Source: an uncultured Methanosarcinaceae archaeon
GTDB taxonomy: Archaea; Halobacteriota; Methanosarcinia; Methanosarcinales; Methanosarcinaceae
Direction: 5' to 3'
Assembly: GCA_963721455.1 (NCBI GenBank)
Contig: CAVRJG010000041.1
Coordinates: 32,001 to 96,000, forward strand
Length of the DNA: 64,000 nt
The position numbers and the translations under genes are program-made. The notes beneath the pieces are model-generated. The model saw only the letters and a list, made by a program, of their open reading frames with translations. It did not search any database and was not told where the DNA came from. This document shows, piece after piece, positions 1 through 64,000 of this stretch (the stretch's first letter is position 1; each line of letters starts with the position of its first letter).

Positions 1-84
1 TTGGAGTGCTTATGGTGATAAATTTATGGCAAAAAGAAGATTGAAGTTTCCATCAGTTATGATGACATTCCTACGAAACTAGCT

Positions 85-534
85 TGTAAATTTATTCGGA
101 AAGATTCTGAATTCCTACAGGAACAAGTTATCAAACAAACAATTAATCTGTTATACACAAATGAGTTTAAAGGCCCTCTTGAAGAATTCCAAGAAGCTTT
201 GGATCATTACATGTTGAAACAGTATGAAGATACAATTCATAAGTCAAATAAGGCATTTGAGAGCACAATGAAATCTGTTTTAACGAAACTAAACATTAGT
301 TTCAGCCCAGATGATACTGCCGAAACGCTTTTAGAACGGCTAATAAAAAAAGAATTCATTTATAAATATACAAAGTCCTTATTTATGGGTCTACCTATGA
401 TAAGGAACAAACAAGGTGGTCATGGACAAGGAATAGACCCTAAAGAAGTTAATCAAAGTTATGCAGAGTTGACATTAAACTTAGCTGGAACATTTATTGT
501 GTTTCTGGTAACCAGATATCAAGAATTGAAATAA
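85..534 (+). pseudogene. 5'-truncated Abi_C-like / STM4504-CBY_0614-like protein fragment
   Basis: Frame 1 is open from ~22 and reads KFIRKDSEFLQEQVIKQTINLL..EEFQEALDHY..KAFESTMK..LPMIRNKQGGHGQG, resembling abortive-infection C-terminal domains; in-frame TGA TAA at 16-21 and no good start. Confidence 0.5.
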
Positions 535-696
535 TTAGTTTTAGTCAATATATGACTCTGTTTCAAAATCTAGTGATTAATCATTGAGCGTGAAGCTTTT
601 ACAACTCCTGTTTTCAGGCAAGTCTAACTTTTTGGGAGCCAATTAGAGGTTTCAGTGAAATTTTAAGGACTTATGTAGCTTAATGTGCAAAATGAA

Positions 697-741
697 GCCT
701 TCACACGGCGGAGGTCCTGAGTTCGAATCTCAGCGGGCCCA
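697..741 (+). repeat. tRNA-Val(CAC) 3'-half copy 1 (att-like site)
   Basis: GCCTTCACACGGCGGAGGTCCTGAGTTCGAATCTCAGCGGGCCCA: anticodon loop CAC, T-arm CTGAG-TTCGAAT-CTCAG and acceptor 3' strand; no D-arm or 5' strand upstream. Confidence 0.9.
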
Positions 742-854
742 CTCTTCATTTTTGTCTTTATTTTTGGTCTTAAGAGTATATAGAACACCTTTTCTGACTT
801 TTTGAAAAAACAAATTAGACCAGATTATAGAATCCTATCAATCACAGCTAAAAC

Positions 855-1205
855 TTACTTTTTATAACCAAACTTTTTATCGTACTTTTTATGATCAATT
901 ATGTCAAGAACTAATACAATTATTTCAATACCTGAACTTCCTGCTGTAAGCGTGTAAAGCATCCTCCAGAAATTAGGGAGTTCCACTCTAAACAGATTCG
1001 TTATTTCATATTTGGTTTTGTATTCGGCAGGAATCAGTTTTTTGGCAATTGGTTGCCCATAGTGGATATTCTCCTTTAGAAGTTCCACTTTCTGAAGGAA
1101 AGCATTAAGGATTATCTCTTCCTGCTTTGATTCTGGTGCCTTACTCAGGAGAGAATTATATGCATTTGCGGCCTCCGGGGTCAGGATCACTCGAACAGAT
1201 TTCAT
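855..1205 (-). CDS. putative RelE/ParE-like toxin
   Basis: 116 aa, basic, NLFRVELPNFWRMLYTL..VLVLDIIDHKKYD pattern; start overlaps the upstream stop by 4 bp (ATGA). Confidence 0.55.
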   Translation of the reverse strand: MKSVRVILTPEAANAYNSLLSKAPESKQEEIILNAFLQKVELLKENIHYGQPIAKKLIPAEYKTKYEITNLFRVELPNFWRMLYTLTAGSSGIEIIVLVLDIIDHKKYDKKFGYKK

Positions 1206-1480
1206 AGTTCAAGTCCCTGAACCACTGCCTTTCTCAGGTTTTCATTCCTGCTGTGAATCCAGGTTACTCCCTTAAGCCCGACAGCAATTTTATTGCTCTG
1301 CTCCAGATAGTCCAGAATAACCATCAGAGTATTATGATTTACCTGTCTTGGCAACATTTTTTTGAGTTCAGCAACTGTTACAACGCTGTTAGGGCTGTTT
1401 TTCAGAGTGTCTTCGACCATAAGAATAGTATTAAGAGTTGGGGAAGGCTTTGCTTTATCAGAACTTAGTGCTTCTGCCAT
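1202..1480 (-). CDS. winged-helix protein, putative antitoxin
   Basis: 92 aa, VAELKKMLPRQVNHNTLMVILDYLEQSNKI wHTH-like; translationally coupled to the toxin-like ORF. Confidence 0.55.
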   Translation of the reverse strand: MAEALSSDKAKPSPTLNTILMVEDTLKNSPNSVVTVAELKKMLPRQVNHNTLMVILDYLEQSNKIAVGLKGVTWIHSRNENLRKAVVQGLEL

Positions 1481-1548
1481 TTATATTTCTCCAGTAGATT
1501 TGTAACAGTTTTAACGTTTCGCTTTTCAGAGATGATTGCGTAATAAAA

Positions 1549-1566
1549 AGTTATTGATTAATAACT
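1549..1566. promoter_or_regulatory. palindromic operator candidate upstream of the TA-like pair
   Basis: AGTTATT-GATT-AATAACT, perfect 7-bp arms, ~70 bp upstream of the wHTH start. Confidence 0.4.
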
Positions 1567-1810
1567 AATTGATATTTACAGATACTTATGTTTTCCGGAG
1601 TAAGATTTTTTGGGTTATTTTAATTTTCACTTATCAGAATATAGAAAAAGTTAGAGTAAGAAAGAGACAACAAACGATTGTTAATATGGCACTTCAAATC
1701 AATTAATGAATTTTTGTTTAGTAACTAATTTTGAAACTTGTCTTTTAACCTTGATAATAAAAAGGCGGTGAAAACAAAAAATATAAGGGAGTAATACTAT
1801 AGAAAGATTT

Positions 1811-4101
1811 ATGATAAGTATTAAACCTAGTAATTTTTTTATTTCTCTACTTTTATTTATATTGTTTTCTTCAGCAAATTGTTCAGGTGCAATTATCAAT
1901 GTAGGCCCAGGAACTTCCTTTCACCCTACAGGCTCAAACGACGAAACTGTTATTAACGCTGCCATACAATCAGCGAATTCAGGTGACACTGTACAGCTTG
2001 CATCAACCACATTTCACATAAGTTCACCCATAATCATGAAATCAGGGGTAACTCTTAACGGAAATGGGATTGGTGCGACAGTAATCTATTGTGACAATCC
2101 TGGCTCTAATTTTGCAACTAAAAATATTATTAACTGTGAAGGTATTTCTGATATTGAAATTTCAAATTTCTTAATTGATGGTGGTTGGGAATCATTAAGC
2201 GTAATGCATGCAGCAAGCAACAAGTATAGGGAGTATGAAAAAGGAGTTTATTTGGCTGGATGTTCAAATGTAGTTATTCACGACTTAAAAATGCAATACA
2301 GTATGGGTGACTTTATTATCTGTAAAAAAAATACCAGCAATGTTCAAGTTTATAATACAGTGTGTAAACCTGGTCATGACAGTTTTGATGCATGGTCAGC
2401 CGGTAATGGAATTTCAATATTTAATAATTGCTGGGGCACTTTTATAAATTCTTGCATTAAAATTCATAATACGAAAAACGTTCAAATTTACAAGAATACT
2501 TTCTATACCGACACTGGTTCTGGCAATGCTGGTGTAGAAGTAATGGGAGGTAATGTAACAGGCCTTAATATTTGTAATAATATATTTTCAACACTTCAAT
2601 TAAATACAATTTATCAAGACCTCAGCTGATGGTGCTTGTTCAGGCAGAGGTACTGTTTCAAATAATATATTCTATAACAGTCCTGCATATAATGGAATTA
2701 GTGGTATGAATATTAAATCAACTGGCAATATAGTAACCAGCTCCTATTCATGCTCCAGGGGTACAAAAGATTATGGATATGTTGCAGACAATGGTACAAG
2801 AAATTTGCCTGTTTACAATGGTTCCGTGGTACCTTCTGTTACTTTTCCAACTAATTGCAGTACAATTTCAACTGTTAACGGATATGTAAGTATAAGCTGG
2901 ACATATTTAAATGCAACCAGTTATTCTATCAATGTATATAATAGTACATCAAAATTCGATTCTTCTCACTTAATATATAGTCTTAACACTTCACAAACAT
3001 CTGCAAATGTACCAATTAAGCTACAATGGATCGTTTGCTATAAGAATCGGTGCACATGATGACGTTCATAATTTGTGGGTATACAACAGTCCTGTAAGTT
3101 TGTTCACAGTAAGTGGCAAAAAATCGGCTACAGTTTATTCCGGTATATTTGGATATTTAACAGATGCAACTACAGGTCAACCTATTCAGAGTGCTGTAAT
3201 AACATTATCAAATAATACGTGGAATTGTACTCAAATTACTGATGTTGATGGGCTTTACCAATTCACTTTGAACAGTGGAAAAGGCACGTATTGTTTAACT
3301 GCTTCAGCAACAGGCTATCTTAACAGTCCTGAATTACCAGTAAATATGACAGGTATAAATACAGAAATGAATTTGAAAAGGACTGAAGCACCTGATTATT
3401 GTGCACCACACTATGTACAATTATATGTTTCTACTGATTCAAATGAGAGGATTCCTGGGTGTGAGGTTCAGATTTATGCACCAAATAATGACCCACGTAA
3501 TGAAAAACCGAATTTTTGTGCCTGGACAAATAAAGACGGTAGAGCAAGTTTCCATTTGACTCAAGATGTCACATATAAAATTGTAACAATTACTCTAGAT
3601 GGACAAAAGTACACCAGCACATTGACACCTGATCTGGATCAATATACCATTACAATACCTTCAGGTGCCACATCTGAAATACCTGCAATGAAGACTGTGA
3701 TCAGTGTAAATTGCACATATAAACAGATAAACAATACAGCAGCTTATATTAATGCAAGCTATTGTGATTCTTCATCACAGTCCAGCAACCTGACTTTTGT
3801 ACTGGGTACTATGAGTGATGGAAAAACATTTGTACCTTGTGGAATCTCAGGTACTAATGACAACGTAAGTAACCCTATAGGAGTGGTAACTGATTCTTTT
3901 ATAGTCACTAACTACCCTGGAAAAACATACACTGTGAGAATTACTGCGCAGTCTCAAACTTATGGTACTGTATGTGATACTGTTAATGTATCATTTCCAG
4001 GTAGTAATGTACTATATGCAGGGTCTAATATGAATTATTTCTGTGTTTTAATCTTAATTATTGCAGGACTGATATTGTCAAAAACTCGTAAGGCACATTA
4101 A
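1811..4101 (+). pseudogene. frameshifted secreted surface glycoprotein (right-handed beta-helix + carboxypeptidase-regulatory-like Ig domains + C-terminal TM)
   Basis: Three consecutive ORFs (1811-2629, 2706-3059, 3007-4101) give signal peptide, pectin-lyase-like repeats, TDATTGQPIQSAVITL..TDVDGLYQF and a hydrophobic C-terminus; breaks near 2600 and 3020. Confidence 0.65.
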
Positions 4102-4231
4102 TCATCTGTGCCTTATTATGAATTTTTCATTTTATGGAACAGTGTTCTGGTGATTTGATTCCTCATTTAATGAGATAGAAAGGTCTACAGCATTTGGCTC
4201 GTCGATAACGGTGCAGATGTCGCATGTTCCA

Positions 4232-4276
4232 GCCTTCACAAGGCGGAGGTCCTGAGTTTGAATCTCAGCAGGCCCA
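4232..4276 (+). repeat. tRNA-Val 3'-half copy 2 (att-like site)
   Basis: GCCTTCACAAGGCGGAGGTCCTGAGTTTGAATCTCAGCAGGCCCA, 3 mismatches to copy 1. Confidence 0.88.
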
Positions 4277-4284
4277 TTTTTTAT

Positions 4285-4455
4285 TATCCTTATTTTCCGA
4301 TTCTAAGTGCGTAAAGAGCTTTTTTCCAGATGTTCAACTCTTGATTCGAGGTCAGCTTTTTCTTTTGTTGATCTTTATACTCGCTTCGAATTGTGAGCAC
4401 TTTTGAAGTCTCCTGTGTTGCAATGTCAAGTTTTTCTTGGAGATTCCTGCCAGCT
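4285..4455 (-). pseudogene. eroded C-terminal tail of a convergent gene (probable integrase)
   Basis: Minus strand reads ..NLQEKLDIATQETSKVL..ADLESRVEHLEK.. across frameshifts; homologous to the tails after copies 1, 3 and 4. Confidence 0.5.
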
Positions 4456-4600
4456 CATCTCTGTATTAATCCCGAGAAGCATAACATTTCAGTTAATATC
4501 TCATCAGGCTGAACTTCTCGTGGATCATTAAGATATAGCTCATGTACAGGACCAGCAATTCTTTTTCCACATCGTTTTGCGTTTTTCTGTATCTTATTTG
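4455..4600 (-). pseudogene. GyrI-like domain fragment
   Basis: IAGPVHELYLNDPREVQPDEILTE is a typical GyrI-like C-terminal motif; the rest is missing. Confidence 0.55.
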
Positions 4601-4749
4601 CGAATTCCAAAATAACTGAATTCATCGAGCATGAAAGTTTTGCCGTTAAATTTTCTGTAAGTTTTACGTATAATACCGCCATGAGAAACTTTTGAAGCTA
4701 AATGAAAGCTGTTAAAATCACATTATTTTGCACTCTTGCTAATATATCC

Positions 4750-5154
4750 TTAAATTGCCTTAACCCACGTCCTCCCATCCCATTTTTTCCAGTGCATTAT
4801 TATCATAGCACGGTTTAACAGAAGTTCTTCTCCCGAGTCAATGAAATCGTTTCCATTCTTGAGCCCATGTTCGAAAGTATATCTAAGGCGTCCGGAATAC
4901 CATTCTAAAAACTGTAAGAATGCTTCGAATTCCGATATCTTCAGATTCTGCATAAAGAATTCAATGCATATTTTTTGTAGCTGGTCCTGTCTCGGTAGCC
5001 AGAAATAATTAATTGAGTTATTTCCGGGATAGAGTAAAACCTCAACTTCTTCAGAAACAGGATTATAAACAAAATCTCCTGGTTGGAAAACCCATTTTCT
5101 TTGAATTTCCTTCGCTGATTCGCACATTTTGATATATTTTTCTGATGTATCCAC
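4750..5154 (-). CDS. hypothetical protein
   Basis: 134 aa ORF with GAGG RBS; MDTSEKYIKMC..WLPRQDQLQ..KKWDG. Confidence 0.7.
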   Translation of the reverse strand: MDTSEKYIKMCESAKEIQRKWVFQPGDFVYNPVSEEVEVLLYPGNNSINYFWLPRQDQLQKICIEFFMQNLKISEFEAFLQFLEWYSGRLRYTFEHGLKNGNDFIDSGEELLLNRAMIIMHWKKWDGRTWVKAI

Positions 5155-5293
5155 TTAACCATCCTCAGAAACCATCACTCACACAACAGTTAAAAGGCAT
5201 ATCCGAGCTAACTGAAAGTATTCGATCTCAAATGGTTCTTTAATAAGTCTCGCTAAAAGAAGAACAAGCTCTATTTTCTATTCCTGCCTTCAA

Positions 5294-5530
5294 TCATCCT
5301 TGATTCTTATTTTTAAGTTTCTCAAGCAGGCTCGATGCTCTTTCCTTAGCATCCTCAGTCTCCTGCGCATCTATGTCAATGGTAATATCCAGAATGTCCC
5401 CTTCTTTACTTTCAGAGGGCAGTAAAAAAAGAGGGATATTGATTTTAATTGTTTCTTTATCCCTCACAAGCAAGACCGCAACGCCTTCTTCGATCCTGTC
5501 TAATGTAACTTTAAAACTCTCCATAATCAT
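5294..5530 (-). CDS. DUF3006 family protein
   Basis: VTLDRIEEGVAVL..LLPSESKEGDIL motif; 4-bp overlap with the MBL gene. Confidence 0.85.
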   Translation of the reverse strand: MIMESFKVTLDRIEEGVAVLLVRDKETIKINIPLFLLPSESKEGDILDITIDIDAQETEDAKERASSLLEKLKNKNQG

Positions 5531-6813
5531 CTATCCAGTTTTGAGACCAGCTTTCCACTATCATCGTAGAGAGATGCTGTGTCACCACCGTTGTTCCATA
5601 TAGGATTGTCTAATTGCCAGTAAAGCTCAGTAGCTGAGTTTGTGCCCTTTCCAGTAAATACAGTTACGGTGGTTCCTGCATTCAGGGTGTAAGACAGAAA
5701 CGTATAGGTATGTTTATTGCCTTCATCTTCAATTTTCCAGCCGTTCAAGGAAACTGGAGAAGACCCCGTGTTTGATATCTGAACCCATTCATCTTGAAGA
5801 TTCAGGTCGCTCACATAAACAGTCGATTCCGCAGAACCTGGAGTTTTCGACTCTTTAGTTGTTGAATCTGTAGAAGTGTAAGCTCCGCTTCTACTGGAGA
5901 TAGTCCCGGTTTTTTCAGTTGTTACAGTATAAGTTGATCCGTCTGTTGTAACTATGATTGTGCCACCCAGATCCGTTCTATATACTGTTGAAGCCTTCTG
6001 CAGTCTATCAAGGATCTCATCATGAGGATGCCCATAGTCATTTCCTGCTCCAACTTCGATTATACTTACTTCAGGACTTACAGCTGAAATAAAGGCTTCT
6101 CCGCTGCCGGATGTGCTTGCATGATGTCCGACCTTAAGGATATCAGAATCTACATCGTACCCAGCTTCCATTATGTTTTCCTCTGATTCCAGACCTGCAT
6201 CTCCCATGAGCAAAAACGAAGTGTCGCCATACGTTACTTTGAGAACCACGGAGTTTTCATTCAGCTCGTCGGAGTATGCGCTTGCAGGATTCAGCACTTC
6301 GATATCAACAGCAGGGTCAAAATCAATTGTCTGACCAGCCCTAACTACCTCAAAAGGAATATTCTTTGTATCAATAGTGGTCAGCATATTCTCGTAAGTT
6401 TTAGAAGTATGAGGGTATCCACTGTCAACAAAATGTTCTACCTGGAAGTTGTTAAGAATATCGTTCATCCCGCCGATATGATCAGAATGCGGATGAGTTG
6501 CAACTACATAATCCAGTGTTGAAATTCCCTGGTCCTGCAAGTAAGCTGTGACAACTTTTCCCTGGTCACTTTCTCCTGAGTCAACTAACATGGATTTTCC
6601 ATCAATCTCCAGGAGGATTGAGTCTCCTTGACCAACATCCAGGAAATGCACTGTAAGGTTCTGGCCTGATTGAGTGACGGTATTTTGAGTAGTTGTAGGA
6701 CTCGTTTGTTCCGAAGCTGTTTCAAAAGGAGTTTCTTTTGGATCTGTACATCCGGCTGCAATGAGTACCAGGGTCAGGCAGAAGATTGTGGCAGTCAGTT
6801 GTGAGGGTTTCAT
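5527..6813 (-). CDS. ComEC/Rec2-like MBL-fold hydrolase lipoprotein with C-terminal lamin-tail domain
   Basis: Lipobox IAAGC; FLDVGQGDS, THPHSDHIGG, LKVGHH, NDYGHPH; LTD motif EWVQISNTG..LNGWKI..IWNNGGD. Confidence 0.9.
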   Translation of the reverse strand: MKPSQLTATIFCLTLVLIAAGCTDPKETPFETASEQTSPTTTQNTVTQSGQNLTVHFLDVGQGDSILLEIDGKSMLVDSGESDQGKVVTAYLQDQGISTLDYVVATHPHSDHIGGMNDILNNFQVEHFVDSGYPHTSKTYENMLTTIDTKNIPFEVVRAGQTIDFDPAVDIEVLNPASAYSDELNENSVVLKVTYGDTSFLLMGDAGLESEENIMEAGYDVDSDILKVGHHASTSGSGEAFISAVSPEVSIIEVGAGNDYGHPHDEILDRLQKASTVYRTDLGGTIIVTTDGSTYTVTTEKTGTISSRSGAYTSTDSTTKESKTPGSAESTVYVSDLNLQDEWVQISNTGSSPVSLNGWKIEDEGNKHTYTFLSYTLNAGTTVTVFTGKGTNSATELYWQLDNPIWNNGGDTASLYDDSGKLVSKLDR

Positions 6814-7292
6814 TAATATATTAATGCGTCAGAGGTATTAGAAACTTGCATTGAGCTCTCTTAAAACTTATTTTGTTCTTAAAAGCTACAAAGATGAAAA
6901 TTAAAACCAAAAAGGAGTGCTTTAGACTTATATTTTTAGAATTCTATTCGATCTCAAATCCTTCTATACTAATGCAAGTGGTCTACCTTTTCTTCTCTTG
7001 CATTCTATAACTACAGAGATCTTATGGATGTAAAAAAGTTACAAACTATATTGTATGGATATTGGGAAATTCATTAACTCGTGGTAGCGGATAGCGAGAT
7101 TAGCCTTTAAGTCTCAAAACTATTGATTTTCTAACCTCCTATTTACAATGACAGCCAACAAATATTGAACGTTTAATTGGTCTCCCCCACCCACACGGCT
7201 TATTACGGATTATCTTCTCATTACTCGCCGACGCAGATTCGGCATAATAGTCTTCCTTTCTTCATCAGGATCTAAATATACTTTGCACAGTT

Positions 7293-7323
7293 GAGGTCCT
7301 GAGTTCGAATCTCAGCGGGCCCA
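7293..7323 (+). repeat. tRNA-Val 3'-end copy 3 (31 bp, att-like site)
   Basis: GAGGTCCTGAGTTCGAATCTCAGCGGGCCCA, identical to the last 31 bp of copy 1. Confidence 0.88.
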
Positions 7324-7326
7324 CCT

Positions 7327-7465
7327 ACTTCTCTTTTTTGTCATTATTTCCTGATTCTAAGAAAACATATACCTCTTTTTCTAATGCTTTAATCAGTGCT
7401 TCAAGGTTAGATTTTTTTCTTCTGGTTGTGCAACTTTGTTCGCCATTAAACTCTTCATCAAGGGA
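7327..7465 (-). pseudogene. eroded convergent gene tail (probable integrase)
   Basis: Minus strand LDEEFN..KVAQPEEK..SNLEALIKALEKEVYVFLESGNNDKKEK*. Confidence 0.5.
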
Positions 7466-7803
7466 AAGCGCATAAATAGGCTTTGTACTCTATATAGTTA
7501 TTGTTATATCTATATAGTTATATTGAAAAATGTGGGCTTAATGCCTCTATTGACAGATTGTAAGCTTTATAGATATTATTTAGGTAAACGGGACTTTAAA
7601 AGTCCTCTTAATCAGATAGCTCTTTTTGATGTGTAAGTGAATAAATAAACGCCTGTTTTATCCCGAAATAATTTCTCTCTTTGAAATTCTTATCTTACAA
7701 TTATACTCAGGTACAGACGATGAACACAAGCCCCTGATATACTATTGAAAATTTATTTATGTGTTGGAGTTTATATTATAGGATTAAAGGATTATAGGAG
7801 ATA

Positions 7804-7995
7804 ATGCGAATGGATGCAGCAACACAACATAAAATAGATGATAAACTGAAAGCCATACAGGCGAATGAGAAGAAGATAAGGGACGAGACTAAGAAAAAGG
7901 GCGAAGCTGAGAAAAAGATAAAAGAGTACAATGCAGCTAATGGTGTGCTTAGAAAAGAAATCAGTAAGTTAAAGGAAGAATCGAGCAAGAAGTGA
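7804..7995 (+). CDS. small Lys/Glu-rich coiled-coil protein
   Basis: GGAG RBS; 63 aa ending KEESSKK; shares upstream sequence with 8414-8656. Confidence 0.6.
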   Translation: MRMDAATQHKIDDKLKAIQANEKKIRDETKKKGEAEKKIKEYNAANGVLRKEISKLKEESSKK

Positions 7996-8413
7996 TAAAC
8001 AGGCTAAGCTTCAGTTAAGTAACTCCCCAAACCGCAAACTGGCAGGCAGGCATCATAAGTAATTAATCAAACATAATAACGTATTTACATATGTAAGTCG
8101 TATCATTATTCATGAAACTTGTCGATTTTTCTAATAAGTATAATAATTTTAAAACCCGGCTTGATGTTAATGTAACTTCGCTCAGTAACCATTTCAGTGA
8201 CTCCCATAATGTCGAAACACTTGGTGTTACGCTAGCTACTGTGGGTATATTATGTTATTACATTCTTCAAAAAATTCAGGAACGAAATAAAGGCTAGAAA
8301 TAAAAGCTAAACCACAATCAACCCCAAGCCAGCCCTCTCTCCACAATTGAAAATTTATTTATGTGTTGGGGTTTATGCATTATACTAAGTAAAAAGTAAT
8401 AAGAGGTGAAATA

Positions 8414-8656
8414 GTGCAAGCAGTTGCAGAAAAGCAGATAGAAGTCAAGAAAAAAGAATTAGAAGCTGTGAGGAAAGAGTTTGCTAAAAAAGAGGATGAA
8501 TTAAAACGACTAGAGGCAGAGAAGAAAATTGCAGATCATAGGCAAAAAGCGGAACTTAATAAACAGGTACAAGCAATTACAAATGAGTTGAAGAATATGA
8601 GTGAAGCCCTCAAAAAGATGGATAAATCCGTCAAAAAAAGGGAGAGTAAGAAATAG
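8414..8656 (+). CDS. small Lys/Glu-rich coiled-coil protein
   Basis: GAGGTG RBS, GTG start; 80 aa ending KKRESKK. Confidence 0.65.
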   Translation: MQAVAEKQIEVKKKELEAVRKEFAKKEDELKRLEAEKKIADHRQKAELNKQVQAITNELKNMSEALKKMDKSVKKRESKK

Positions 8657-8920
8657 GGGCTATCTTTTATTAGCGTGCCTATCCCAAAAGACGGTGAACG
8701 TCTTTGCACGTACAACCTGTCATAACGACATACAAAATACCGTTCATTAACTTTCTCATATCTGCACGTGGCCTTCCTGTGTGTGGTTTTTGTGGAGGAA
8801 GATAAGGTTCTATGGATTTCCATAGAACCTCATAGATTTCACGGAATGACATAAAAGTAAATTTATAATTCCAACATAATCTTAGTTTCGGGATAAGCTC
8901 AATTTTAGAAATTCATTATT

Positions 8921-9376
8921 TCATCGTTGTACATTAATATGCATTACTGCTTTGCTCACTTGACCCTCAGCGTTTTTTATTCTTAAATAAACTTTATACC
9001 TTCCTGGTTCTTTGAATGGATGTACAGGGTTCTTCAAAATTGATGTAGTTTTATCTCCAAAGCCCCAGAAGTATGTAAGTCGCCCATATTTCTTACCCCA
9101 TATGTATGGAACTGGTTTCCCGATACTCGTATCTGTGAATCTTATTGTCAATGGTCTATTTGGGTCATGAGTTGCAGTAAAAGCAGCAATAAGATTTGGG
9201 GCAACGACTTCAGGGTTAGATTTAATCGTTGTTGTATCATACATTGTTGTATCATACATTGTTGTATCCGTATTTGTATCGTCATTCGCAAGTGCTGCAA
9301 TTGCAGTCACAGATAATAAAATAATACTGATTAAAACTATACCTATTGTTTGCTTTAGTTTCATATGATTCCCCAC
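8921..9376 (-). CDS. secreted PKD-domain protein
   Basis: Signal peptide; FTDTS..WGFGDKTTS..NPVHPF.EPGRYKVYL; internal 15-bp DTTMY tandem repeat. Confidence 0.8.
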   Translation of the reverse strand: MGNHMKLKQTIGIVLISIILLSVTAIAALANDDTNTDTTMYDTTMYDTTTIKSNPEVVAPNLIAAFTATHDPNRPLTIRFTDTSIGKPVPYIWGKKYGRLTYFWGFGDKTTSILKNPVHPFKEPGRYKVYLRIKNAEGQVSKAVMHINVQR

Positions 9377-9893
9377 CTTAAATTTTCTTTATAATCAGTA
9401 CTTACTGTTCCTTTTTTACGGTCTTGCCATTTGTCAATTTTAATTTAAACAATTCTATTTTATATAAGTTATCAGCCGGATAAGAATTGTTGCACAAGTG
9501 AAGATTACAAAATACAGTAGAATAAGAGTATTTTTGCACAATCAGCAGAAAAGGTATATAAGCTGTTAGACATGTGGAGTTAGTTCTGAGGTAACATTCA
9601 ATTCTGTGAATTCATGGATGAAAGGATATATAACTGCTCTCCAAGAAATTGAAAGTAAATATACTCTATACATTCTTAAAGAATAAACTGTGCAGATGAT
9701 TGAGACTCTCATCTGGACAGCAATATTGATATTCTCCGCATGTAAACAGATAAAGGTTTGTTATAAATGGTTGAATACGAAATAAAGGAATTTAATCAAA
9801 ATGAGTAATGGGGAAGGGACTGATCATATACTCCTTTCCCTTCATTTTGACAAAACACATACTAAATTATAATAAAATTAAACAATAAATATA

Positions 9894-10023
9894 GAGTTGG
9901 TACCAAAACTCATTTTCAATCCTGGTCAATGGGATTTTTAGGATTCCTTTCACGATCTGAAGCTCGATTGGTCACTTGAAATGCGGGAACCGGAGAAGTA
10001 AATTTTGAGTTTTGGGATGAGCT
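9894..10023. mobile_element. MITE (~130 bp) whose right terminal repeat is interrupted by IS1
   Basis: Left end GAGTTGGTACCAAAACTCA matches the reverse complement of the right end TGAGTTTTGGGATGAGCT(C); non-coding interior. Confidence 0.65.
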
Positions 10024-11186
10024 GATGGTCCATCTTTATCCGATTGATGTTTTAAAACACCTGAATGTCAGCAGTTCCTTTAAAGTCCATTTTGACTTCG
10101 CAATTCCTGCCTCTCTCGCAGGTGTATTTTTGCATTCAACCCCTCTTTCATCTTTGTACTTTAATCCTCCATGACCTCTACAGAAGTTAAAATGCGTGCA
10201 ATAGAGCTTCATTTGGCTTTCTAACCACTCTTTCGCTTTTGAAAACCCTATTGTTTTTCTTGAAACTCTGTTGTTATCCTGCCTAAAAGTCAGGTTTTGT
10301 CTTTCAAGTAAAGTTGTTGAGATTTCGCTTTGTTCAATGTCTTCTCCAAAGATGATTTTCTTCTCTACTTTCTCAAGTACTCCATTTACTCTAGTTTTGA
10401 CTACCTGTGCATACTTCAAATCATCAGAGGGAACGATTTTTGGTTTCCTTGGTCTTCCTCTTTTCCCAGTTCTTGGAAACTCTCTCAAAACTCCAAATTG
10501 TTTTAATAGAGCTTCCCTATAGAATTTCAGTCCATCTGTGACAAAAAGAGGGATTTTATCTGAAAGATGTTTATCGATTAATTCAACCAGCTTGTCTGCA
10601 ACATACTGTTTTCTTGGACCTATTATAAAATCAAGTATTAGCCTACAACCTGGTACAAAAGCTACCCACATCCAGGGCCCATCGTCTTCATAATCTTTCA
10701 TTCTTGGAACTATTTTTTTTGGATTATAATCCATAATTCGTCCATTTCTACCTTTGACACATCCACGTTCTTCATCAGAGTATCATTTACTTTATCGCAT
10801 TGTTCAGCTGCACGAGCTAACCATCGTTTTACACTGGCAGATTCTACCTCTAAAACATCGGCAATGGCTTCGATGCTCATTCCTTTCATAGACATCTTTA
10901 AAGCTAAATCGATAGTTTGCTCATCTTTGCGAAGATCATGATAAAAAGTGCCTGTATGGTCATTGAATACTTTGCCGCAGTGGCGGCAAAGATATCTTCT
11001 TGTTTTTTCTCCACGGCTTATGTAAGTTCCATTTCCAATAACATTGCCTTGATTAGTAAGCCCATAGAGCTTACAGTCTTTATTCGGACAGGCAACGTTA
11101 ATGAATTGTGGTTTTGGACCTCTTTTCCCCATAATATAAACATAGGATTCTCATATATAATATCAATCAGATACAAATTGACTATC
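10024..11186 (-). mobile_element. complete IS1-family insertion sequence (1163 bp)
   Basis: Imperfect ~25-bp TIRs GATGGTCCATCTTTATCCGATTGAT / GATAGTCAATTTGTATCTGATTGAT; 8-bp TSD GATGAGCT at 10016-10023 and 11187-11194. Confidence 0.9.
10036..11132 (-). CDS. IS1-family transposase, InsA (Zn-ribbon/HTH) + InsB (DDE) joined by a -1 frameshift
   Basis: CPNKDC..CRHC + HTH + EMDELW; A8 tract at 10713-10720; downstream FVTDG..LERQNLTFRQ. Confidence 0.88.
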
Positions 11187-11562
11187 GATGAGCTCATAAT
11201 TTAAAAATCCACATGGTAGCTTAATGCACCATAAGTTAACAGTTTATTAACAGGTATGAACCGTCCAGCCTGAGCTAATAGATTAACAGTCCACGAATAA
11301 TGCCCTGTTCATGGATTTCTTGCATGTGGTCAGTTCAAATCCTTCAAATTATGAAAGTTACTTTATAAAAAAGAAAATTCCATCAAATTCGTATTTCACC
11401 TAATTTCCATACATTAGCAAACAAAAGCTCATAAGCTAAATTGATTTGGATTACGTCTGAGTTATGTTAGACAATATTCTTACTCTTAATGAATCCTGTC
11501 TATTGATATCGATTTATCCATTCCGTCTGACTTGTCTACTATTTTTGCCCCTTTCTTTCATT

Positions 11563-11718
11563 CAGTCTTTTGATGCTTTTTTAAGATTCTCAAGAATGCT
11601 TGATACGCTCTCTTTTGCATCCTCTGTCTCTTTTGTATCTCTGGAAATGGTAATATCCAGAATGTCCCCTTCTTTGCTTTCAGCAGGCAGTAAGAAAAGA
11701 GAAATCTTGATTTTAATT
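11563..11718 (-). pseudogene. DUF3006 C-terminal fragment (copy 2)
   Basis: Minus strand IKIKISLFLLPAESKEGDILDITISRDTKETEDAKESVSSILENLK, nucleotide-similar to 5310-5450. Confidence 0.8.
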
Positions 11719-11998
11719 GCCCCATTATATTAGTTTCGGGATAGGCTCATTAGAAAAAGTAGGGTTATATGATAATATAATTGAAATGAAAATTGTAGGA
11801 TGCCCGAAAAATTATGAAGTAATAGAGACAGAGAAGAATGTGGCTGATAGTATTAAAGAAGGAATTATGTCGTTCCTTGGTATTATAATTTTTATATTGC
11901 TGATAATTTCTGTCGCATAAATGATATACTATGGTGCACCTACCGAGGATCTTTTTGAACCATAAATGATGATGGGATTTTATTCCTTAAAAACTGGG

Positions 11999-14311
11999 TT
12001 ATATTAGAAAAATGGAATGTTGTTTCAAATTAGCTACTGGAAATAGTGGTTCAGGTTCTGGGATGATTGCAATTCCCCCAGGAGAGACCTCGATATTCAC
12101 TGTTGCTGAGACAGTATCGTTTGAGGTGTCAATTACAGAAATATTGTTGCTATAATTGTTTTCATAACTGCCCTTGACTACCACGTATACCTTTTTTCCA
12201 TCAGGTGTGACTGCAATTTCTTTAGGATACTTTCCTACATTCAATGTGGTTACAACTTTTCTTGTAGATGTATCAATTACAGAGACAAAGCCATCTTCGC
12301 CAGCCACATATACTTTTGTTCCTGTTGGATTGACTACAACTTCATTGAGGTCTTCTTCTTACATCCACCGTAGCTATAACGGTATTTGTAGCTGTATCAA
12401 TGACAGAGACATAGTAGTAGGTTGTCACATATACCTTTGTTCCATCAGGTGTGACTGCAACTCCCCAAGGATGTTCACCTACAGGTACTGTAGCTATAAC
12501 AGTATTTGTTGCAGTATCAATTACAGATGTGGTATTGCCAGGGATAGAAAAGTTGCCATAGTTAGTCACATATGCCTTTTTTCCATCTGGGGTTACTGCA
12601 ATTCCCATATGGGTATTTCCTACAGGCACAGTGGCTTTAACAGTGGTTGTGTCAGTGTCAATTACAGAAACATTATTGCTGCCACTATTAGTCACATATA
12701 CCTTTTTTCCATCAGGACTGATTGCAACTCTATAGGGATCAGATCCCACTTTCACAGTGTCTGTAACAGTATTTGTTGCAGTATCAATTACGGAGACATT
12801 AACGCCCCAACGGTCAGCCACATATGCTGTTTTTCCATTAGGTGTGACTGCAATTCCATAAGGCCCACGTCCTACTTTCACAGATGTTATAACTAATCCT
12901 GTGGCTGTATCAATTACAGAGAATGCACCATCATTCGTAATGTATACAAATGGCCACGTGGATGAAACCCTTTTTTCAACGCTTATGTTAGCAAGTTTGG
13001 AATTAGTATTGAGTCCATTGCTAGCTGTCAAATTAACTGTATAGTTTCCTGAAGTCTTGTACGCATATACAGGATTTTGTTTTGTGGAATCTAATACCCC
13101 ATCACCATCAAAGTCCCAGTTCCACACAACTGCGTTTTTTGAAAGATCTGTAAACTTAACAACAAGAGGTGCAGTACCGTTAGTGACACTGGCTGTAAAG
13201 TTAGCAGTTGGGATAACTGAATTTTGAGACTGGACATCGATACAAGAGGTAAATAGTCAAATTTGTCCTCATAGACGTTATAAGGATCCTCATAGATTTT
13301 ATAAGGCAGGTCTCCAATCCCATTTCCATCCAAATCCACGCAGATCTGGGAGAATCCAGTTCCATCTGGCTTTGCCCAGAAGTTGCCTCCGATGTAAGGG
13401 CCACCGACAATATTACTGCCTGAAGCAAGTGAACTGTTCCAGGTATTTCCCCCTTCACAAGGTCCAAACCTTACGTTTAGACTATTGTTAAAATAATTAT
13501 TGTAGATTTTTTCTACGACCATTATTTTCTTTATCAAAAATCCCGCACTCTGCACAGGACGTTATTGTATTGTTGATTATACCAACATCACAACCATCTT
13601 CTAATTCAATCCCTACATTACAGTTTAATATTGTATTATTGTCAATTACTGAACTTGTTTGGGCAAGCTAATTCCATAATCGCAGTCAGTAATCCTGTTA
13701 TTACGAATATCTGCCAGCCTGATCCCATTCAGTAATACCAGTGGAGCAATTTGAGATTGTATTACCTGATACTGTATTATTTATTCCACAGCAGTCAATA
13801 AATATACCTTCTTTGCCGTTAGAGATTTTGTTTTCGGCTATTAAATTACCTGATATCTCGGATCCCAGAAGTAATAGAACCATTTTCAATGGTATTACCT
13901 GTCACATTATTCATATCGCCATAAACGTTGATTGAACCGTTTTCATAACCCTTACTGGCTCCTGTTATATTTAAACCACTGATCGTTGTAGCATTAGCTG
14001 TTATCAGAAAGGTACTTTCACTTTCATTCAGCGGTTTTACCTGCACATCTCCATTGTTTGATTCTGACCTGATAGTTAGACCTTTTACATTGACAAGAAC
14101 GTTTTCAGTATAAGTTCCAGACCTCACGATTATTATGTCCCCTGTTACAGAATTATTCACAGCTTCCTGAATTGACACGAAATCAGCTTCAGAATTATCA
14201 TCTACCGTAATTTCCCTTGCTGATGCAGTAGCTGACATGGAAACTAAGAAAATCGAAAATCAAAAATGTTGAAGTTAATCTTATTGAGCATAGCTTCTCT
14301 TTATTCCTCAT
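11999..14311 (-). pseudogene. frameshifted Methanosarcina surface protein (NosD beta-helix + PKD + YVTN beta-propeller)
   Basis: Fragments REITVDD..FVSIQEAVN, GGNFWAKPDGTGFS, WNWDFDGDG and repeated AVTPDGKKVYVTN..VSVIDTATNTV spread over at least 5 frame segments; ATG at 14311 after GGGG. Confidence 0.85.
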
Positions 14312-15070
14312 TATTCCCCCAAATGAATTTATTTAATCTTTAACAAATAAGCCTTAATATTACTCATTATTCTCTATTTGTATTAAGAAATTGGAATAAA
14401 GAAAAAAAGAAGAGAAAGTTTACTTTTCCAATGCTCTTATAGTTAAACAGGTATCTGAAAGGCAAAAAATATATCTTTCAAATCTGACAAAAACAAGGTA
14501 AATTCACCCGACGGTTAGATTTGATAATTGACTCTCTACTTGATTCTGATTTACTCTGGTTTATTTTTTCCTTAAAAATCCGAGAAACATATTCCTAAAA
14601 GCCATATTATATTCAACCTGAAAGAGGAAAAGGTAGTGGTAATTGATATGAACATATCTGTATCATGCCTGTTACTGGAAACTACCCCCCTTTTGAAAGT
14701 TCAGAATGGAAATGCGTATATCCCTGTCCTGATTATTTCGTGCAAAAAAGGTAATGCCAACCATAGGGGAATTATTAATCAAAATTAATTTTAAGTTCAT
14801 CACTAGATTTTGGCATTGTGTCAAAAAAGCAAAGGATTAATATGCCTCCATGGGCTAATTGTAAGCCATATTGTCCTTTTTTTTGAAATTGGCGCTCTAA
14901 ATCCCTTTTGAGATATGAAACTAAATTAAAGTAAAACTAATTTTGCCAATAATAATGTTTAAAATAGGTCTTTTTTGAGGTCGGGTCGATTGACCCGCTA
15001 TTATTTCGTGTCAGCTGGGACCGGCGTTCTGCTATCGGAACTGCACCCTTTTTCTGAATCGGAGGCTAAA

Positions 15071-15117
15071 TCGCCTTTACATGATGGAGGTCCTGAGTTC
15101 GAATCTCAGCGGGCCCA
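15071..15117 (+). repeat. tRNA-Val 3'-half copy 4 (att-like site)
   Basis: TCGCCTTTACATGATGGAGGTCCTGAGTTCGAATCTCAGCGGGCCCA; anticodon position reads TAC. Confidence 0.88.
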
Positions 15118-15124
15118 CTTTTGT

Positions 15125-15245
15125 TTTTTCCGATTATAAGAGCTTATAGAGCTTTTTTTCCAACTGCTCAATTCTTGCTTCAAGGTCAGATTTTTCTTCG
15201 GGTTGTATAACTTTAAGTTCACAGTTAAGCTCTTCTTCAAGAGCA
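15125..15245 (-). pseudogene. eroded convergent gene tail (probable integrase)
   Basis: Minus strand LEEELNCELKVIQPEEKSDLEARIEQLEKKLYKLL*. Confidence 0.5.
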
Positions 15246-15288
15246 ATTAAATAAACAGGTTTACTATTTTACTAAGAGGAAAACAACA

Positions 15289-15873
15289 ATGACTGAAATG
15301 ACTGAAAAAGAAAAAGCATCCCAGGCTTTATTATTTAATGCAATTTATGATAAAGAGCTGAATGATGAACGAGATTATTGTAAAGCACTTTGCTACGAAT
15401 ATAATCAGCTTCATCCCGCAAAAATTGGGGAAAGGACATCTTTAATTCAGAAACTTTTTGGCAAAACCAGGGGCTCTTTTCTTATTGAGCCGCCATTTAT
15501 ATGCGACTACGGTTACAACATCAAAATAGGAAGCAATTTCTTTGCAAATCACAACTGTATCATCCTTGACGGAGCAAAGGTTGTTTTTGGTGATAATGTG
15601 ATGATTGCTCCACACTGTGGCTTCTATACAGATGGACATCCGCTTGATGCAGAACGTCGTAACGCAGGACTGGAGTATGCTTATCCAATTAAAGTCGGCA
15701 GCAATGTATGGATAGGCGGTAATGTTGTCGTACTGCCTGGGGTAACTATCGGAGATAATACTGTTATCGGAGCTGGAAGTGTTGTGACAAAAGATATTCC
15801 GCCTGGCGTTGTTGCCGTTGGGAATCCTTGCAGGGTTATTCGTGAGATTATCGATGAAGATAAGAAGTTTTAA
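15289..15873 (+). CDS. maa: sugar (maltose/galactoside) O-acetyltransferase
   Basis: IEPPFICDYGYNI, hexapeptide repeats, VWIGGNVVVLPGVTIGDNTVIGAGSVVTKDIP. Confidence 0.9.
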   Translation: MTEMTEKEKASQALLFNAIYDKELNDERDYCKALCYEYNQLHPAKIGERTSLIQKLFGKTRGSFLIEPPFICDYGYNIKIGSNFFANHNCIILDGAKVVFGDNVMIAPHCGFYTDGHPLDAERRNAGLEYAYPIKVGSNVWIGGNVVVLPGVTIGDNTVIGAGSVVTKDIPPGVVAVGNPCRVIREIIDEDKKF

Positions 15874-16026
15874 TCCTTATTTTTGTGAGTCTGGCTCTCG
15901 AATTTAAATGTAAATCAAAAATATGTGCATTACAGTCTCAATTCAACTACTATAACCCAAGCTATTATCAAAGAAACAAATCTAATAAACCGTTTGATTT
16001 CGCTCTGTGAATCTTTTTTTAAGCTT

Positions 16027-16142
16027 CTAAATTACTATTTTCTCAATTACGGATAACACTCTCCCTATTTCATACTCTGTTTCTTTTATACTTCTGACAA
16101 TGGTAATATACAGAATATTTTCCTTCTCTGCTTCTATACAGC
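16027..16142 (-). pseudogene. DUF3006 C-terminal fragment (copy 3) abutting the last att-like site
   Basis: EKENILYITIVRSIKETEYEIGRVLSVIEKI aligns with SKEGDILDITIDIDAQETEDAKERASSLLEKL. Confidence 0.55.
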
Positions 16143-16186
16143 CCTTCATACGGCGGAGGTCCTGAGTTCGAATCTCAGCGGGCGCA
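16143..16186 (+). repeat. tRNA-Val 3'-half copy 5 (outermost att-like site, island boundary)
   Basis: CCTTCATACGGCGGAGGTCCTGAGTTCGAATCTCAGCGGGCGCA; followed by a T-rich tract and the housekeeping gene ppa. Confidence 0.88.
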
Positions 16187-16321
16187 CTTCTGTTTTTACA
16201 GATTCCTTTTTTCAAATTCCGCATTATTTTTAGTAAAGTATACTTCCAGGCAGTATACTTTTTACGTCCCCCCAGCCGTAAAAACAAAATGAAAACTTTT
16301 TGATCACACTCACTGATTAAA

Positions 16322-16819
16322 TTATTTCTTTTGCTCAATGTATCGGGATTTAGCTTCCTGAAGTATAGTGACTGCTGTTTCGAGGCCTTTCCAACCGAAA
16401 ACGTTCACGTGTTTGCCCTCTAATTTCTTGTAATTTTGGAAGAAGTGAGTAATTTCCTTAAATAGATGAGGCGGAACATGGTCAACGGTCTCAATATAAT
16501 TCCACATGGGATCATTCTTTGGAACGCAGAGTATTTTTTGATCTCTTCCTTTATCATCTTCCATGTCAAATAGTGCCACAAGATGTACGTCTATTACACA
16601 ACCTGGAAAGGTAGGTTCCCAGGTTAAAACCATAGCATCTAAAGGGTCACCGTCAAGGGCCAGGGTATCGGGGAAAAAACCGTAATCTGAAGGATATACC
16701 ATTGAAGAAGAAAGCATTCTGTCGTATTTAATCACTTTCTTTTCTTTATCATACTCGTATTTATTTCGGCTTCCTTTTGGAATCTCGATAAGTACACTTT
16801 CAACCTGTCGTTCAGTCAT
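16322..16819 (-). CDS. ppa: inorganic pyrophosphatase (family I)
   Basis: EIPKGSRNKYEYD, YPSDYGF, DGDPLD, DQKIL. Confidence 0.95.
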   Translation of the reverse strand: MTERQVESVLIEIPKGSRNKYEYDKEKKVIKYDRMLSSSMVYPSDYGFFPDTLALDGDPLDAMVLTWEPTFPGCVIDVHLVALFDMEDDKGRDQKILCVPKNDPMWNYIETVDHVPPHLFKEITHFFQNYKKLEGKHVNVFGWKGLETAVTILQEAKSRYIEQKK

Positions 16820-17084
16820 GCAAGAACTTCCTGCTTATTGATAGTTATTATAATACTGTTTCTTAATGATTGCAACTATTTATGCGCTCATAGATTATGT
16901 GTCCTGACAGGGTTATACTATTAAAACATGACCTCATGTGTTAATTTTCTTGACATCTGAAAGGAGAGATACAGGAAAATTGATTTGAAATATTCTTTTG
17001 GTACCTTTGATAAGAATGAGGTAAGATAATGTGCAACCTCTGCATCTGCAATCACATTGTGTTCATCGGGAAATTTTTAACAAT

Positions 17085-17170
17085 AAGGCGGGAAGTTCCC
17101 TTCCTCGACAGCTTCCGGCGAAGACAGAAAGCGGCAGGTGGGGATAAAATCCGTTAACTTCTACAATAGT
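17085..17170. mobile_element. IS200/IS605-family end remnant
   Basis: AAGGCGGGAAGTTCCCTTCC..GGTGGGGATAAAATCC GC-rich hairpin-like end; no tnpA or tnpB nearby. Confidence 0.4.
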
Positions 17171-17839
17171 TGTTATATCATTCGTTCCTTTCTTATCCCT
17201 ACAAAGCCTTCTGCATATTGTTTATCGTATTTTTGGCCTGTATAAATTACAGGTATACACACACAACAAAAATAGATAGGCACGATCAAGGTGATTTGAA
17301 GAGAATTTACAAATTAGTTACGGTATTATATTCATTTAACGGGACACAATTTATAAATTTCAATCATTCTTTTAGTTGATCTCACCCGCGAACGAGAGTG
17401 CTAAGTAGGATATTTCAGCCCCTGAAAAAAGTCTCAAATTCTAATGAACTTCCAGATCAACTGCAATTAAGGCGTTTTTAAAAAGATGAAGTTTTGACAC
17501 TAAAAAGTAATGTCATTCAGGTTAATTAAAAAAAATTAAGTTATCAAATGCCTATTTTTGAGGACAATCTCAAAGATCTGAATAATTTAATCAGTTTTTT
17601 GAAGAAAATATAGCAGGAAAAATAGTAAAAATCAAAGCAAAAATAGAAATCCAATTTGTGGAAAGTGGGATCTATTTCATTTTCGGCTTTTTTCGGTTAA
17701 TTTCAGGAAATTAGCAGAAGCAGAAGAGCCAGATGACTATTTAAAAAATAATGGGACTGTAAGATAAATATTTATAGTCAGTATAAGTAGTTTATATTAA
17801 TTTAAAAACGTAAAAAAAATTATACAGTGGGGAAAAAAC

Positions 17840-18247
17840 ATGAAAATTAGAGTCGTTAGTTCAAGAGAAGAAATCTTCACACTTAACCCTAATGAACGTG
17901 TTGTTCATCTGGCTTTCAGACCATCGAACAAGGATGTCTTTTCACTGGTTGAAACCTGTCCGAAAATCGATGTAATTCAGTTACCTAAATCTTATATGAG
18001 TACGGTCTCAAAATCCATAGAAATGTTCCTTGAGATGCAGAAAATCCAGCTTATCGAAGGAGATGTCTGGGGCCACAGGAAAGACATTAACGAATACTAC
18101 AATATTCCATCCTCAGTGATTGATAAGATAAAGGAGATGAAAACTGAAGGTAAATCCAGTGAGGATATCGAGACAAAGGTTTCAAGGGAAAGCAAACTCA
18201 ATCCTGAAATGATCGCTTATATCATGAGCAAAGAAGCTCCTGCTTGA
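17840..18247 (+). CDS. DUF1699 family protein
   Basis: MKIRVVSSREEI..HLAFRPSNKD..EGDVWGHRKDINEYY. Confidence 0.9.
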   Translation: MKIRVVSSREEIFTLNPNERVVHLAFRPSNKDVFSLVETCPKIDVIQLPKSYMSTVSKSIEMFLEMQKIQLIEGDVWGHRKDINEYYNIPSSVIDKIKEMKTEGKSSEDIETKVSRESKLNPEMIAYIMSKEAPA

Positions 18248-19131
18248 ATTCGTGCAGGGACATGCCCTTAAATTCGCTCTTTACTGGAGATAGACCCTAC
18301 AGAAAGATATTGCATCTTTCAAGAAAACCGCATTCGTGATCTAATCTCCAGCTTAAATTTTCCATTTATAAAGGCCCTGGAAAATTCCCTGACTTGAAAT
18401 TTAGCTTATATTTTTCATCTCAGGGAGATTTTACCTTTTTATCTCAGGAAGGCTCCCTATTTTTTATCTGGAATCTTTGAAATTTTAAATCTTTTAATCT
18501 TTGCAACTATTCGGACTGCTCAAAAGCAGTTTGAGCTGGTAACTTGGGCCGGTTATATCTCTGTGTTGGACTCGCGCATTTTGATCTCCTGACCATAGGA
18601 CCCGTCTCTGTCAAGGATGACAATTCTCAGGAACCCTCCTTTTTTCAGTTCCAGAGCACAAATTAAATGTCCTGCCGTTTTCAACAGGGAGACCCTCGGG
18701 ATTTCTATGGCCGTGGACCTGGTATGTATTCTCATTCGTGTTTTCGTTGAAACTTGCAGCAACCGCTTTTAAAAGTGAGCTGTGTTGTCAATTCTCCCCA
18801 AAAACCTCTGGTTTGGAAAATTTGTTCAAAGGTCGATAATTTTTCCCTGTTCCTGATTTTCTGTTCCAATTCTTGTTTTAATTAACCTGCTTACACTAAT
18901 AATTCCTGAGTTAATATTACTATTGATTTTTATAATGGTTAATTAGATAATTTTATGGTATCTATTTGAGAATAGACACGGGAAATCTTTGAAAATAGAT
19001 ACGTGGGAGAATCGTGAATAAGGGGTTGTGCGAAACGTGAGTGGAATCTGGCAATTGCCTTCTTGACGGGCACGCCCACGAGAAAAGACTCAGGCGTGCG
19101 GGAACCCCTGCAGATTTTTGTGGTGAAAGAT

Positions 19132-20613
19132 ATGGCAAACCGGAAGGAAACTGGTTATACTCTGCCTGGCAGGGCAGAATCATACTGGCTAGCAACCACC
19201 CCTGAATCAAATTATCCTGTTCTTCCAGGGGACATTCGCGTTGACGTGGCGATAATTGGGGGTGGAATAGTCGGAATCACCTCGGCTTTCCTTTTAAAGG
19301 AAGCAGGAGTATCCGTCGCAGTGATCGAGGCAGACAGGATCATAAAAGGGGTTACCGGCTATACGACTGCAAAAATCACATCCCAGCATAACCTGATCTA
19401 TAACAGACTGATCTCGGAATTAGGAAGAGGACAGGCGAAACAGTACGCCGAATCTAACCAGGCGGCAATCGAGAAGATTGAGTATATAGTTCGCTCATGG
19501 GACATATCCTGCGACTTTGCTCACAAGCCAGCATATGTCTATGCAAGTTCTGAAGATTCTGCACAGAGGATTCTGGATGAAGTTCGGGCAGCCAGAAGCC
19601 TGGGGCTTCCAGCCTCGTTTGAAGGCAACCTGCCGTTACCTTTTGAAACGTACGGTTCAGTCCGCTTTAGCCACCAGGCCCAGTTTCATCCTCGAAAATA
19701 CCTGTGTGCCCTTGCCAGAAAAATTCAGGATAATGGTTGCCATATCTTTGAAAAAACAAGGGCACTGGGAATAGAAGGAGGGGAGCCCGTGGTTATAAAA
19801 ACTGATAGGGGAACCGTAAGAGCAGAAAATGTCATTCAGGCAACGCATTTCCCGATTGTAGATAAGCCTGGAGAGTTATTCAAAAAACTGTACCAATCAA
19901 TGTCATATGTGCTTGGAATGCGTATTGAAGAGACATTCCCGGATGGGATGTTTATTAATGCCGAGGAGCCGGCACGGTCCCTGCGCTCCCAGCCTGCAGA
20001 CGGAGGTGAACTGGTACTTGCAGCTGGCAGCGGGCATCCGACAGGGCATGGAAATTCAGCACATGAGCACTACAGGCATCTTGAGGATTGGGCCAGATCG
20101 ATTTATAAAGTACGGTCTATCGATTACCGTTGGTCGACTGAGGACGTCATGTCTGACGATAACGTACCACTTATCGGCAAGCTTACTCCGGACAGTGAGC
20201 ACTCCTATGTGGCAACCGGATTCCAGAAGTGGGGCATGACGACAGGCACTGCTGCAGCAATGATTCTCACGGATACGATTCTTGGCAGGGGTAATCCCTG
20301 GACTGAGGTATACGATCCTTCAAGATCCAAACAGGTATCCCCATTCGCTGTCCAGGAAGAGATCTCCAGAATTGAACCCGGTCAGGGCATTGTTATTGAA
20401 AAAGGAGGGGAAAAGGTGGCAGTATACCGGGACCCGCAGGGTGTACTTTATACCTTTAATCCTGCCTGCAGGCACATGGGATGCTTTGTCTCCTGGAATG
20501 ATGCTGAGAAAACCTGGGACTGCCCCTGTCACGGTTCCCGCTATAATGCCAGAGGAGAAGTAATTCAAAGTCCTGCAGTTTATGGGCTTCTGGAGAAGAA
20601 GGTAAAGGAGTAA
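19132..20613 (+). CDS. FAD-dependent oxidoreductase with C-terminal Rieske [2Fe-2S] domain (YhfW-like)
   Basis: IIGGGIVG, GVTGYTTAKITSQH, CRHMGC..WDCPCHGSRY; ATG at 19132 after GGTGA. Confidence 0.92.
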   Translation: MANRKETGYTLPGRAESYWLATTPESNYPVLPGDIRVDVAIIGGGIVGITSAFLLKEAGVSVAVIEADRIIKGVTGYTTAKITSQHNLIYNRLISELGRGQAKQYAESNQAAIEKIEYIVRSWDISCDFAHKPAYVYASSEDSAQRILDEVRAARSLGLPASFEGNLPLPFETYGSVRFSHQAQFHPRKYLCALARKIQDNGCHIFEKTRALGIEGGEPVVIKTDRGTVRAENVIQATHFPIVDKPGELFKKLYQSMSYVLGMRIEETFPDGMFINAEEPARSLRSQPADGGELVLAAGSGHPTGHGNSAHEHYRHLEDWARSIYKVRSIDYRWSTEDVMSDDNVPLIGKLTPDSEHSYVATGFQKWGMTTGTAAAMILTDTILGRGNPWTEVYDPSRSKQVSPFAVQEEISRIEPGQGIVIEKGGEKVAVYRDPQGVLYTFNPACRHMGCFVSWNDAEKTWDCPCHGSRYNARGEVIQSPAVYGLLEKKVKE

Positions 20614-21580
20614 AACAGGTATCAATGAGGGTGAAGAGACTAAGGCAAGGAGAAGATAAATGAACGGAAAAAAATGGTCTTGCAATTTCAGCCCTATCTG
20701 CACATATTGATAAATGACCACCGGATTCCATGATGGTCTGTCTAAATTTTTAGTAGACTCTCTCAGAAGTTAGCTACGTATATTTATCTCAGATTAACTC
20801 TCTAAGTCGCGTAAATAATCCAATAAGCTCTTTTTGAATATTTTTCTGTATTTTTTCCGATAATTCAAGTGGACTGAATCAGGTTATTATGGAAGTAAAA
20901 ATACAACCATTATCTCCAATTCAATTTTTCGTCACCACTTAATTTTGAGGGCATGCTGTACTATATTTATAATGTAATTCTTCGTAACCTTTCTCACCCC
21001 CTTATTTTGTCACTCATAACATATTCTTTTAGTAATTCCCAATCCGGAAGTTTCTTCTTACGTAAAATTTCCCCAATATCTGTACCACACACCTTCTAAT
21101 TTCTACTAACTTTTGTATTCTATTCGATTCTTTATCCGCCAACCAAGCTGGTCAAGAAAAATTTTTTCTATATAGTATTTTTCAAACCGTCCATGAATAC
21201 GGATATGAGGTTGTAAGTGAAAAGAATTTCGTTGTAGATTCTAAACTTCTTCTCATATAGAAAAACGTGAAGCGTAGACTGAAAAAATTTTCAATCCATA
21301 ATTCGAATTCTCTCAATTCACACAATAATTGCTCAAAATCCTGTTTTTTCATACCCCCAAAAACCCGTGACAATCTAAAATAAACGTGTACTGTATAAAT
21401 TTCATTATTAAAATACCAAAAATATTTTATAATAGGATCGCATAAACCTTGGATGTCAACTCAGGAATTCAATGATAGATGAATGAAAACTTCTTAAAAA
21501 CAGAGTTGAACTGGCTAAAGGCCGTGATTAATTAAAACAGGAGGTATTGACCAGAGGAAATAACGTCCTGTGGTCAGTAA

Positions 21581-21877
21581 CAGATTTTGATTGGTAGAAG
21601 CCAAAGCTTCTCATGTCCGGCCACCTCCAATGACAGTCCCTAGAGAGTGATTGGAGAGTGGAGACTCTGTGTGCAACGTGTCCGCCCCACATAAATCGCA
21701 GAGAACCGAATTGGATAGGTTCAAAAATATTACAAAGACGTAATATAGATTTTTGAATTACCGTATAGAGCCGACTAATTAGATATTCGGTATAGAGCCG
21801 ACTTGATTAGATAGTTCGGAAAAAAGTATTACGAATACGTAATAAGGAATTTTGAGAATTATTTGGGGAAAAGTATA
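21581..21877 (+). repeat. ~300-bp direct repeat, copy A, with two TATTACG-N4-CGTAATA palindromes
   Basis: Aligns with 23139-23435; palindromes at 21728-21745 and 21827-21844. Confidence 0.9.
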
Positions 21878-21941
21878 CTATTACCCTATAAATTTTTAGT
21901 TTACCTAATCCCCTATAAAAACCCAACCCAAAGGTGATACG

Positions 21942-22829
21942 ATGCTAAAAAGACAACTAGGAACCCTATTCCTGGTAACATGCCTTATTTTAACAACCGT
22001 ACCGGCTGTATTAGGCGGTCAGGACACACAAACAGTAACTGTTGCCGGAGATGGAAGCGGAGACTTCAACTGTGATGGAAAAGACGATCACGTCCAGATT
22101 AATCAGGCCCTTGATTATGCAGCAAAGAATCCAGGCACAACTGTCCACCTTAAAGGCCCATTCACATATGTTATAGGCGATTCTCTTCTGATAGGCAGCA
22201 ACACAATCCTTGAAGGAGATTCCGGTACAACAATTAAACTTGCCTCAGGATTATCTGTCTGGGGTGGGCGCAAGGTTAGTATTGCAAACGAAAAAGCTAT
22301 GCTTATGATTAAAGGCGATTCTGCAACCGATGTTACAATAAGAAGCTTAACTGTTGATGGTAGTCAGAGCGACTATTATCCTAGTGTCAAGCTTGGAACT
22401 TCCTGTTATAATATGGCAACTTTAATAGGTTGCAATGGGTTAACAATTCGGAATGTTACATTCAAGAATGGATGTAACGATGCCATGCTCATTTCAAAAT
22501 CTAGCAATGTAATGATAGATACAGTAACTGTAAACAAATGTGGGCATGATGGTGTATATGCCTATAATGTAAATGGCATTACAGTTAAGAATTGTAAATT
22601 TATTAACCGGACTAATTCATCCTGTCGATTCTATACTGTTACCGATGGAGTGTTTGCAAATAACGACTGTACTACATCTGGCGGTGGATATGCAGGCTTA
22701 GAATTAGAAGGAACTGTTAAAAACATAGAAGTTTATGGCAACAATTTCCATGATTTAGCTGGTCCTGCAATAGCACACGTGAATACAAAAGAATCTAATG
22801 TAAACATTCATGATAATGTGATCGCTTGA
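21942..22829 (+). CDS. secreted right-handed beta-helix protein (disaggregatase-related type)
   Basis: GGTGA RBS, signal peptide, VAGDGSGDFNCDGKDDHVQINQAL..HLKGPFTYVI, pectin-lyase-like repeats. Confidence 0.85.
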   Translation: MLKRQLGTLFLVTCLILTTVPAVLGGQDTQTVTVAGDGSGDFNCDGKDDHVQINQALDYAAKNPGTTVHLKGPFTYVIGDSLLIGSNTILEGDSGTTIKLASGLSVWGGRKVSIANEKAMLMIKGDSATDVTIRSLTVDGSQSDYYPSVKLGTSCYNMATLIGCNGLTIRNVTFKNGCNDAMLISKSSNVMIDTVTVNKCGHDGVYAYNVNGITVKNCKFINRTNSSCRFYTVTDGVFANNDCTTSGGGYAGLELEGTVKNIEVYGNNFHDLAGPAIAHVNTKESNVNIHDNVIA

Positions 22830-22861
22830 TCCCATAAGCTAGCATTGCAAAGAAGAATGTC

Positions 22862-22904
22862 TATTCTTAAGCACAGTCTGGTTCAGGTTATGTGCTTAAG
22901 AATA
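22862..22904 (+). terminator. 14-bp perfect inverted repeat downstream of the beta-helix gene
   Basis: TATTCTTAAGCACA-N15-TGTGCTTAAGAATA. Confidence 0.5.
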
Positions 22905-23138
22905 ACATAATAACCAACAAAAGAGCGGGTTCGGAGTACATAAAATGAACTTCGGGCACTCATTTTTTCTCCCTGCAGAATAACTCTACAGAAATGCAGG
23001 CGGAGACTCTAACGGCGTCCAGCCTCATCTTCGGACATAAAGGCACAGACCCGCAGGATGCTGACAGAAGCAATACCATTAAAGTCAATTTCTCAGCCAT
23101 TGGCATGGGAGCCTTCTGACACATAATAACATCCATTA

Positions 23139-23435
23139 CAAATTTTGATTTATGGAAGCTAAAGCTTCTTATATCCGGCCCCTCCAACAACCATCACTAG
23201 AACAGCGATATTGAAGAGTGGAGACTCTGCATAACGTATCCGCCCCACATAAATCGCAGAGAACCGAATTGGATAGGTTCAAAAATATTACGCAGACGTA
23301 ATAAGTATTTTGAAAACCCGTATAGAGCCGACTTGATTGGAGAATTCGATATAACCCTACCTGATTAGATAGTTCGGAAAAAAGTATTACGAGTACGTAA
23401 TATGGAATTTTGAGAAATATTTGGGAAAAAGTATA
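23139..23435 (+). repeat. ~300-bp direct repeat, copy B
   Basis: Aligns with 21581-21877; palindromes at 23286-23303 and 23385-23402. Confidence 0.9.
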
Positions 23436-24834
23436 TATTGCTTTATAATCGTAACTATTCAGCTCACGCAAAACAACCTCGATAGCCATCTTTACAAAAT
23501 CCGATGGGCAAATTTCTCTGAATTGATTTTATTTAATTGTTGGCTATTGATTACGTTTTTTCATTTTTTACCAGTTAGTAATCAGACTTCTCTGTTTTTT
23601 AAAATCAATATCAACCAACTAATTTTGGTAGGCTGAATAGTTACCATATTTTTAAGATTATACTACTTCCCTGATGACACGGAAGATATTGTCATACTGT
23701 ACGATGGCGAGAGAGCTACCCAGGATACACTCATGACAGAATATAAGGAACTTGCGAGCCATTACACATCAGTCGGAATATACACAGGCTATTCTTCAAA
23801 TACTCCTCCAACAGCTTCTTATGAATGTATTATGGGTGCAGCTCCGAATACGGGGTATATCCTGCACGTAACAAATATCTGATAAGGAGGGTTGACAGTA
23901 GATTGATATTTTTGAAATGGCGAGTATGGGTTATTCACCAAGAGTCAGACTGCTCTGGAGTCAGGAGCAATGAGGGGCAAAAGGAGTTCTCGGAGAAGGG
24001 AGAAAAGGGGAATTGAACTCTTTACTTTCATTTCATATACCGCGGTATGCCAACTTTAAAATTTTTTATGCCAAACTATTTTTTGCTTAAAAAGAATTTT
24101 TTGTATAATTAATTTAAAATAATTTATGTTCTTATTATATTATGGAGTTGGGAAGTGAAATTAGGTATTCTACCACATAAATAAAAGAATCTCCTGGAGG
24201 CAACTGATCCTTCTTCGAATCGATGTGCTTGGCGGAGCATAATATTCGGAGAGACTGTATTGGGGGATACAGTAAACGGATGCAGTGCCTCTGGTCTATT
24301 TCTCGTATTTTTATTACTGTTCTTTTGCCCTATTTTTTTCATGCTCCTTGTTGAGTTTGCTTCAAAGCTAATATTGGCTTGAAAACATAACTTCTTCATG
24401 TTTCTTTTTATGAGATTTAAGGAAAGAGGTTTATTGAATACATAGTTCTCGATTTCTGTAGATCCACGGTATTCTCTTCTGTTCGAAATCAATAATTCTG
24501 CTTAGCAGCCGATCTATCTGAAGCTGCAGCTTCATAATTATTCTCCTTTTTTTAATCCGTTGTGCCCGGAACTCTTACTTTTTTTATTTTAAAATACATT
24601 CTGGCTGCTGTATGAGCATCCTACAATACCTTTCGTTGTTGAATCTTTAGGGAGTAAAATTTAGTTACTAGCGATAATTTTTGAGTTTATCTATCTTTTG
24701 CCGGAGCTTGTGCCTGAAATTGGGAAAAACGGATTCCTCTTCTTAATTTATTTTATATATATCCTAAATTTTATATAGTGTTCTTCCTTTATAGATTGTT
24801 AATCTTGAATTTTCTTTTATCTATAATCTGTGGG

Positions 24835-26928
24835 GTGTCCAGAATAGATATTAGTAAAAAGGTTTTTATAATAACCATTTTAATTTTTGCAATTCTTATT
24901 GCTGCATTTACGTTTTCCCATAATATGCAGCTTTCAAACTTTTTGGAGCTTGAACAGGCGGGCACATTGGATAATGTTGGGAGGGTACAGAATGCCGTTT
25001 CTACACAGCAGGGGTATCTTGATTATATAGTCCAGGATTGGGCCTGCTGGAATGATACCTACCAGTTCATTGACGATAGAAACCAGCAGTACATAGATGT
25101 AAACCTTCAGAACCAGACGCTTGCCGGAATCAACGTTGACATTATGCTTTTTGTAAATGATTCCGGATCTCTTATCTACGCAAAATCGATAGATGTTAAT
25201 ACTGCAATGGAAAGGCCGGTTCCTGAAGAGCTTCTCAAAATGGTGGAAGACGGTACTCTTCTCACAAAATCTAAAGACGGCAACATAAGCGGTTTTGTTT
25301 TGCTCGATCAGGACCCCATGTTTATTGCCTGCCATCCCATCCTGACGACAAAGTACCAGGGGCCTGTAAAGGGCACCCTGATTTTCGGGAGATACTTTGA
25401 CAGCACTCTTCTCGACTCTTTCAAAGAGGTTACCCGCTCTTCCCTTGTGATGTACAGGGTCGATAGAGATATGCCTCCTGATTTTCAGGAAAAACTTCCT
25501 ACATTTTCCGGGCATGCTGGAAGGCCTGTGGTCGAGCCCCTTAGCGAAGATAAAATAGCAGGTTATTTTGAATTGAATGACACTTCAGGCAAGCCTGCCC
25601 TTATTATGAGAGCGGACTTTCCGAGAGAACTCTATTTGCATGGCGAGAAAACCCTGAATAATATGTATTTCTTCCTTTTGCTAACCGGCCTTATGACCGG
25701 GGTTGGAGTTAAATTTGTGCTTGACAGGCTATTCATTTCAAGGTTGAGAGGAATTGACAATTTCGTTACACGGGTCCGGTCGGAAAAAGACCTTTCCAAA
25801 AGATTATCTCTTAAAGATAATGATGAACTTTACCGCCTTTCAAGGGAAATAAACGGGATGTTAAATGAAATCGATCTTGCAGAACAGGAATTAAAAGCAC
25901 AGGAACGGGAAAAGAAAGTTCTGCTCGACTGTCTGAACGAACTTGTTTTTTTCGTAAACCCCCAGCTTAATATCATCTGGGCAAACAAGGCTGCCCTTGA
26001 ATATCTGCAGATAAGCCTTGAAAAAGCAGCGGGCGTATGCCTTAAAGCTACTTCGGGAACAAGCGGCCCGTTATCCGATTACCTTCAGCTTGAGCAGATC
26101 TTTGTAACAGGCAATAAAAAGTCAGGGGAATTTACCGCAAAAGACGGCAGGACCTGGTTTGTCCAGGCAATCCCGGTAACCGAGGAGGATGGAAAGATTA
26201 TAGGGGTCCTGGAAATGTTCAGGGATATTACGGAAAAGACGAAAGTCGAGCAGCTGCGGAAGAAAGAGATCAACCATAGAATTAAAAACAACCTGCAGAT
26301 AGTTTCGTCTTTGCTTGATCTTCAAGCCGAAAAGTTCAGTGACCGAAAAGTCATTGAAGCTTTTAAGGAAAGTGAAAGCCGCATTTTATCGATGTCTCTT
26401 ATACACCAGGAACTTTACGAATCCGGAAAACTGGACTCCCTTGATTTTTCGTCCTATCTTCGTAAACTGATAACAGATCTTCTCAAATCATACGATACTG
26501 AAAATGGCAAAATCCGGGTAAATCTCGATGTCAGCAGCGTTTTCCTTGGGGTTGATACTGCCGTTTCTCTGGGCATCCTAATAAATGAACTGTTTACAAA
26601 CTCTTTCAAATATGCTTTTCCAGCAGGAGCCGGCGGAGAAATCAATATATCCCTGACCAGAGAAAAATCCGCGGAAGAAGCAAATGAAAACAAAGCCCGA
26701 GGCAAAATTCTCTCTGAAAGTCTCGCAAAAATTCGCGAGGAAAATGAAAACTACAAGCTTATTTTTGAAGATAACGGAAGAGGATTTCCAGAAGGATTCG
26801 ATTTCAGGAACTCGGAAACGCTGGGTTTGCAGCTTGTAAATGCCCTTGTAGATCAGATAGATGGCAGCCTCGATCTGGAAAAGGGGAAGGGCACGAAGTT
26901 TATTATTAAATTCAAGAATGAGATTTAA
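24835..26928 (+). CDS. CHASE4-HAMP-PAS sensor histidine kinase (HisKA_2 type)
   Basis: TM, DWACWNDTYQF (CHASE4), second TM/HAMP, FRDITE, EINHRIKNNLQ, NELFTNSFKY, DNGRG, LGLQLV; start uncertain. Confidence 0.92.
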   Translation: MSRIDISKKVFIITILIFAILIAAFTFSHNMQLSNFLELEQAGTLDNVGRVQNAVSTQQGYLDYIVQDWACWNDTYQFIDDRNQQYIDVNLQNQTLAGINVDIMLFVNDSGSLIYAKSIDVNTAMERPVPEELLKMVEDGTLLTKSKDGNISGFVLLDQDPMFIACHPILTTKYQGPVKGTLIFGRYFDSTLLDSFKEVTRSSLVMYRVDRDMPPDFQEKLPTFSGHAGRPVVEPLSEDKIAGYFELNDTSGKPALIMRADFPRELYLHGEKTLNNMYFFLLLTGLMTGVGVKFVLDRLFISRLRGIDNFVTRVRSEKDLSKRLSLKDNDELYRLSREINGMLNEIDLAEQELKAQEREKKVLLDCLNELVFFVNPQLNIIWANKAALEYLQISLEKAAGVCLKATSGTSGPLSDYLQLEQIFVTGNKKSGEFTAKDGRTWFVQAIPVTEEDGKIIGVLEMFRDITEKTKVEQLRKKEINHRIKNNLQIVSSLLDLQAEKFSDRKVIEAFKESESRILSMSLIHQELYESGKLDSLDFSSYLRKLITDLLKSYDTENGKIRVNLDVSSVFLGVDTAVSLGILINELFTNSFKYAFPAGAGGEINISLTREKSAEEANENKARGKILSESLAKIREENENYKLIFEDNGRGFPEGFDFRNSETLGLQLVNALVDQIDGSLDLEKGKGTKFIIKFKNEI

Positions 26929-27230
26929 ATTGATGGTAAGAAGCATACCGGAGAAGTGATAACTTTACAGCTATTAGAACCTTCCAACCCTGGTTGCTTA
27001 AATTTTATTCCTTTTTTTTATTTTTAAGATCAACAGTAAATAGGAATCGTGGAAAGAGATTCATACCGGTCTAGCAGCTCTGGGAAATTAAAGTAAAAAT
27101 AAAAAAGTAAAAATAAAAAAGTAAAAATTTCAGGTAAATTTATAGGCTTTTTTCTGCCAGTTTTTACTTTTCGTCCCTTATTTTAGACAATAGTAAAAAA
27201 ATATTGTAAATATGAATATTTATTAGCTTG

Positions 27231-27911
27231 TTATCTTTCCTCCAGTAGATATCTTTTAAACCAGTCACCGGCTAAACGGGCAACTTCTTCTAACGCTCCC
27301 TGCTCTTCAAAAAGATGGGTGGCGCCCGGAACAATCTTCAATTCTTTTTCCATTATAACCATTCTGTCTAAAGCCCACCGGTTCAGGTCGATTACCTGAG
27401 TGTCTCTTCCGCCTACAATAAACAACGTCGGTGCCTTTACATACATCAATGCACTTTCAGCAAGGTCAGGCCGTCCTCCTCTGGAAACCACTGCTTTTAC
27501 GGTATCAGACTGTTCTCCTGCAGCTATGAGTGCGGCTGCAGCACCTGTACTTGCCCCAAAGTAACCAAGATTAAGTTTTTTAGTATCCTGCCTATCTAAA
27601 AGCCATCTTGTTGTATCAATAAGCCGCTTTGAAAGCATGTTAATATCAAAACGGAGATCGCGTGTTATCATGTCGATTCTCTCTTCTTCTACTGTCAGGA
27701 GATCAAATAAAAGGGTTGCAAGCCCATTTCTCTGAAGTTCCTGTGCAACGTACTGGTTGCGTGGGCTATGGCGGCTGCTTCCGCTCCCGTGCACAAAAAC
27801 GACAATTCCCTTTGCTTCTTCAGGAATATCCAGGTTTCCATCAAGATAAATTGAGCCACTTGGAATGCGGACTCCTGCATTCCTTTTACCCGTATCCGGT
27901 GATTCGCTCAT
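27231..27911 (-). CDS. dienelactone-hydrolase-like alpha/beta hydrolase
   Basis: HGSGSSRHSPRN, GYFGASTG, VSRGGRPDLA, GATHLFEE. Confidence 0.9.
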   Translation of the reverse strand: MSESPDTGKRNAGVRIPSGSIYLDGNLDIPEEAKGIVVFVHGSGSSRHSPRNQYVAQELQRNGLATLLFDLLTVEEERIDMITRDLRFDINMLSKRLIDTTRWLLDRQDTKKLNLGYFGASTGAAAALIAAGEQSDTVKAVVSRGGRPDLAESALMYVKAPTLFIVGGRDTQVIDLNRWALDRMVIMEKELKIVPGATHLFEEQGALEEVARLAGDWFKRYLLEER

Positions 27912-27978
27912 ATTAACCCCCCAAAAGACTTTATTATAAACCACAGGTCTGCAAGTGAGTAAACATCAGGTTTGCCTC

Positions 27979-28644
27979 TTACTTCGCCGGAAGGCTCCTT
28001 GCCTTATCCAGCAGTTCACAGACTTCTTCGTCGGCAGTTTGACTGAAATTCCCATACCAGGCTCCGACCCCATAGAACGGTTCAGGTGTAGCAACACATA
28101 TTACTTCATCGACCTCTTTTTCAAAGAACCTGCATGTATCAGGTGCAGCCGTAGGAACTGCAACCACTATTTTAGCCGGGTTTTTAGTTTTAAGGGCAGC
28201 AGCCGCTGCACGCATTGTTGCGCCTGTCGCAAGCCCGTCATCTATCAAAATTACAGTCGAGCCGCTTATTTGCGGTTTGGGCCTATTCCCACGATAAGTG
28301 CGTTCCCTGCGTTCAAGTTCCCTGAGCTCATTCGCAGCTACCGTATCAATTACCCTTTCGGGTATCTGAAAAGACCTGACCACATCTTCATTCAACACCC
28401 GGATATTGTCAGAGGCAATCGCTCCCATTGCCAGCTCTTCATTTCCGGGTACTCCTAACTTCCGCACTATAAAAACATCCATTTTTACATTCAGTTCCTT
28501 TGCAACTTCAAAAGCTACCGGGACCCCACCACGCGGAAGCGCCAGTATAAGTACATCTGGACGGTTTGCATACTTTGAAAGTTCTTTTGCCAGCTTTCTT
28601 CCTGCATCGACTCTATCTTTAAAAAGTGCCATTAGCCCCTTCAA
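27979..28644 (-). CDS. phosphoribosyltransferase
   Basis: FKDRVDAGR, LPRGGVPV, ILIDDGLATG. Confidence 0.92.
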   Translation of the reverse strand: MKGLMALFKDRVDAGRKLAKELSKYANRPDVLILALPRGGVPVAFEVAKELNVKMDVFIVRKLGVPGNEELAMGAIASDNIRVLNEDVVRSFQIPERVIDTVAANELRELERRERTYRGNRPKPQISGSTVILIDDGLATGATMRAAAAALKTKNPAKIVVAVPTAAPDTCRFFEKEVDEVICVATPEPFYGVGAWYGNFSQTADEEVCELLDKARSLPAK

Positions 28645-29169
28645 CCCCCATATTGAACTGGATTAATTGATAAGATAAGCTCTGTTAATTTATAGTATAT
28701 ATTTTCAAAGCTTTAAATATATAGATTATAAATTTAAGTTTAAACTATTATATAATTGCGATTTTGATACAATAGAGGCCAGGTGAAAGCAAAACTTTAA
28801 AAATATTATTCTATTTTCAGGTGACTTGCCTGTTTTGTAGCGGAGAGTAATATCTTGTTAAATTCATCTTAAGTTAAAAACGAGTATGTCCCCCCGTATT
28901 TGCGGAAAATGAAAAGGGATTCTCATGATTATGGTTTTCAATAACTCACCCAACGACCGAATCCGGCCTTTTGTGTATTATTGTGTCTTTACTCAGTTTG
29001 TTTTTTTGTTCCTGCTGAGGTATATGAATTCTTTTTTGGGACTTCTTAATTGTTCTCTACTCTCATGGGCATAATTATTTAATTTCAGGTCACCAGTATA
29101 ATTCAGATATATCCTGCTGAACTCTTTTTTCGCGCCCTCATTTGAATAAGTTCTCCTAAAGGTAACTAT

Positions 29170-29805
29170 ATGAAACGCAACACAAAGGAATGGAAAGAAA
29201 AAAGGGCCGAGTTTCTCAAAGGCAAAACCTGTGCGTGGTGCGGGTCTTCCGATTCCCTGTGCATCCATACTCCCAGGGCTTTTTCTCCGGCACACGTCAG
29301 CTCCGAGATTTATAGTGCTGCATATGCCAGGTTCAGGGAAGTTTATAGGGAAAAATACCAGAAATTTGATTGCATGTCAACTGGCAAGCACCGTCATAAA
29401 AGCCACCCTGCCTGGCATAAAGCCTCGACAGTGCATAAAACCGAGCCTGACCATACTGACCTTGAAGAACAGTGTATTGAAGTGCTTGTAGAAGACTCAG
29501 GAGAAGGAAACTTCAAAAAGCTTTATCATGAATGGCTTGAAGAAAGCGGAATTAAAGAGCTGATTGAAGAAGAGATTAAAAAAGCAGGGGAAGAATGCGA
29601 GTCTCTGACAAACGCAATTGCACTTTGCAAACGCTGTCATTTTGCAAGCCTCAGGGGTATGAATCTCTGCCCTGTATGCAGGAATAAATATAAGTCCTTA
29701 AACTATGAGACCTGCTTTGATTGCCTGCCAAAAGAGAAAAAGGAGGAAGTTCTGGCAAGGCAAAAAAGAGAATTTTCCGGAGAATTCAGGGCAGATTCCC
29801 TATAA
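29170..29805 (+). CDS. Cys-rich hypothetical protein (split HNH-like/zinc-finger motifs)
   Basis: CAWC..LCIH, LCKRCH, CPVC, CFDC. Confidence 0.7.
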   Translation: MKRNTKEWKEKRAEFLKGKTCAWCGSSDSLCIHTPRAFSPAHVSSEIYSAAYARFREVYREKYQKFDCMSTGKHRHKSHPAWHKASTVHKTEPDHTDLEEQCIEVLVEDSGEGNFKKLYHEWLEESGIKELIEEEIKKAGEECESLTNAIALCKRCHFASLRGMNLCPVCRNKYKSLNYETCFDCLPKEKKEEVLARQKREFSGEFRADSL

Positions 29806-29846
29806 ATCGTTTTTCGGCATGTATAATTTCTGGAAATATCTTTTTT

Positions 29847-30065
29847 TCAGAGAAGAGCCCAACCACTTCCTCCACAGGCCCTGCAAGTCCCTATTTCCAG
29901 GCATCCGGCCCCATTGCAGAGAGGACATGTTATTGCAGGCTGGGCAACGAGCACATCTCCCTGCCCTCCGCAAGCTTCACAAGTTCCACTTTCAGCATGT
30001 CCGGTTCCGCTACAAAGAGAGCATTTTTCCGGAGCGTATTCGGTATCTATATACGTATGAAACAT
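29847..30065 (-). CDS. small DnaJ-type zinc-finger protein
   Basis: Four CxxCxGxG repeats in 72 aa. Confidence 0.8.
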   Translation of the reverse strand: MFHTYIDTEYAPEKCSLCSGTGHAESGTCEACGGQGDVLVAQPAITCPLCNGAGCLEIGTCRACGGSGWALL

Positions 30066-30279
30066 CTTACCACCTTCAAAGATCCGATTGCAAAAATATT
30101 ATCTGAAAAATCCTTTTGATACCTATTTTCGGCGTTCTGGGTTAAAAGATCTTGCAAAAAGATAAAAAGGAAAAAGTTATAACTGAATTGGCGGCTTTTC
30201 TTTTCTTTCAGTATCGGTGGGCTTTTCTCATCGGTGCCCCTAAAATATTTCATTATTTTTTGCAGCAAGTACGATACAA

Positions 30280-30591
30280 GGAGACAAGGTCATCAATATT
30301 GCTGGAGAGCACCCTGGGAAGATTGAAGAGTTAATGATCGATCCCGAAGATGGGAGAGTCGCATATTCAGTACTCTCTTTTGGAGGATTCCCGGATATTG
30401 GAAATAAACTGTTTGCTATCCCCGGGGAAGCTCTTCCAGTGAGGCCGCATGAGTACGTTTTCGCCCTTAATATTAGCAAGGAATCCTGGAAAAGGCAGAA
30501 GGCTTTGATAAGGATCACTGGCTTACGACTGACCGTGAGTGGCTTTCTTGCATGTACAGTTACTGTGGATACCAGCCTTAATGGCAGGTAG
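30280..30591 (+). pseudogene. PRC-barrel protein remnant
   Basis: MIDPEDGRVAYSVLSFGGF..KLFAIP; frameshifted at both ends. Confidence 0.7.
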
Positions 30592-30715
30592 AGGTGCCGG
30601 GGCAGACAGAGACAACGAGAGAGAAAATAGAAAGGAAACTTTAAATATACTCGGGAGACCTGCTGTCATGTCTCCCAGAGCTTAGAGTCTCTTCAGGACT
30701 TTTAATTTTTACTGG

Positions 30716-31855
30716 TTATGCTTTACGAAATAATTTTTCTTTTTCTGTCAAAAGAGTTGCAAGTAGCGATTTTTTAATTTCTACCGCATTATTGGGGCAG
30801 AGTTCGCGACAGCAGTAACATAAAATACACTTCTCGCGATTGATCCTGAAGCTTCCGTCTTCAAGCCGTTCCACAGCATGGGGGGAGCAGTTCAAATAGC
30901 AAGCTCCGCAGCGGGTACATTTTTTCCTGTTGATCCTGGGATAAATGTTATAATATTTGCCGAGGCTGCGGGTCAGAAAAGTAGGAGCTGTGCTGACTCC
31001 TCCGCTGGATTGTTTGAATTTCATTTTGACTTCTTTCAAAGGCGTTCCGACCACAACCGGACACTGGTTTCCGAAGCCTTTTTTGATGGCGCCTGCAGTT
31101 GTGGGTATCCTCAAGGGATCAAAGCCAATCAGTTCCGCAGCAACGATATCCAGGGAAACACAATCCGGGCTTGCCAGGATTACACCGGAATTTACAGGCT
31201 TTCCATGAGAAGGTCCATTTCCTTCCATGCCCATAACCCCATCCATGACTGCAAAGGCGGGCCTGATAGCAGAGTATACGTCTGCAACAGCTTCCCCAAA
31301 AAGGTCTCTTTTTCCAAGAAGATGCATTTCTTTGCGGCATTTCAGGGGAAGGGCCCCGAAAAAGTTCTTGACCGCGCCTGTGTAATAGGTAAGTTCATGA
31401 GTTTTCAATTTTGGAAGAGATATCACTACATCGGCTTCAAGGACAGGATTTGCAATGTATAATTTGCGGAATTGCAGGGGGTCAGGAATATCTACCAGGG
31501 TAAAGCCCGCAGTTTCGAAATTTACTACCTGGGCCCCGGCCTTTCGGGCAGATTCCTCTATGCCTGAAGTTTTCAGGGCTTTTGAGGTGGTTCCTGGCCT
31601 TGAGATTCCAGCTCCGTCTCCGACTACAGGCTTTCCTCCTGCCTGAAGCACGAACTCGCACATCGAGGCTACTATGGAGGGATGAGTGGTTGCTGCACTC
31701 TCTGGAGGGCTGGCTGCAAGAATATTTGGTTTCAGAAGTACGCGGTCTCCTGAATGGATTACGTTTTCAAGGCCTCCGAGCAGGTCCAGAGCTTCTGCTA
31801 TTGCTCTTTTTGTGTCAGAATAATCAGGGCAGCGGACTATGGAGACTTTACTCAC
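30716..31855 (-). CDS. DUF362 domain protein with 2[4Fe-4S] ferredoxin domain
   Basis: VLLKPN, SLPKLKTH, GAVKNFFG, MEGNGP, CTRCGACYLNC, CILCYCCRELCP. Confidence 0.92.
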   Translation of the reverse strand: MSKVSIVRCPDYSDTKRAIAEALDLLGGLENVIHSGDRVLLKPNILAASPPESAATTHPSIVASMCEFVLQAGGKPVVGDGAGISRPGTTSKALKTSGIEESARKAGAQVVNFETAGFTLVDIPDPLQFRKLYIANPVLEADVVISLPKLKTHELTYYTGAVKNFFGALPLKCRKEMHLLGKRDLFGEAVADVYSAIRPAFAVMDGVMGMEGNGPSHGKPVNSGVILASPDCVSLDIVAAELIGFDPLRIPTTAGAIKKGFGNQCPVVVGTPLKEVKMKFKQSSGGVSTAPTFLTRSLGKYYNIYPRINRKKCTRCGACYLNCSPHAVERLEDGSFRINREKCILCYCCRELCPNNAVEIKKSLLATLLTEKEKLFRKA

Positions 31856-31945
31856 GGCTGGAAAATAAATGGGCTTATTATTAAATTCCTTTCCGGTCCG
31901 AGTTCATTTGCCTTTTTTCTCGAACTTTTTTCTTAACTTTTTCTT

Positions 31946-32377
31946 TTATCGGTTTTTAATCCCTATCATGGAATCTATTTCTTCAGCTATGTTTTCGAGT
32001 TCATCAAAAATCCTTTCCGAATCCTTTCGCATTTCTCCTACTGCAGCTTTCAAGCTGCCCCCCCGCAGGTATATAAGGCGTTTTTTCCTGTAAAGGAGGC
32101 CCGAATCGTTGAGGTTCCTGAGATGGTGGTTAACTCTTGATATTTTTATCTCAAGGTCTCCAGCAAGGGCTTCTGAAGAAGTTGCCTCGTCGTTTGAGAG
32201 TTTATCAAGCAGGCTAAAAATTATCCTGGTAGCTGTATTTTCGGTGTCCCTGCCCGAAGAAAAACCGAAGCTATCACAGAACCATAAAAGGTCCTCTTCC
32301 AGGTTTTTTATATGCGGTTTTTCAATGTTCCTTAAAATGATCTCCTGAACCATCTGGGTAATATTTTGGAGTTTCAC
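31946..32377 (-). CDS. ArsR-like winged-helix regulator
   Basis: WFCDSFGFSSGRD..SSEALAGDL..VNHHLRNLNDSGL. Confidence 0.8.
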   Translation of the reverse strand: MKLQNITQMVQEIILRNIEKPHIKNLEEDLLWFCDSFGFSSGRDTENTATRIIFSLLDKLSNDEATSSEALAGDLEIKISRVNHHLRNLNDSGLLYRKKRLIYLRGGSLKAAVGEMRKDSERIFDELENIAEEIDSMIGIKNR

Positions 32378-32590
32378 ATATATATATTTTCTTCAGATTT
32401 GTAGATATCATTTCCATTTTTTAGTCATCATATTCATTTATCCTGGTAATTTTTAAATAGAAGTTTTGCATTATATGCAGATAGTTGGGCGTTTCACAGC
32501 TCAATACGTTCATCAATCCTATATTGACTATAACTACCATTTAATGTTCAGCTAATGCAGGATCACTTGTGCATAGGGAGGAATAAAATA

Positions 32591-32875
32591 GTGATTATCA
32601 GACCTATTGGCGAACGAGTATTACTCAAACACCAGCAGAAAGAAGAAGTGACAAAAGGTGGGATCTACATCCCTGAATCTGCAAGGCAGGATAAAAAGGA
32701 AGGAATTGTAATAGCCGTGGGGACTTTTGAAGACGGGAAGGAACTGCCCCTGAAAAAAGGCGACCGTGTGATTTACGGGGGATATCAGGCCGATGAGATC
32801 GAATTAGATGACGAAAAGTATGTTTTTGTCGATTTTAAGGATATCCTGGCAACAATTGTGGACGAAAAATGTTGA
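32591..32875 (+). CDS. groES: co-chaperonin GroES
   Basis: IRPIGERVLL..TKGGIYIP..G.VIAVG..DILA; GGAGG RBS with GTG start. Confidence 0.95.
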   Translation: MIIRPIGERVLLKHQQKEEVTKGGIYIPESARQDKKEGIVIAVGTFEDGKELPLKKGDRVIYGGYQADEIELDDEKYVFVDFKDILATIVDEKC

Positions 32876-32956
32876 ATTCAGTCTGTTCTTAATAATATAA
32901 TAGTGGAAGTAAACTCAGACTTAATCCAGGAAAATATCTGATATCAATCAAGGTGA

Positions 32957-34573
<1,617 letters not shown>

Positions 34574-34574
34574 T

Positions 34575-34810
34575 TTTAATTTTTTTCCTTTTCGTTTTCT
34601 TTCTTTTTTCTTTTTTTCTCCTTTCTTTTTCTTCTTCTTTTTCCTTTCCCTTTTCCTTTCCCTTTTCCACCTTCCTTCGGTTGCTTTTTCTTATTTCTCC
34701 TGCTTTTCCACTTTTTTCATATTCTCTTCGTTTTTTCGTTTTTCTTTTTTCGTTTTTTCTCCTACTTGTTTTCTCTTTTCTCTGCATTTTTCAATTCTTA
34801 CTTTCTTTTA
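34575..34810 (+). repeat. polypyrimidine low-complexity tract
   Basis: ~235 bp almost entirely T/C, directly after the groEL stop. Confidence 0.8.
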
Positions 34811-34996
34811 TACGTGTGATGGAAATCGAGAACTCTTTTTATTTTACTTATGCACAATATATTTCTAATATCATACTTTATCAATAGTCATAATTATTGA
34901 TTCGTCGCCTTATCATATTGCTGTCTATAAGCTCGGTCTATATCTCTAAAAGCAGTTTGCGATAGAATATTTCTTACTAAAAAGGTGAAAATAAGC

Positions 34997-35824
34997 ATGT
35001 TTGAAGTCTACTGTGACTCTTCCTACAATGAGGGCGAGGACTCTTATATCGGCTGTACTGTGCTTCGGGACGGCAAACAGATACACCAGTCTACAACAAA
35101 GGTTCCGGATGTACCTCAAAATAACCTTGACTGTGAACTTGCGGCCCTCAGTTTCGCTGTAACTCTGGCCAGGATTTTTTCCGAAGGCAACAGAGATATA
35201 ATTATTTATAACGATTCTACTGAAGCCGTAAAAGCTTTCCAGAAGGAAAGGCCGGAAATCGAAAAGAAGTTTTCAGGGACCGGCATTAACTTTGAATATA
35301 TTCCCCGGGAAAAGGTAAATCAGGCAATTGCAGACAGCTTATCTAAAAAATTTCCGGTATTTTTCCTGAATATTCCTACCTGTGAGGTGGAGTCTTTTTC
35401 ACGGAGAGAAGATATCCTTTCCGACATCGCCCGAAATGAGCGCAGTGTTTTTTATCTTGAGAAAGTAGACGAAAAATCCACGAACAAAAAAACCTGTTAC
35501 AGGCTTATGATCCGTACTCTGGAAAAAATCCTTTCAGGGGATAGGCTTTATCTCGTAAAAAAGGGAGGTCCAGGCACTCAGGTAAAAGCTGCAGAAGAGA
35601 TAAGGAAAGATCTGTCCGATCCCTCAGTCATCTCCTCCCTGAAAGCAAAGGGTGTCAGGCTTGAAGACTCCTATTTCCTGCTGACGGATGAAACCTGGGG
35701 GCTTCGGGGTACGGACAATCAGACGTGTTCCATTCTGCCCGATTCCGTCCGTCACAGGATTATTTGTGACGAAGTAGACAGGTCGCCTCAAAATCTCTTC
35801 AGAAGGGTCGAACGTTTCAGGTAA
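34997..35824 (+). CDS. RNase HI-like domain protein with C-terminal extension
   Basis: VYCDSS, NNLDCELAAL, IYNDS, YIPREKVNQAIADSLS carry the RNase H acidic residues. Confidence 0.75.
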   Translation: MFEVYCDSSYNEGEDSYIGCTVLRDGKQIHQSTTKVPDVPQNNLDCELAALSFAVTLARIFSEGNRDIIIYNDSTEAVKAFQKERPEIEKKFSGTGINFEYIPREKVNQAIADSLSKKFPVFFLNIPTCEVESFSRREDILSDIARNERSVFYLEKVDEKSTNKKTCYRLMIRTLEKILSGDRLYLVKKGGPGTQVKAAEEIRKDLSDPSVISSLKAKGVRLEDSYFLLTDETWGLRGTDNQTCSILPDSVRHRIICDEVDRSPQNLFRRVERFR

Positions 35825-35960
35825 TTTTTCTGTCTCACGGAAATTCCTTGACTATAACAGCTTTCCCTCTGGATATGTATGAGCCTTCACTAAAAAGGTT
35901 CAAACCCTATCTACAAATTCTGTATTCAATCCATAACCCAAAATCAAATCCTGAGAACCG

Positions 35961-36587
35961 GTGAAACCGATAGATTACAAGCTATATATTTTACTCACGA
36001 TTTTTCTCAGCTGCCTGCTCCTCGTGAATCTCCTGGGAAGTAAGCTGATTGAAATCTTCGGTATCGTAACTTCTTGTAGGGCTTCTCGGATATCCGCCTA
36101 CTTTTCTTATTACGGATATAGTAGAAGAAGTTCAGGGAGAGGGGCTACCAGGATTTTTGTACATGCCGGTTTCCTTTCCCTCTGTATTTCATTTCTTTTT
36201 GTGTCTTTAAGTACAGGCCTGCCCCCTTCTTCAATTTCCGGCAGCAGAAGACAAATGGTAGGCATCTCTGGCTCAGGGAATAATCTTTCAACAATCGTTT
36301 CCCAGCTGCTCGATTCCGTTGTGTTTATGTTTCTCGCTTTCTATCGGCTGACTCCGGAGCTGGATGTTGTTGCCGTCTTGCAGATGATTATGCCGTTCTG
36401 GACTCTTAAAGTGGGGTTTGCTCTCCTTGATACTCCATTTGTGTATCTCGGAGTCAGATGGCTTGCTTGCGAAAACGAGTCAAGGGGTTCCGACTCCGGA
36501 GAAAGCCGGGAAACTGGCCTGGTCGAAGTAGAAGCAGGTTCAATGCCTGAAAAAAGTCTGGACTCAGAAATCTCAGTTCGGGGATAA
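35961..36587 (+). pseudogene. degraded queuosine/preQ0 precursor transporter (YhhQ/Vut_1)
   Basis: NLLGSKLI and NNLSTIVSQLLDS..ALLDTPFVY in frame; YPPTFLITDIVEEV and HLWLR lie in other frames. Confidence 0.75.
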
Positions 36588-36712
36588 GCACCCAACATTT
36601 ATGGGTATTACGACCTATATACCATAGGGGTGCTAAATTACGGTAGATTATCCTGAGATTGAGATACGATCTATTGTAACAGAAATTCAACACGGTAAAG
36701 GGGTATGTAGGA

Positions 36713-37270
36713 ATGGCTGAAGAATCAAAAAAATCAGGCGAAGATGTGCGCGTCCGGTATACTGGCGTTCCTGAAGGGGAAATCTGTAAATCCTGTTTGG
36801 AGATGCCTGAGGAGCAGCGTAAGACTATGATTCTGGAAATTCAGCAGATGGCCGAGGAGATACTTAAAGCCCACAAAGTTATTACTGAGCTCAATGATCT
36901 TTTAAAGGGCGAATGGTTCCTTAAGCTTCAAAAACCCGGGTTTGAGAAGAAACTGGTTTTTGCAAAATACGGGGAAGAGATTTTCATAGGGTTTTATACC
37001 TATTCGGATGATCTCCCTATCCCTGATCCGAATCTTGTTTTGCTCTCACAGAACGGGTTCTGGTATCCGCAGAGGATAGAGGAAAAGTTTGAAGAAACGG
37101 TTTCTTCCTTCTTCACAGGGGCTTATGGGGACTATGATTTCCTCAATATTGTCCCTGAAAACGTTGAAAAGTTCCAGGTTTTCCAGCGAGATTTTGCAAA
37201 AACACTTGAGAATCAGGGATGGGATAAACCGGATGTAGTGGTTCTCGAAAAAATCATGCCAAAAAATTAA
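36713..37270 (+). CDS. hypothetical protein
   Basis: 185 aa ORF with typical codon usage. Confidence 0.75.
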   Translation: MAEESKKSGEDVRVRYTGVPEGEICKSCLEMPEEQRKTMILEIQQMAEEILKAHKVITELNDLLKGEWFLKLQKPGFEKKLVFAKYGEEIFIGFYTYSDDLPIPDPNLVLLSQNGFWYPQRIEEKFEETVSSFFTGAYGDYDFLNIVPENVEKFQVFQRDFAKTLENQGWDKPDVVVLEKIMPKN

Positions 37271-37382
37271 AATTATAGTCAAGGCAGGAAATATTTACAC
37301 ATATCAACAGGAACAGTAACTGTAGCTGACACTTGAAATTGCAGTTAGTTGTCGAGTTGCCTGTAATCCCAAACAAAAAGAT

Positions 37383-37505
37383 AACACACGGAAAGCACGG
37401 AAAACACGGACTAAAGGAGTTACGGGCACAGAAATTTCTGTGCTTTCCGTGGTTATAGTGTCTTGATTGGGTTCTTCGGTGCCCTTCTGTGTTTTTCGTA
37501 GTTAT
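37383..37505. repeat. CACGGAAAG/CTTTCCGTG inverted-repeat element
   Basis: CACGGAAAGCACGGAAAACACGG then TTTCTGTGCTTTCCGTG and TTCTGTGTTTTTCGT; can form a long hairpin. Confidence 0.6.
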
Positions 37506-37775
37506 AAAACCTGTAGTGATTTAAGTGTAAATGTTTACTTTTCAAACTATAATTGGTTTTTATAAGTGTAATTAATTCGTGAGTTTGCTATACTTCATAA
37601 AACTGGTTTCATCCCAGGAATCAGTTTTTTCTTTTTGTCCTATCAATTCTGGTTCTGTTTTTTCCCACAGAATATTTAAATATTGAAAGCGTACGCAGTT
37701 TCAGTATAGATTCAGCGATGTTACTTGCTTTTACCTCATCCCGTTTCACAATAATTGATTTTCAGAAGGTCTTTT

Positions 37776-38984
37776 ATGTTTTCGATAAACTCCGAATGCA
37801 TCCTCTCAAAAAAATCTGAAGATATCCCTCCTTTCTATGTGATGGAAGTGCTGGAAAGTGCCCTGGCTCTGGAAGCTGAGGGGAGACACATAATCCATCT
37901 CGAGGTCGGAGAGCCTGATTTTCCTACGGCTCCTCATATCTGTGAGGCCGCCTGCGCTGCTATTGGCCGGGGGTCCACAAAGTACACTCACAGCCAGGGA
38001 CTTCTTTCTCTCAGAGAGACAATAGTTGAGTCTTATCACCGGAAGTTCGGAGTCGACCTGAGCCCGGATCAGGTTATTGTGACTTCCGGAACAAGCCCAG
38101 GCCTCCTGATTGTTTTTATGGCCCTGCTTGAAAAAATGGACGAAGTAATCATGTCGAACCCTCACTACGCCTGCTATCCGAATTTTGTGAAATACCTGGG
38201 CGGAACTCCTGTTTATGTCTACACGAACGAGACAAATGGGTTTGCCCTGGAACCGGAAACAGTAAGGCAGTGCCTGAGTTCCAATACAAAAGCCATCCTG
38301 ATCAACAGTCCTTCAAATCCCGGCGGACATGTGATGTCTCCTGAAAGTTTGCAGGGCCTTGCCGCAATAGCGGATGAAAGAGGAATTCCTATTGTTTCGG
38401 ATGAAATCTACCAGGGCCTGATCTATAGCGGAGAAGAGCATACTATCCTGGAATATACGGATAACGCTTTTGTCCTGAACGGCTTTTCCAAACTGTATGC
38501 GATGACTGGCTGGAGGCTCGGCTACATTATCTGTCCCCCGGAATGTGTCCGTGCGATCCAGAAAATCCACCAGAACTTTTTTATCTGTGCCAACTCCTTT
38601 GTCCAGGAAGCAGGAATCGCAGCTCTGAAAGGCTCCCAGGACCACGTTGCAGAGATGATCCAGATCTACAACACACGCCGCCAGTATATGCTGAAAAGGC
38701 TCCTCGGAATGGGTCTGGATGTCCGCAAAGAACCAATGGGAGCTTTCTATGTCCTTGCCGATGCCCGCAAATACGGCACTGACTCTCTTGAATTAAGCCG
38801 CCGCATCCTTAACGAGGCTGGCGTTGCAGTTACGCCAGGGATCGACTTCGGAAACGGGGCAGAAGGTTACCTGCGCTTTTCTTATGCCAACAACCTCGAA
38901 AATATAAAAGAAGGTATGGACAGGTTGGAGGCTTTTTTAGAAAAAGAACTTGAGGGAGAACTTGAGGGAGAACTTGAGGGATGA
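37776..38984 (+). CDS. PLP-dependent class I/II aminotransferase
   Basis: GEPDF, INSPSNP, SDEIY, NGFSKLYAMTGWRLG, YLRFSY; C-terminal 12-bp ELEG repeat x3. Confidence 0.95.
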   Translation: MFSINSECILSKKSEDIPPFYVMEVLESALALEAEGRHIIHLEVGEPDFPTAPHICEAACAAIGRGSTKYTHSQGLLSLRETIVESYHRKFGVDLSPDQVIVTSGTSPGLLIVFMALLEKMDEVIMSNPHYACYPNFVKYLGGTPVYVYTNETNGFALEPETVRQCLSSNTKAILINSPSNPGGHVMSPESLQGLAAIADERGIPIVSDEIYQGLIYSGEEHTILEYTDNAFVLNGFSKLYAMTGWRLGYIICPPECVRAIQKIHQNFFICANSFVQEAGIAALKGSQDHVAEMIQIYNTRRQYMLKRLLGMGLDVRKEPMGAFYVLADARKYGTDSLELSRRILNEAGVAVTPGIDFGNGAEGYLRFSYANNLENIKEGMDRLEAFLEKELEGELEGELEG

Positions 38985-39595
38985 GATTTTTAGTTTCTGC
39001 CCAGTATCATCTGAAGTCCATCTATCCTTAATCTCTTTTCTTTTTCTCGCCTCAAAGTGAGAACCTCGGTTGCTATTGAGTGGCTAAGAAGAAGATTGGA
39101 TCTGGAAGGTATTAACCATTGGGGGTTGTGTGAAATATTCCTGTTTAAATTCATTAACATGATAAATATTTAGTAATTATTGTTTTAAATTGTTTTCATG
39201 TTTGATTAAAGAGTCCAGATCCTCTAGAGTTACCTTCAGATTAATGCAATTTGTTCCTCCCTTAATAAGAGAATATAAGCATTAATGCTTTGCATCAGGA
39301 TTTTTAAGCCTTTTTCTTTCTGAACCGTTCCTCTTCTAAATGCGAAGATTTGTACAACTCATAAATATTTTATAGTATGATGCGTATTCTAAAGATCACT
39401 TTCTAACTTTATAATAAACACCTGTGTGCCCCCTCACAAACGATTATTGTTTAGACAGTCGTGTGTTTTATGCTGCTGATTTTTCAGTTTAACGATGTAA
39501 TCCCCCTGTAATACAGTAACCATGCACGTGTTCGAAAACCCTGGGCGGGTTAGTTAGAAAGGTTGTGTTCTTGATAAAAGAATGGAGCCAGAAAT

Positions 39596-40924
39596 ATGAA
39601 CAAAAATAATAGATTAAAGGTAATGCCCCGGTTGTTAGGGGTGCTGCTTTGCCTGGCATTAATACAGGCGGCGTGTGCTCAAACGGAAGGGTCTGACGAA
39701 AATTTAATTTTCGGTAATGTTACTTACGAAAATGGAACTTATGAAAATGCTACCCTTGAAACAGGATCAATTTACGAAAATGTAACTGATGGCAATGTAA
39801 CTGGTGAAACTGTCACAGTACATACTATAAATCCGACTTATCTTTCTATGTATCTAATGTCGGGAACTGGCGAAAAATCCGCGGTTAGTTTCAAGAATGA
39901 AGGTAATGAAACACTCGTTATAACACCGAAAGTAGTGTCTATGTATAACAGTGGGAACAACATAATTGAAAGCTGGATCACTATATCTCCAACAAACGCA
40001 ACAGTAGAACCAGGCGCAGTACAGGAATTTACAGTTGAAGTAAATGTCCCCGAGGATGCAGAAAGCGCGTACTATCAAACAGCTATAGCCTTCACAGATG
40101 ATCTTCTGCCAGACTCCACAGAATCTGTCAATTCAATGAGGCTTGATATCTCAGTCCAGGCTAGTCCGAAAATCGAGCTTCAGACAGGTTATCTCTCTGA
40201 TACCGTTGAGGCAGGACAGGAATATGAGTACAAGATAAAAATCAAAAATGTGGCAGACAAAGACGTCACCATTGATCCTAAAGTGGCCAGATACATGTAT
40301 GATGGTTCATCTAATACACTTGCTCTCAGTGATGATGCAATAGTGATCTCTGCCCCTTCAGTTATAAAAGCAGGTGAAATCATTAGCATGACCATTAAGG
40401 TGCCTGTTCCGGAAAATGCGACAGGATCGTACAGCGGGAACATCGGAATGAATGTTGATGGAAAAGCTAATGATGGATACACCCCGCAAATAGGTATGAA
40501 CTTCAGGGCTATACAACAGCCTGCAGTTCCGTACGTGAAAATCTTCAACACTACGAGTACTGCCCCGATAACCATTGAAGTTTCGGCTGATACTTACGAC
40601 CCGGCTATGGGATTGCGTATTTCTCCTAAAAGTGAAGAACCGTCTTTTAAACTAAAACTGAAATATAATTCCCATTCTGTCCGCATATCCCCTACAAAAA
40701 TAACCCAAAGCAACAATGTAAACATTGGGGGATACTATTTCCCGGCATGGGCGCTGGATAACAACACAATCTATCAGAACACATACAATCATTATGTAGA
40801 AACATATACAGTTCCAGGGGCAATAGGAAAGTGGGAACTTTCTATTATGCCGAAAAACACGGAATCTTTTGGATATTCGATCACGTCGGAAAATCAAGAT
40901 AAAAAACAGCACAAATTGAAGTGA
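39596..40924 (+). CDS. secreted Ig-like surface glycoprotein
   Basis: Signal peptide, many N-x-T sequons, two V.VPE.A.G.Y Ig-like modules. Confidence 0.8.
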   Translation: MNKNNRLKVMPRLLGVLLCLALIQAACAQTEGSDENLIFGNVTYENGTYENATLETGSIYENVTDGNVTGETVTVHTINPTYLSMYLMSGTGEKSAVSFKNEGNETLVITPKVVSMYNSGNNIIESWITISPTNATVEPGAVQEFTVEVNVPEDAESAYYQTAIAFTDDLLPDSTESVNSMRLDISVQASPKIELQTGYLSDTVEAGQEYEYKIKIKNVADKDVTIDPKVARYMYDGSSNTLALSDDAIVISAPSVIKAGEIISMTIKVPVPENATGSYSGNIGMNVDGKANDGYTPQIGMNFRAIQQPAVPYVKIFNTTSTAPITIEVSADTYDPAMGLRISPKSEEPSFKLKLKYNSHSVRISPTKITQSNNVNIGGYYFPAWALDNNTIYQNTYNHYVETYTVPGAIGKWELSIMPKNTESFGYSITSENQDKKQHKLK

Positions 40925-40989
40925 AAAATTATGGTAGGTTAGCAGGATTTGACTCTATATATTCTGAATCCTGCTGCCTATATTCCTTA

Positions 40990-41060
40990 CCCGAGTTCCG
41001 CTTCCCGAGTTCCGCTTCGGGAGCACGGGGTCCTTCTCGCTGCGCTCGAGAGGACTAATT
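40990..41060 (+). repeat. dispersed GC-rich intergenic repeat (..CGCTCRAGAGGACTAATT)
   Basis: Tandem CCCGAGTTCCGCTT hairpin unit; homologous to 49240-49300 (minus) and 59810-59988. Confidence 0.75.
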
Positions 41061-41077
41061 CATAAAGATAAAACTAA

Positions 41078-41195
41078 TAGGACTTACGCACTTGAAGTAC
41101 AAAATCAAGCATAATCGGCGTTGTGACTGGGGTGGTATTTTATTCAGTTAGAGGTTTAATGCTATTGATTTCTCAGTTCAACCGCGTAAGTCCTA
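41078..41195. mobile_element. MITE, 118 bp
   Basis: Perfect 12-bp TIR TAGGACTTACGC / GCGTAAGTCCTA; non-coding interior. Confidence 0.8.
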
Positions 41196-41271
41196 TATAA
41201 GGATAAAAATAAGTTACACTCAAGAGGACTAATTTAGAAAGATTACTTTCAAAACTATAAATTAAAAAAGG

Positions 41272-41467
41272 TGGGGCTGGTGAGATTCGAACTCACGATC
41301 GACGGGTATCTCCGAACAACTGCTTTCACAGTTTTAGTTCTGGTGAGCATCTATCAGTGCTCCAACGGTTCCTCATTATCCTGCCCCGTCGGGCAAAACT
41401 CAGTATACCCGTTGTTCATCATTTATCCGCTGGAGCCCATCGCCATGCCGGGCTAGGCCACAGCCCC
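41272..41467 (-). tRNA. tRNA-Trp(CCA) with 122-nt intron
   Basis: GGGGCTGTGGCCTAG..GGGCTCCAG[intron 41429-41308]ACCCGT..GTTCGAATCTCACCAGCCCCA. Confidence 0.95.
41308..41429 (-). ncRNA. box C/D guide sRNA within the tRNA-Trp intron
   Basis: C box ATGATGA, D' CTGA, C' ATGAGGA, D CTGA; guides ACGGGTA and TGGAGC are complementary to the tRNA's own anticodon arm. Confidence 0.9.
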
Positions 41468-41564
41468 TTAACAATGATACTTCACAAGGATATTGAAATG
41501 TCCTTTCTCTTTTAAATAGTTAACGGCAGGAAACAGGTTTCACATACCGAAATGTAAAGAGAAG

Positions 41565-41648
41565 CGCCCAGGGCAGGATTTGAACCTGCGCTCTCCCAAA
41601 GAAGAAACGGTTTTCGAGACCGTCGCCTTACCACTAGACTACCTGGGC
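41565..41648 (-). tRNA. tRNA-Ser(CGA)
   Basis: GCCCAGGTAGTCTAGTGGTAAGGCGACGGTCTCGAAAACCGT, long variable arm, GGTTCAAATCCTGCCCTGGGCG. Confidence 0.96.
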
Positions 41649-41759
41649 ATTTTGCTTTAATGTAGATCAAACTTTCCGGGCATTGCCCGACGTTCCTGAT
41701 GCAGGATTAGTGAATATGCTTTCTCTCTTATATATCTTATTATTAGCGGGTTCTATTCC

Positions 41760-43106
41760 TTAAAAATCAAAAAGTGAACTCTGGCCTGCATTATTATCCG
41801 ATTCTTCTTTTTCTATTTCGTCTGTCTCTTTTCGAGGCTTTTCATTACTTTTTTTCTCGGGTTTACTTTTTTTCCCGGGTTTTATCTTTTCAAGGTCTGC
41901 AAATGAAATCTGTCCATTGTGCCGGGGGTTTCCCGCTTTCAGGTTTTCAGGCAGCTCAAGCCAGCCATACTGTCCCCCCCCGCCAGGGTGGATTATAACA
42001 TCGCCTTTCCTGAAGGCCAGGATCGCGTTTACTATCCGGTCATCGTCCACTATTTTCAGGGCGTCAGGTTCTGCATAGATAAGAGCTTCAACCTCGTTTC
42101 CGAAGCGTTCTACAAGCTTATTCCAGGCAGTTTGCACACCTTTTGTCTGGACGCCTGCATGGCCGAGAGCCATCTGGATTATCTCTGCAAGAGGAATCAG
42201 GTGAAGATAAGGGGGGCGGTGGTCAGGGTGCCTGGGCTCTTTAAAATCTGCAAGTTCGTTGATGCGGTCCAAAACCCCTTTCTTTATTATGCCTCCGCAT
42301 ATCGGGCAGCGCCATTTATTCTCAACTGCTTCAGGCAGAGCATACTGAGTAAAACACTTAATGCAGGCTGACCGGTTGTATTTGCCTTCTTCAGGAAAAA
42401 ACCCCACATTCAGAGTAGCCCTGTATCCCTGTTCCCTGAGGATAGCTTTTTTCAAGCCGTCAAAGGTAATCTCAGGAACCTCAAACTGCGTGAACTCCCT
42501 TGCCAGTTTATTTGTCGAAGGGGAATGGGCATCGGAATTTGAAAGAAAAGTCAGGCGGTGCAGCTCTCTGATCCGATCTGCATAATCGCTGTCCGCACTC
42601 AGGCCAAGCTCCAGGAAAGAAATGTAATCTGTCATATCCCCATAGCAGCTTTTCAGGTTGTCGTGATAACCGTAAAGTGCTGTCCAGGGGGTAAAGGCAT
42701 GGCAGGGTCCGATAAGTGCTCCAAGGTCTTTTGCAATTTCTGCAATTTCACTGCCGTCCAGCCTGATACTGGGACGGCCGTCGGCTTCAAGGTTGCCGAA
42801 AGGAGCAATGCGTTCTGCCAGTTCTTCAGCCTTTGAAATTGAGGGTAAAATGAGAAGGTGATGTACGCGTTTGTTGTCTTCTATCTCGGTAGTAGGGATA
42901 AAATAAATGTCTTCGATGCGGATTTCTTCATCCGAAACGGCTGCTTTCTTGATTTCCTCGAGCCACTTCGGATGAGTGCAGTCTGCAGTGCCTAACAGTT
43001 CCATCCCCTTTTTTGAAGCCTCCCTGGCAATTGTCGGCAATTCCATCTTTCTGGAAGATGCCATGGAGTACTTTGAATGGAGATGGAGGTCTGTATTGAC
43101 TTTCAT
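41760..43106 (-). CDS. endoQ: PHP-domain endonuclease Q family (TIGR00375)
   Basis: DLHLHSKYS, HAFTPW, ELGLSAD, SNSDAHS, EGKY, CIKC/CPIC, PGGGGQYG. Confidence 0.88.
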   Translation of the reverse strand: MKVNTDLHLHSKYSMASSRKMELPTIAREASKKGMELLGTADCTHPKWLEEIKKAAVSDEEIRIEDIYFIPTTEIEDNKRVHHLLILPSISKAEELAERIAPFGNLEADGRPSIRLDGSEIAEIAKDLGALIGPCHAFTPWTALYGYHDNLKSCYGDMTDYISFLELGLSADSDYADRIRELHRLTFLSNSDAHSPSTNKLAREFTQFEVPEITFDGLKKAILREQGYRATLNVGFFPEEGKYNRSACIKCFTQYALPEAVENKWRCPICGGIIKKGVLDRINELADFKEPRHPDHRPPYLHLIPLAEIIQMALGHAGVQTKGVQTAWNKLVERFGNEVEALIYAEPDALKIVDDDRIVNAILAFRKGDVIIHPGGGGQYGWLELPENLKAGNPRHNGQISFADLEKIKPGKKSKPEKKSNEKPRKETDEIEKEESDNNAGQSSLFDF

Positions 43107-43172
43107 TTCCTTCCCTTTTACCAGAGGCTCTAATCTTTAGTTCCTGATTTTTTTCAGTTATATAATCCCGTC

Positions 43173-43943
43173 TCAGCCTATGTAGCGCAGGTCTTCTTCA
43201 GTAGGTTTGACTTCCGGGTAGGTCTGCTGCTCTTCTTTTTCCTTTAGCTTGTCCAGGATGTTTTCCATTTCCTCTGCTTTTTTCTTAAGGGAGTCGGTGT
43301 TTACTTCGATCCCGAACATTTTACAGAGTACCTTTAAAAGAAATTGGGCACTCTTAGGATCCATAAGATATCCGGGTGTCATACCCATAAGACAGGCAGC
43401 GTCAATGCCTCGCATCCTGCTGAATGCTACAAGCAGGCCCGATGCCCCTACGATCCCTCCGCTGGGTTCGGATTCCCTGAATTCTACCCCATACTTCTTG
43501 ATCTCTTCGATCAATTCCGTATTATTGGCAACTCCGAGGACTGTTTCTTCGTAGGTCAGTTTGCCGGTGGGATAACCTCCGAGCGTGTAGATTCTGGGTA
43601 CTCCGAACTCCTGTGCAATGTCAAGGTAAAGAGAGCAGAGTTCGTAGTGCCCCTGCGAGGTAGTGCTCTGATGGTCTCCCACAAGGAAAAGGATATCATT
43701 CCCGTTTGCTTTCCCGTGGTATATTATGTTGCTTACCGGGCGGACCGTACAGTCTTTATTGACCAGGACCTGAGGTGGAAAATGCGGGGAATAAACCTCC
43801 ATAATTTTTTCCGCTTCAAGTTCATCTACCAGGTGCTCTGCCACCAGCTTGCCTACGAGCCCTACCCCTGGAAGTCCGACTACCAGTATGGGTTTATTGA
43901 GCTCTAATCCTTCTTTCAGGCGGACAAGTGTACTTTGCTGCAT
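43173..43943 (-). CDS. proteasome assembly chaperone (PAC2 family)
   Basis: GLPGVGLVGKL, SPHFPPQV, DPKSA, LRYIG; conserved position after nop10. Confidence 0.9.
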   Translation of the reverse strand: MQQSTLVRLKEGLELNKPILVVGLPGVGLVGKLVAEHLVDELEAEKIMEVYSPHFPPQVLVNKDCTVRPVSNIIYHGKANGNDILFLVGDHQSTTSQGHYELCSLYLDIAQEFGVPRIYTLGGYPTGKLTYEETVLGVANNTELIEEIKKYGVEFRESEPSGGIVGASGLLVAFSRMRGIDAACLMGMTPGYLMDPKSAQFLLKVLCKMFGIEVNTDSLKKKAEEMENILDKLKEKEEQQTYPEVKPTEEDLRYIG

Positions 43944-43952
43944 AATAATCCC

Positions 43953-44108
43953 TTATCCTTTCTTTGCCAGTCTGCGGTACTTACCGTAAGGGTCCTTAGG
44001 AGAAAAGCGGGCCGGATGTGCGGAGAAAGCTTCTCCCCCACAGACCGGACAAATTTCCCTTAAAGTGTACCTGCCGCAATTTTTGCATTTGCGGATCTTT
44101 TGTCCCAA
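43953..44108 (-). CDS. nop10: H/ACA RNP protein Nop10 (not in the ORF track)
   Basis: TTG start; MGQKIRKCKNCGRYTLREICPVCGGEAFSAHPARFSPKDPYGKYRRLAKKG. Confidence 0.95.
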   Translation of the reverse strand: MGQKIRKCKNCGRYTLREICPVCGGEAFSAHPARFSPKDPYGKYRRLAKKG

Positions 44109-44114
44109 AGGGTA

Positions 44115-44921
44115 TCACGCCTTTGTTGATTCGATGTGCCGCTTGAAAATCCCATGTCCGCCAAGCTTCGAAATGGTATCGACTGCTATCTGGGCAGATT
44201 TTTTAAGGACCGATTCGGCTTTCTTGTAATCCGGGGCTATTACTTTGATCCTGTATCTAGGAGCCCCTGTGTAACTTACTTCGAGCCTGATATCTTTTCC
44301 ATCCACATCACTGATAGAGTTTGCAGCACTGAGCGCTTGCTTTATGACCTCTATGCCGTTTGGAAGTTCGCAGGTCAGGTCCACATATCCTGCTATGTCT
44401 ACGAAGGGCAGTTTGATATTTTCCCCTGCTATTTTTATTATGCTCTTTAAGTCTTTCTTATTGATTTTGATCCCTTTGAAGGCTTTTTCCCCTTCGATAG
44501 CAGCTTCTTCAAAGGCGGCGTATGCACTTCCGAACTCTTCTACGAGCCTTTCATGCAGAGTTTGAATTTCACTTTCATCGGTCTTGGTCTCTTCAGCCAC
44601 GAACTGGAGCCACTTGGCGGCTTTTTGCTCGTTCTTCCATTCCTGGATTTTAGCCCGCCGCTGGTGCTCGTTCACGTCTTTCAATGAAAGGTCGATGTGG
44701 CCGCGGGAAGGGTCCACGTTCAGAACCTTGCAGACGATCTTCTGCCCTTCCCTTACGTAGTCCCTGACGTACTTGACCCAGCCTGCTTTTATTTCGGAGA
44801 TATGGATGAAACCTTCCCTTGCTCCGAATTCCTCAAGCTCGACATAGGCTCCGAAATCCGTTACATTCTTTACAGTACATACAACAAATTCTCCGACTTC
44901 GGGCCAGTTATCGTTTCCCAT
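44115..44921 (-). CDS. eif2a: translation initiation factor aIF-2 alpha
   Basis: WPEVGEFV S1 domain, GHIDLSLK, YTGAPRYRI. Confidence 0.97.
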   Translation of the reverse strand: MGNDNWPEVGEFVVCTVKNVTDFGAYVELEEFGAREGFIHISEIKAGWVKYVRDYVREGQKIVCKVLNVDPSRGHIDLSLKDVNEHQRRAKIQEWKNEQKAAKWLQFVAEETKTDESEIQTLHERLVEEFGSAYAAFEEAAIEGEKAFKGIKINKKDLKSIIKIAGENIKLPFVDIAGYVDLTCELPNGIEVIKQALSAANSISDVDGKDIRLEVSYTGAPRYRIKVIAPDYKKAESVLKKSAQIAVDTISKLGGHGIFKRHIESTKA

Positions 44922-44993
44922 TCGCACCACTTCTCAAATTTTGTCTTTTATTAATTTTTACTCTAAGTCTGTAACGTGCTTTTACCGGTCCGG

Positions 44994-45470
<477 letters not shown>

Positions 45471-45869
45471 TTACACCTTTTTAATGATTATTGGTATTGT
45501 AGCTAGCCTTCTCCGGCTTTCGCGGAAAGGCATTGTAATATACAGTTATTCAACAATAGAGTTATTCAATATATGTACGGCGTTTACGTATGACGTTTTG
45601 ATCCTGGGAAGATCTTATTTTGGAAGCCTTTGATTAGATGAACTTGAAAATTTTCCAACCTCTTTTTGTCTCGATATCACGATTGGCAGTCTTTTATCGA
45701 TGACGAGGTCAGAGCATGCTAACAAGGTTAAGCTACACAGATATAGCTACACATATAAATACTCATACTATTGCCTGATAGGCTTTCCTGCCTGAACTTA
45801 ACATTTTCAAGGTTTTCAAACTGGCTGCCTTCCTTTTTTCAAGCTAAATAAGCTGTAAATCTCAGGAAA

Positions 45870-46577
45870 TTAATCTTTTCCGGAATTTTCCTGCCCGGCA
45901 ATCATTTTAGCTGCATTGCGCTTTATCAACCCTGTTGCGTTGAGTTGCGGCAAAACAACGACTTCTTCGGCACTGACCGTATAATTCCGGCCGTCTGCAC
46001 CTGTGAAAGTAGGCAGATCCTTCAGCATTCGAACAACAACGTATTCTTCATTTATATTATTTTTGTCTGGCCCTGTCCCGGTTTCATTTCCGGCTGCCGT
46101 TCCGGAGATTCCCTTTCCTGCCCCCGTTTCTCCCTTGACGCTGGCAGAAATCGGTCTCCCACCTCCCAGTTCGGGCCAGGCTGCAATCTTTTCGGAATCA
46201 GGGTACAGAATAGGGCCTAGAAGCTCTATTTTTGCGGCATCAACCCCCTGCAATACAAGGTCATAAAGCCTTTTTTCCGCAGGAAGCAGCTTTTCAATAT
46301 CCTTTGAAATAGGTTTGTCTGCATGGGACTGGATCGTTGCCATGGTAATAACCTTTCCTATCCTTTTCATGAAGATAGTTTCAAGGGCAGAAAGCGCTCC
46401 TTCATGCTCGTCGTGGAGCATCTTGGACTCAGTAGAACGGGAATTATTTACTTTCTTGATATCTTCATCAAGCTCCCGGATATATTTCTCAGCTTCCAGG
46501 TAAAAATCAGCCTTAATTGCCTTCAATTTCTGGTTCTGTTCCTTACGCAGGGTTTGGCTGATTTCTTCTATATCCAT
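45870..46577 (-). CDS. GINS complex subunit (Gins51-like)
   Basis: Helical A domain plus C-terminal VRMLKDLPTFTGADGRNY..LP..NA B domain; directly downstream of priS. Confidence 0.8.
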   Translation of the reverse strand: MDIEEISQTLRKEQNQKLKAIKADFYLEAEKYIRELDEDIKKVNNSRSTESKMLHDEHEGALSALETIFMKRIGKVITMATIQSHADKPISKDIEKLLPAEKRLYDLVLQGVDAAKIELLGPILYPDSEKIAAWPELGGGRPISASVKGETGAGKGISGTAAGNETGTGPDKNNINEEYVVVRMLKDLPTFTGADGRNYTVSAEEVVVLPQLNATGLIKRNAAKMIAGQENSGKD

Positions 46578-47787
46578 ACTCTGCAACACCTCTACAAATC
46601 AGATACACTGCCGCATACTCCGGAACTTCCTGTATGCCCTCTTCTATTCTTAAATCCTTGCCCTTCATCTGTACCGAAAAAGGCTTTGAAACTGTTATTT
46701 TTACCGGCCTCTCGCCAAAGACAATAGCATCATTAAGCGGATCAAATTTCTCTAACTCGGATAAAGCAAGTTTCTTCACCAGCATCCCGGACCCGCCATG
46801 AAGGGAACCCGGCACCCGGATCAAACGTTTGATGTCCGCAGTCACAGGCTCGTCAACATTGGCTCCGAATCTGTGCAGAAAATCCTCAACTGATTCACGC
46901 ATAAAATAGGCCGCAATATCCTTAAAGTTTCTGACATCAAAGTCCAGCCTTCCTCTCTCCAGGATGTCCTTTAAGCCATTTTCGCTATTCGTAATATTGA
47001 TCAGTTTTTTTACTGTAGTATCCCCGACCTTCTCATGCCTGCGAAGCTCAGGGAACATGTCCTTCTTGTATCTCTTTCCGCATTCGGCTTTCATATAATC
47101 CGTAAGATAGAGCGCAATCCTTTTTCCCCACCCTGAATCATATCCCAAAAGCGTACACTTCATTGGCACATTCTTTATCCCTTTGAAAGCTTTTGACCCT
47201 GTCCCGAACTCTCCATCCATCGCAACTTCCTTAAAAAAATATTTGAACTCTAGATCCTTGCCGCTTATATAATTCACTATTTCCCTTCTCTCGGCACTCC
47301 CAAGCGTCAGGACTTTCGGGCTCGTAACGTGGAAATGGTATCCCCTCCCCCCGGAAAACACCAGCTCAATTTCCTGTTCTGAAAACCCGAAATCGTCTAA
47401 AAGAAAATCCATGAGCTTGAAAGTTTCCTTCTTCACAAGCTCAAGCATATCCGCATAATTTCTCGGAGCATTTGGCAGGTGGTCCGCATCAAGGTCGAAA
47501 ATCAGTTCCGCCCCAAGCCAGTTCTTTTCATTCATCTTCTTTGCGTCAGGATATTCATAATACGCAGTCGAATTGTAAACGTGCGCGGGAGCCATGCCGT
47601 AAAGATAATCAAGAGCTTCTCCGGGCGAGCCGAAGGACTTGTGCCTGTGCATCATCTTTTCAGGCATATCGTCATAGAAAATAAAAGCCCATTCTCTGTT
47701 AGGCAGGTGGTCAGGGAGACCTATTTCGGCATTTTTGTAATATTTCTGAAAGCGAGACTTCAAAAAACGGGCGGTTCGACTGTCCAT
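46543..47787 (-). CDS. priS: DNA primase small subunit
   Basis: REWAF, ELIFDLDADH, FSGGRGYH, DEPVTADIKRLIRVPGSLHG. Confidence 0.97.
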   Translation of the reverse strand: MDSRTARFLKSRFQKYYKNAEIGLPDHLPNREWAFIFYDDMPEKMMHRHKSFGSPGEALDYLYGMAPAHVYNSTAYYEYPDAKKMNEKNWLGAELIFDLDADHLPNAPRNYADMLELVKKETFKLMDFLLDDFGFSEQEIELVFSGGRGYHFHVTSPKVLTLGSAERREIVNYISGKDLEFKYFFKEVAMDGEFGTGSKAFKGIKNVPMKCTLLGYDSGWGKRIALYLTDYMKAECGKRYKKDMFPELRRHEKVGDTTVKKLINITNSENGLKDILERGRLDFDVRNFKDIAAYFMRESVEDFLHRFGANVDEPVTADIKRLIRVPGSLHGGSGMLVKKLALSELEKFDPLNDAIVFGERPVKITVSKPFSVQMKGKDLRIEEGIQEVPEYAAVYLICRGVAEYGYRRNQPNPA

Positions 47788-48117
47788 GGTTTCCTGGTTA
47801 CTTGGGTTTTGAATCTTATTCAGGGATTTAATCAGGGATTTAGTTTAGGGTTTTGGTTGGGTTTTCCTAAGATAGATCAATCTCATATTTTACTTTTGGT
47901 TATATGAGTTTTTTTAAAATAGTTTAATAGCCCCTTCGGGTTTAGGTAAATTCTTCCTTTGTATGATCTTACTTGCACCGGTTTTTTAGTCAAGGGTATT
48001 CCGTGGCAGTAAGGTTTAATTTTTAACATGCACAACAATAAATTGCTAGGAATCATAGAAACCGGCAAATCGAAACTGGCAAATAAAAGCTGACAAATTA
48101 ACGAAAAACTTCATGGA

Positions 48118-48963
48118 GTGGGTCTTGTGGGAAGCAAATCAAGTATTAAAAATTATATTAATACAGTTCGATACTACCTGAAAAAAGAGAAGATTAAAGA
48201 GAAAAGAGACGAAATTGAAGAGCTATCTATCCTGGCAACGTCCGAAAACCCGAAAAATATTGAAGTATTTACCAGCCCTTCTACAGGTATGGAATTTGTA
48301 CTGATTCCAGCCGGTGAATTTGATATGGGTTCACCTTCCGAAGAGAAAGACAGGTCAGATTATGAATCTCCTGCCCATAAAGTAACAATTAAAAACTCTT
48401 TTTACCTTGGTAAATCCTCTGTCACGCAAAAACAATGGAAAAAAGTAATGGGGAATAATCCTTCCCACTTTAAGGGCGAAGCCCGGCCTGTTGAGATGGT
48501 TTCCTGGGAAGACGTTCAGGAGTTTGTCGCAAAACTGAATGAAAAGGAAGGAACTGATAAGTACCGCTTACCCTCAGAAGCCGAATGGGAGTATGCCTGC
48601 AGGGCTGGCACACAAACAAGCTTTTCTTTTGGTGACGATGAATCAAAACTTAATGAATATGCATGGTATGCCGAGAACTCAGGTAGTAAGACTCACTCAA
48701 TTAGCCAGAAGAAACCAAACTCCTGGGGACTTTATGATGTGCATGGGAATGTCTGGGAATGGGTACAGGACGAATGGCATGAAGATTACAATGGAGCTCC
48801 TTCAGATGGAACCGTCTGGGAAGATGGAGACAGCTCAGATCGGGTTTCTCGTGGGGGAAGCTGGTACTGCAATACAGAATTCTGCCGTTCGGCTGGCCGC
48901 TTCAGGCGCGAACCTGAAAGCCGTTTCGGCAACCTTGGCTTTCGCCTCTTGAGGAAATTGTAA
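48118..48963 (+). CDS. FGE-sulfatase (C-type lectin fold) domain protein, DGR-target-like
   Basis: IPAGEFDMGS, RLPSEAEWEYACRAG, NSWGLYDVHGNVWEW, RGGSW, GFRL. Confidence 0.92.
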   Translation: MGLVGSKSSIKNYINTVRYYLKKEKIKEKRDEIEELSILATSENPKNIEVFTSPSTGMEFVLIPAGEFDMGSPSEEKDRSDYESPAHKVTIKNSFYLGKSSVTQKQWKKVMGNNPSHFKGEARPVEMVSWEDVQEFVAKLNEKEGTDKYRLPSEAEWEYACRAGTQTSFSFGDDESKLNEYAWYAENSGSKTHSISQKKPNSWGLYDVHGNVWEWVQDEWHEDYNGAPSDGTVWEDGDSSDRVSRGGSWYCNTEFCRSAGRFRREPESRFGNLGFRLLRKL

Positions 48964-49239
48964 CCTCCTTTCCTACTTTACAACTCATACTGCCGCAAAC
49001 GATCCCAACTTTATTCGTAAAGCGAAGCTCGAAGGCTCGAAGCGTGCGAAGCCGCCGGGCTTGAGGTGCTGAGCCACCCATCTTTAAAAATATATTTAGG
49101 TTTAATCTGACAGTGCTGCTCTTTTTGGAGTTTTTGGGGACGAAAAGGCCGTTTGCTACGCAAACGTGACAAGAAACGTTTAATGAAGTATTCCGGTTGC
49201 CCTGTTTTTTTTTCGAAAACCTTAACCTACAAGGTGTTA

Positions 49240-49300
49240 AGTCCTCTTGAGCGAGCGAAGCGAGGAAACGGACCGCGTACTCCCGAGGCGCAATTCGGGT
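49240..49300 (-). repeat. dispersed GC-rich intergenic repeat
   Basis: Reverse complement reads CCCGAATTGCGCCTCGGGAGTACGCGGTCC..CGCTTCGCTCGCTCAAGAGGACT. Confidence 0.75.
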
Positions 49301-49371
49301 GGCGCAACTAGGGAAGCTCTAATCGGCCTGGACAATAGACTTATACATGAATCCTCTCTTATATCCACTTC

Positions 49372-51765
49372 ATGAAACAGGATATGTCAAGTGCCGACGT
49401 TGCTGCAGTCGTTGCCGAACTGTCAGCGGGTCCGAAGTCCCTTATTGATGCGAAGATCGGGAAGATCTACCAGCCTGGAAGTGGGGAGATCCGCATCAAC
49501 CTTTACGTTTATCACCATGGCAGGGACAACCTGGTTATTGAGGCTGGGAAGCGCATCCATTTAAGTAAACACTTCAGGGTAAGCCCCACGCTTCCCCAGG
49601 CTTTTCCAATGCTGCTTAGAAAATACCTGTCCGGGGGCAGGATCGTATCTTTTGAGCAGCATGATTTTGACAGGGTCGTGAAAATCGGGATCGAGAGGGC
49701 GGGAGTCCGAAATACTCTTATTGTGGAGCTTTTTGCTCGGGGGAACGTGCTTATCGTTGATTCGGAAAACAAGATTATCCTGCCCATGAATCCTGTGACC
49801 CTGAAGGACAGGCGGCTTCGGAGCGGAGAAATTTACGAGCTGCCTGAGGCACAGATGAGCCCAGTAGAGGCTAAGGTTTCTGACCTTATGGATGCTTTTT
49901 CCAGATCTACGGCTGATATTGTCCGGACGATTGCCACAAGGTTCAATCTGGGAGGAGTTCTGGCAGAAGAAGTCTGTGAAAGGGCAGGAATTGATAAATC
50001 AAAGTCTGCAAAGGAAGCAACTGAAGAAGACGCTTCCAGGCTCTGCAGTGCTATGCAGGATCTCTTTTCTCCGCTCTTCAGCGGGAGGGCGGCAGGCAAG
50101 AGAGGGGAACCAGAACCCGGAGTTGAAACTGGGGCTGAAATTGAAACTGGGGCTGAAATTGAGGCTGAGGCTGAAATTGAACCACATGCTGGAATTGAAC
50201 CCGAAATTGGAGTTGAAGTCGAAGCTTCTAAACTCAGACCCCAGCATGTTAAAAAAGAAATTAACGGAAAGATAGAAACCTTCGATGTGCTGCCTTTTGA
50301 CCTTATTCGCTATTCAGGATTTGAAAAAGAATATTTCGACTCATTTAATACTGCACTTGACGAGTTTTTCGGGAAAAAGGCTCTGGAACAGGTCGCAGAG
50401 GTAAAAGAAGCTGAGAAAAAGGAGAAAAACCTTGGAGTCTTCGAACGGCGGCTTCTCCAGCAGGAAGATAGCCTTGCGAAGTTCGGAAAAGAAATTGAGA
50501 AGAACAATACAATTGCAGAAATTGTTTATGCCAATTACCAGCTTATCGAAGAGCTTTTTTCCGTACTCAACGGCGCAAGGGCAAAAGGTTACTCCTGGGA
50601 CGAAATCCGCTCTATCCTGAAACAGGCCAAAAAGACTGTGCCTGCTGCGCAAAATATTACAAATATTGACCAGAAAACCGGGACTGTAACTGTGGAGCTT
50701 GACGGGAAAAGCGTCAACCTTGACATCCGGAAGACAGTGCCTCAGAACGCTCAGGAATATTATGAAAAGGTCAAAAAATTCAGCAAAAAGAAGGAAGGCG
50801 CTCTCAAAGCTATCGAAGATACCAGGAAGGCTATGGCGAAAAAGGCTGCATCAAAGGCTGCAAAGGCAGGGAGGAAACTGCAGGCTTCCCGGAAAAAGCA
50901 CTGGTACGACAGGTTCAGATGGTTTGTGTCCTCTGACGGTTTCCTGGTTGTGGGCGGCAGGGATGTAGATACCAACGAGGAAGTTTTCAAAAAATACATG
51001 GAAAAGAGGGATATCGTCTTCCACACCCAGACGCCTGGTGCTCCCCTCACAGTTATCAAGACCGGCGGAGAAGAGGTTCCCGAATCTACTCTGCAGGAGG
51101 CCGCACAGTTTGCAGTTTCTTATTCCAGCCTCTGGAAAGCCGGGCATTTCAGCGGGGACTGCTACTGGGTCAAAGCCGAGCAGGTCACCAAAACCCCGGA
51201 ATCCGGAGAGTATGTGAAGAAAGGGGCTTTTATCATTCGTGGGGAACGCAATTACTTCAAGGACGTGCCTCTTGGCATTGCAGTCGGGCTTGAACTCAAA
51301 GGCGAGACAAGGGTAATAGGTGGGCCCGCGTCTGCTGTCCGGAAGCATGGGAATTATATTCTGGAAGTGGTCCCAGGTACTTTTAACCAGAATGACATTT
51401 CAAAAAAGATCTACAGGATTTATGCGGACGAACTCAATGACCCCCGTTTCGTAAAGCAGATCGCATCCCCTGACCTGGTTGCCATGATGATCCCTGCCGG
51501 AGAATCGGACTTAAAACGACAGAAACCGGAAAGGAAGGGACAGAGAACCGAGCCTGAAGGAGAAGAATACGGAACTCCTGAAGTAGAAGGCGAACCTGAA
51601 GATATCGGGGAGGAAATTGAAGAGGAATTCGGAGAAGACTTTGGAGAGGAAGCCGGAGAAAAAACCGGAGAAGATATTAAAGGGGGATTTGAAGAGGAAT
51701 TTGAAAAGGAAGCCGGAGAAGGAAGTGAAGAGGGTATCGAAACGCGTGGAGTGAAAAAGGCATGA
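49372..51765 (+). CDS. rqcH: Rqc2/RqcH (NFACT family) ribosome quality-control protein
   Basis: MSSADVAA, MLLRKYL, FDRVV, VELFARGN, NAQEYYEK, WYDRFRWF, GGRD..TNE, TPESGEY. Confidence 0.93.
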   Translation: MKQDMSSADVAAVVAELSAGPKSLIDAKIGKIYQPGSGEIRINLYVYHHGRDNLVIEAGKRIHLSKHFRVSPTLPQAFPMLLRKYLSGGRIVSFEQHDFDRVVKIGIERAGVRNTLIVELFARGNVLIVDSENKIILPMNPVTLKDRRLRSGEIYELPEAQMSPVEAKVSDLMDAFSRSTADIVRTIATRFNLGGVLAEEVCERAGIDKSKSAKEATEEDASRLCSAMQDLFSPLFSGRAAGKRGEPEPGVETGAEIETGAEIEAEAEIEPHAGIEPEIGVEVEASKLRPQHVKKEINGKIETFDVLPFDLIRYSGFEKEYFDSFNTALDEFFGKKALEQVAEVKEAEKKEKNLGVFERRLLQQEDSLAKFGKEIEKNNTIAEIVYANYQLIEELFSVLNGARAKGYSWDEIRSILKQAKKTVPAAQNITNIDQKTGTVTVELDGKSVNLDIRKTVPQNAQEYYEKVKKFSKKKEGALKAIEDTRKAMAKKAASKAAKAGRKLQASRKKHWYDRFRWFVSSDGFLVVGGRDVDTNEEVFKKYMEKRDIVFHTQTPGAPLTVIKTGGEEVPESTLQEAAQFAVSYSSLWKAGHFSGDCYWVKAEQVTKTPESGEYVKKGAFIIRGERNYFKDVPLGIAVGLELKGETRVIGGPASAVRKHGNYILEVVPGTFNQNDISKKIYRIYADELNDPRFVKQIASPDLVAMMIPAGESDLKRQKPERKGQRTEPEGEEYGTPEVEGEPEDIGEEIEEEFGEDFGEEAGEKTGEDIKGGFEEEFEKEAGEGSEEGIETRGVKKA

Positions 51766-52814
51766 GAGTTACAAAGCGTTCCCTTAAGGGGAGGGAAGGG
51801 GAAATTGCAGTAACAGCCGAAACCCTCGATGACCTCTGGCATCTGAAATATATAATTGAAAAAGGGGACCTTGTTTTTGCGGTTACCAAACGAAAGGCTG
51901 ACGCAGCAAGTGACAAAATTCGCCCTGAAAAGGTTGAGAAAGTAAAGGTCAGGCTCGGGATCAGGGTTGATGAAATGGAGTTTCACAAGTTTGCAAACAG
52001 GCTGAGGATACACGGGATGATCGAGCAAGGAATGGACGTGAGCTCCTATCACACCCTCAATGTCGAGATCGGAACCAATCTTTCCATTATCAAAGAGCAC
52101 TGGAAGAATGACCAGCTCCAGCGGATTCTGGATGCCGAAGAGGCTTCGAAGCGCCCGAAGGTCGTTATGGTTGCAGTGGAAGAGGGGGATGCAGATATCG
52201 GCTTTGTTCACCACTATGGGATAGAGATTTATTCCCATATCCGGCAGTCTTCAGGAAAACGGGAAACGGGCTTAAGAAACGAGTTTTTCAGGGAAATTGT
52301 TGAACAGCTCAGGCACGCGGTTCCTGAGGACGCATCTATAGTTATTGCAGGTCCCGGATTTACCAAAGACGATTTCTTGAAGTATTTCCGTGATGTCGAG
52401 CCTGCCATGGCTTCAAAAGCCCTGACAGAAGATACATCCATGATTGGAATGTCCGGTTTTCAGGAAGTTCTTCGCAGAGGGGCAGTCGACAGGATCATGC
52501 AGGAATCCCGCATAGCCCGCGAATCAGCCCTTATGGAAGACCTTATCCGGGAAATCTCAATGGACGGCAAAGCTGCCTATGGTTTTGCAGATGTTAAAAA
52601 TGCTCTTGGTTACGGGGCTGTCGAAACCCTGCTTATTGCTGACGAAACCCTGAGGGAAGGGCGGGAAATAGGGGAGGATATCAACAAATTTCTCATGGAG
52701 GTCGAACAGGCTCAGGGAAAAGTTGTTGTTTTCAGTACTGTTTTTGAGCCCGGAGAAAAGCTTCATAAATTGGGTGGAATTGCGGCTCTCCTCCGTTTCA
52801 AGGTGAAGGGTTGA
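51762..52814 (+). CDS. pelA: pelota ribosome rescue factor
   Basis: ETLDDLWHL, FHKFANRLRIHG, YHTLNV, AGPGF, GGIAALLRF. Confidence 0.96.
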   Translation: MRVTKRSLKGREGEIAVTAETLDDLWHLKYIIEKGDLVFAVTKRKADAASDKIRPEKVEKVKVRLGIRVDEMEFHKFANRLRIHGMIEQGMDVSSYHTLNVEIGTNLSIIKEHWKNDQLQRILDAEEASKRPKVVMVAVEEGDADIGFVHHYGIEIYSHIRQSSGKRETGLRNEFFREIVEQLRHAVPEDASIVIAGPGFTKDDFLKYFRDVEPAMASKALTEDTSMIGMSGFQEVLRRGAVDRIMQESRIARESALMEDLIREISMDGKAAYGFADVKNALGYGAVETLLIADETLREGREIGEDINKFLMEVEQAQGKVVVFSTVFEPGEKLHKLGGIAALLRFKVKG

Positions 52815-52853
52815 GCTATTTCTTTCAGGTTTGCAATCCTTATCCCGGATTTG

Positions 52854-53573
52854 TTAAATCAGGAGAAGGGCGATAAACCCACTTAAGAATATTCCGTCAA
52901 ACGTTCCTGCTCCCCCTATGCTTGCGATCGGAGCTCCAAGGTTCCTGATTTTTCCCAGGTTAAGGAGGTCGGCTCCTATTAGTGTTCCGAGCACTCCTCC
53001 TACATAGGCAGTGACAACACGGCACTGGCCAATCGGGCAGTCAGAAATCTGAAAAACCGAAGTCAGCAGGATCGCAGCAAGGGCAGCTGTAAGCGGTGGA
53101 ATTAATGCAGGAGTTGCAATTCCTATCCCGCTAATCGGCCTTGCTACGGAATAGGTTATGATTGTAACTATTAAGACCCCCGCCCCTGCAAGAAGGAGAG
53201 ACGAAGGGAATTTTGTAAGGAGATAGGCTGAAATCAGGACAGGGATGATTGCTCCTCCTACATTGACGGCAATTGTTGTTTCGTTTCTTGTCATGCGCCG
53301 GATTGGGACTCTGTAAGAAACGCCAAAGACACGGACATACCTATCTCTAACCACCGGAATTTCGGACCTCAGGGTTGCCAGAGGAATATTGATGCCGCTT
53401 CCGACAAGGGACAGTACCAGGATAAGGAATGCGTCCCCTGTAGAGAAGCCAATTTTCATAAAGGTGGAAATAATAACTCCAAAAAAGAGAAAACCAAGTC
53501 CGAAGATTAGAATAAGGATTAAAAGAAGAAGGAATGTAAGGCTAAAAGGAATGTAAAAAAGTTGCCTTCTCAT
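52854..53573 (-). CDS. DUF1614 membrane protein
   Basis: GSGINIP, IAVNVGGAIIP, GTLIGADLLNL, SIGGAGTFDGIFL. Confidence 0.9.
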   Translation of the reverse strand: MRRQLFYIPFSLTFLLLLILILIFGLGFLFFGVIISTFMKIGFSTGDAFLILVLSLVGSGINIPLATLRSEIPVVRDRYVRVFGVSYRVPIRRMTRNETTIAVNVGGAIIPVLISAYLLTKFPSSLLLAGAGVLIVTIITYSVARPISGIGIATPALIPPLTAALAAILLTSVFQISDCPIGQCRVVTAYVGGVLGTLIGADLLNLGKIRNLGAPIASIGGAGTFDGIFLSGFIALLLI

Positions 53574-53740
53574 GAACTCACCCTACTTTCTTCATTTCCC
53601 TGCACATCGAGAAATATATTTTCTTTATTTATGTGTCTCTTTATTGCTTTTATCTCTCTACTTTATTGAAAGTATCCGGTCTTTAATAGTCTGCGATCAA
53701 ACATTTCTGCAGCGCGATTAAAAATTTCTGATTATCATGT

Positions 53741-54625
53741 TCAGATGTATCTTATTGCAGGCCTCATGCATTCCATACAGATTGTTTCTTTTGCATCTTT
53801 GTATATCCTGAGGACTCCACCTGACTCTGATATCGTAACTGCGATTGCAACCGTATCTCTGGTGATTGCGGCTGCTGAAACATGCCTGCCCCCCAGTCCC
53901 TTTTCGATATCTATATTTTTCGCATCAACATCAAGGTAGCGCCCTGCGGCATGGATAATGCCTGCTTCATCCACCACAAAAACTCCATCAAGCTGGGAAA
54001 ATTCTTTTATGGACTCCCAGTTTCTCTTGTCAAGGACATTCCGATAAATTTCTTCATGACCTGCATAAGGATTAAGGATTATCTGGTGAGAGCGTTTCAA
54101 GACCTCTTCGGAATCACCTACAATAAAGGCTGCTCCTATTTTCTTTCCTTCCCTCCCCGCCAGGGCAATGTCAAAAGAAATTTTCATAATTGCACTCATT
54201 ACGTCCGGTTTTATCCTCTCCTGACATTCCTTCATGGCTTTTATGATGGGGTTTTCGTCGAGGTTATGTACGATAATCGAACTGGAGCCGCGGGTTTCAA
54301 CCACGCCTACGATAATCCCGGTTTTCTGTTCTCCAAGCACGTACTCTATGGCCGCAGCCTGCTGCAGGTGATCAGCGTTGCCTGAGGCTTCCCGGTTTAT
54401 CTGGTCGCTGAGCTCCTTTAGAGGATTTTTTCCATCTTTTCCTGTGGAGACCAGATGGTCTATTATGCTTTTCGGGCGCATGGAAATGTAGTAGACCGGA
54501 ATTCCCCCAGTTTCGATCCCTTCAAAATTCAGCTCCCCGGAAACCATAATTGCGGCAGCATCAAGTTCCATGGAAATCCGGGCTGCCGTTTCTGCAATTA
54601 TACGTGCTCTATCCATATGATCCAC
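53741..54625 (-). CDS. dacZ: diadenylate cyclase (DacZ type)
   Basis: GREGKKIGAAFIVGD, LDGVFV, GLGGRHVSAA, ISESGG. Confidence 0.9.
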   Translation of the reverse strand: MDHMDRARIIAETAARISMELDAAAIMVSGELNFEGIETGGIPVYYISMRPKSIIDHLVSTGKDGKNPLKELSDQINREASGNADHLQQAAAIEYVLGEQKTGIIVGVVETRGSSSIIVHNLDENPIIKAMKECQERIKPDVMSAIMKISFDIALAGREGKKIGAAFIVGDSEEVLKRSHQIILNPYAGHEEIYRNVLDKRNWESIKEFSQLDGVFVVDEAGIIHAAGRYLDVDAKNIDIEKGLGGRHVSAAAITRDTVAIAVTISESGGVLRIYKDAKETICMECMRPAIRYI

Positions 54626-54677
54626 CGCTTTTCTATTTTTGTGGCAATCTATTTGCGGTTCTGCGTTTTGTTTTTGA

Positions 54678-54788
54678 AGTTAATATTATTTCTTTGAACT
54701 AACATTATTTTTCTTAAATTAATGTTATTATTTTTTTTAACTTAGCGTTTTTTCTCAGGTTAACATTATTTTTTTCAGGTTAACATTA
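54678..54788 (+). repeat. degenerate ~21-bp tandem repeats (TTAACATTATTTTT)
   Basis: About five TTAA(C/T)ATTATTT units upstream of dacZ. Confidence 0.6.
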
Positions 54789-55045
54789 AAGGCAACTATA
54801 TAAATACTTAAGCTTATTTACCCCCTATGTACTGTGATATCTTATATATTATAATTGCCCTGTAATTGCTTTGATCTCTTCTTCTTTTTTCCTTCCCACT
54901 TTTTTGCACTTCTTTCTCCTCACTTCTTTTTTCTAATAGCATCTTCAGGCAGGTTTACAATTCCTCAGAAAACGATATCAGAACTCAACTTTTCCGAGAG
55001 GAAGTTTATAGGAAGATTTTTCTGGTTATTTTTTCAATTAATATA

Positions 55046-55603
55046 TTGGTGAAAGCTTTGATCAGGACTTTTATAGCATTGGAGTTAGACCCCGGTTTTA
55101 CGGAGAAAATCCGGGAGCTTCAGGACAGATTCTCTGATTTTGATTTGAAATTTGTTGACCCTGGACTCGTTCACATAACTTTGAAGTTTCTGGGGGATGT
55201 GGACGAATCAATGATTCCATCGCTTTCCTCAGCTCTCGATTCCATTACATGCGAGCCTTTCGAAGCGAGAGTCGGGGGGCTTGGAGTTTTTCCCAAGCCT
55301 GCAAACCCTAAAGTCCTCTGGCTGGGCGCAGCCGGAAATTTCAGGGCGTTACATGACGATGTGGAGAATTTACTGAAACCTTTCAAGTTCGAAAAAGATA
55401 ACAGGGAATTTACAGCCCACGCTACTCTTGCCAGGGTAAAATTCCTCAACAAGGATAAGAAAAACGCTTTCATAAATACTGTGGGAGAGTTCAAAGATGT
55501 AGAAATCGGTAGTATGTGGGTAAATAGAGTGCTTTTAAAGAAAAGCACGCTGACCCCAGAAGGTCCCATCTATGAAACCCTGCATACGGTGTACATGGAT
55601 TAA
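55046..55603 (+). CDS. thpR: RNA 2',3'-cyclic phosphodiesterase (2H family)
   Basis: RTFIA, HITLKFLG, HATLAR, STLTPEGPIY. Confidence 0.93.
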   Translation: MVKALIRTFIALELDPGFTEKIRELQDRFSDFDLKFVDPGLVHITLKFLGDVDESMIPSLSSALDSITCEPFEARVGGLGVFPKPANPKVLWLGAAGNFRALHDDVENLLKPFKFEKDNREFTAHATLARVKFLNKDKKNAFINTVGEFKDVEIGSMWVNRVLLKKSTLTPEGPIYETLHTVYMD

Positions 55604-55678
55604 GCCTTTTATTTTTGGTTTCTTTATTTTTAGACTTATTTCCTGTTTTCAAATTAATTCTCCATGTTTCCAGACCGG

Positions 55679-56731
55679 TTATTCCTCTGGAACCGGTTCA
55701 TACAGTCTTCTCCTTTCCGGGGGCATGGATTTAAGGAACTCTTTTGCTTCTTCAGGAGATACGGCCCTGAGGGTTCCGTCGGGTTCCTGTATGACCACGC
55801 CGCTTTCTTTGAGTATCCTGTATCGGGCTTTTCGGACTTCTTTGTCAGGGTGGCAGACGAAGTGGCAGTTGGAACATGTATACTCCATTCTGGATCCGGG
55901 AATCAGGCATATAAAAAATCCGCCTTTGAACTTAGGTCTTCCGAGGTATGCCTGTATGGCAGCAGGGGTCGCAGCGAGGAAATCTTCGTCTTTTTCGGGA
56001 ATTTTAAAGCGCCCCGGAGACCAGGTGGACCACTTTCCGGAGGAGTTCAGGCCTGTAAGTCCGCCGCAGACAAGGAAGCAGCGGCTATTGCTTCTTCGCT
56101 TCCCGTAGCTAAACTCTTTTCCTCCAAGGGTTACAGTGACCTTCTCAACGGGGTCCACGTACCCGGAGGAACAGACTGAGAGGCAGATCTTACATTCGTC
56201 ACAGTAGTTTTCTTCTTCCGGCAGCGGGTCTGTTGGAGTCAGTTCCGCGTCCGTAACGACTGAGGCCAGGACGATCGCGGATCCGTATTCCTTTGTAATA
56301 ATGTTTCCTGAGTATCCTAAATGCCCTATCCCTGAGCGGACCGCAAGGTACCTGTGGGAAATAGGGGGGTGCATATCCAGCTGCCAGTTTTCCGTATCCA
56401 TCCGGTACACGAAATTTGCAGACTGAGGGACAGCTTTGTATCCATACTGCTGCAAGAACCCTGCCATTTCAAGAGCGATCCCGTTGGCAAGGGTGGTTGT
56501 CCGAACCTTATTCTTTTCGAGGGATTCATGGTCCTCTTTTTTAAAATACGGGTCGATAAGTTTCTGGTCAAAGGCAAGGGCAAAGCAGATAGCAGATTTT
56601 GCTTCTGGTAGCACATATGTCAGATCGGCAGAAGGAGGGCCACCTGCAAGGGTTTCAGTTGTTGCAATTCCCACTTTGAAAGCTCCGAGAGTCAGAGCCA
56701 TCTCTTTGAGTTCTTCTGTTAATTTGTCCAT
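55679..56731 (-). CDS. QueG/reductive-dehalogenase-like Fe-S protein
   Basis: ISHRYLAVRSGIG..G..IVLASVVTDAEL..CDECKICLSVC..CSNCHFVC. Confidence 0.8.
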   Translation of the reverse strand: MDKLTEELKEMALTLGAFKVGIATTETLAGGPPSADLTYVLPEAKSAICFALAFDQKLIDPYFKKEDHESLEKNKVRTTTLANGIALEMAGFLQQYGYKAVPQSANFVYRMDTENWQLDMHPPISHRYLAVRSGIGHLGYSGNIITKEYGSAIVLASVVTDAELTPTDPLPEEENYCDECKICLSVCSSGYVDPVEKVTVTLGGKEFSYGKRRSNSRCFLVCGGLTGLNSSGKWSTWSPGRFKIPEKDEDFLAATPAAIQAYLGRPKFKGGFFICLIPGSRMEYTCSNCHFVCHPDKEVRKARYRILKESGVVIQEPDGTLRAVSPEEAKEFLKSMPPERRRLYEPVPEE

Positions 56732-57168
56732 CTTCTATTTCCTCAAACACACTATGTAGAGTAATTAATATATACTTAATGGGCATTCAAATATACTAAT
56801 TCGCTGAAGGTATAGTCGGATAACCTTTCATGTATCAATTTCCATACGGTTTTCTAATTAGAAGTGCGGGAGCAGAAAGGTGTGAAAATGGATCAGAAAG
56901 GTGTAGAAATAATAGTAAGAAGAGTAGGACGAGTAAAGTAAATCCGCTTGAGTGAGCAAAGTAAGTGGACGACGATCACGATTATTTGCCGGCTTTTAAA
57001 TCATAATATCTATAATTTTTAAGCTATGTTATTTTTTTATGCTTTGCTTTCTATTTACGTCCAGATAAAGGCTGTAATTTCTCAGAATCCCTGTTCTTCG
57101 GAATGAGGTCGACATGCAGCAAAAATCGCAAACATTCGAAAGTTTAAATATTATCTTCTCTAATTAGG

Positions 57169-58185
57169 GTGCAAGCATTAATGGAGGACTATACGATTAA
57201 AGAAGAGATCTGGATCGAAAAATACAGGCCTGTCCGGCTGGCTCAGGTAGCAGGGCAGGATGAAGTCATCGAACGCCTGAAGTCCTACGTTGCAACGAAA
57301 AACCTCCCCCATCTCCTTTTTTCCGGGCCTCCGGGTGTCGGGAAAACGGCCTCTGCAGTTTCGATTGCAAGGGAGATTTTCGGGGAAGACCTCTGGCGTG
57401 AAAATTTTACCGAACTCAATGCATCGGATGAGAGAGGTATCGATATTGTCCGGACAAAAATTAAAAACTTCGCAAAAACTGCCCCTCTAGGAGGAGCCGG
57501 ATTCAAGATTATTTTCCTGGATGAAGCCGATGCACTGACCCCGGATGCTCAATCCGCACTCAGGCGGACTATGGAACGCTTCAGCAGCAACTGCCGTTTT
57601 ATTCTGTCCTGCAATTATTCTTCCAAGATTATCGAGCCAATCCAGTCCCGCTGTGCGGTCTACAGGTTCAGGCGCCTTTCCGATGAGTCTATCAAAAAAC
57701 GCCTTGAATACATAGCTAAAGATCAGGTTTTATCCATCACTGAAGATGGGTATGAAGCTCTTATTTACGTAGCCCAGGGAGATATGAGGAAAGCCGTGAA
57801 TTCTCTTCAGGCTGCTGCTTTCATAGACCCGGAAAAACCTATATCCAGGGAAACCATTTACAGGACTACTTCAACTGCAAACCCTGATGACATCATAAAC
57901 CTGGTAGAAACTGCCCTGCTTGGAAACTTCAGGGCTGCCAGAAAGGAACTTAACAGGCTGCTCTATGAAGAGGGGCTCTCCGGCGAGGATATAATCGGTC
58001 AGATTTACAGGGTGATATCCAATATGGACAACCGAATGGTTCTGGACCTCGGGCTTTCTGAAAAGCGCATCGTCGAACTCGTAGATATAATCGGGGAGAT
58101 CGATTTCAGGCTTACTGAAGGAGCCAGTGAAAAGATTCAGCTCGAAGCCTTACTCGCGCATTTTGCACTTTCTAACGCAGATTAA
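57169..58185 (+). CDS. rfcS: replication factor C small subunit
   Basis: WIEKYRP, GPPGVGKT, ELNASDERG, LDEAD, IQSRC; no intein. Confidence 0.97.
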   Translation: MQALMEDYTIKEEIWIEKYRPVRLAQVAGQDEVIERLKSYVATKNLPHLLFSGPPGVGKTASAVSIAREIFGEDLWRENFTELNASDERGIDIVRTKIKNFAKTAPLGGAGFKIIFLDEADALTPDAQSALRRTMERFSSNCRFILSCNYSSKIIEPIQSRCAVYRFRRLSDESIKKRLEYIAKDQVLSITEDGYEALIYVAQGDMRKAVNSLQAAAFIDPEKPISRETIYRTTSTANPDDIINLVETALLGNFRAARKELNRLLYEEGLSGEDIIGQIYRVISNMDNRMVLDLGLSEKRIVELVDIIGEIDFRLTEGASEKIQLEALLAHFALSNAD

Positions 58186-58383
58186 GTTCGAGTGAATCTT
58201 AAGGTTCAAATGAATCCAGAATGAATCTCTACACGCCAGGTCTCTGAAGAAAGGTTGAAAGGGCTTGAACTGGCCTCTTTCTTAAAACAAGAATATCTTA
58301 AGACAAGAGTACCTTAAGACAAGAGTATCTTAACAAGAATATCTTTAAACAATAATATACGGAATTAATAAATCCTGATTACC

Positions 58384-58896
58384 ATGTCTGTTGAAACAGC
58401 ACTAGTAGAAATGTTGGGGTCTGTTCCCCAGTGGTTTGCAGTCCTTATTCTGGGGGCCCTTCCCGTCTCCGAACTGAGAGGGGCAATCCCTGTTGCCATG
58501 GGCATCTATGGAATGGGGCCTTTCGAGGCCTTTTTCCTCTCAGTGCTTGGAAACCTTCTCCCTGTGATTCCCCTTCTGCTCTTCCTTGAACCGGTCTCGG
58601 ATTATCTCAGACGCTACCGGATCTTTGATACCTTTTTCACCTGGCTCTTTTCAAGGACCCGCCAAAACAATACCGAAAGTTTTGAAAAATATGGACTTCT
58701 TGCTCTGGCGATCTTCGTAGCTATACCCCTGCCGGCTACAGGGGCCTGGTCAGGTTGCGCAGCGGCATTTGTGTTCGGGGTAAAGTTCAAGCACTCGTTT
58801 CCTGCGATTGTTGCAGGCGTTATGCTGGCAGGAATTATAGTAACTGTCCTTACTGTTACAGGTATAGGTCTCGCTGATCTGATTTTCGGAGTTTAA
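58384..58896 (+). CDS. small multidrug-export-type membrane protein (COG2426)
   Basis: PVSELRGAIP, GNLLPV, FVAIPLPATGAWSG. Confidence 0.88.
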   Translation: MSVETALVEMLGSVPQWFAVLILGALPVSELRGAIPVAMGIYGMGPFEAFFLSVLGNLLPVIPLLLFLEPVSDYLRRYRIFDTFFTWLFSRTRQNNTESFEKYGLLALAIFVAIPLPATGAWSGCAAAFVFGVKFKHSFPAIVAGVMLAGIIVTVLTVTGIGLADLIFGV

Positions 58897-59079
58897 CTTC
58901 CATGTGAGGTTCTTCGAAATCTTCATATATTTTAAAAATATCAAATATATCATTGACAGAACAAATATAAATTTATTATAAATTTATTATTATACTTTCA
59001 GCCAGCTCCTGCTTTTACAGCTTCTTGCGGTTTATTCCCGTTGTCTGGCAGTTCTCTGGAATTTTTGAGGTGACTTTTA

Positions 59080-59343
59080 ATGGCAAAGGCAGATAAGAAA
59101 AACAAAAAAATAGTCCAGTCCAAAAAATGTGTCGGGTGCGGAATCTGTTATTCCGTTTGCCCGGTGAATGCAAAACTGATGAAGAGTGATGATTTTGATC
59201 CCGGTACCGCTGAACTGGCAATTCGGGTCGTAGACGGAGCGGCAATTATCAGTGACGAAGCCTGCATCCGCTGCGGAGCCTGCTCAAAGATTTGCCCTGT
59301 GGAATCCCTCACCGTAGTGGAGCTGGAATCCGCAACTGCATAA
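59080..59343 (+). CDS. 2[4Fe-4S] ferredoxin
   Basis: CVGCGICYSVCP and CIRCGACSKICP; GAGGTGA RBS. Confidence 0.92.
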   Translation: MAKADKKNKKIVQSKKCVGCGICYSVCPVNAKLMKSDDFDPGTAELAIRVVDGAAIISDEACIRCGACSKICPVESLTVVELESATA

Positions 59344-59456
59344 CCAAATATTAAAGTAAAAATAGGAAAATGCTGTTTCTCAGCATTTTATTTTTATTCT
59401 ATCCCTTAAAGCAGATATCACTGGCAAATAGCTTTTCAGGGGTGTCCTGTCTTAAA

Positions 59457-59666
59457 TTACAGCATCTCTTTTGCTAATTTTATATCTTCAGCTTTTACGG
59501 TTTTTCTACCTGCGTGCTCTGCAAGTTTTATTGCTTCTCTTGAAATCTCAAGTCCGTATTCTTCCAGAATTTCCGTAAGGGCCATTCCTGCACTTTCGCT
59601 TACTCTATGAGCACCTGCGGTTCTTATTAAACGCTCAATTGGTGCGAATGGTATCACTTTTGCCAT
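59457..59666 (-). CDS. archaeal histone
   Basis: PFAPIERLIR.AGAHRVSE..AEHAGRKTVKAEDI; GGAGG RBS. Confidence 0.96.
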   Translation of the reverse strand: MAKVIPFAPIERLIRTAGAHRVSESAGMALTEILEEYGLEISREAIKLAEHAGRKTVKAEDIKLAKEML

Positions 59667-59809
59667 ATTATCCTCCAATCTTCTTTTGTTGTTAATATGT
59701 ATTCCTTCTAATCCCTGATTTTGTAATTAGATTCTATAAATACCTTTGCTTATATTGGGGCCTTTTACTTCTTATTCAGCTTTTAATGCCTTTTTGCTCC
59801 TCTATTTAC

Positions 59810-59988
59810 TTCCCGAATTGCGGCTCTGCGGTACGCTGTCCTTCCCGAGTTTCGCTTCGGGATCACGAATGTCGTTTCCGGAGTTGCGCTTCACAGCACG
59901 ATGTCCTTTTCGCTTCGCTCAAGAGGACTGATTTATTATGTTCAGTTTTTCCTCCCGATTTTCGCTTCGCTCAAGATGACTAATTTTT
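59810..59988 (+). repeat. cluster of dispersed GC-rich repeat units
   Basis: Three CCCGAxTT.CGCTTC-type units and two TTTCGCTTCGCTCAAGA(G/T)GACT(G/A)ATTT ends. Confidence 0.75.
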
Positions 59989-60180
59989 CAAGGTTACAAT
60001 CTTACAAAATTACAATTCTTTTCCTGTTTTCCGTATTTTCCTTATTTTTCGGTGGTTATGGAGTTTTGAGTGAGTTTTTCCGGCTGGTTCTTGCTTTCCA
60101 AGGTTACGGAATCTGGGATGAGCTAAGTGTAAATCTCTTTTTCGAAATCTTGATATTAGATTATCCGGATCTAAACAAAT

Positions 60181-61137
60181 ATGCTTTTACAGGAACTCCT
60201 TGGCATCGATGAAGAGGTCTATTTTGTGGAAGAGAGTTATCTCTCCCAGAGAACCATTGAGCGTACGCTTCAGTATCTCAATGGAATCCGGAACTTTGCG
60301 GAGGAACGGCGGATGAGGCTCGTGAGGGTTCGGGAAGGGGGGCACACTCTCGGGCTGCTGCTCTTTAATCCGGCAGATGAGGACGTCCCTGTTGATTTCT
60401 GGTCGGTTTTTACGGGGTCACTTGCAGTATCTCCTTTGAAAAGGGAGTTTGAAGCTCTTGCAGATTCGCTTCTTACCTCTAATCTACCTGAAAAAGATAT
60501 TGAGATTTCTTCCGAAAGCTGGCGGGATGCCGTGAATGAGTATTACTCCCTAATGCTTGTAAACCGGAACCTCTGTCCTGGTTGTGCTGTCAGGCCCGAG
60601 TCTTACCGGCGCGTCTTTTCTGAAAACCGTGTTCGGAGAGTCGCAGAAATCTTTGATATTCTTCAAAAAAAGGGATTTTATCCCGAAGGCAGGCTTCTTG
60701 AAGTCTGCTGTGGGAACGGGATGTCCACGCTTGCTCTCTACAGGCTTGGACTGGACCCGCTGGCTGTAGAAATCAGCAAATGTGCAGTCTGCCAGGGCCT
60801 TGAACAGGGAGTACTGAACCCTCAAAGAGCCATGGTAATGGATGCAACTGTTCTTTCCAGGTATTTCGAGCCAGGAAGCTTTGATGCCGTAATGGGGTTT
60901 ATGCTTGGGCTTGTCTATGAATTTAACAAAGAACTCTGGACAGGCATTATCAGAGAGGCGGTCTCGGTTGCCAGCGAAGGCGCTCTCTTGCTCTTCACAG
61001 TTAGCAGCAAACCCGAGATTGAAATTCTCGCCAGGGCTCTGCTCAGGGCAGGAGTAAAAGGTGAGATTGTGGACAATACGGACTCTGAGGGGACATACGA
61101 TCAATGGTTCTTCGTAGGAAGAAAACAAAGCACTTAA
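60181..61137 (+). CDS. class I SAM-dependent methyltransferase
   Basis: LLEVCCGNG motif I, MDAT, FDAV. Confidence 0.8.
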   Translation: MLLQELLGIDEEVYFVEESYLSQRTIERTLQYLNGIRNFAEERRMRLVRVREGGHTLGLLLFNPADEDVPVDFWSVFTGSLAVSPLKREFEALADSLLTSNLPEKDIEISSESWRDAVNEYYSLMLVNRNLCPGCAVRPESYRRVFSENRVRRVAEIFDILQKKGFYPEGRLLEVCCGNGMSTLALYRLGLDPLAVEISKCAVCQGLEQGVLNPQRAMVMDATVLSRYFEPGSFDAVMGFMLGLVYEFNKELWTGIIREAVSVASEGALLLFTVSSKPEIEILARALLRAGVKGEIVDNTDSEGTYDQWFFVGRKQST

Positions 61138-61183
61138 TTTGCAGGTTGTGGTGGATTTCAGGAGATCTGTTTCTTTGCCTCAA

Positions 61184-61236
61184 GTAAACTACCCCCAGGC
61201 TAAAGACCCATGAGCTTCCTGATTCATAGACTACTG
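61184..61236 (+). mobile_element. IS200/IS605-family end remnant
   Basis: GTAAACTACCCCCAGGCTAAAGACCCATGAGCTTCCTGATTCAT resembles IS605/IscB-type ends (AACTACCCC..CTAAAG..GCTT); no transposase. Confidence 0.45.
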
Positions 61237-61905
61237 CATCGATTCCTAAGCAGGTTCACAAAAGTTGATTTTTGAACCTATTTGCCGATCACTAATTTCC
61301 CACTAAATCAGGAATTTATTTTGGAATCGAAGCTCCAGGGGTTTTACACTTCTCCTTATAAATATATCTTTTAATTTCAATTTTTAGATGATTTTTTCTG
61401 ATTTTATGCTTTAATATTTTATACTTTAAAGTCCATTTTGAATATGCTGTTTTGTTTTTCCAGAGATCAAAGAGTTCTCTTCTTACAGATTTTGACGATT
61501 TTCCAATCCGAGAACTTTTCCCTGAAAATCATGTTTATTTAATGTTAACAGCCGAAAAGTATATACTTGTTAACAATGGTATATTAAAGAATTCATGCCA
61601 ACGCGATATTTATCGAGTATTGCGTTTTAGTCTGTAAAATTGATTTTCTCCTGCTTGCTTTCCGGGATTCGGTTAAATCTAACCGAAAAACCCTTTCTCC
61701 GGCAAAATCGAAGGAAATTGCATAGAAATTGCATAGAAATTGCAAGCAGTGGATTTATACACTTTACTCAAACCGGATCAAGATTTCAACCCGGATAGTT
61801 TCGGAAATATCAAAAGAAATCCACCGGGAAAAAGTTATTCCCGAAAAGTATGCTATCAGGATAAGTAAAACAAGTTATTTTGATTCGATTTCAAGAGGTT
61901 CATCC

Positions 61906-63627
61906 ATGAGTGTAAAAATTACCGAAACCGTCCTCCGGGATGCGCACCAGTCTCTCCTGGCAACCAGAATGCGGACAAGAGACATGCTCGAAGTGGTTGA
62001 ACAATTGGACCAGATCGGGTATTTCTCCCTTGAAATGTGGGGAGGCGCTACCTTTGACAGCTGTATCCGCTACCTGAATGAAGACCCCTGGCAGCGCCTG
62101 AGGGACATCAAGAAAAAGATGGATAATACCTGTGCTCAGATGCTACTAAGGGGCCAGAACCTTGTAGGGTACAGGCACTATTCGGATGACGTGGTCGAGA
62201 AATTCGTTACTAAGTCCTACCAAAACGGAATTGATGTTTTCCGGGTCTTCGATGCTGTCAACGATATACGGAACATGGAAATGTCAATTAAAGTGGCAAA
62301 CAGGCTTGGTGCTCATGTACAGGGTACGGTTTGTTACACCATAAGTCCGGTGCACACAGTTGAAAAATACGTGGAACTTGCAAAACAGCTTGAAGAGCTT
62401 GAGTGCGATTCCATTTGCATCAAAGATATGGCAGGTCTTCTCTCACCTCACGAAGCCATCGAGATAATCAGTGCCATAAAGAAAGAACTCTCCATTCCGA
62501 TTTCCCTGCACTGCCACTGCACCTCTGGAATGGCCCCTATGAGCTATATGGCAGCCTGTGGGGCAGGAGTGGATATTCTGGATACGGCACTTTCTCCCCT
62601 TGCCTGGGGAACTTCTCAGCCTCCGACTGAAACCGTTATAGCAGCCCTAAAAGGCACTCCTTACGACACCGGTCTGGATCTTGGAGCTTTTGAAGAGGTT
62701 GTTGCATATTTTAAGGGTTTAAAAGAGAAATACAGGGGAATTCTTGACCCTATTTCCGAACAGATCGATACTAATGTTCTTATCTACCAGATTCCTGGCG
62801 GAATGCTCTCAAACCTGGTTTCTCAGTTAAAGGAGCAGAATGCTCTTGACAAGTACGCCGCCGTTCTTAATGAAATGCCCAGGGTTAGAGAAGAACTCGG
62901 ATATCCACCTCTTGTTACCCCTACGAGTCAAATAGTCGGTACTCAGGCAGTGCTTAATGTACTCATGGGCGAACGCTACAAGGTTATTCCAAAAGAAGTG
63001 AAAGACTACGTTCGCGGGCTTTACGGGCGATCACCTGCTCCTATTAGCCCGGAAATAGTAGGCAAGATAATCGGAGACGAGGAACCCATTCACTGTCGGC
63101 CTGCAGACCTCCTTAAGCCTGAATACGAGAAGAGGAAAAAAGAAGCAGAGCAAATGGGCATTGCAAAGTCCGAAGAAGACATACTTACCTACATTCTCTA
63201 CCCAGCTATCGCCCCCAAGTTCCTCAAAGGAGAAATGGAAGAAGAAGCTCTCGCAGCAGTTGCTCCCTCACCTGCAGTCCAGCAGGGGTATACAGTCCCA
63301 ACCCATTTCAGGGTCGAGGTGGACGATGAGGTTTATGAGGTCAAGATCGAGCCTATAGGCGGTGGAGTTTCCATATCCGAAGCTTCCCAAAGAAAGCCGA
63401 GTGTCGAGGCCGTTAAAGGAGGTGTTAGCAGCTCAATGCAGGGTATGGTTCTTTCTCTTAAGGTCAAGGTTGAAGACATAGTGGCAGAAGGAGATACAGT
63501 CGCTGTCATCGAAGCTATGAAGATGGAAAACTCTGTCCATGCTCCCCATTCAGGTATCGTAAAAGAGATTTTTGTTTCCGAAGGGGATACAGTATCTCCC
63601 GGTGACATAATACTGTCAATTGAGTAA
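61906..63627 (+). CDS. pycB: pyruvate carboxylase subunit B (carboxyltransferase + biotin carrier)
   Basis: [38 protein letters not shown]. Confidence 0.96.
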
Positions 63628-63649
63628 ATGTAACGAGGTGGAAGGTATC

Positions 63650-64000
63650 ATGTTCAAAAAAGTACTCATTGCAAACCGCGGTGAGATTGCGATCAGGGTT
63701 ATGCGTGCCTGCCGGGAGCTTGGGATTTCCACTGTGGCTGTCTGTTCGGAAGCCGACAAAAATGCCCTCTTTGCCAAATATGCAGACGAGGCCTACCTTA
63801 TAGGCCCGGCTCCTTCCAGCCAGAGCTACCTCAATATGGAAGCTATCCTTACAGTTGCAAAAAGTACCGGGTCCGATGCAATCCATCCGGGATACGGCTT
63901 TCTTTCCGAAAACCCTGTCTTTGCAAAACGCTGTGAAGAAGAAGGGATTGTATTCATCGGCCCACCCAGCCATGTTATTGCCGAGATGGGAAGCAAGATC
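63650..64000 (+). CDS. pycA: pyruvate carboxylase subunit A (biotin carboxylase), runs off the window
   Basis: [36 protein letters not shown]; GAGGTG RBS. Confidence 0.95.

Follow-up and report, generated by a model that had tools for sequence, protein, structure and literature searches.

In Sulfolobus, "gene capture" by partitioned integrases reportedly leaves a split integrase gene and a trapped element whose cargo is flanked by repeats of part of a tRNA gene. CIMEs and the tandem accretion of the ICESt1/ICESt3 type in streptococci pile up att-flanked remnants lacking integrase and transfer genes at one site, and a related active element could in principle mobilise them. Genomic islands of Dehalococcoides are said to contain repeated ssrA fragments. 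Their tandem, ssrA-linked arrangement is described by McMurdie et al. 2011 (PMC3146451). For the suicidal integrases of the pT26-2 and SSV1 types, also reviewed in PMC8371274, Badel et al. 2020 (PMC7253208) place five integrases of mesophilic Methanosarcinales in the cluster and report no instance of tandem or multiple integration at a single site (0 in 73). The tRNA-Val locus described here would be a tandem array of suicidal-integrase elements, the very arrangement that these authors report as never seen for the integrase type.

The window, by which we mean the whole 64,000-nt stretch analysed, comes from a genome called G000 here; other G- and L-numbers denote genomes and loci of relatives. 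Its first 19 kb are AT-rich (GC 0.33–0.41), and an earlier note on this DNA had recognized in it five same-strand repeats of the 3′ half of a tRNA-Val gene. The repeats are real. A repeat search returned them as family D2, with start-to-start spacings of 3535, 3047, 7794 and 1069 nt; their 31-nt core (GAGG...CCCA) occurs five times with at most three mismatches, always on the + strand, against 0.00 expected from 100 shuffles; and an nhmmer profile, converted from contig coordinates, together with the core search places the 3′ 46–48 nt of tRNA-Val(CAC) on the + strand at 696–743, 4231–4278 (two mismatches in the core), 7280–7324 (left third diverged), 15072–15119 and 16143–16188 (one core mismatch). 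Each repeat begins in the anticodon loop (CAC) of the tRNA and ends at its discriminator base. Near-identity between copies is confined to the right-hand ~31 nt; the ~15 nt to their left vary, as expected if they derive from each element's own attP arm. Searches of the window found no tRNA-Val and no tyrosine-recombinase match, as the note had said. Upstream, where it had proposed to look for both, an intact tRNA-Val(CAC) gene lies at C41:29300–29374, 2.7 kb before window base 1, but the rest of the contig holds no tyrosine-recombinase match. The intact tRNA and five partial copies thus delimit five modules (M0–M4), not the four counted from the window.

The genome's sole copy of ppa (soluble inorganic pyrophosphatase, 16322–16819, − strand; Pfam PF00719, E 5e-56; a single tblastn match) follows the last repeat, again as the note had it, and sits between that repeat and a fragment of an integrase catalytic domain (residues ~180–221; 16943–17067, − strand; tblastn, 63% over 27 aa and 50% over 24 aa, E 1.3e-5). 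The fragment is probably what is left of a sixth, older module that no longer has a detectable distal att in G000. Window 16894–17080 is 78% identical to sequence that lies past ppa in L012 and is followed there by an att remnant, and nhmmer finds such a remnant beyond ppa in two relatives. From the fragment and these remnants, the array probably extends past ppa, the position of which varies among relatives.

Relatives that retain an integrase explain the repeats. In G012 and G007, an element of ~15.5 kb reaching from the tRNA to an att ends in a 297- or 298-aa ORF that matches PF16795 (E 2e-36 and 1e-39) and whose frame remains open through the att (...GPAEIRTQDLRRVKA|SF...); from the opposite end, an ORF of 113–115 codons runs into the tRNA. 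Because the integrase frame spans the att in both relatives, integration would split the gene, leaving Int(N) at the tRNA and Int(C) next to the distal repeat. The best plasmid match of the integrase is pT26-2 gene t26-1p (34% identity, 88% coverage, E 1e-35); the best virus matches are the integrase of an Archaeoglobus profundus pleomorphic provirus (41%, 1e-43), the "SSV1-type integrase" of TPV1 and SSVs; and the best PDB matches are 3vcf, 4dks and 3uxu, with the R...R...R...Y motifs aligned. The replicase of one integrase-bearing relative is of the DUF927/Cch kind and that of the other a primase-polymerase-D5 helicase. As judged from sequence, the repeats represent att sites of a "suicidal" tyrosine integrase of the SSV/pT26-2 type (PF16795), and the split gene in relatives and its scars in G000 bear out the note's view of them as duplications made by a tyrosine integrase that targets tRNA genes.

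In G000, Int(N) scars lie to the right of copies 1–4 and Int(C) scars to the left of copies 1 and 2; tblastn detected no Int(C) scar at copies 3, 4 and 5 and no Int(N) scar after copy 5. None of the modules retains an integrase or replicase, and each keeps at most ~70 integrase codons, consistent with the note's description of them as stacked and non-autonomous. PF16795 had 0 matches at E ≤ 10 across the genome, which is 98.5% complete by marker genes only and in 73 contigs, so that an integrase-bearing free plasmid could be missed; PF00589 had eight matches, none on the array contig. The scars, together with the lack of integrase and replicase in the modules and of PF16795 in the genome, argue for tandem accretion of decayed integrative plasmids in tRNA-Val(CAC), a form of gene capture, over an integron analogue, and we give this reading a probability of roughly 85%.

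According to the accretion reading, plasmids with an SSV/pT26-2-type integrase would insert into the 3′ part of tRNA-Val(CAC) through an attP located inside the integrase frame, around codons 98–113 of ~410. Each insertion would regenerate the tRNA, with Int(N) reading into it proximally and Int(C) followed by a copy of the tRNA 3′ part distally, and repeated insertion at the regenerated tRNA or at any att copy would stack five or more elements head to tail, a sixth and older module probably containing ppa. We infer that deletions then stripped every G000 element of its integrase and replication genes, leaving short Int(N) and Int(C) scars, the debris of M3 and intact cargo that would be under purifying selection (the acetyltransferase, the MBL-LTD protein, surface proteins and the NERD-like ORF described below). 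The modules would accordingly be deletion derivatives of integrase-bearing plasmids of ~15 kb such as survive in relatives, an origin from full elements for which the scars and those relatives are the evidence. With the cognate integrase absent from the genome, the array is presumably static at present, and its six att sites may still be landing pads.

M0 spans 2.6 kb upstream plus window 1–695 and opens at the intact tRNA, beyond which only ~28 nt of an Int(N)-like end are retained. Upstream of the window it carries a 550-aa NERD-like ORF (a weak NERD match, E 5.5e-4, below the Pfam cut-off) with distant homologues in 3 of 58 other genomes of the genus, at other loci. A truncated gene at 199–534 (+ strand) matches only positions 170–280 of 281 of the STM4504/CBY_0614 family, plus DUF7014/Abi_C. 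The M0 Int(C) scar (integrase residues 1–15 and 24–41; 580–704, − strand) continues through att copy 1, matches the L007 integrase by tblastn (89% over 18 aa, 67% over 15 aa) and is 81% identical in DNA to the integrase 5′ end and att of G012. M1 opens with an Int(N) scar (N-exon residues 62–114; 693–851, − strand; tblastn 45% over 53 aa, E 2e-6). Next comes a piece termed X-left (850–1610, − strand), recognized by nucleotide match to relatives, whose ORFs at 855–1205 and 1202–1480 have zero Pfam matches. The M1 cargo, Y (1669–4231, + strand), comprises by Pfam a pectate-lyase-like gene (1811–2629), an ORF at 2706–3059 and a CarboxypepD_reg/Big_1 surface-type protein (3007–4101); it is 82–90% identical in nucleotides to L003, L015, L017, L018 and L020, matches the att-bounded modules L003_m2, L015_m0, L017_m0 and L020_m2, and has a dS of 0.18–0.45. 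M1 ends in an Int(C) scar (residues 1–31; 4144–4239, − strand; tblastn against the L016 integrase, 56% over 32 aa).

The Int(N) scar opening M2 (residues 70–113; 4231–4359, − strand; tblastn 52% over 44 aa) precedes cargo at 4455–6813 (− strand; Pfam, NCBIfam, PADLOC), consisting of a GyrI-like fragment (4455–4682, "X-right"), ORFs at 4750–5154 and 5294–5530, and an intact 428-aa ComEC-type metallo-beta-lactamase-fold (MBL) protein with a lamin-tail domain (5527–6813; dS 0.29–0.42). At att copy 3, the frame through the att reaches a stop at once. The M3 Int(N) scar (residues 47–111; 7277–7483, − strand; 48% over 69 aa, E 1e-12) leads into a body (7484–15071) that is mostly gene debris by Pfam: a PKD fragment (8921–9376), an IS1-like insertion sequence (~10024–11186) with other genomic copies, for example on C15 at 92%, a 126- to 141-nt internal repeat (family D1, 12180–12920), and beta-propeller/PKD and NosD fragments (12342–13555). 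In M4, an Int(N) scar with an in-frame stop (residues 45–105; 15089–15268, − strand; 57% over 63 aa, E 3e-14) is followed by an intact gene for a 194-aa hexapeptide O-acetyltransferase of the maltose/galactoside acetyltransferase-like kind (15289–15873, + strand; Pfam Mac and Hexapep), which matches NCBIfam PRK09527/PRK10092 with E 1e-58 to 2e-62, below the equivalog cut-offs.

The earlier note had interpreted the modules as primary integrase-less cassettes served by one integrase in trans, making the array an archaeal integron analogue, a dedicated platform on which units are shuffled at tRNA-fragment sites. Short att-bounded units with unrelated cargo, one of them a single-gene unit found at varying positions, fit such a platform, but three of the four integron features examined do not hold and we consider the analogy very unlikely. 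Int(N) remnants open the modules and two end in Int(C) remnants, and the presence of integrase scars in every module points to descent from self-sufficient elements; no integrase adjoins the array or is found genome-wide; cargo lies on both strands, without uniform orientation or an apparent common promoter; and the sites are double-strand tRNA-type att cores within an integrase ORF and not folded sites like attC. Many rearrangement breakpoints also lie away from the repeats. The breakpoints predicted at the repeats are found for the acetyltransferase module but not for piece X, the MBL segment or att-less fusions in three relatives (L008, L010, L011). X-left is 90% identical to L002 1474–2234, which runs directly into a match to window 4455–4569, and the two parts are contiguous in L002, L006 and L008; in G000, X is split at 1610/4455. 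The MBL segment is 84–86% identical in L003, L010, L011 and L019, with differing flanks.

Arrays of this kind are widespread in the genus. Among 21 loci (G000 and 20 of 58 relatives, chosen for long contigs), 18 contain one or more additional att copies within 19 kb, and all 44 extra copies are on the tRNA strand. Seven of 59 genomes contain full catalytic-domain matches, nine in all. Of 16 integrase loci in the genome_contigs set, 15 have an att immediately 5′ of Int(C), and at least 7 of these run on into a neighbour's Int(N) scar, indicating tandem integration. In G011, the distal kilobase of an element of 19.3 kb matches piece X of G001 (1.7 kb) at 96.5% identity, suggesting that a small module can come from a large element, and none of the G000 module cargo was found in the elements of integrase-bearing relatives. 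If a full array had existed in the genus ancestor and present differences were deletions only, one would expect the many att-less fusions and internal deletions (L008, L010, L011 and the split X of G000), as well as the M3-att-M4 synteny with G045, the closest relative examined, which shares the right part of M3 (12027–14823). Such purely vertical decay is nonetheless highly improbable: the acetyltransferase precedes MBL in G022, G057 and G006 but follows it in G000, among the 21 loci M0 occurs in G000 alone, the loci of the 20 relatives having no matching stretch of 300 nt or more, and cargo dS is 2–5 times below that of flanking chromosomal genes.

The acetyltransferase module, ~1 kb long, occurs as nine copies in eight genomes with an identical junction between Int(N) scar and gene, and six of the nine have an att directly to the left. 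Homology between genomes breaks precisely at the outer att edges, of which the right one is common to G000, L002, L008 and L019. The module is fifth in the array of G000, third in G001 and first in G022, and two diverged copies are present in G045. Of 12 metagenome contigs with a copy at least 84% identical, 10 also have the tRNA or an att copy at the locus, and the remaining two begin inside or just before the gene. The G000 cargo genes are intact, with synonymous divergence far below that of neighbouring chromosomal genes. For the acetyltransferase, dS is 0.07–0.50 against 0.37–1.55, relative to a baseline of only four chromosomal genes plus ppa and with NG86 estimates near saturation; by genome paired with G000, the cargo values are 0.30 against 0.88–1.55 (G001), 0.21 against 0.86–1.46 (G036), 0.25 against 0.59–0.94 (G022) and 0.07 against 0.37–0.42 (G045, a likely paralogue left out).

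Simple decay in place, as the accretion reading would have it, leaves this module unexplained, since the same truncated structure recurs in eight genomes at varied array positions and with low dS.

These observations suggest an extension of the accretion reading that preserves the core of the note's idea: att-bounded modules, CIME-like, may be excised or co-excised in trans by an active element landing alongside and spread between Methanosarcina species as passengers. Where elements join in tandem, a neighbour's Int(N) and the Int(C) of a newcomer could even reconstitute an integrase gene. In G025, one element's Int(N), the att and the next element's Int(C) form a 410-codon open frame, but a stop replaces the native start codon and the first start gives 367 aa. 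We hold this extension tentatively, at less than even odds. No composite element or helper-linked acetyltransferase copy was seen among the copies compared, none of which lies inside an element with integrase and replicase; G000 has no integrase to act; the dS contrast is subject to its narrow baseline; and homologous recombination at conserved tRNA, att and scar sequences could shift modules without an integrase.

The accreted array thus shares with the pT26-2/SSV1-type set the PF16795 catalytic domain, its closest plasmid relative being the pT26-2 integrase, an attP within an integrase ORF that is split into Int(N) and Int(C), and the 3′ part of a tRNA gene as target. It differs in that arrays of up to five extra att copies are the rule in this genus and that all elements in G000 lack an integrase. 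Its resemblance to integrons is only outward, an array of short units between repeated recombination sites, here without resident integrase, attI/Pc or attC-type sites, with genes on both strands and with units from autonomous elements. As in the Dehalococcoides islands, site-specific insertion at a single small-RNA gene is repeated and brings adaptive cargo, whereas those islands are bacterial, use a conventional integrase and carry other cargo. Like CIMEs, the modules are att-flanked, integrase-less remnants in tandem at one site; unlike them, they are archaeal, the suicidal integrase gene spans the att and mobilisation is hypothetical. As in Sulfolobus gene capture, integration splits the integrase gene and element genes become chromosomal cargo, but here the host is a mesophilic euryarchaeon, the array is multi-copy and in tandem at one tRNA, and its modules are common to several species.

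A direct-repeat search of the window returned a family of five members with start-to-start spacings of 3535, 3047, 7794 and 1069 nt, and a 31-nt core of the repeat occurs five times at up to three mismatches, on the plus strand every time, against no occurrence across 100 dinucleotide-preserving shuffles. An nhmmer profile set the limits of the copies, all on the plus strand, at window 696-743, 4231-4278, 7280-7324, 15072-15119 and 16143-16188 (copies 1 to 5), so that the five same-strand copies of the tRNA-Val 3′ part described in an earlier note on this DNA are upheld. Aligned to the tRNA, the repeat begins in the anticodon loop and ends at the discriminator base; its right ~31 nt are almost invariant and its left ~15 nt differ from copy to copy. 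ARAGORN finds no tRNA-Val within the window, again as the earlier note had it, and on the whole contig (C41) it places an intact tRNA-Val(CAC) at 29300-29374, 2.7 kb upstream of window base 1. As for other suicidal integrases, the target is a tRNA gene that integration restores, leaving a direct repeat of the gene's 3′ part at the far end; here these are the intact tRNA-Val(CAC) and its five same-strand partial copies. When a 33-nt form of the core was sought across the genome with mismatches allowed, six copies turned up on C41; off that contig, the only matches were the three other tRNA-Val genes and two sites on contig C64 with 3 mismatches. The division of this AT-rich region (GC 0.33-0.41 over the array) by the repeats stands as first described; the count of four modules does not, since the intact tRNA upstream adds a fifth, M0, between itself and copy 1, with M1 to M4 following in order. 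The sole tRNA gene in the window is a tRNA-Ser(CGA) at 41564-41648 on the minus strand, of which no repeat was noticed when window 1-20 kb was scanned for repeats.

The earlier note had also looked to an intact tRNA-Val and an adjacent tyrosine integrase upstream of the window; the tRNA is there, but the genes upstream of it are ordinary chromosomal ones that relatives share. The classical tyrosine recombinase domain PF00589 has no match on C41 and eight elsewhere in the genome, and the genome's own eight recombinase-like ORFs gave no tblastn match in the tRNA-Val(CAC) loci of 20 relatives, fetched from the 58 other genomes of the genus as closed or long-contig assemblies. This rules out a classical tyrosine recombinase near the array and places the integrase in another family. 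Two relatives, G012 and G007, carry a ~15.5-kb interval between tRNA and repeat that ends in a minus-strand ORF of 297 or 298 aa, with its first codon 7 nt from the repeat and a match to PF16795, "Archaeal phage integrase" (E 2e-36 and 1e-39). The reading frame is uninterrupted through the repeat, or att, the translation across it reading ...GPAEIRTQDLRRVKA|SF..., and at the opposite end of the element a minus-strand ORF of 113-115 codons enters the tRNA gene and terminates there. The frame is likewise open through att, with the N-terminal ORF running into the tRNA, in a third relative, G025, and the same integrase family stands at tRNA-Val(UAC) in two relatives. The open frame and the ORF entering the tRNA therefore place attP inside the integrase gene, and integration splits that gene into an N-terminal part, Int(N), on the tRNA side (attL) and a C-terminal part, Int(C), on the far side (attR). 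Such a split gene defines the SSV-type, or "suicidal", integrases in the available text of the survey by Badel et al. 2020 (PMC7253208) and a 2021 review (PMC8371274). Among plasmid genes the best match is t26-1p, the integrase gene of pT26-2 from Thermococcus (34% identity, 88% query coverage, E 1e-35), and the nearest viral genes are the integrase of an Archaeoglobus profundus pleomorphic provirus (41%), that of TPV1 ("SSV1-type integrase") and those of many SSVs. The nearest solved structures, 3vcf, 4dks and 3uxu ("Probable integrase", E 3e-5), we take to be SSV1 integrase. One of the two integrase-bearing elements encodes a DUF927 protein with a Cch-type HTH as its replication gene, and the other a primase-polymerase/D5-type helicase, a type III restriction-modification pair and an IS21; from this gene content, both look like integrative plasmids.

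The SSV-type catalytic domain is present in the relatives' elements at the same tRNA, and the genome under study, G000, keeps fragments only: PF16795 has no match at E<=10 across its whole assembly (98.5% complete, 73 contigs), and Pfam scans found neither integrase nor replicase in its modules, in agreement with the earlier description of the modules as lacking an integrase. What remains became visible by tblastn with the relatives' Int(N), which located scars directly right of copies 1 to 4, at four junctions, at window 693-851 (residues 62-114), 4231-4359 (70-113), 7277-7483 (47-111) and 15089-15268 (45-105); the conserved motif that DNA alignment reveals on the right-hand side of the repeats is what is left of the Int(N) coding sequence. 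Next to the intact tRNA, and likewise next to copy 5, the match is confined to the att-encoded part of Int(N). A Pfam scan of Int(N) recognized no domain. Int(C) scars lie left of copy 1 (580-704, residues 1-41) and copy 2 (4144-4239, residues 1-31), with none convincing at copies 3 to 5 in tblastn with 12 integrase N-termini, and a fragment of the catalytic domain (16943-17067, residues ~180-221) lies beyond ppa, the soluble pyrophosphatase gene. Scars of both halves flanking the copies, together with the frame that spans att in relatives, bear out the attribution of the repeats to a tRNA-targeting tyrosine integrase. We propose, at a probability of roughly 0.85, that pT26-2/SSV-type suicidal-integrase plasmids accreted in tandem at tRNA-Val(CAC) and then decayed, which would have left the scars and cargo seen today.

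Tandem accretion appears to be common in the genus. The tRNA-Val(CAC) is present in 59/59 genomes, G000 included, and at least one extra att copy lies within 19 kb of it in 18 of the 21 loci examined; the 44 extra copies over these loci, up to five per locus, are all on the tRNA strand, and in G011, one of the three loci lacking an extra copy within 19 kb, the next copy comes at 20.4 kb. Seven of the 59 genomes together hold nine full-length PF16795 catalytic domains (E<=1e-36), and 23/59 genomes have a match when weaker or fragmentary ones at E<=1e-3 are included. Two conserved peptides, searched against one genome per prokaryotic species, identified 16 integrase loci, by record title mostly in Methanosarcina (including M. 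hadiensis and M. barkeri), with four in Methanolobus and a few in otherwise-labelled MAGs. Int(C) is immediately preceded on its 5′ side by att in 15 of these 16, and in at least seven the frame carries on into the neighbouring module's Int(N) remnant, which makes the integrase-bearing element one member of a tandem. At the tRNA-Val(UAC) locus of G025 (L023) one element is directly followed by a second, and their junction (L023 10870-12102) joins distal Int(N), att and proximal Int(C) in an open frame of 410 codons with PF16795. A stop replaces the native start codon, so the junction gene is probably non-functional as it stands, and this best case falls short of a tandem junction that restores an integrase in full. 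In a separate 6.8-kb locus without a tRNA, from Methanolobus sp. WCC5 (L047), an ATG-initiated PF16795 ORF of 373 aa crosses an att copy at 2764-3882; it may represent either a whole integrase restored at a junction or a variant of the family whose Int(N) is shorter.

The modules of G000 hold varied cargo. In M0, a 550-aa ORF with a weak NERD match is accompanied by a truncated gene of the STM4504/DUF7014 family that keeps its C-terminal part; M1 has two unknown short ORFs followed by pectate-lyase-like and Big_1/CarboxypepD_reg surface-type proteins; M2 combines a GyrI-like fragment and some small ORFs with an intact ComEC-type MBL protein that is lipoprotein-like and has a lamin-tail domain; M3 has broken genes for PKD, NosD and beta-propeller surface proteins, together with an IS1-like IS and an internal repeat of 126-141 nt; and M4 has a single intact gene for a hexapeptide O-acetyltransferase of the maltose/galactoside acetyltransferase type. 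Reading this cargo as defence systems found no support in PADLOC, which matched neither the DUF7014 fragment nor the NERD-like ORF and gave generic MBL-domain matches only for the MBL protein. The IS1-like IS (10024-11186; an HTH ORF and a DDE_Tnp_IS1 ORF) has copies elsewhere in the genome, on C15 (92%), C13, C3 and other contigs, and reaches very high depth in metagenome contigs. A ~150-nt repeat at 5300-5451 and 11570-11719 (81-82% identity), also present on C45 and C34, overlaps in M2 the start of a 78-aa ORF adjoining the MBL gene. Between 12180 and 12920, a 104-nt unit recurs five times at spacings of 126-244 nt within overlapping ORFs on both strands that match beta-propeller and PKD domains, and looks like a repeat-domain remnant of a surface protein.

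How this cargo came to be shared between genomes is a separate question from how the array was built. Simple decay of larger elements, against which the earlier note had proposed to check its reading, is supported by the integrase scars in the array and by X, a 1.7-kb module in relative G001 that shares 96.5% identity with the distal 1 kb of a 19.3-kb G011 element retaining a full Int(N). In G000, X is interrupted (850-1610 and 4455-4569) and in three relatives it is contiguous; in G000 an Int(N) scar, att copy 2 and cargo Y intervene between its two parts, which places the breakpoints away from the repeats. The MBL segment is common to relatives only as an internal piece of 1.6-1.9 kb within differing flanks, and in three relatives adjacent modules are fused, the att copy between them having been deleted. 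The prediction that strain differences would break exactly at the repeats therefore fails for X, for the MBL segment and for these att-less fusions, but it holds for the acetyltransferase module. This module is present in eight genomes as nine copies, and in 9/9 the Int(N) scar (from ~residue 45) meets the acetyltransferase start at an identical point, a junction that must accordingly have arisen once. Att lies immediately to its left in 6/9 copies, homology between genomes ends at the left edge of that att, and on the right it ends just past the distal att in G000 and three fetched loci (L002, L008 and L019). The module occupies the fifth place in G000 and the third in G001, in G022 it is the first one behind the tRNA, and G045 carries two diverged copies. 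In metagenomes (19 of 80 kept loci analyzed), an att copy or tRNA-Val(CAC) accompanies acetyltransferase genes at least 84% identical in 10 of 12 loci, to the left of the gene in nine and to the right only in one (L055), and the two remaining contigs begin at the gene; near more distant homologues (<=81%) it was found in 0 of 7 examined. These seven, without att, are L065-L069 (69-73%) and L063 and L064 (81%), and homologues of 62-73% identity are common in metagenome contigs labelled as gut or fermentation samples (within L065-L131). Judged from these homologues, the cargo gene may have originated outside the genus.

The synonymous divergence (dS by NG86, G000 versus relatives) of the acetyltransferase is 0.07-0.50, that of MBL 0.29-0.42 and that of the two Y genes 0.18-0.45; the gene immediately upstream of the tRNA has 0.37-1.36, ppa 0.45-0.88 and another three chromosomal genes 0.40-1.55, a range that leaves out core516 versus G045 (dS 1.46; likely a paralogue, 70% identity). 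From these lower values and cargo dN/dS of ~0.1-0.4, we infer that the cargo is functional and has been exchanged between species since they diverged, the acetyltransferase apparently in an already integrase-less state. Excision in trans combined with hitch-hiking on active neighbours, such that att-bounded remnants still travel, would explain the breakpoints exactly at att, the variable array position and the low dS of the acetyltransferase module, but neither a composite nor a circular form of that module was seen among the loci and contigs examined, and we regard this route as tentative and rather less probable than not. The same cargo could have moved by homologous recombination through the conserved tRNA, att and scar sequences. 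The broader idea, that tRNA-Val in Methanosarcina serves as a shared, open-ended capture platform with tandem plasmids, hybrid integrases at junctions and att-bounded modules passed between species in trans, we consider somewhat unlikely; if true, it would provide an archaeal counterpart of CIME/integron-like cassette traffic in which the recombination site is a tRNA fragment within an integrase exon. Logan contigs from four metagenome runs yielded short pieces 90-99% alike. Two joins, each seen in a single contig, are too slight to serve as evidence: one links 746 to 4440, where the shorter side measures 36 nt, and the other, at depth 438 in run X3, links 578 to 14785 with one extra T and may come from another organism or a repeat. 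Between the stop codon of the acetyltransferase and copy 5, 178 nt (15888-16065) are missing from contigs of three metagenome studies, and relatives have other deletions in the same spacer.

Accretion and decay of plasmids at the tRNA may extend to ppa itself. This single-copy gene (16322-16819, minus strand), correctly described as following the last copy, stands between copy 5 and the catalytic-domain fragment; a relaxed nhmmer search found no att remnant to its right in G000. An att remnant does lie beyond ppa in G040 and G048, in G040 with an integrase fragment between the two, and G013 has an Int(N)-like remnant ahead of ppa. In G007 the module before the conserved DUF1699 gene contains an integrase fragment and a distal att, with an unrelated 300-aa ORF in ppa's place. 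The position of the gene varies across the genus: it is near tRNA-Val(CAC) in 7/21 loci, counting G012, where it is just past the fetched stretch, and far from it in G001, G011, G004 (two copies) and G007 (one copy and one broken copy). From this arrangement, ppa may be cargo of the oldest, ancient captured module.

For annotation, the array accounts for the partial tRNA-Val "genes" and for the AT-rich island beside ppa. It also provides material on which to test the published model that tandem insertion rebuilds or hybridizes integrase genes, the fixation of captured genes, possibly including the cell's sole soluble pyrophosphatase gene, and whether integrase-less remnants can still travel. 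Suicidal integrases of the SSV/pT26-2 type have been studied mainly in hyperthermophiles. In the available text of Badel et al. 2020 (PMC7253208), no tandem integration was detected among 73 suicidal-integrase elements, five from Methanosarcinales included; such tandems "have never been observed", and they are predicted to rebuild the integrase gene and argued to be unstable. In contrast to that statement, this locus and the related ones, all from a genus of mesophilic methanogens, stack up to five extra att copies at tRNA-Val, with extra copies in 18/21 loci. We found no description of the Methanosarcina arrays in the literature searched, whose supplementary tables could list some of these elements; relative to that literature, suicidal-integrase elements stacked in tandem, and a single-gene remnant that is conserved, are new features within a kind of system already known. 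The array is not the archaeal integron analogue proposed in the earlier note. An integron has a resident integrase with attI and a cassette promoter, whereas upstream of this tRNA are ordinary conserved chromosomal genes, with no PF00589 on the contig, no PF16795 in the genome and no resident integrase by the array; and in place of promoter-less cassettes in one orientation with attC-type ends, the G000 array has ORFs on both strands, sites that are tRNA-derived att cores within an integrase ORF, and integrase scars inside the modules. In structure the modules are like CIMEs, cis-mobilizable remnants: those of G000 are flanked by att, carry neither integrase nor replicase, and are deletion-derived according to their scars and the match of X to the G011 element.
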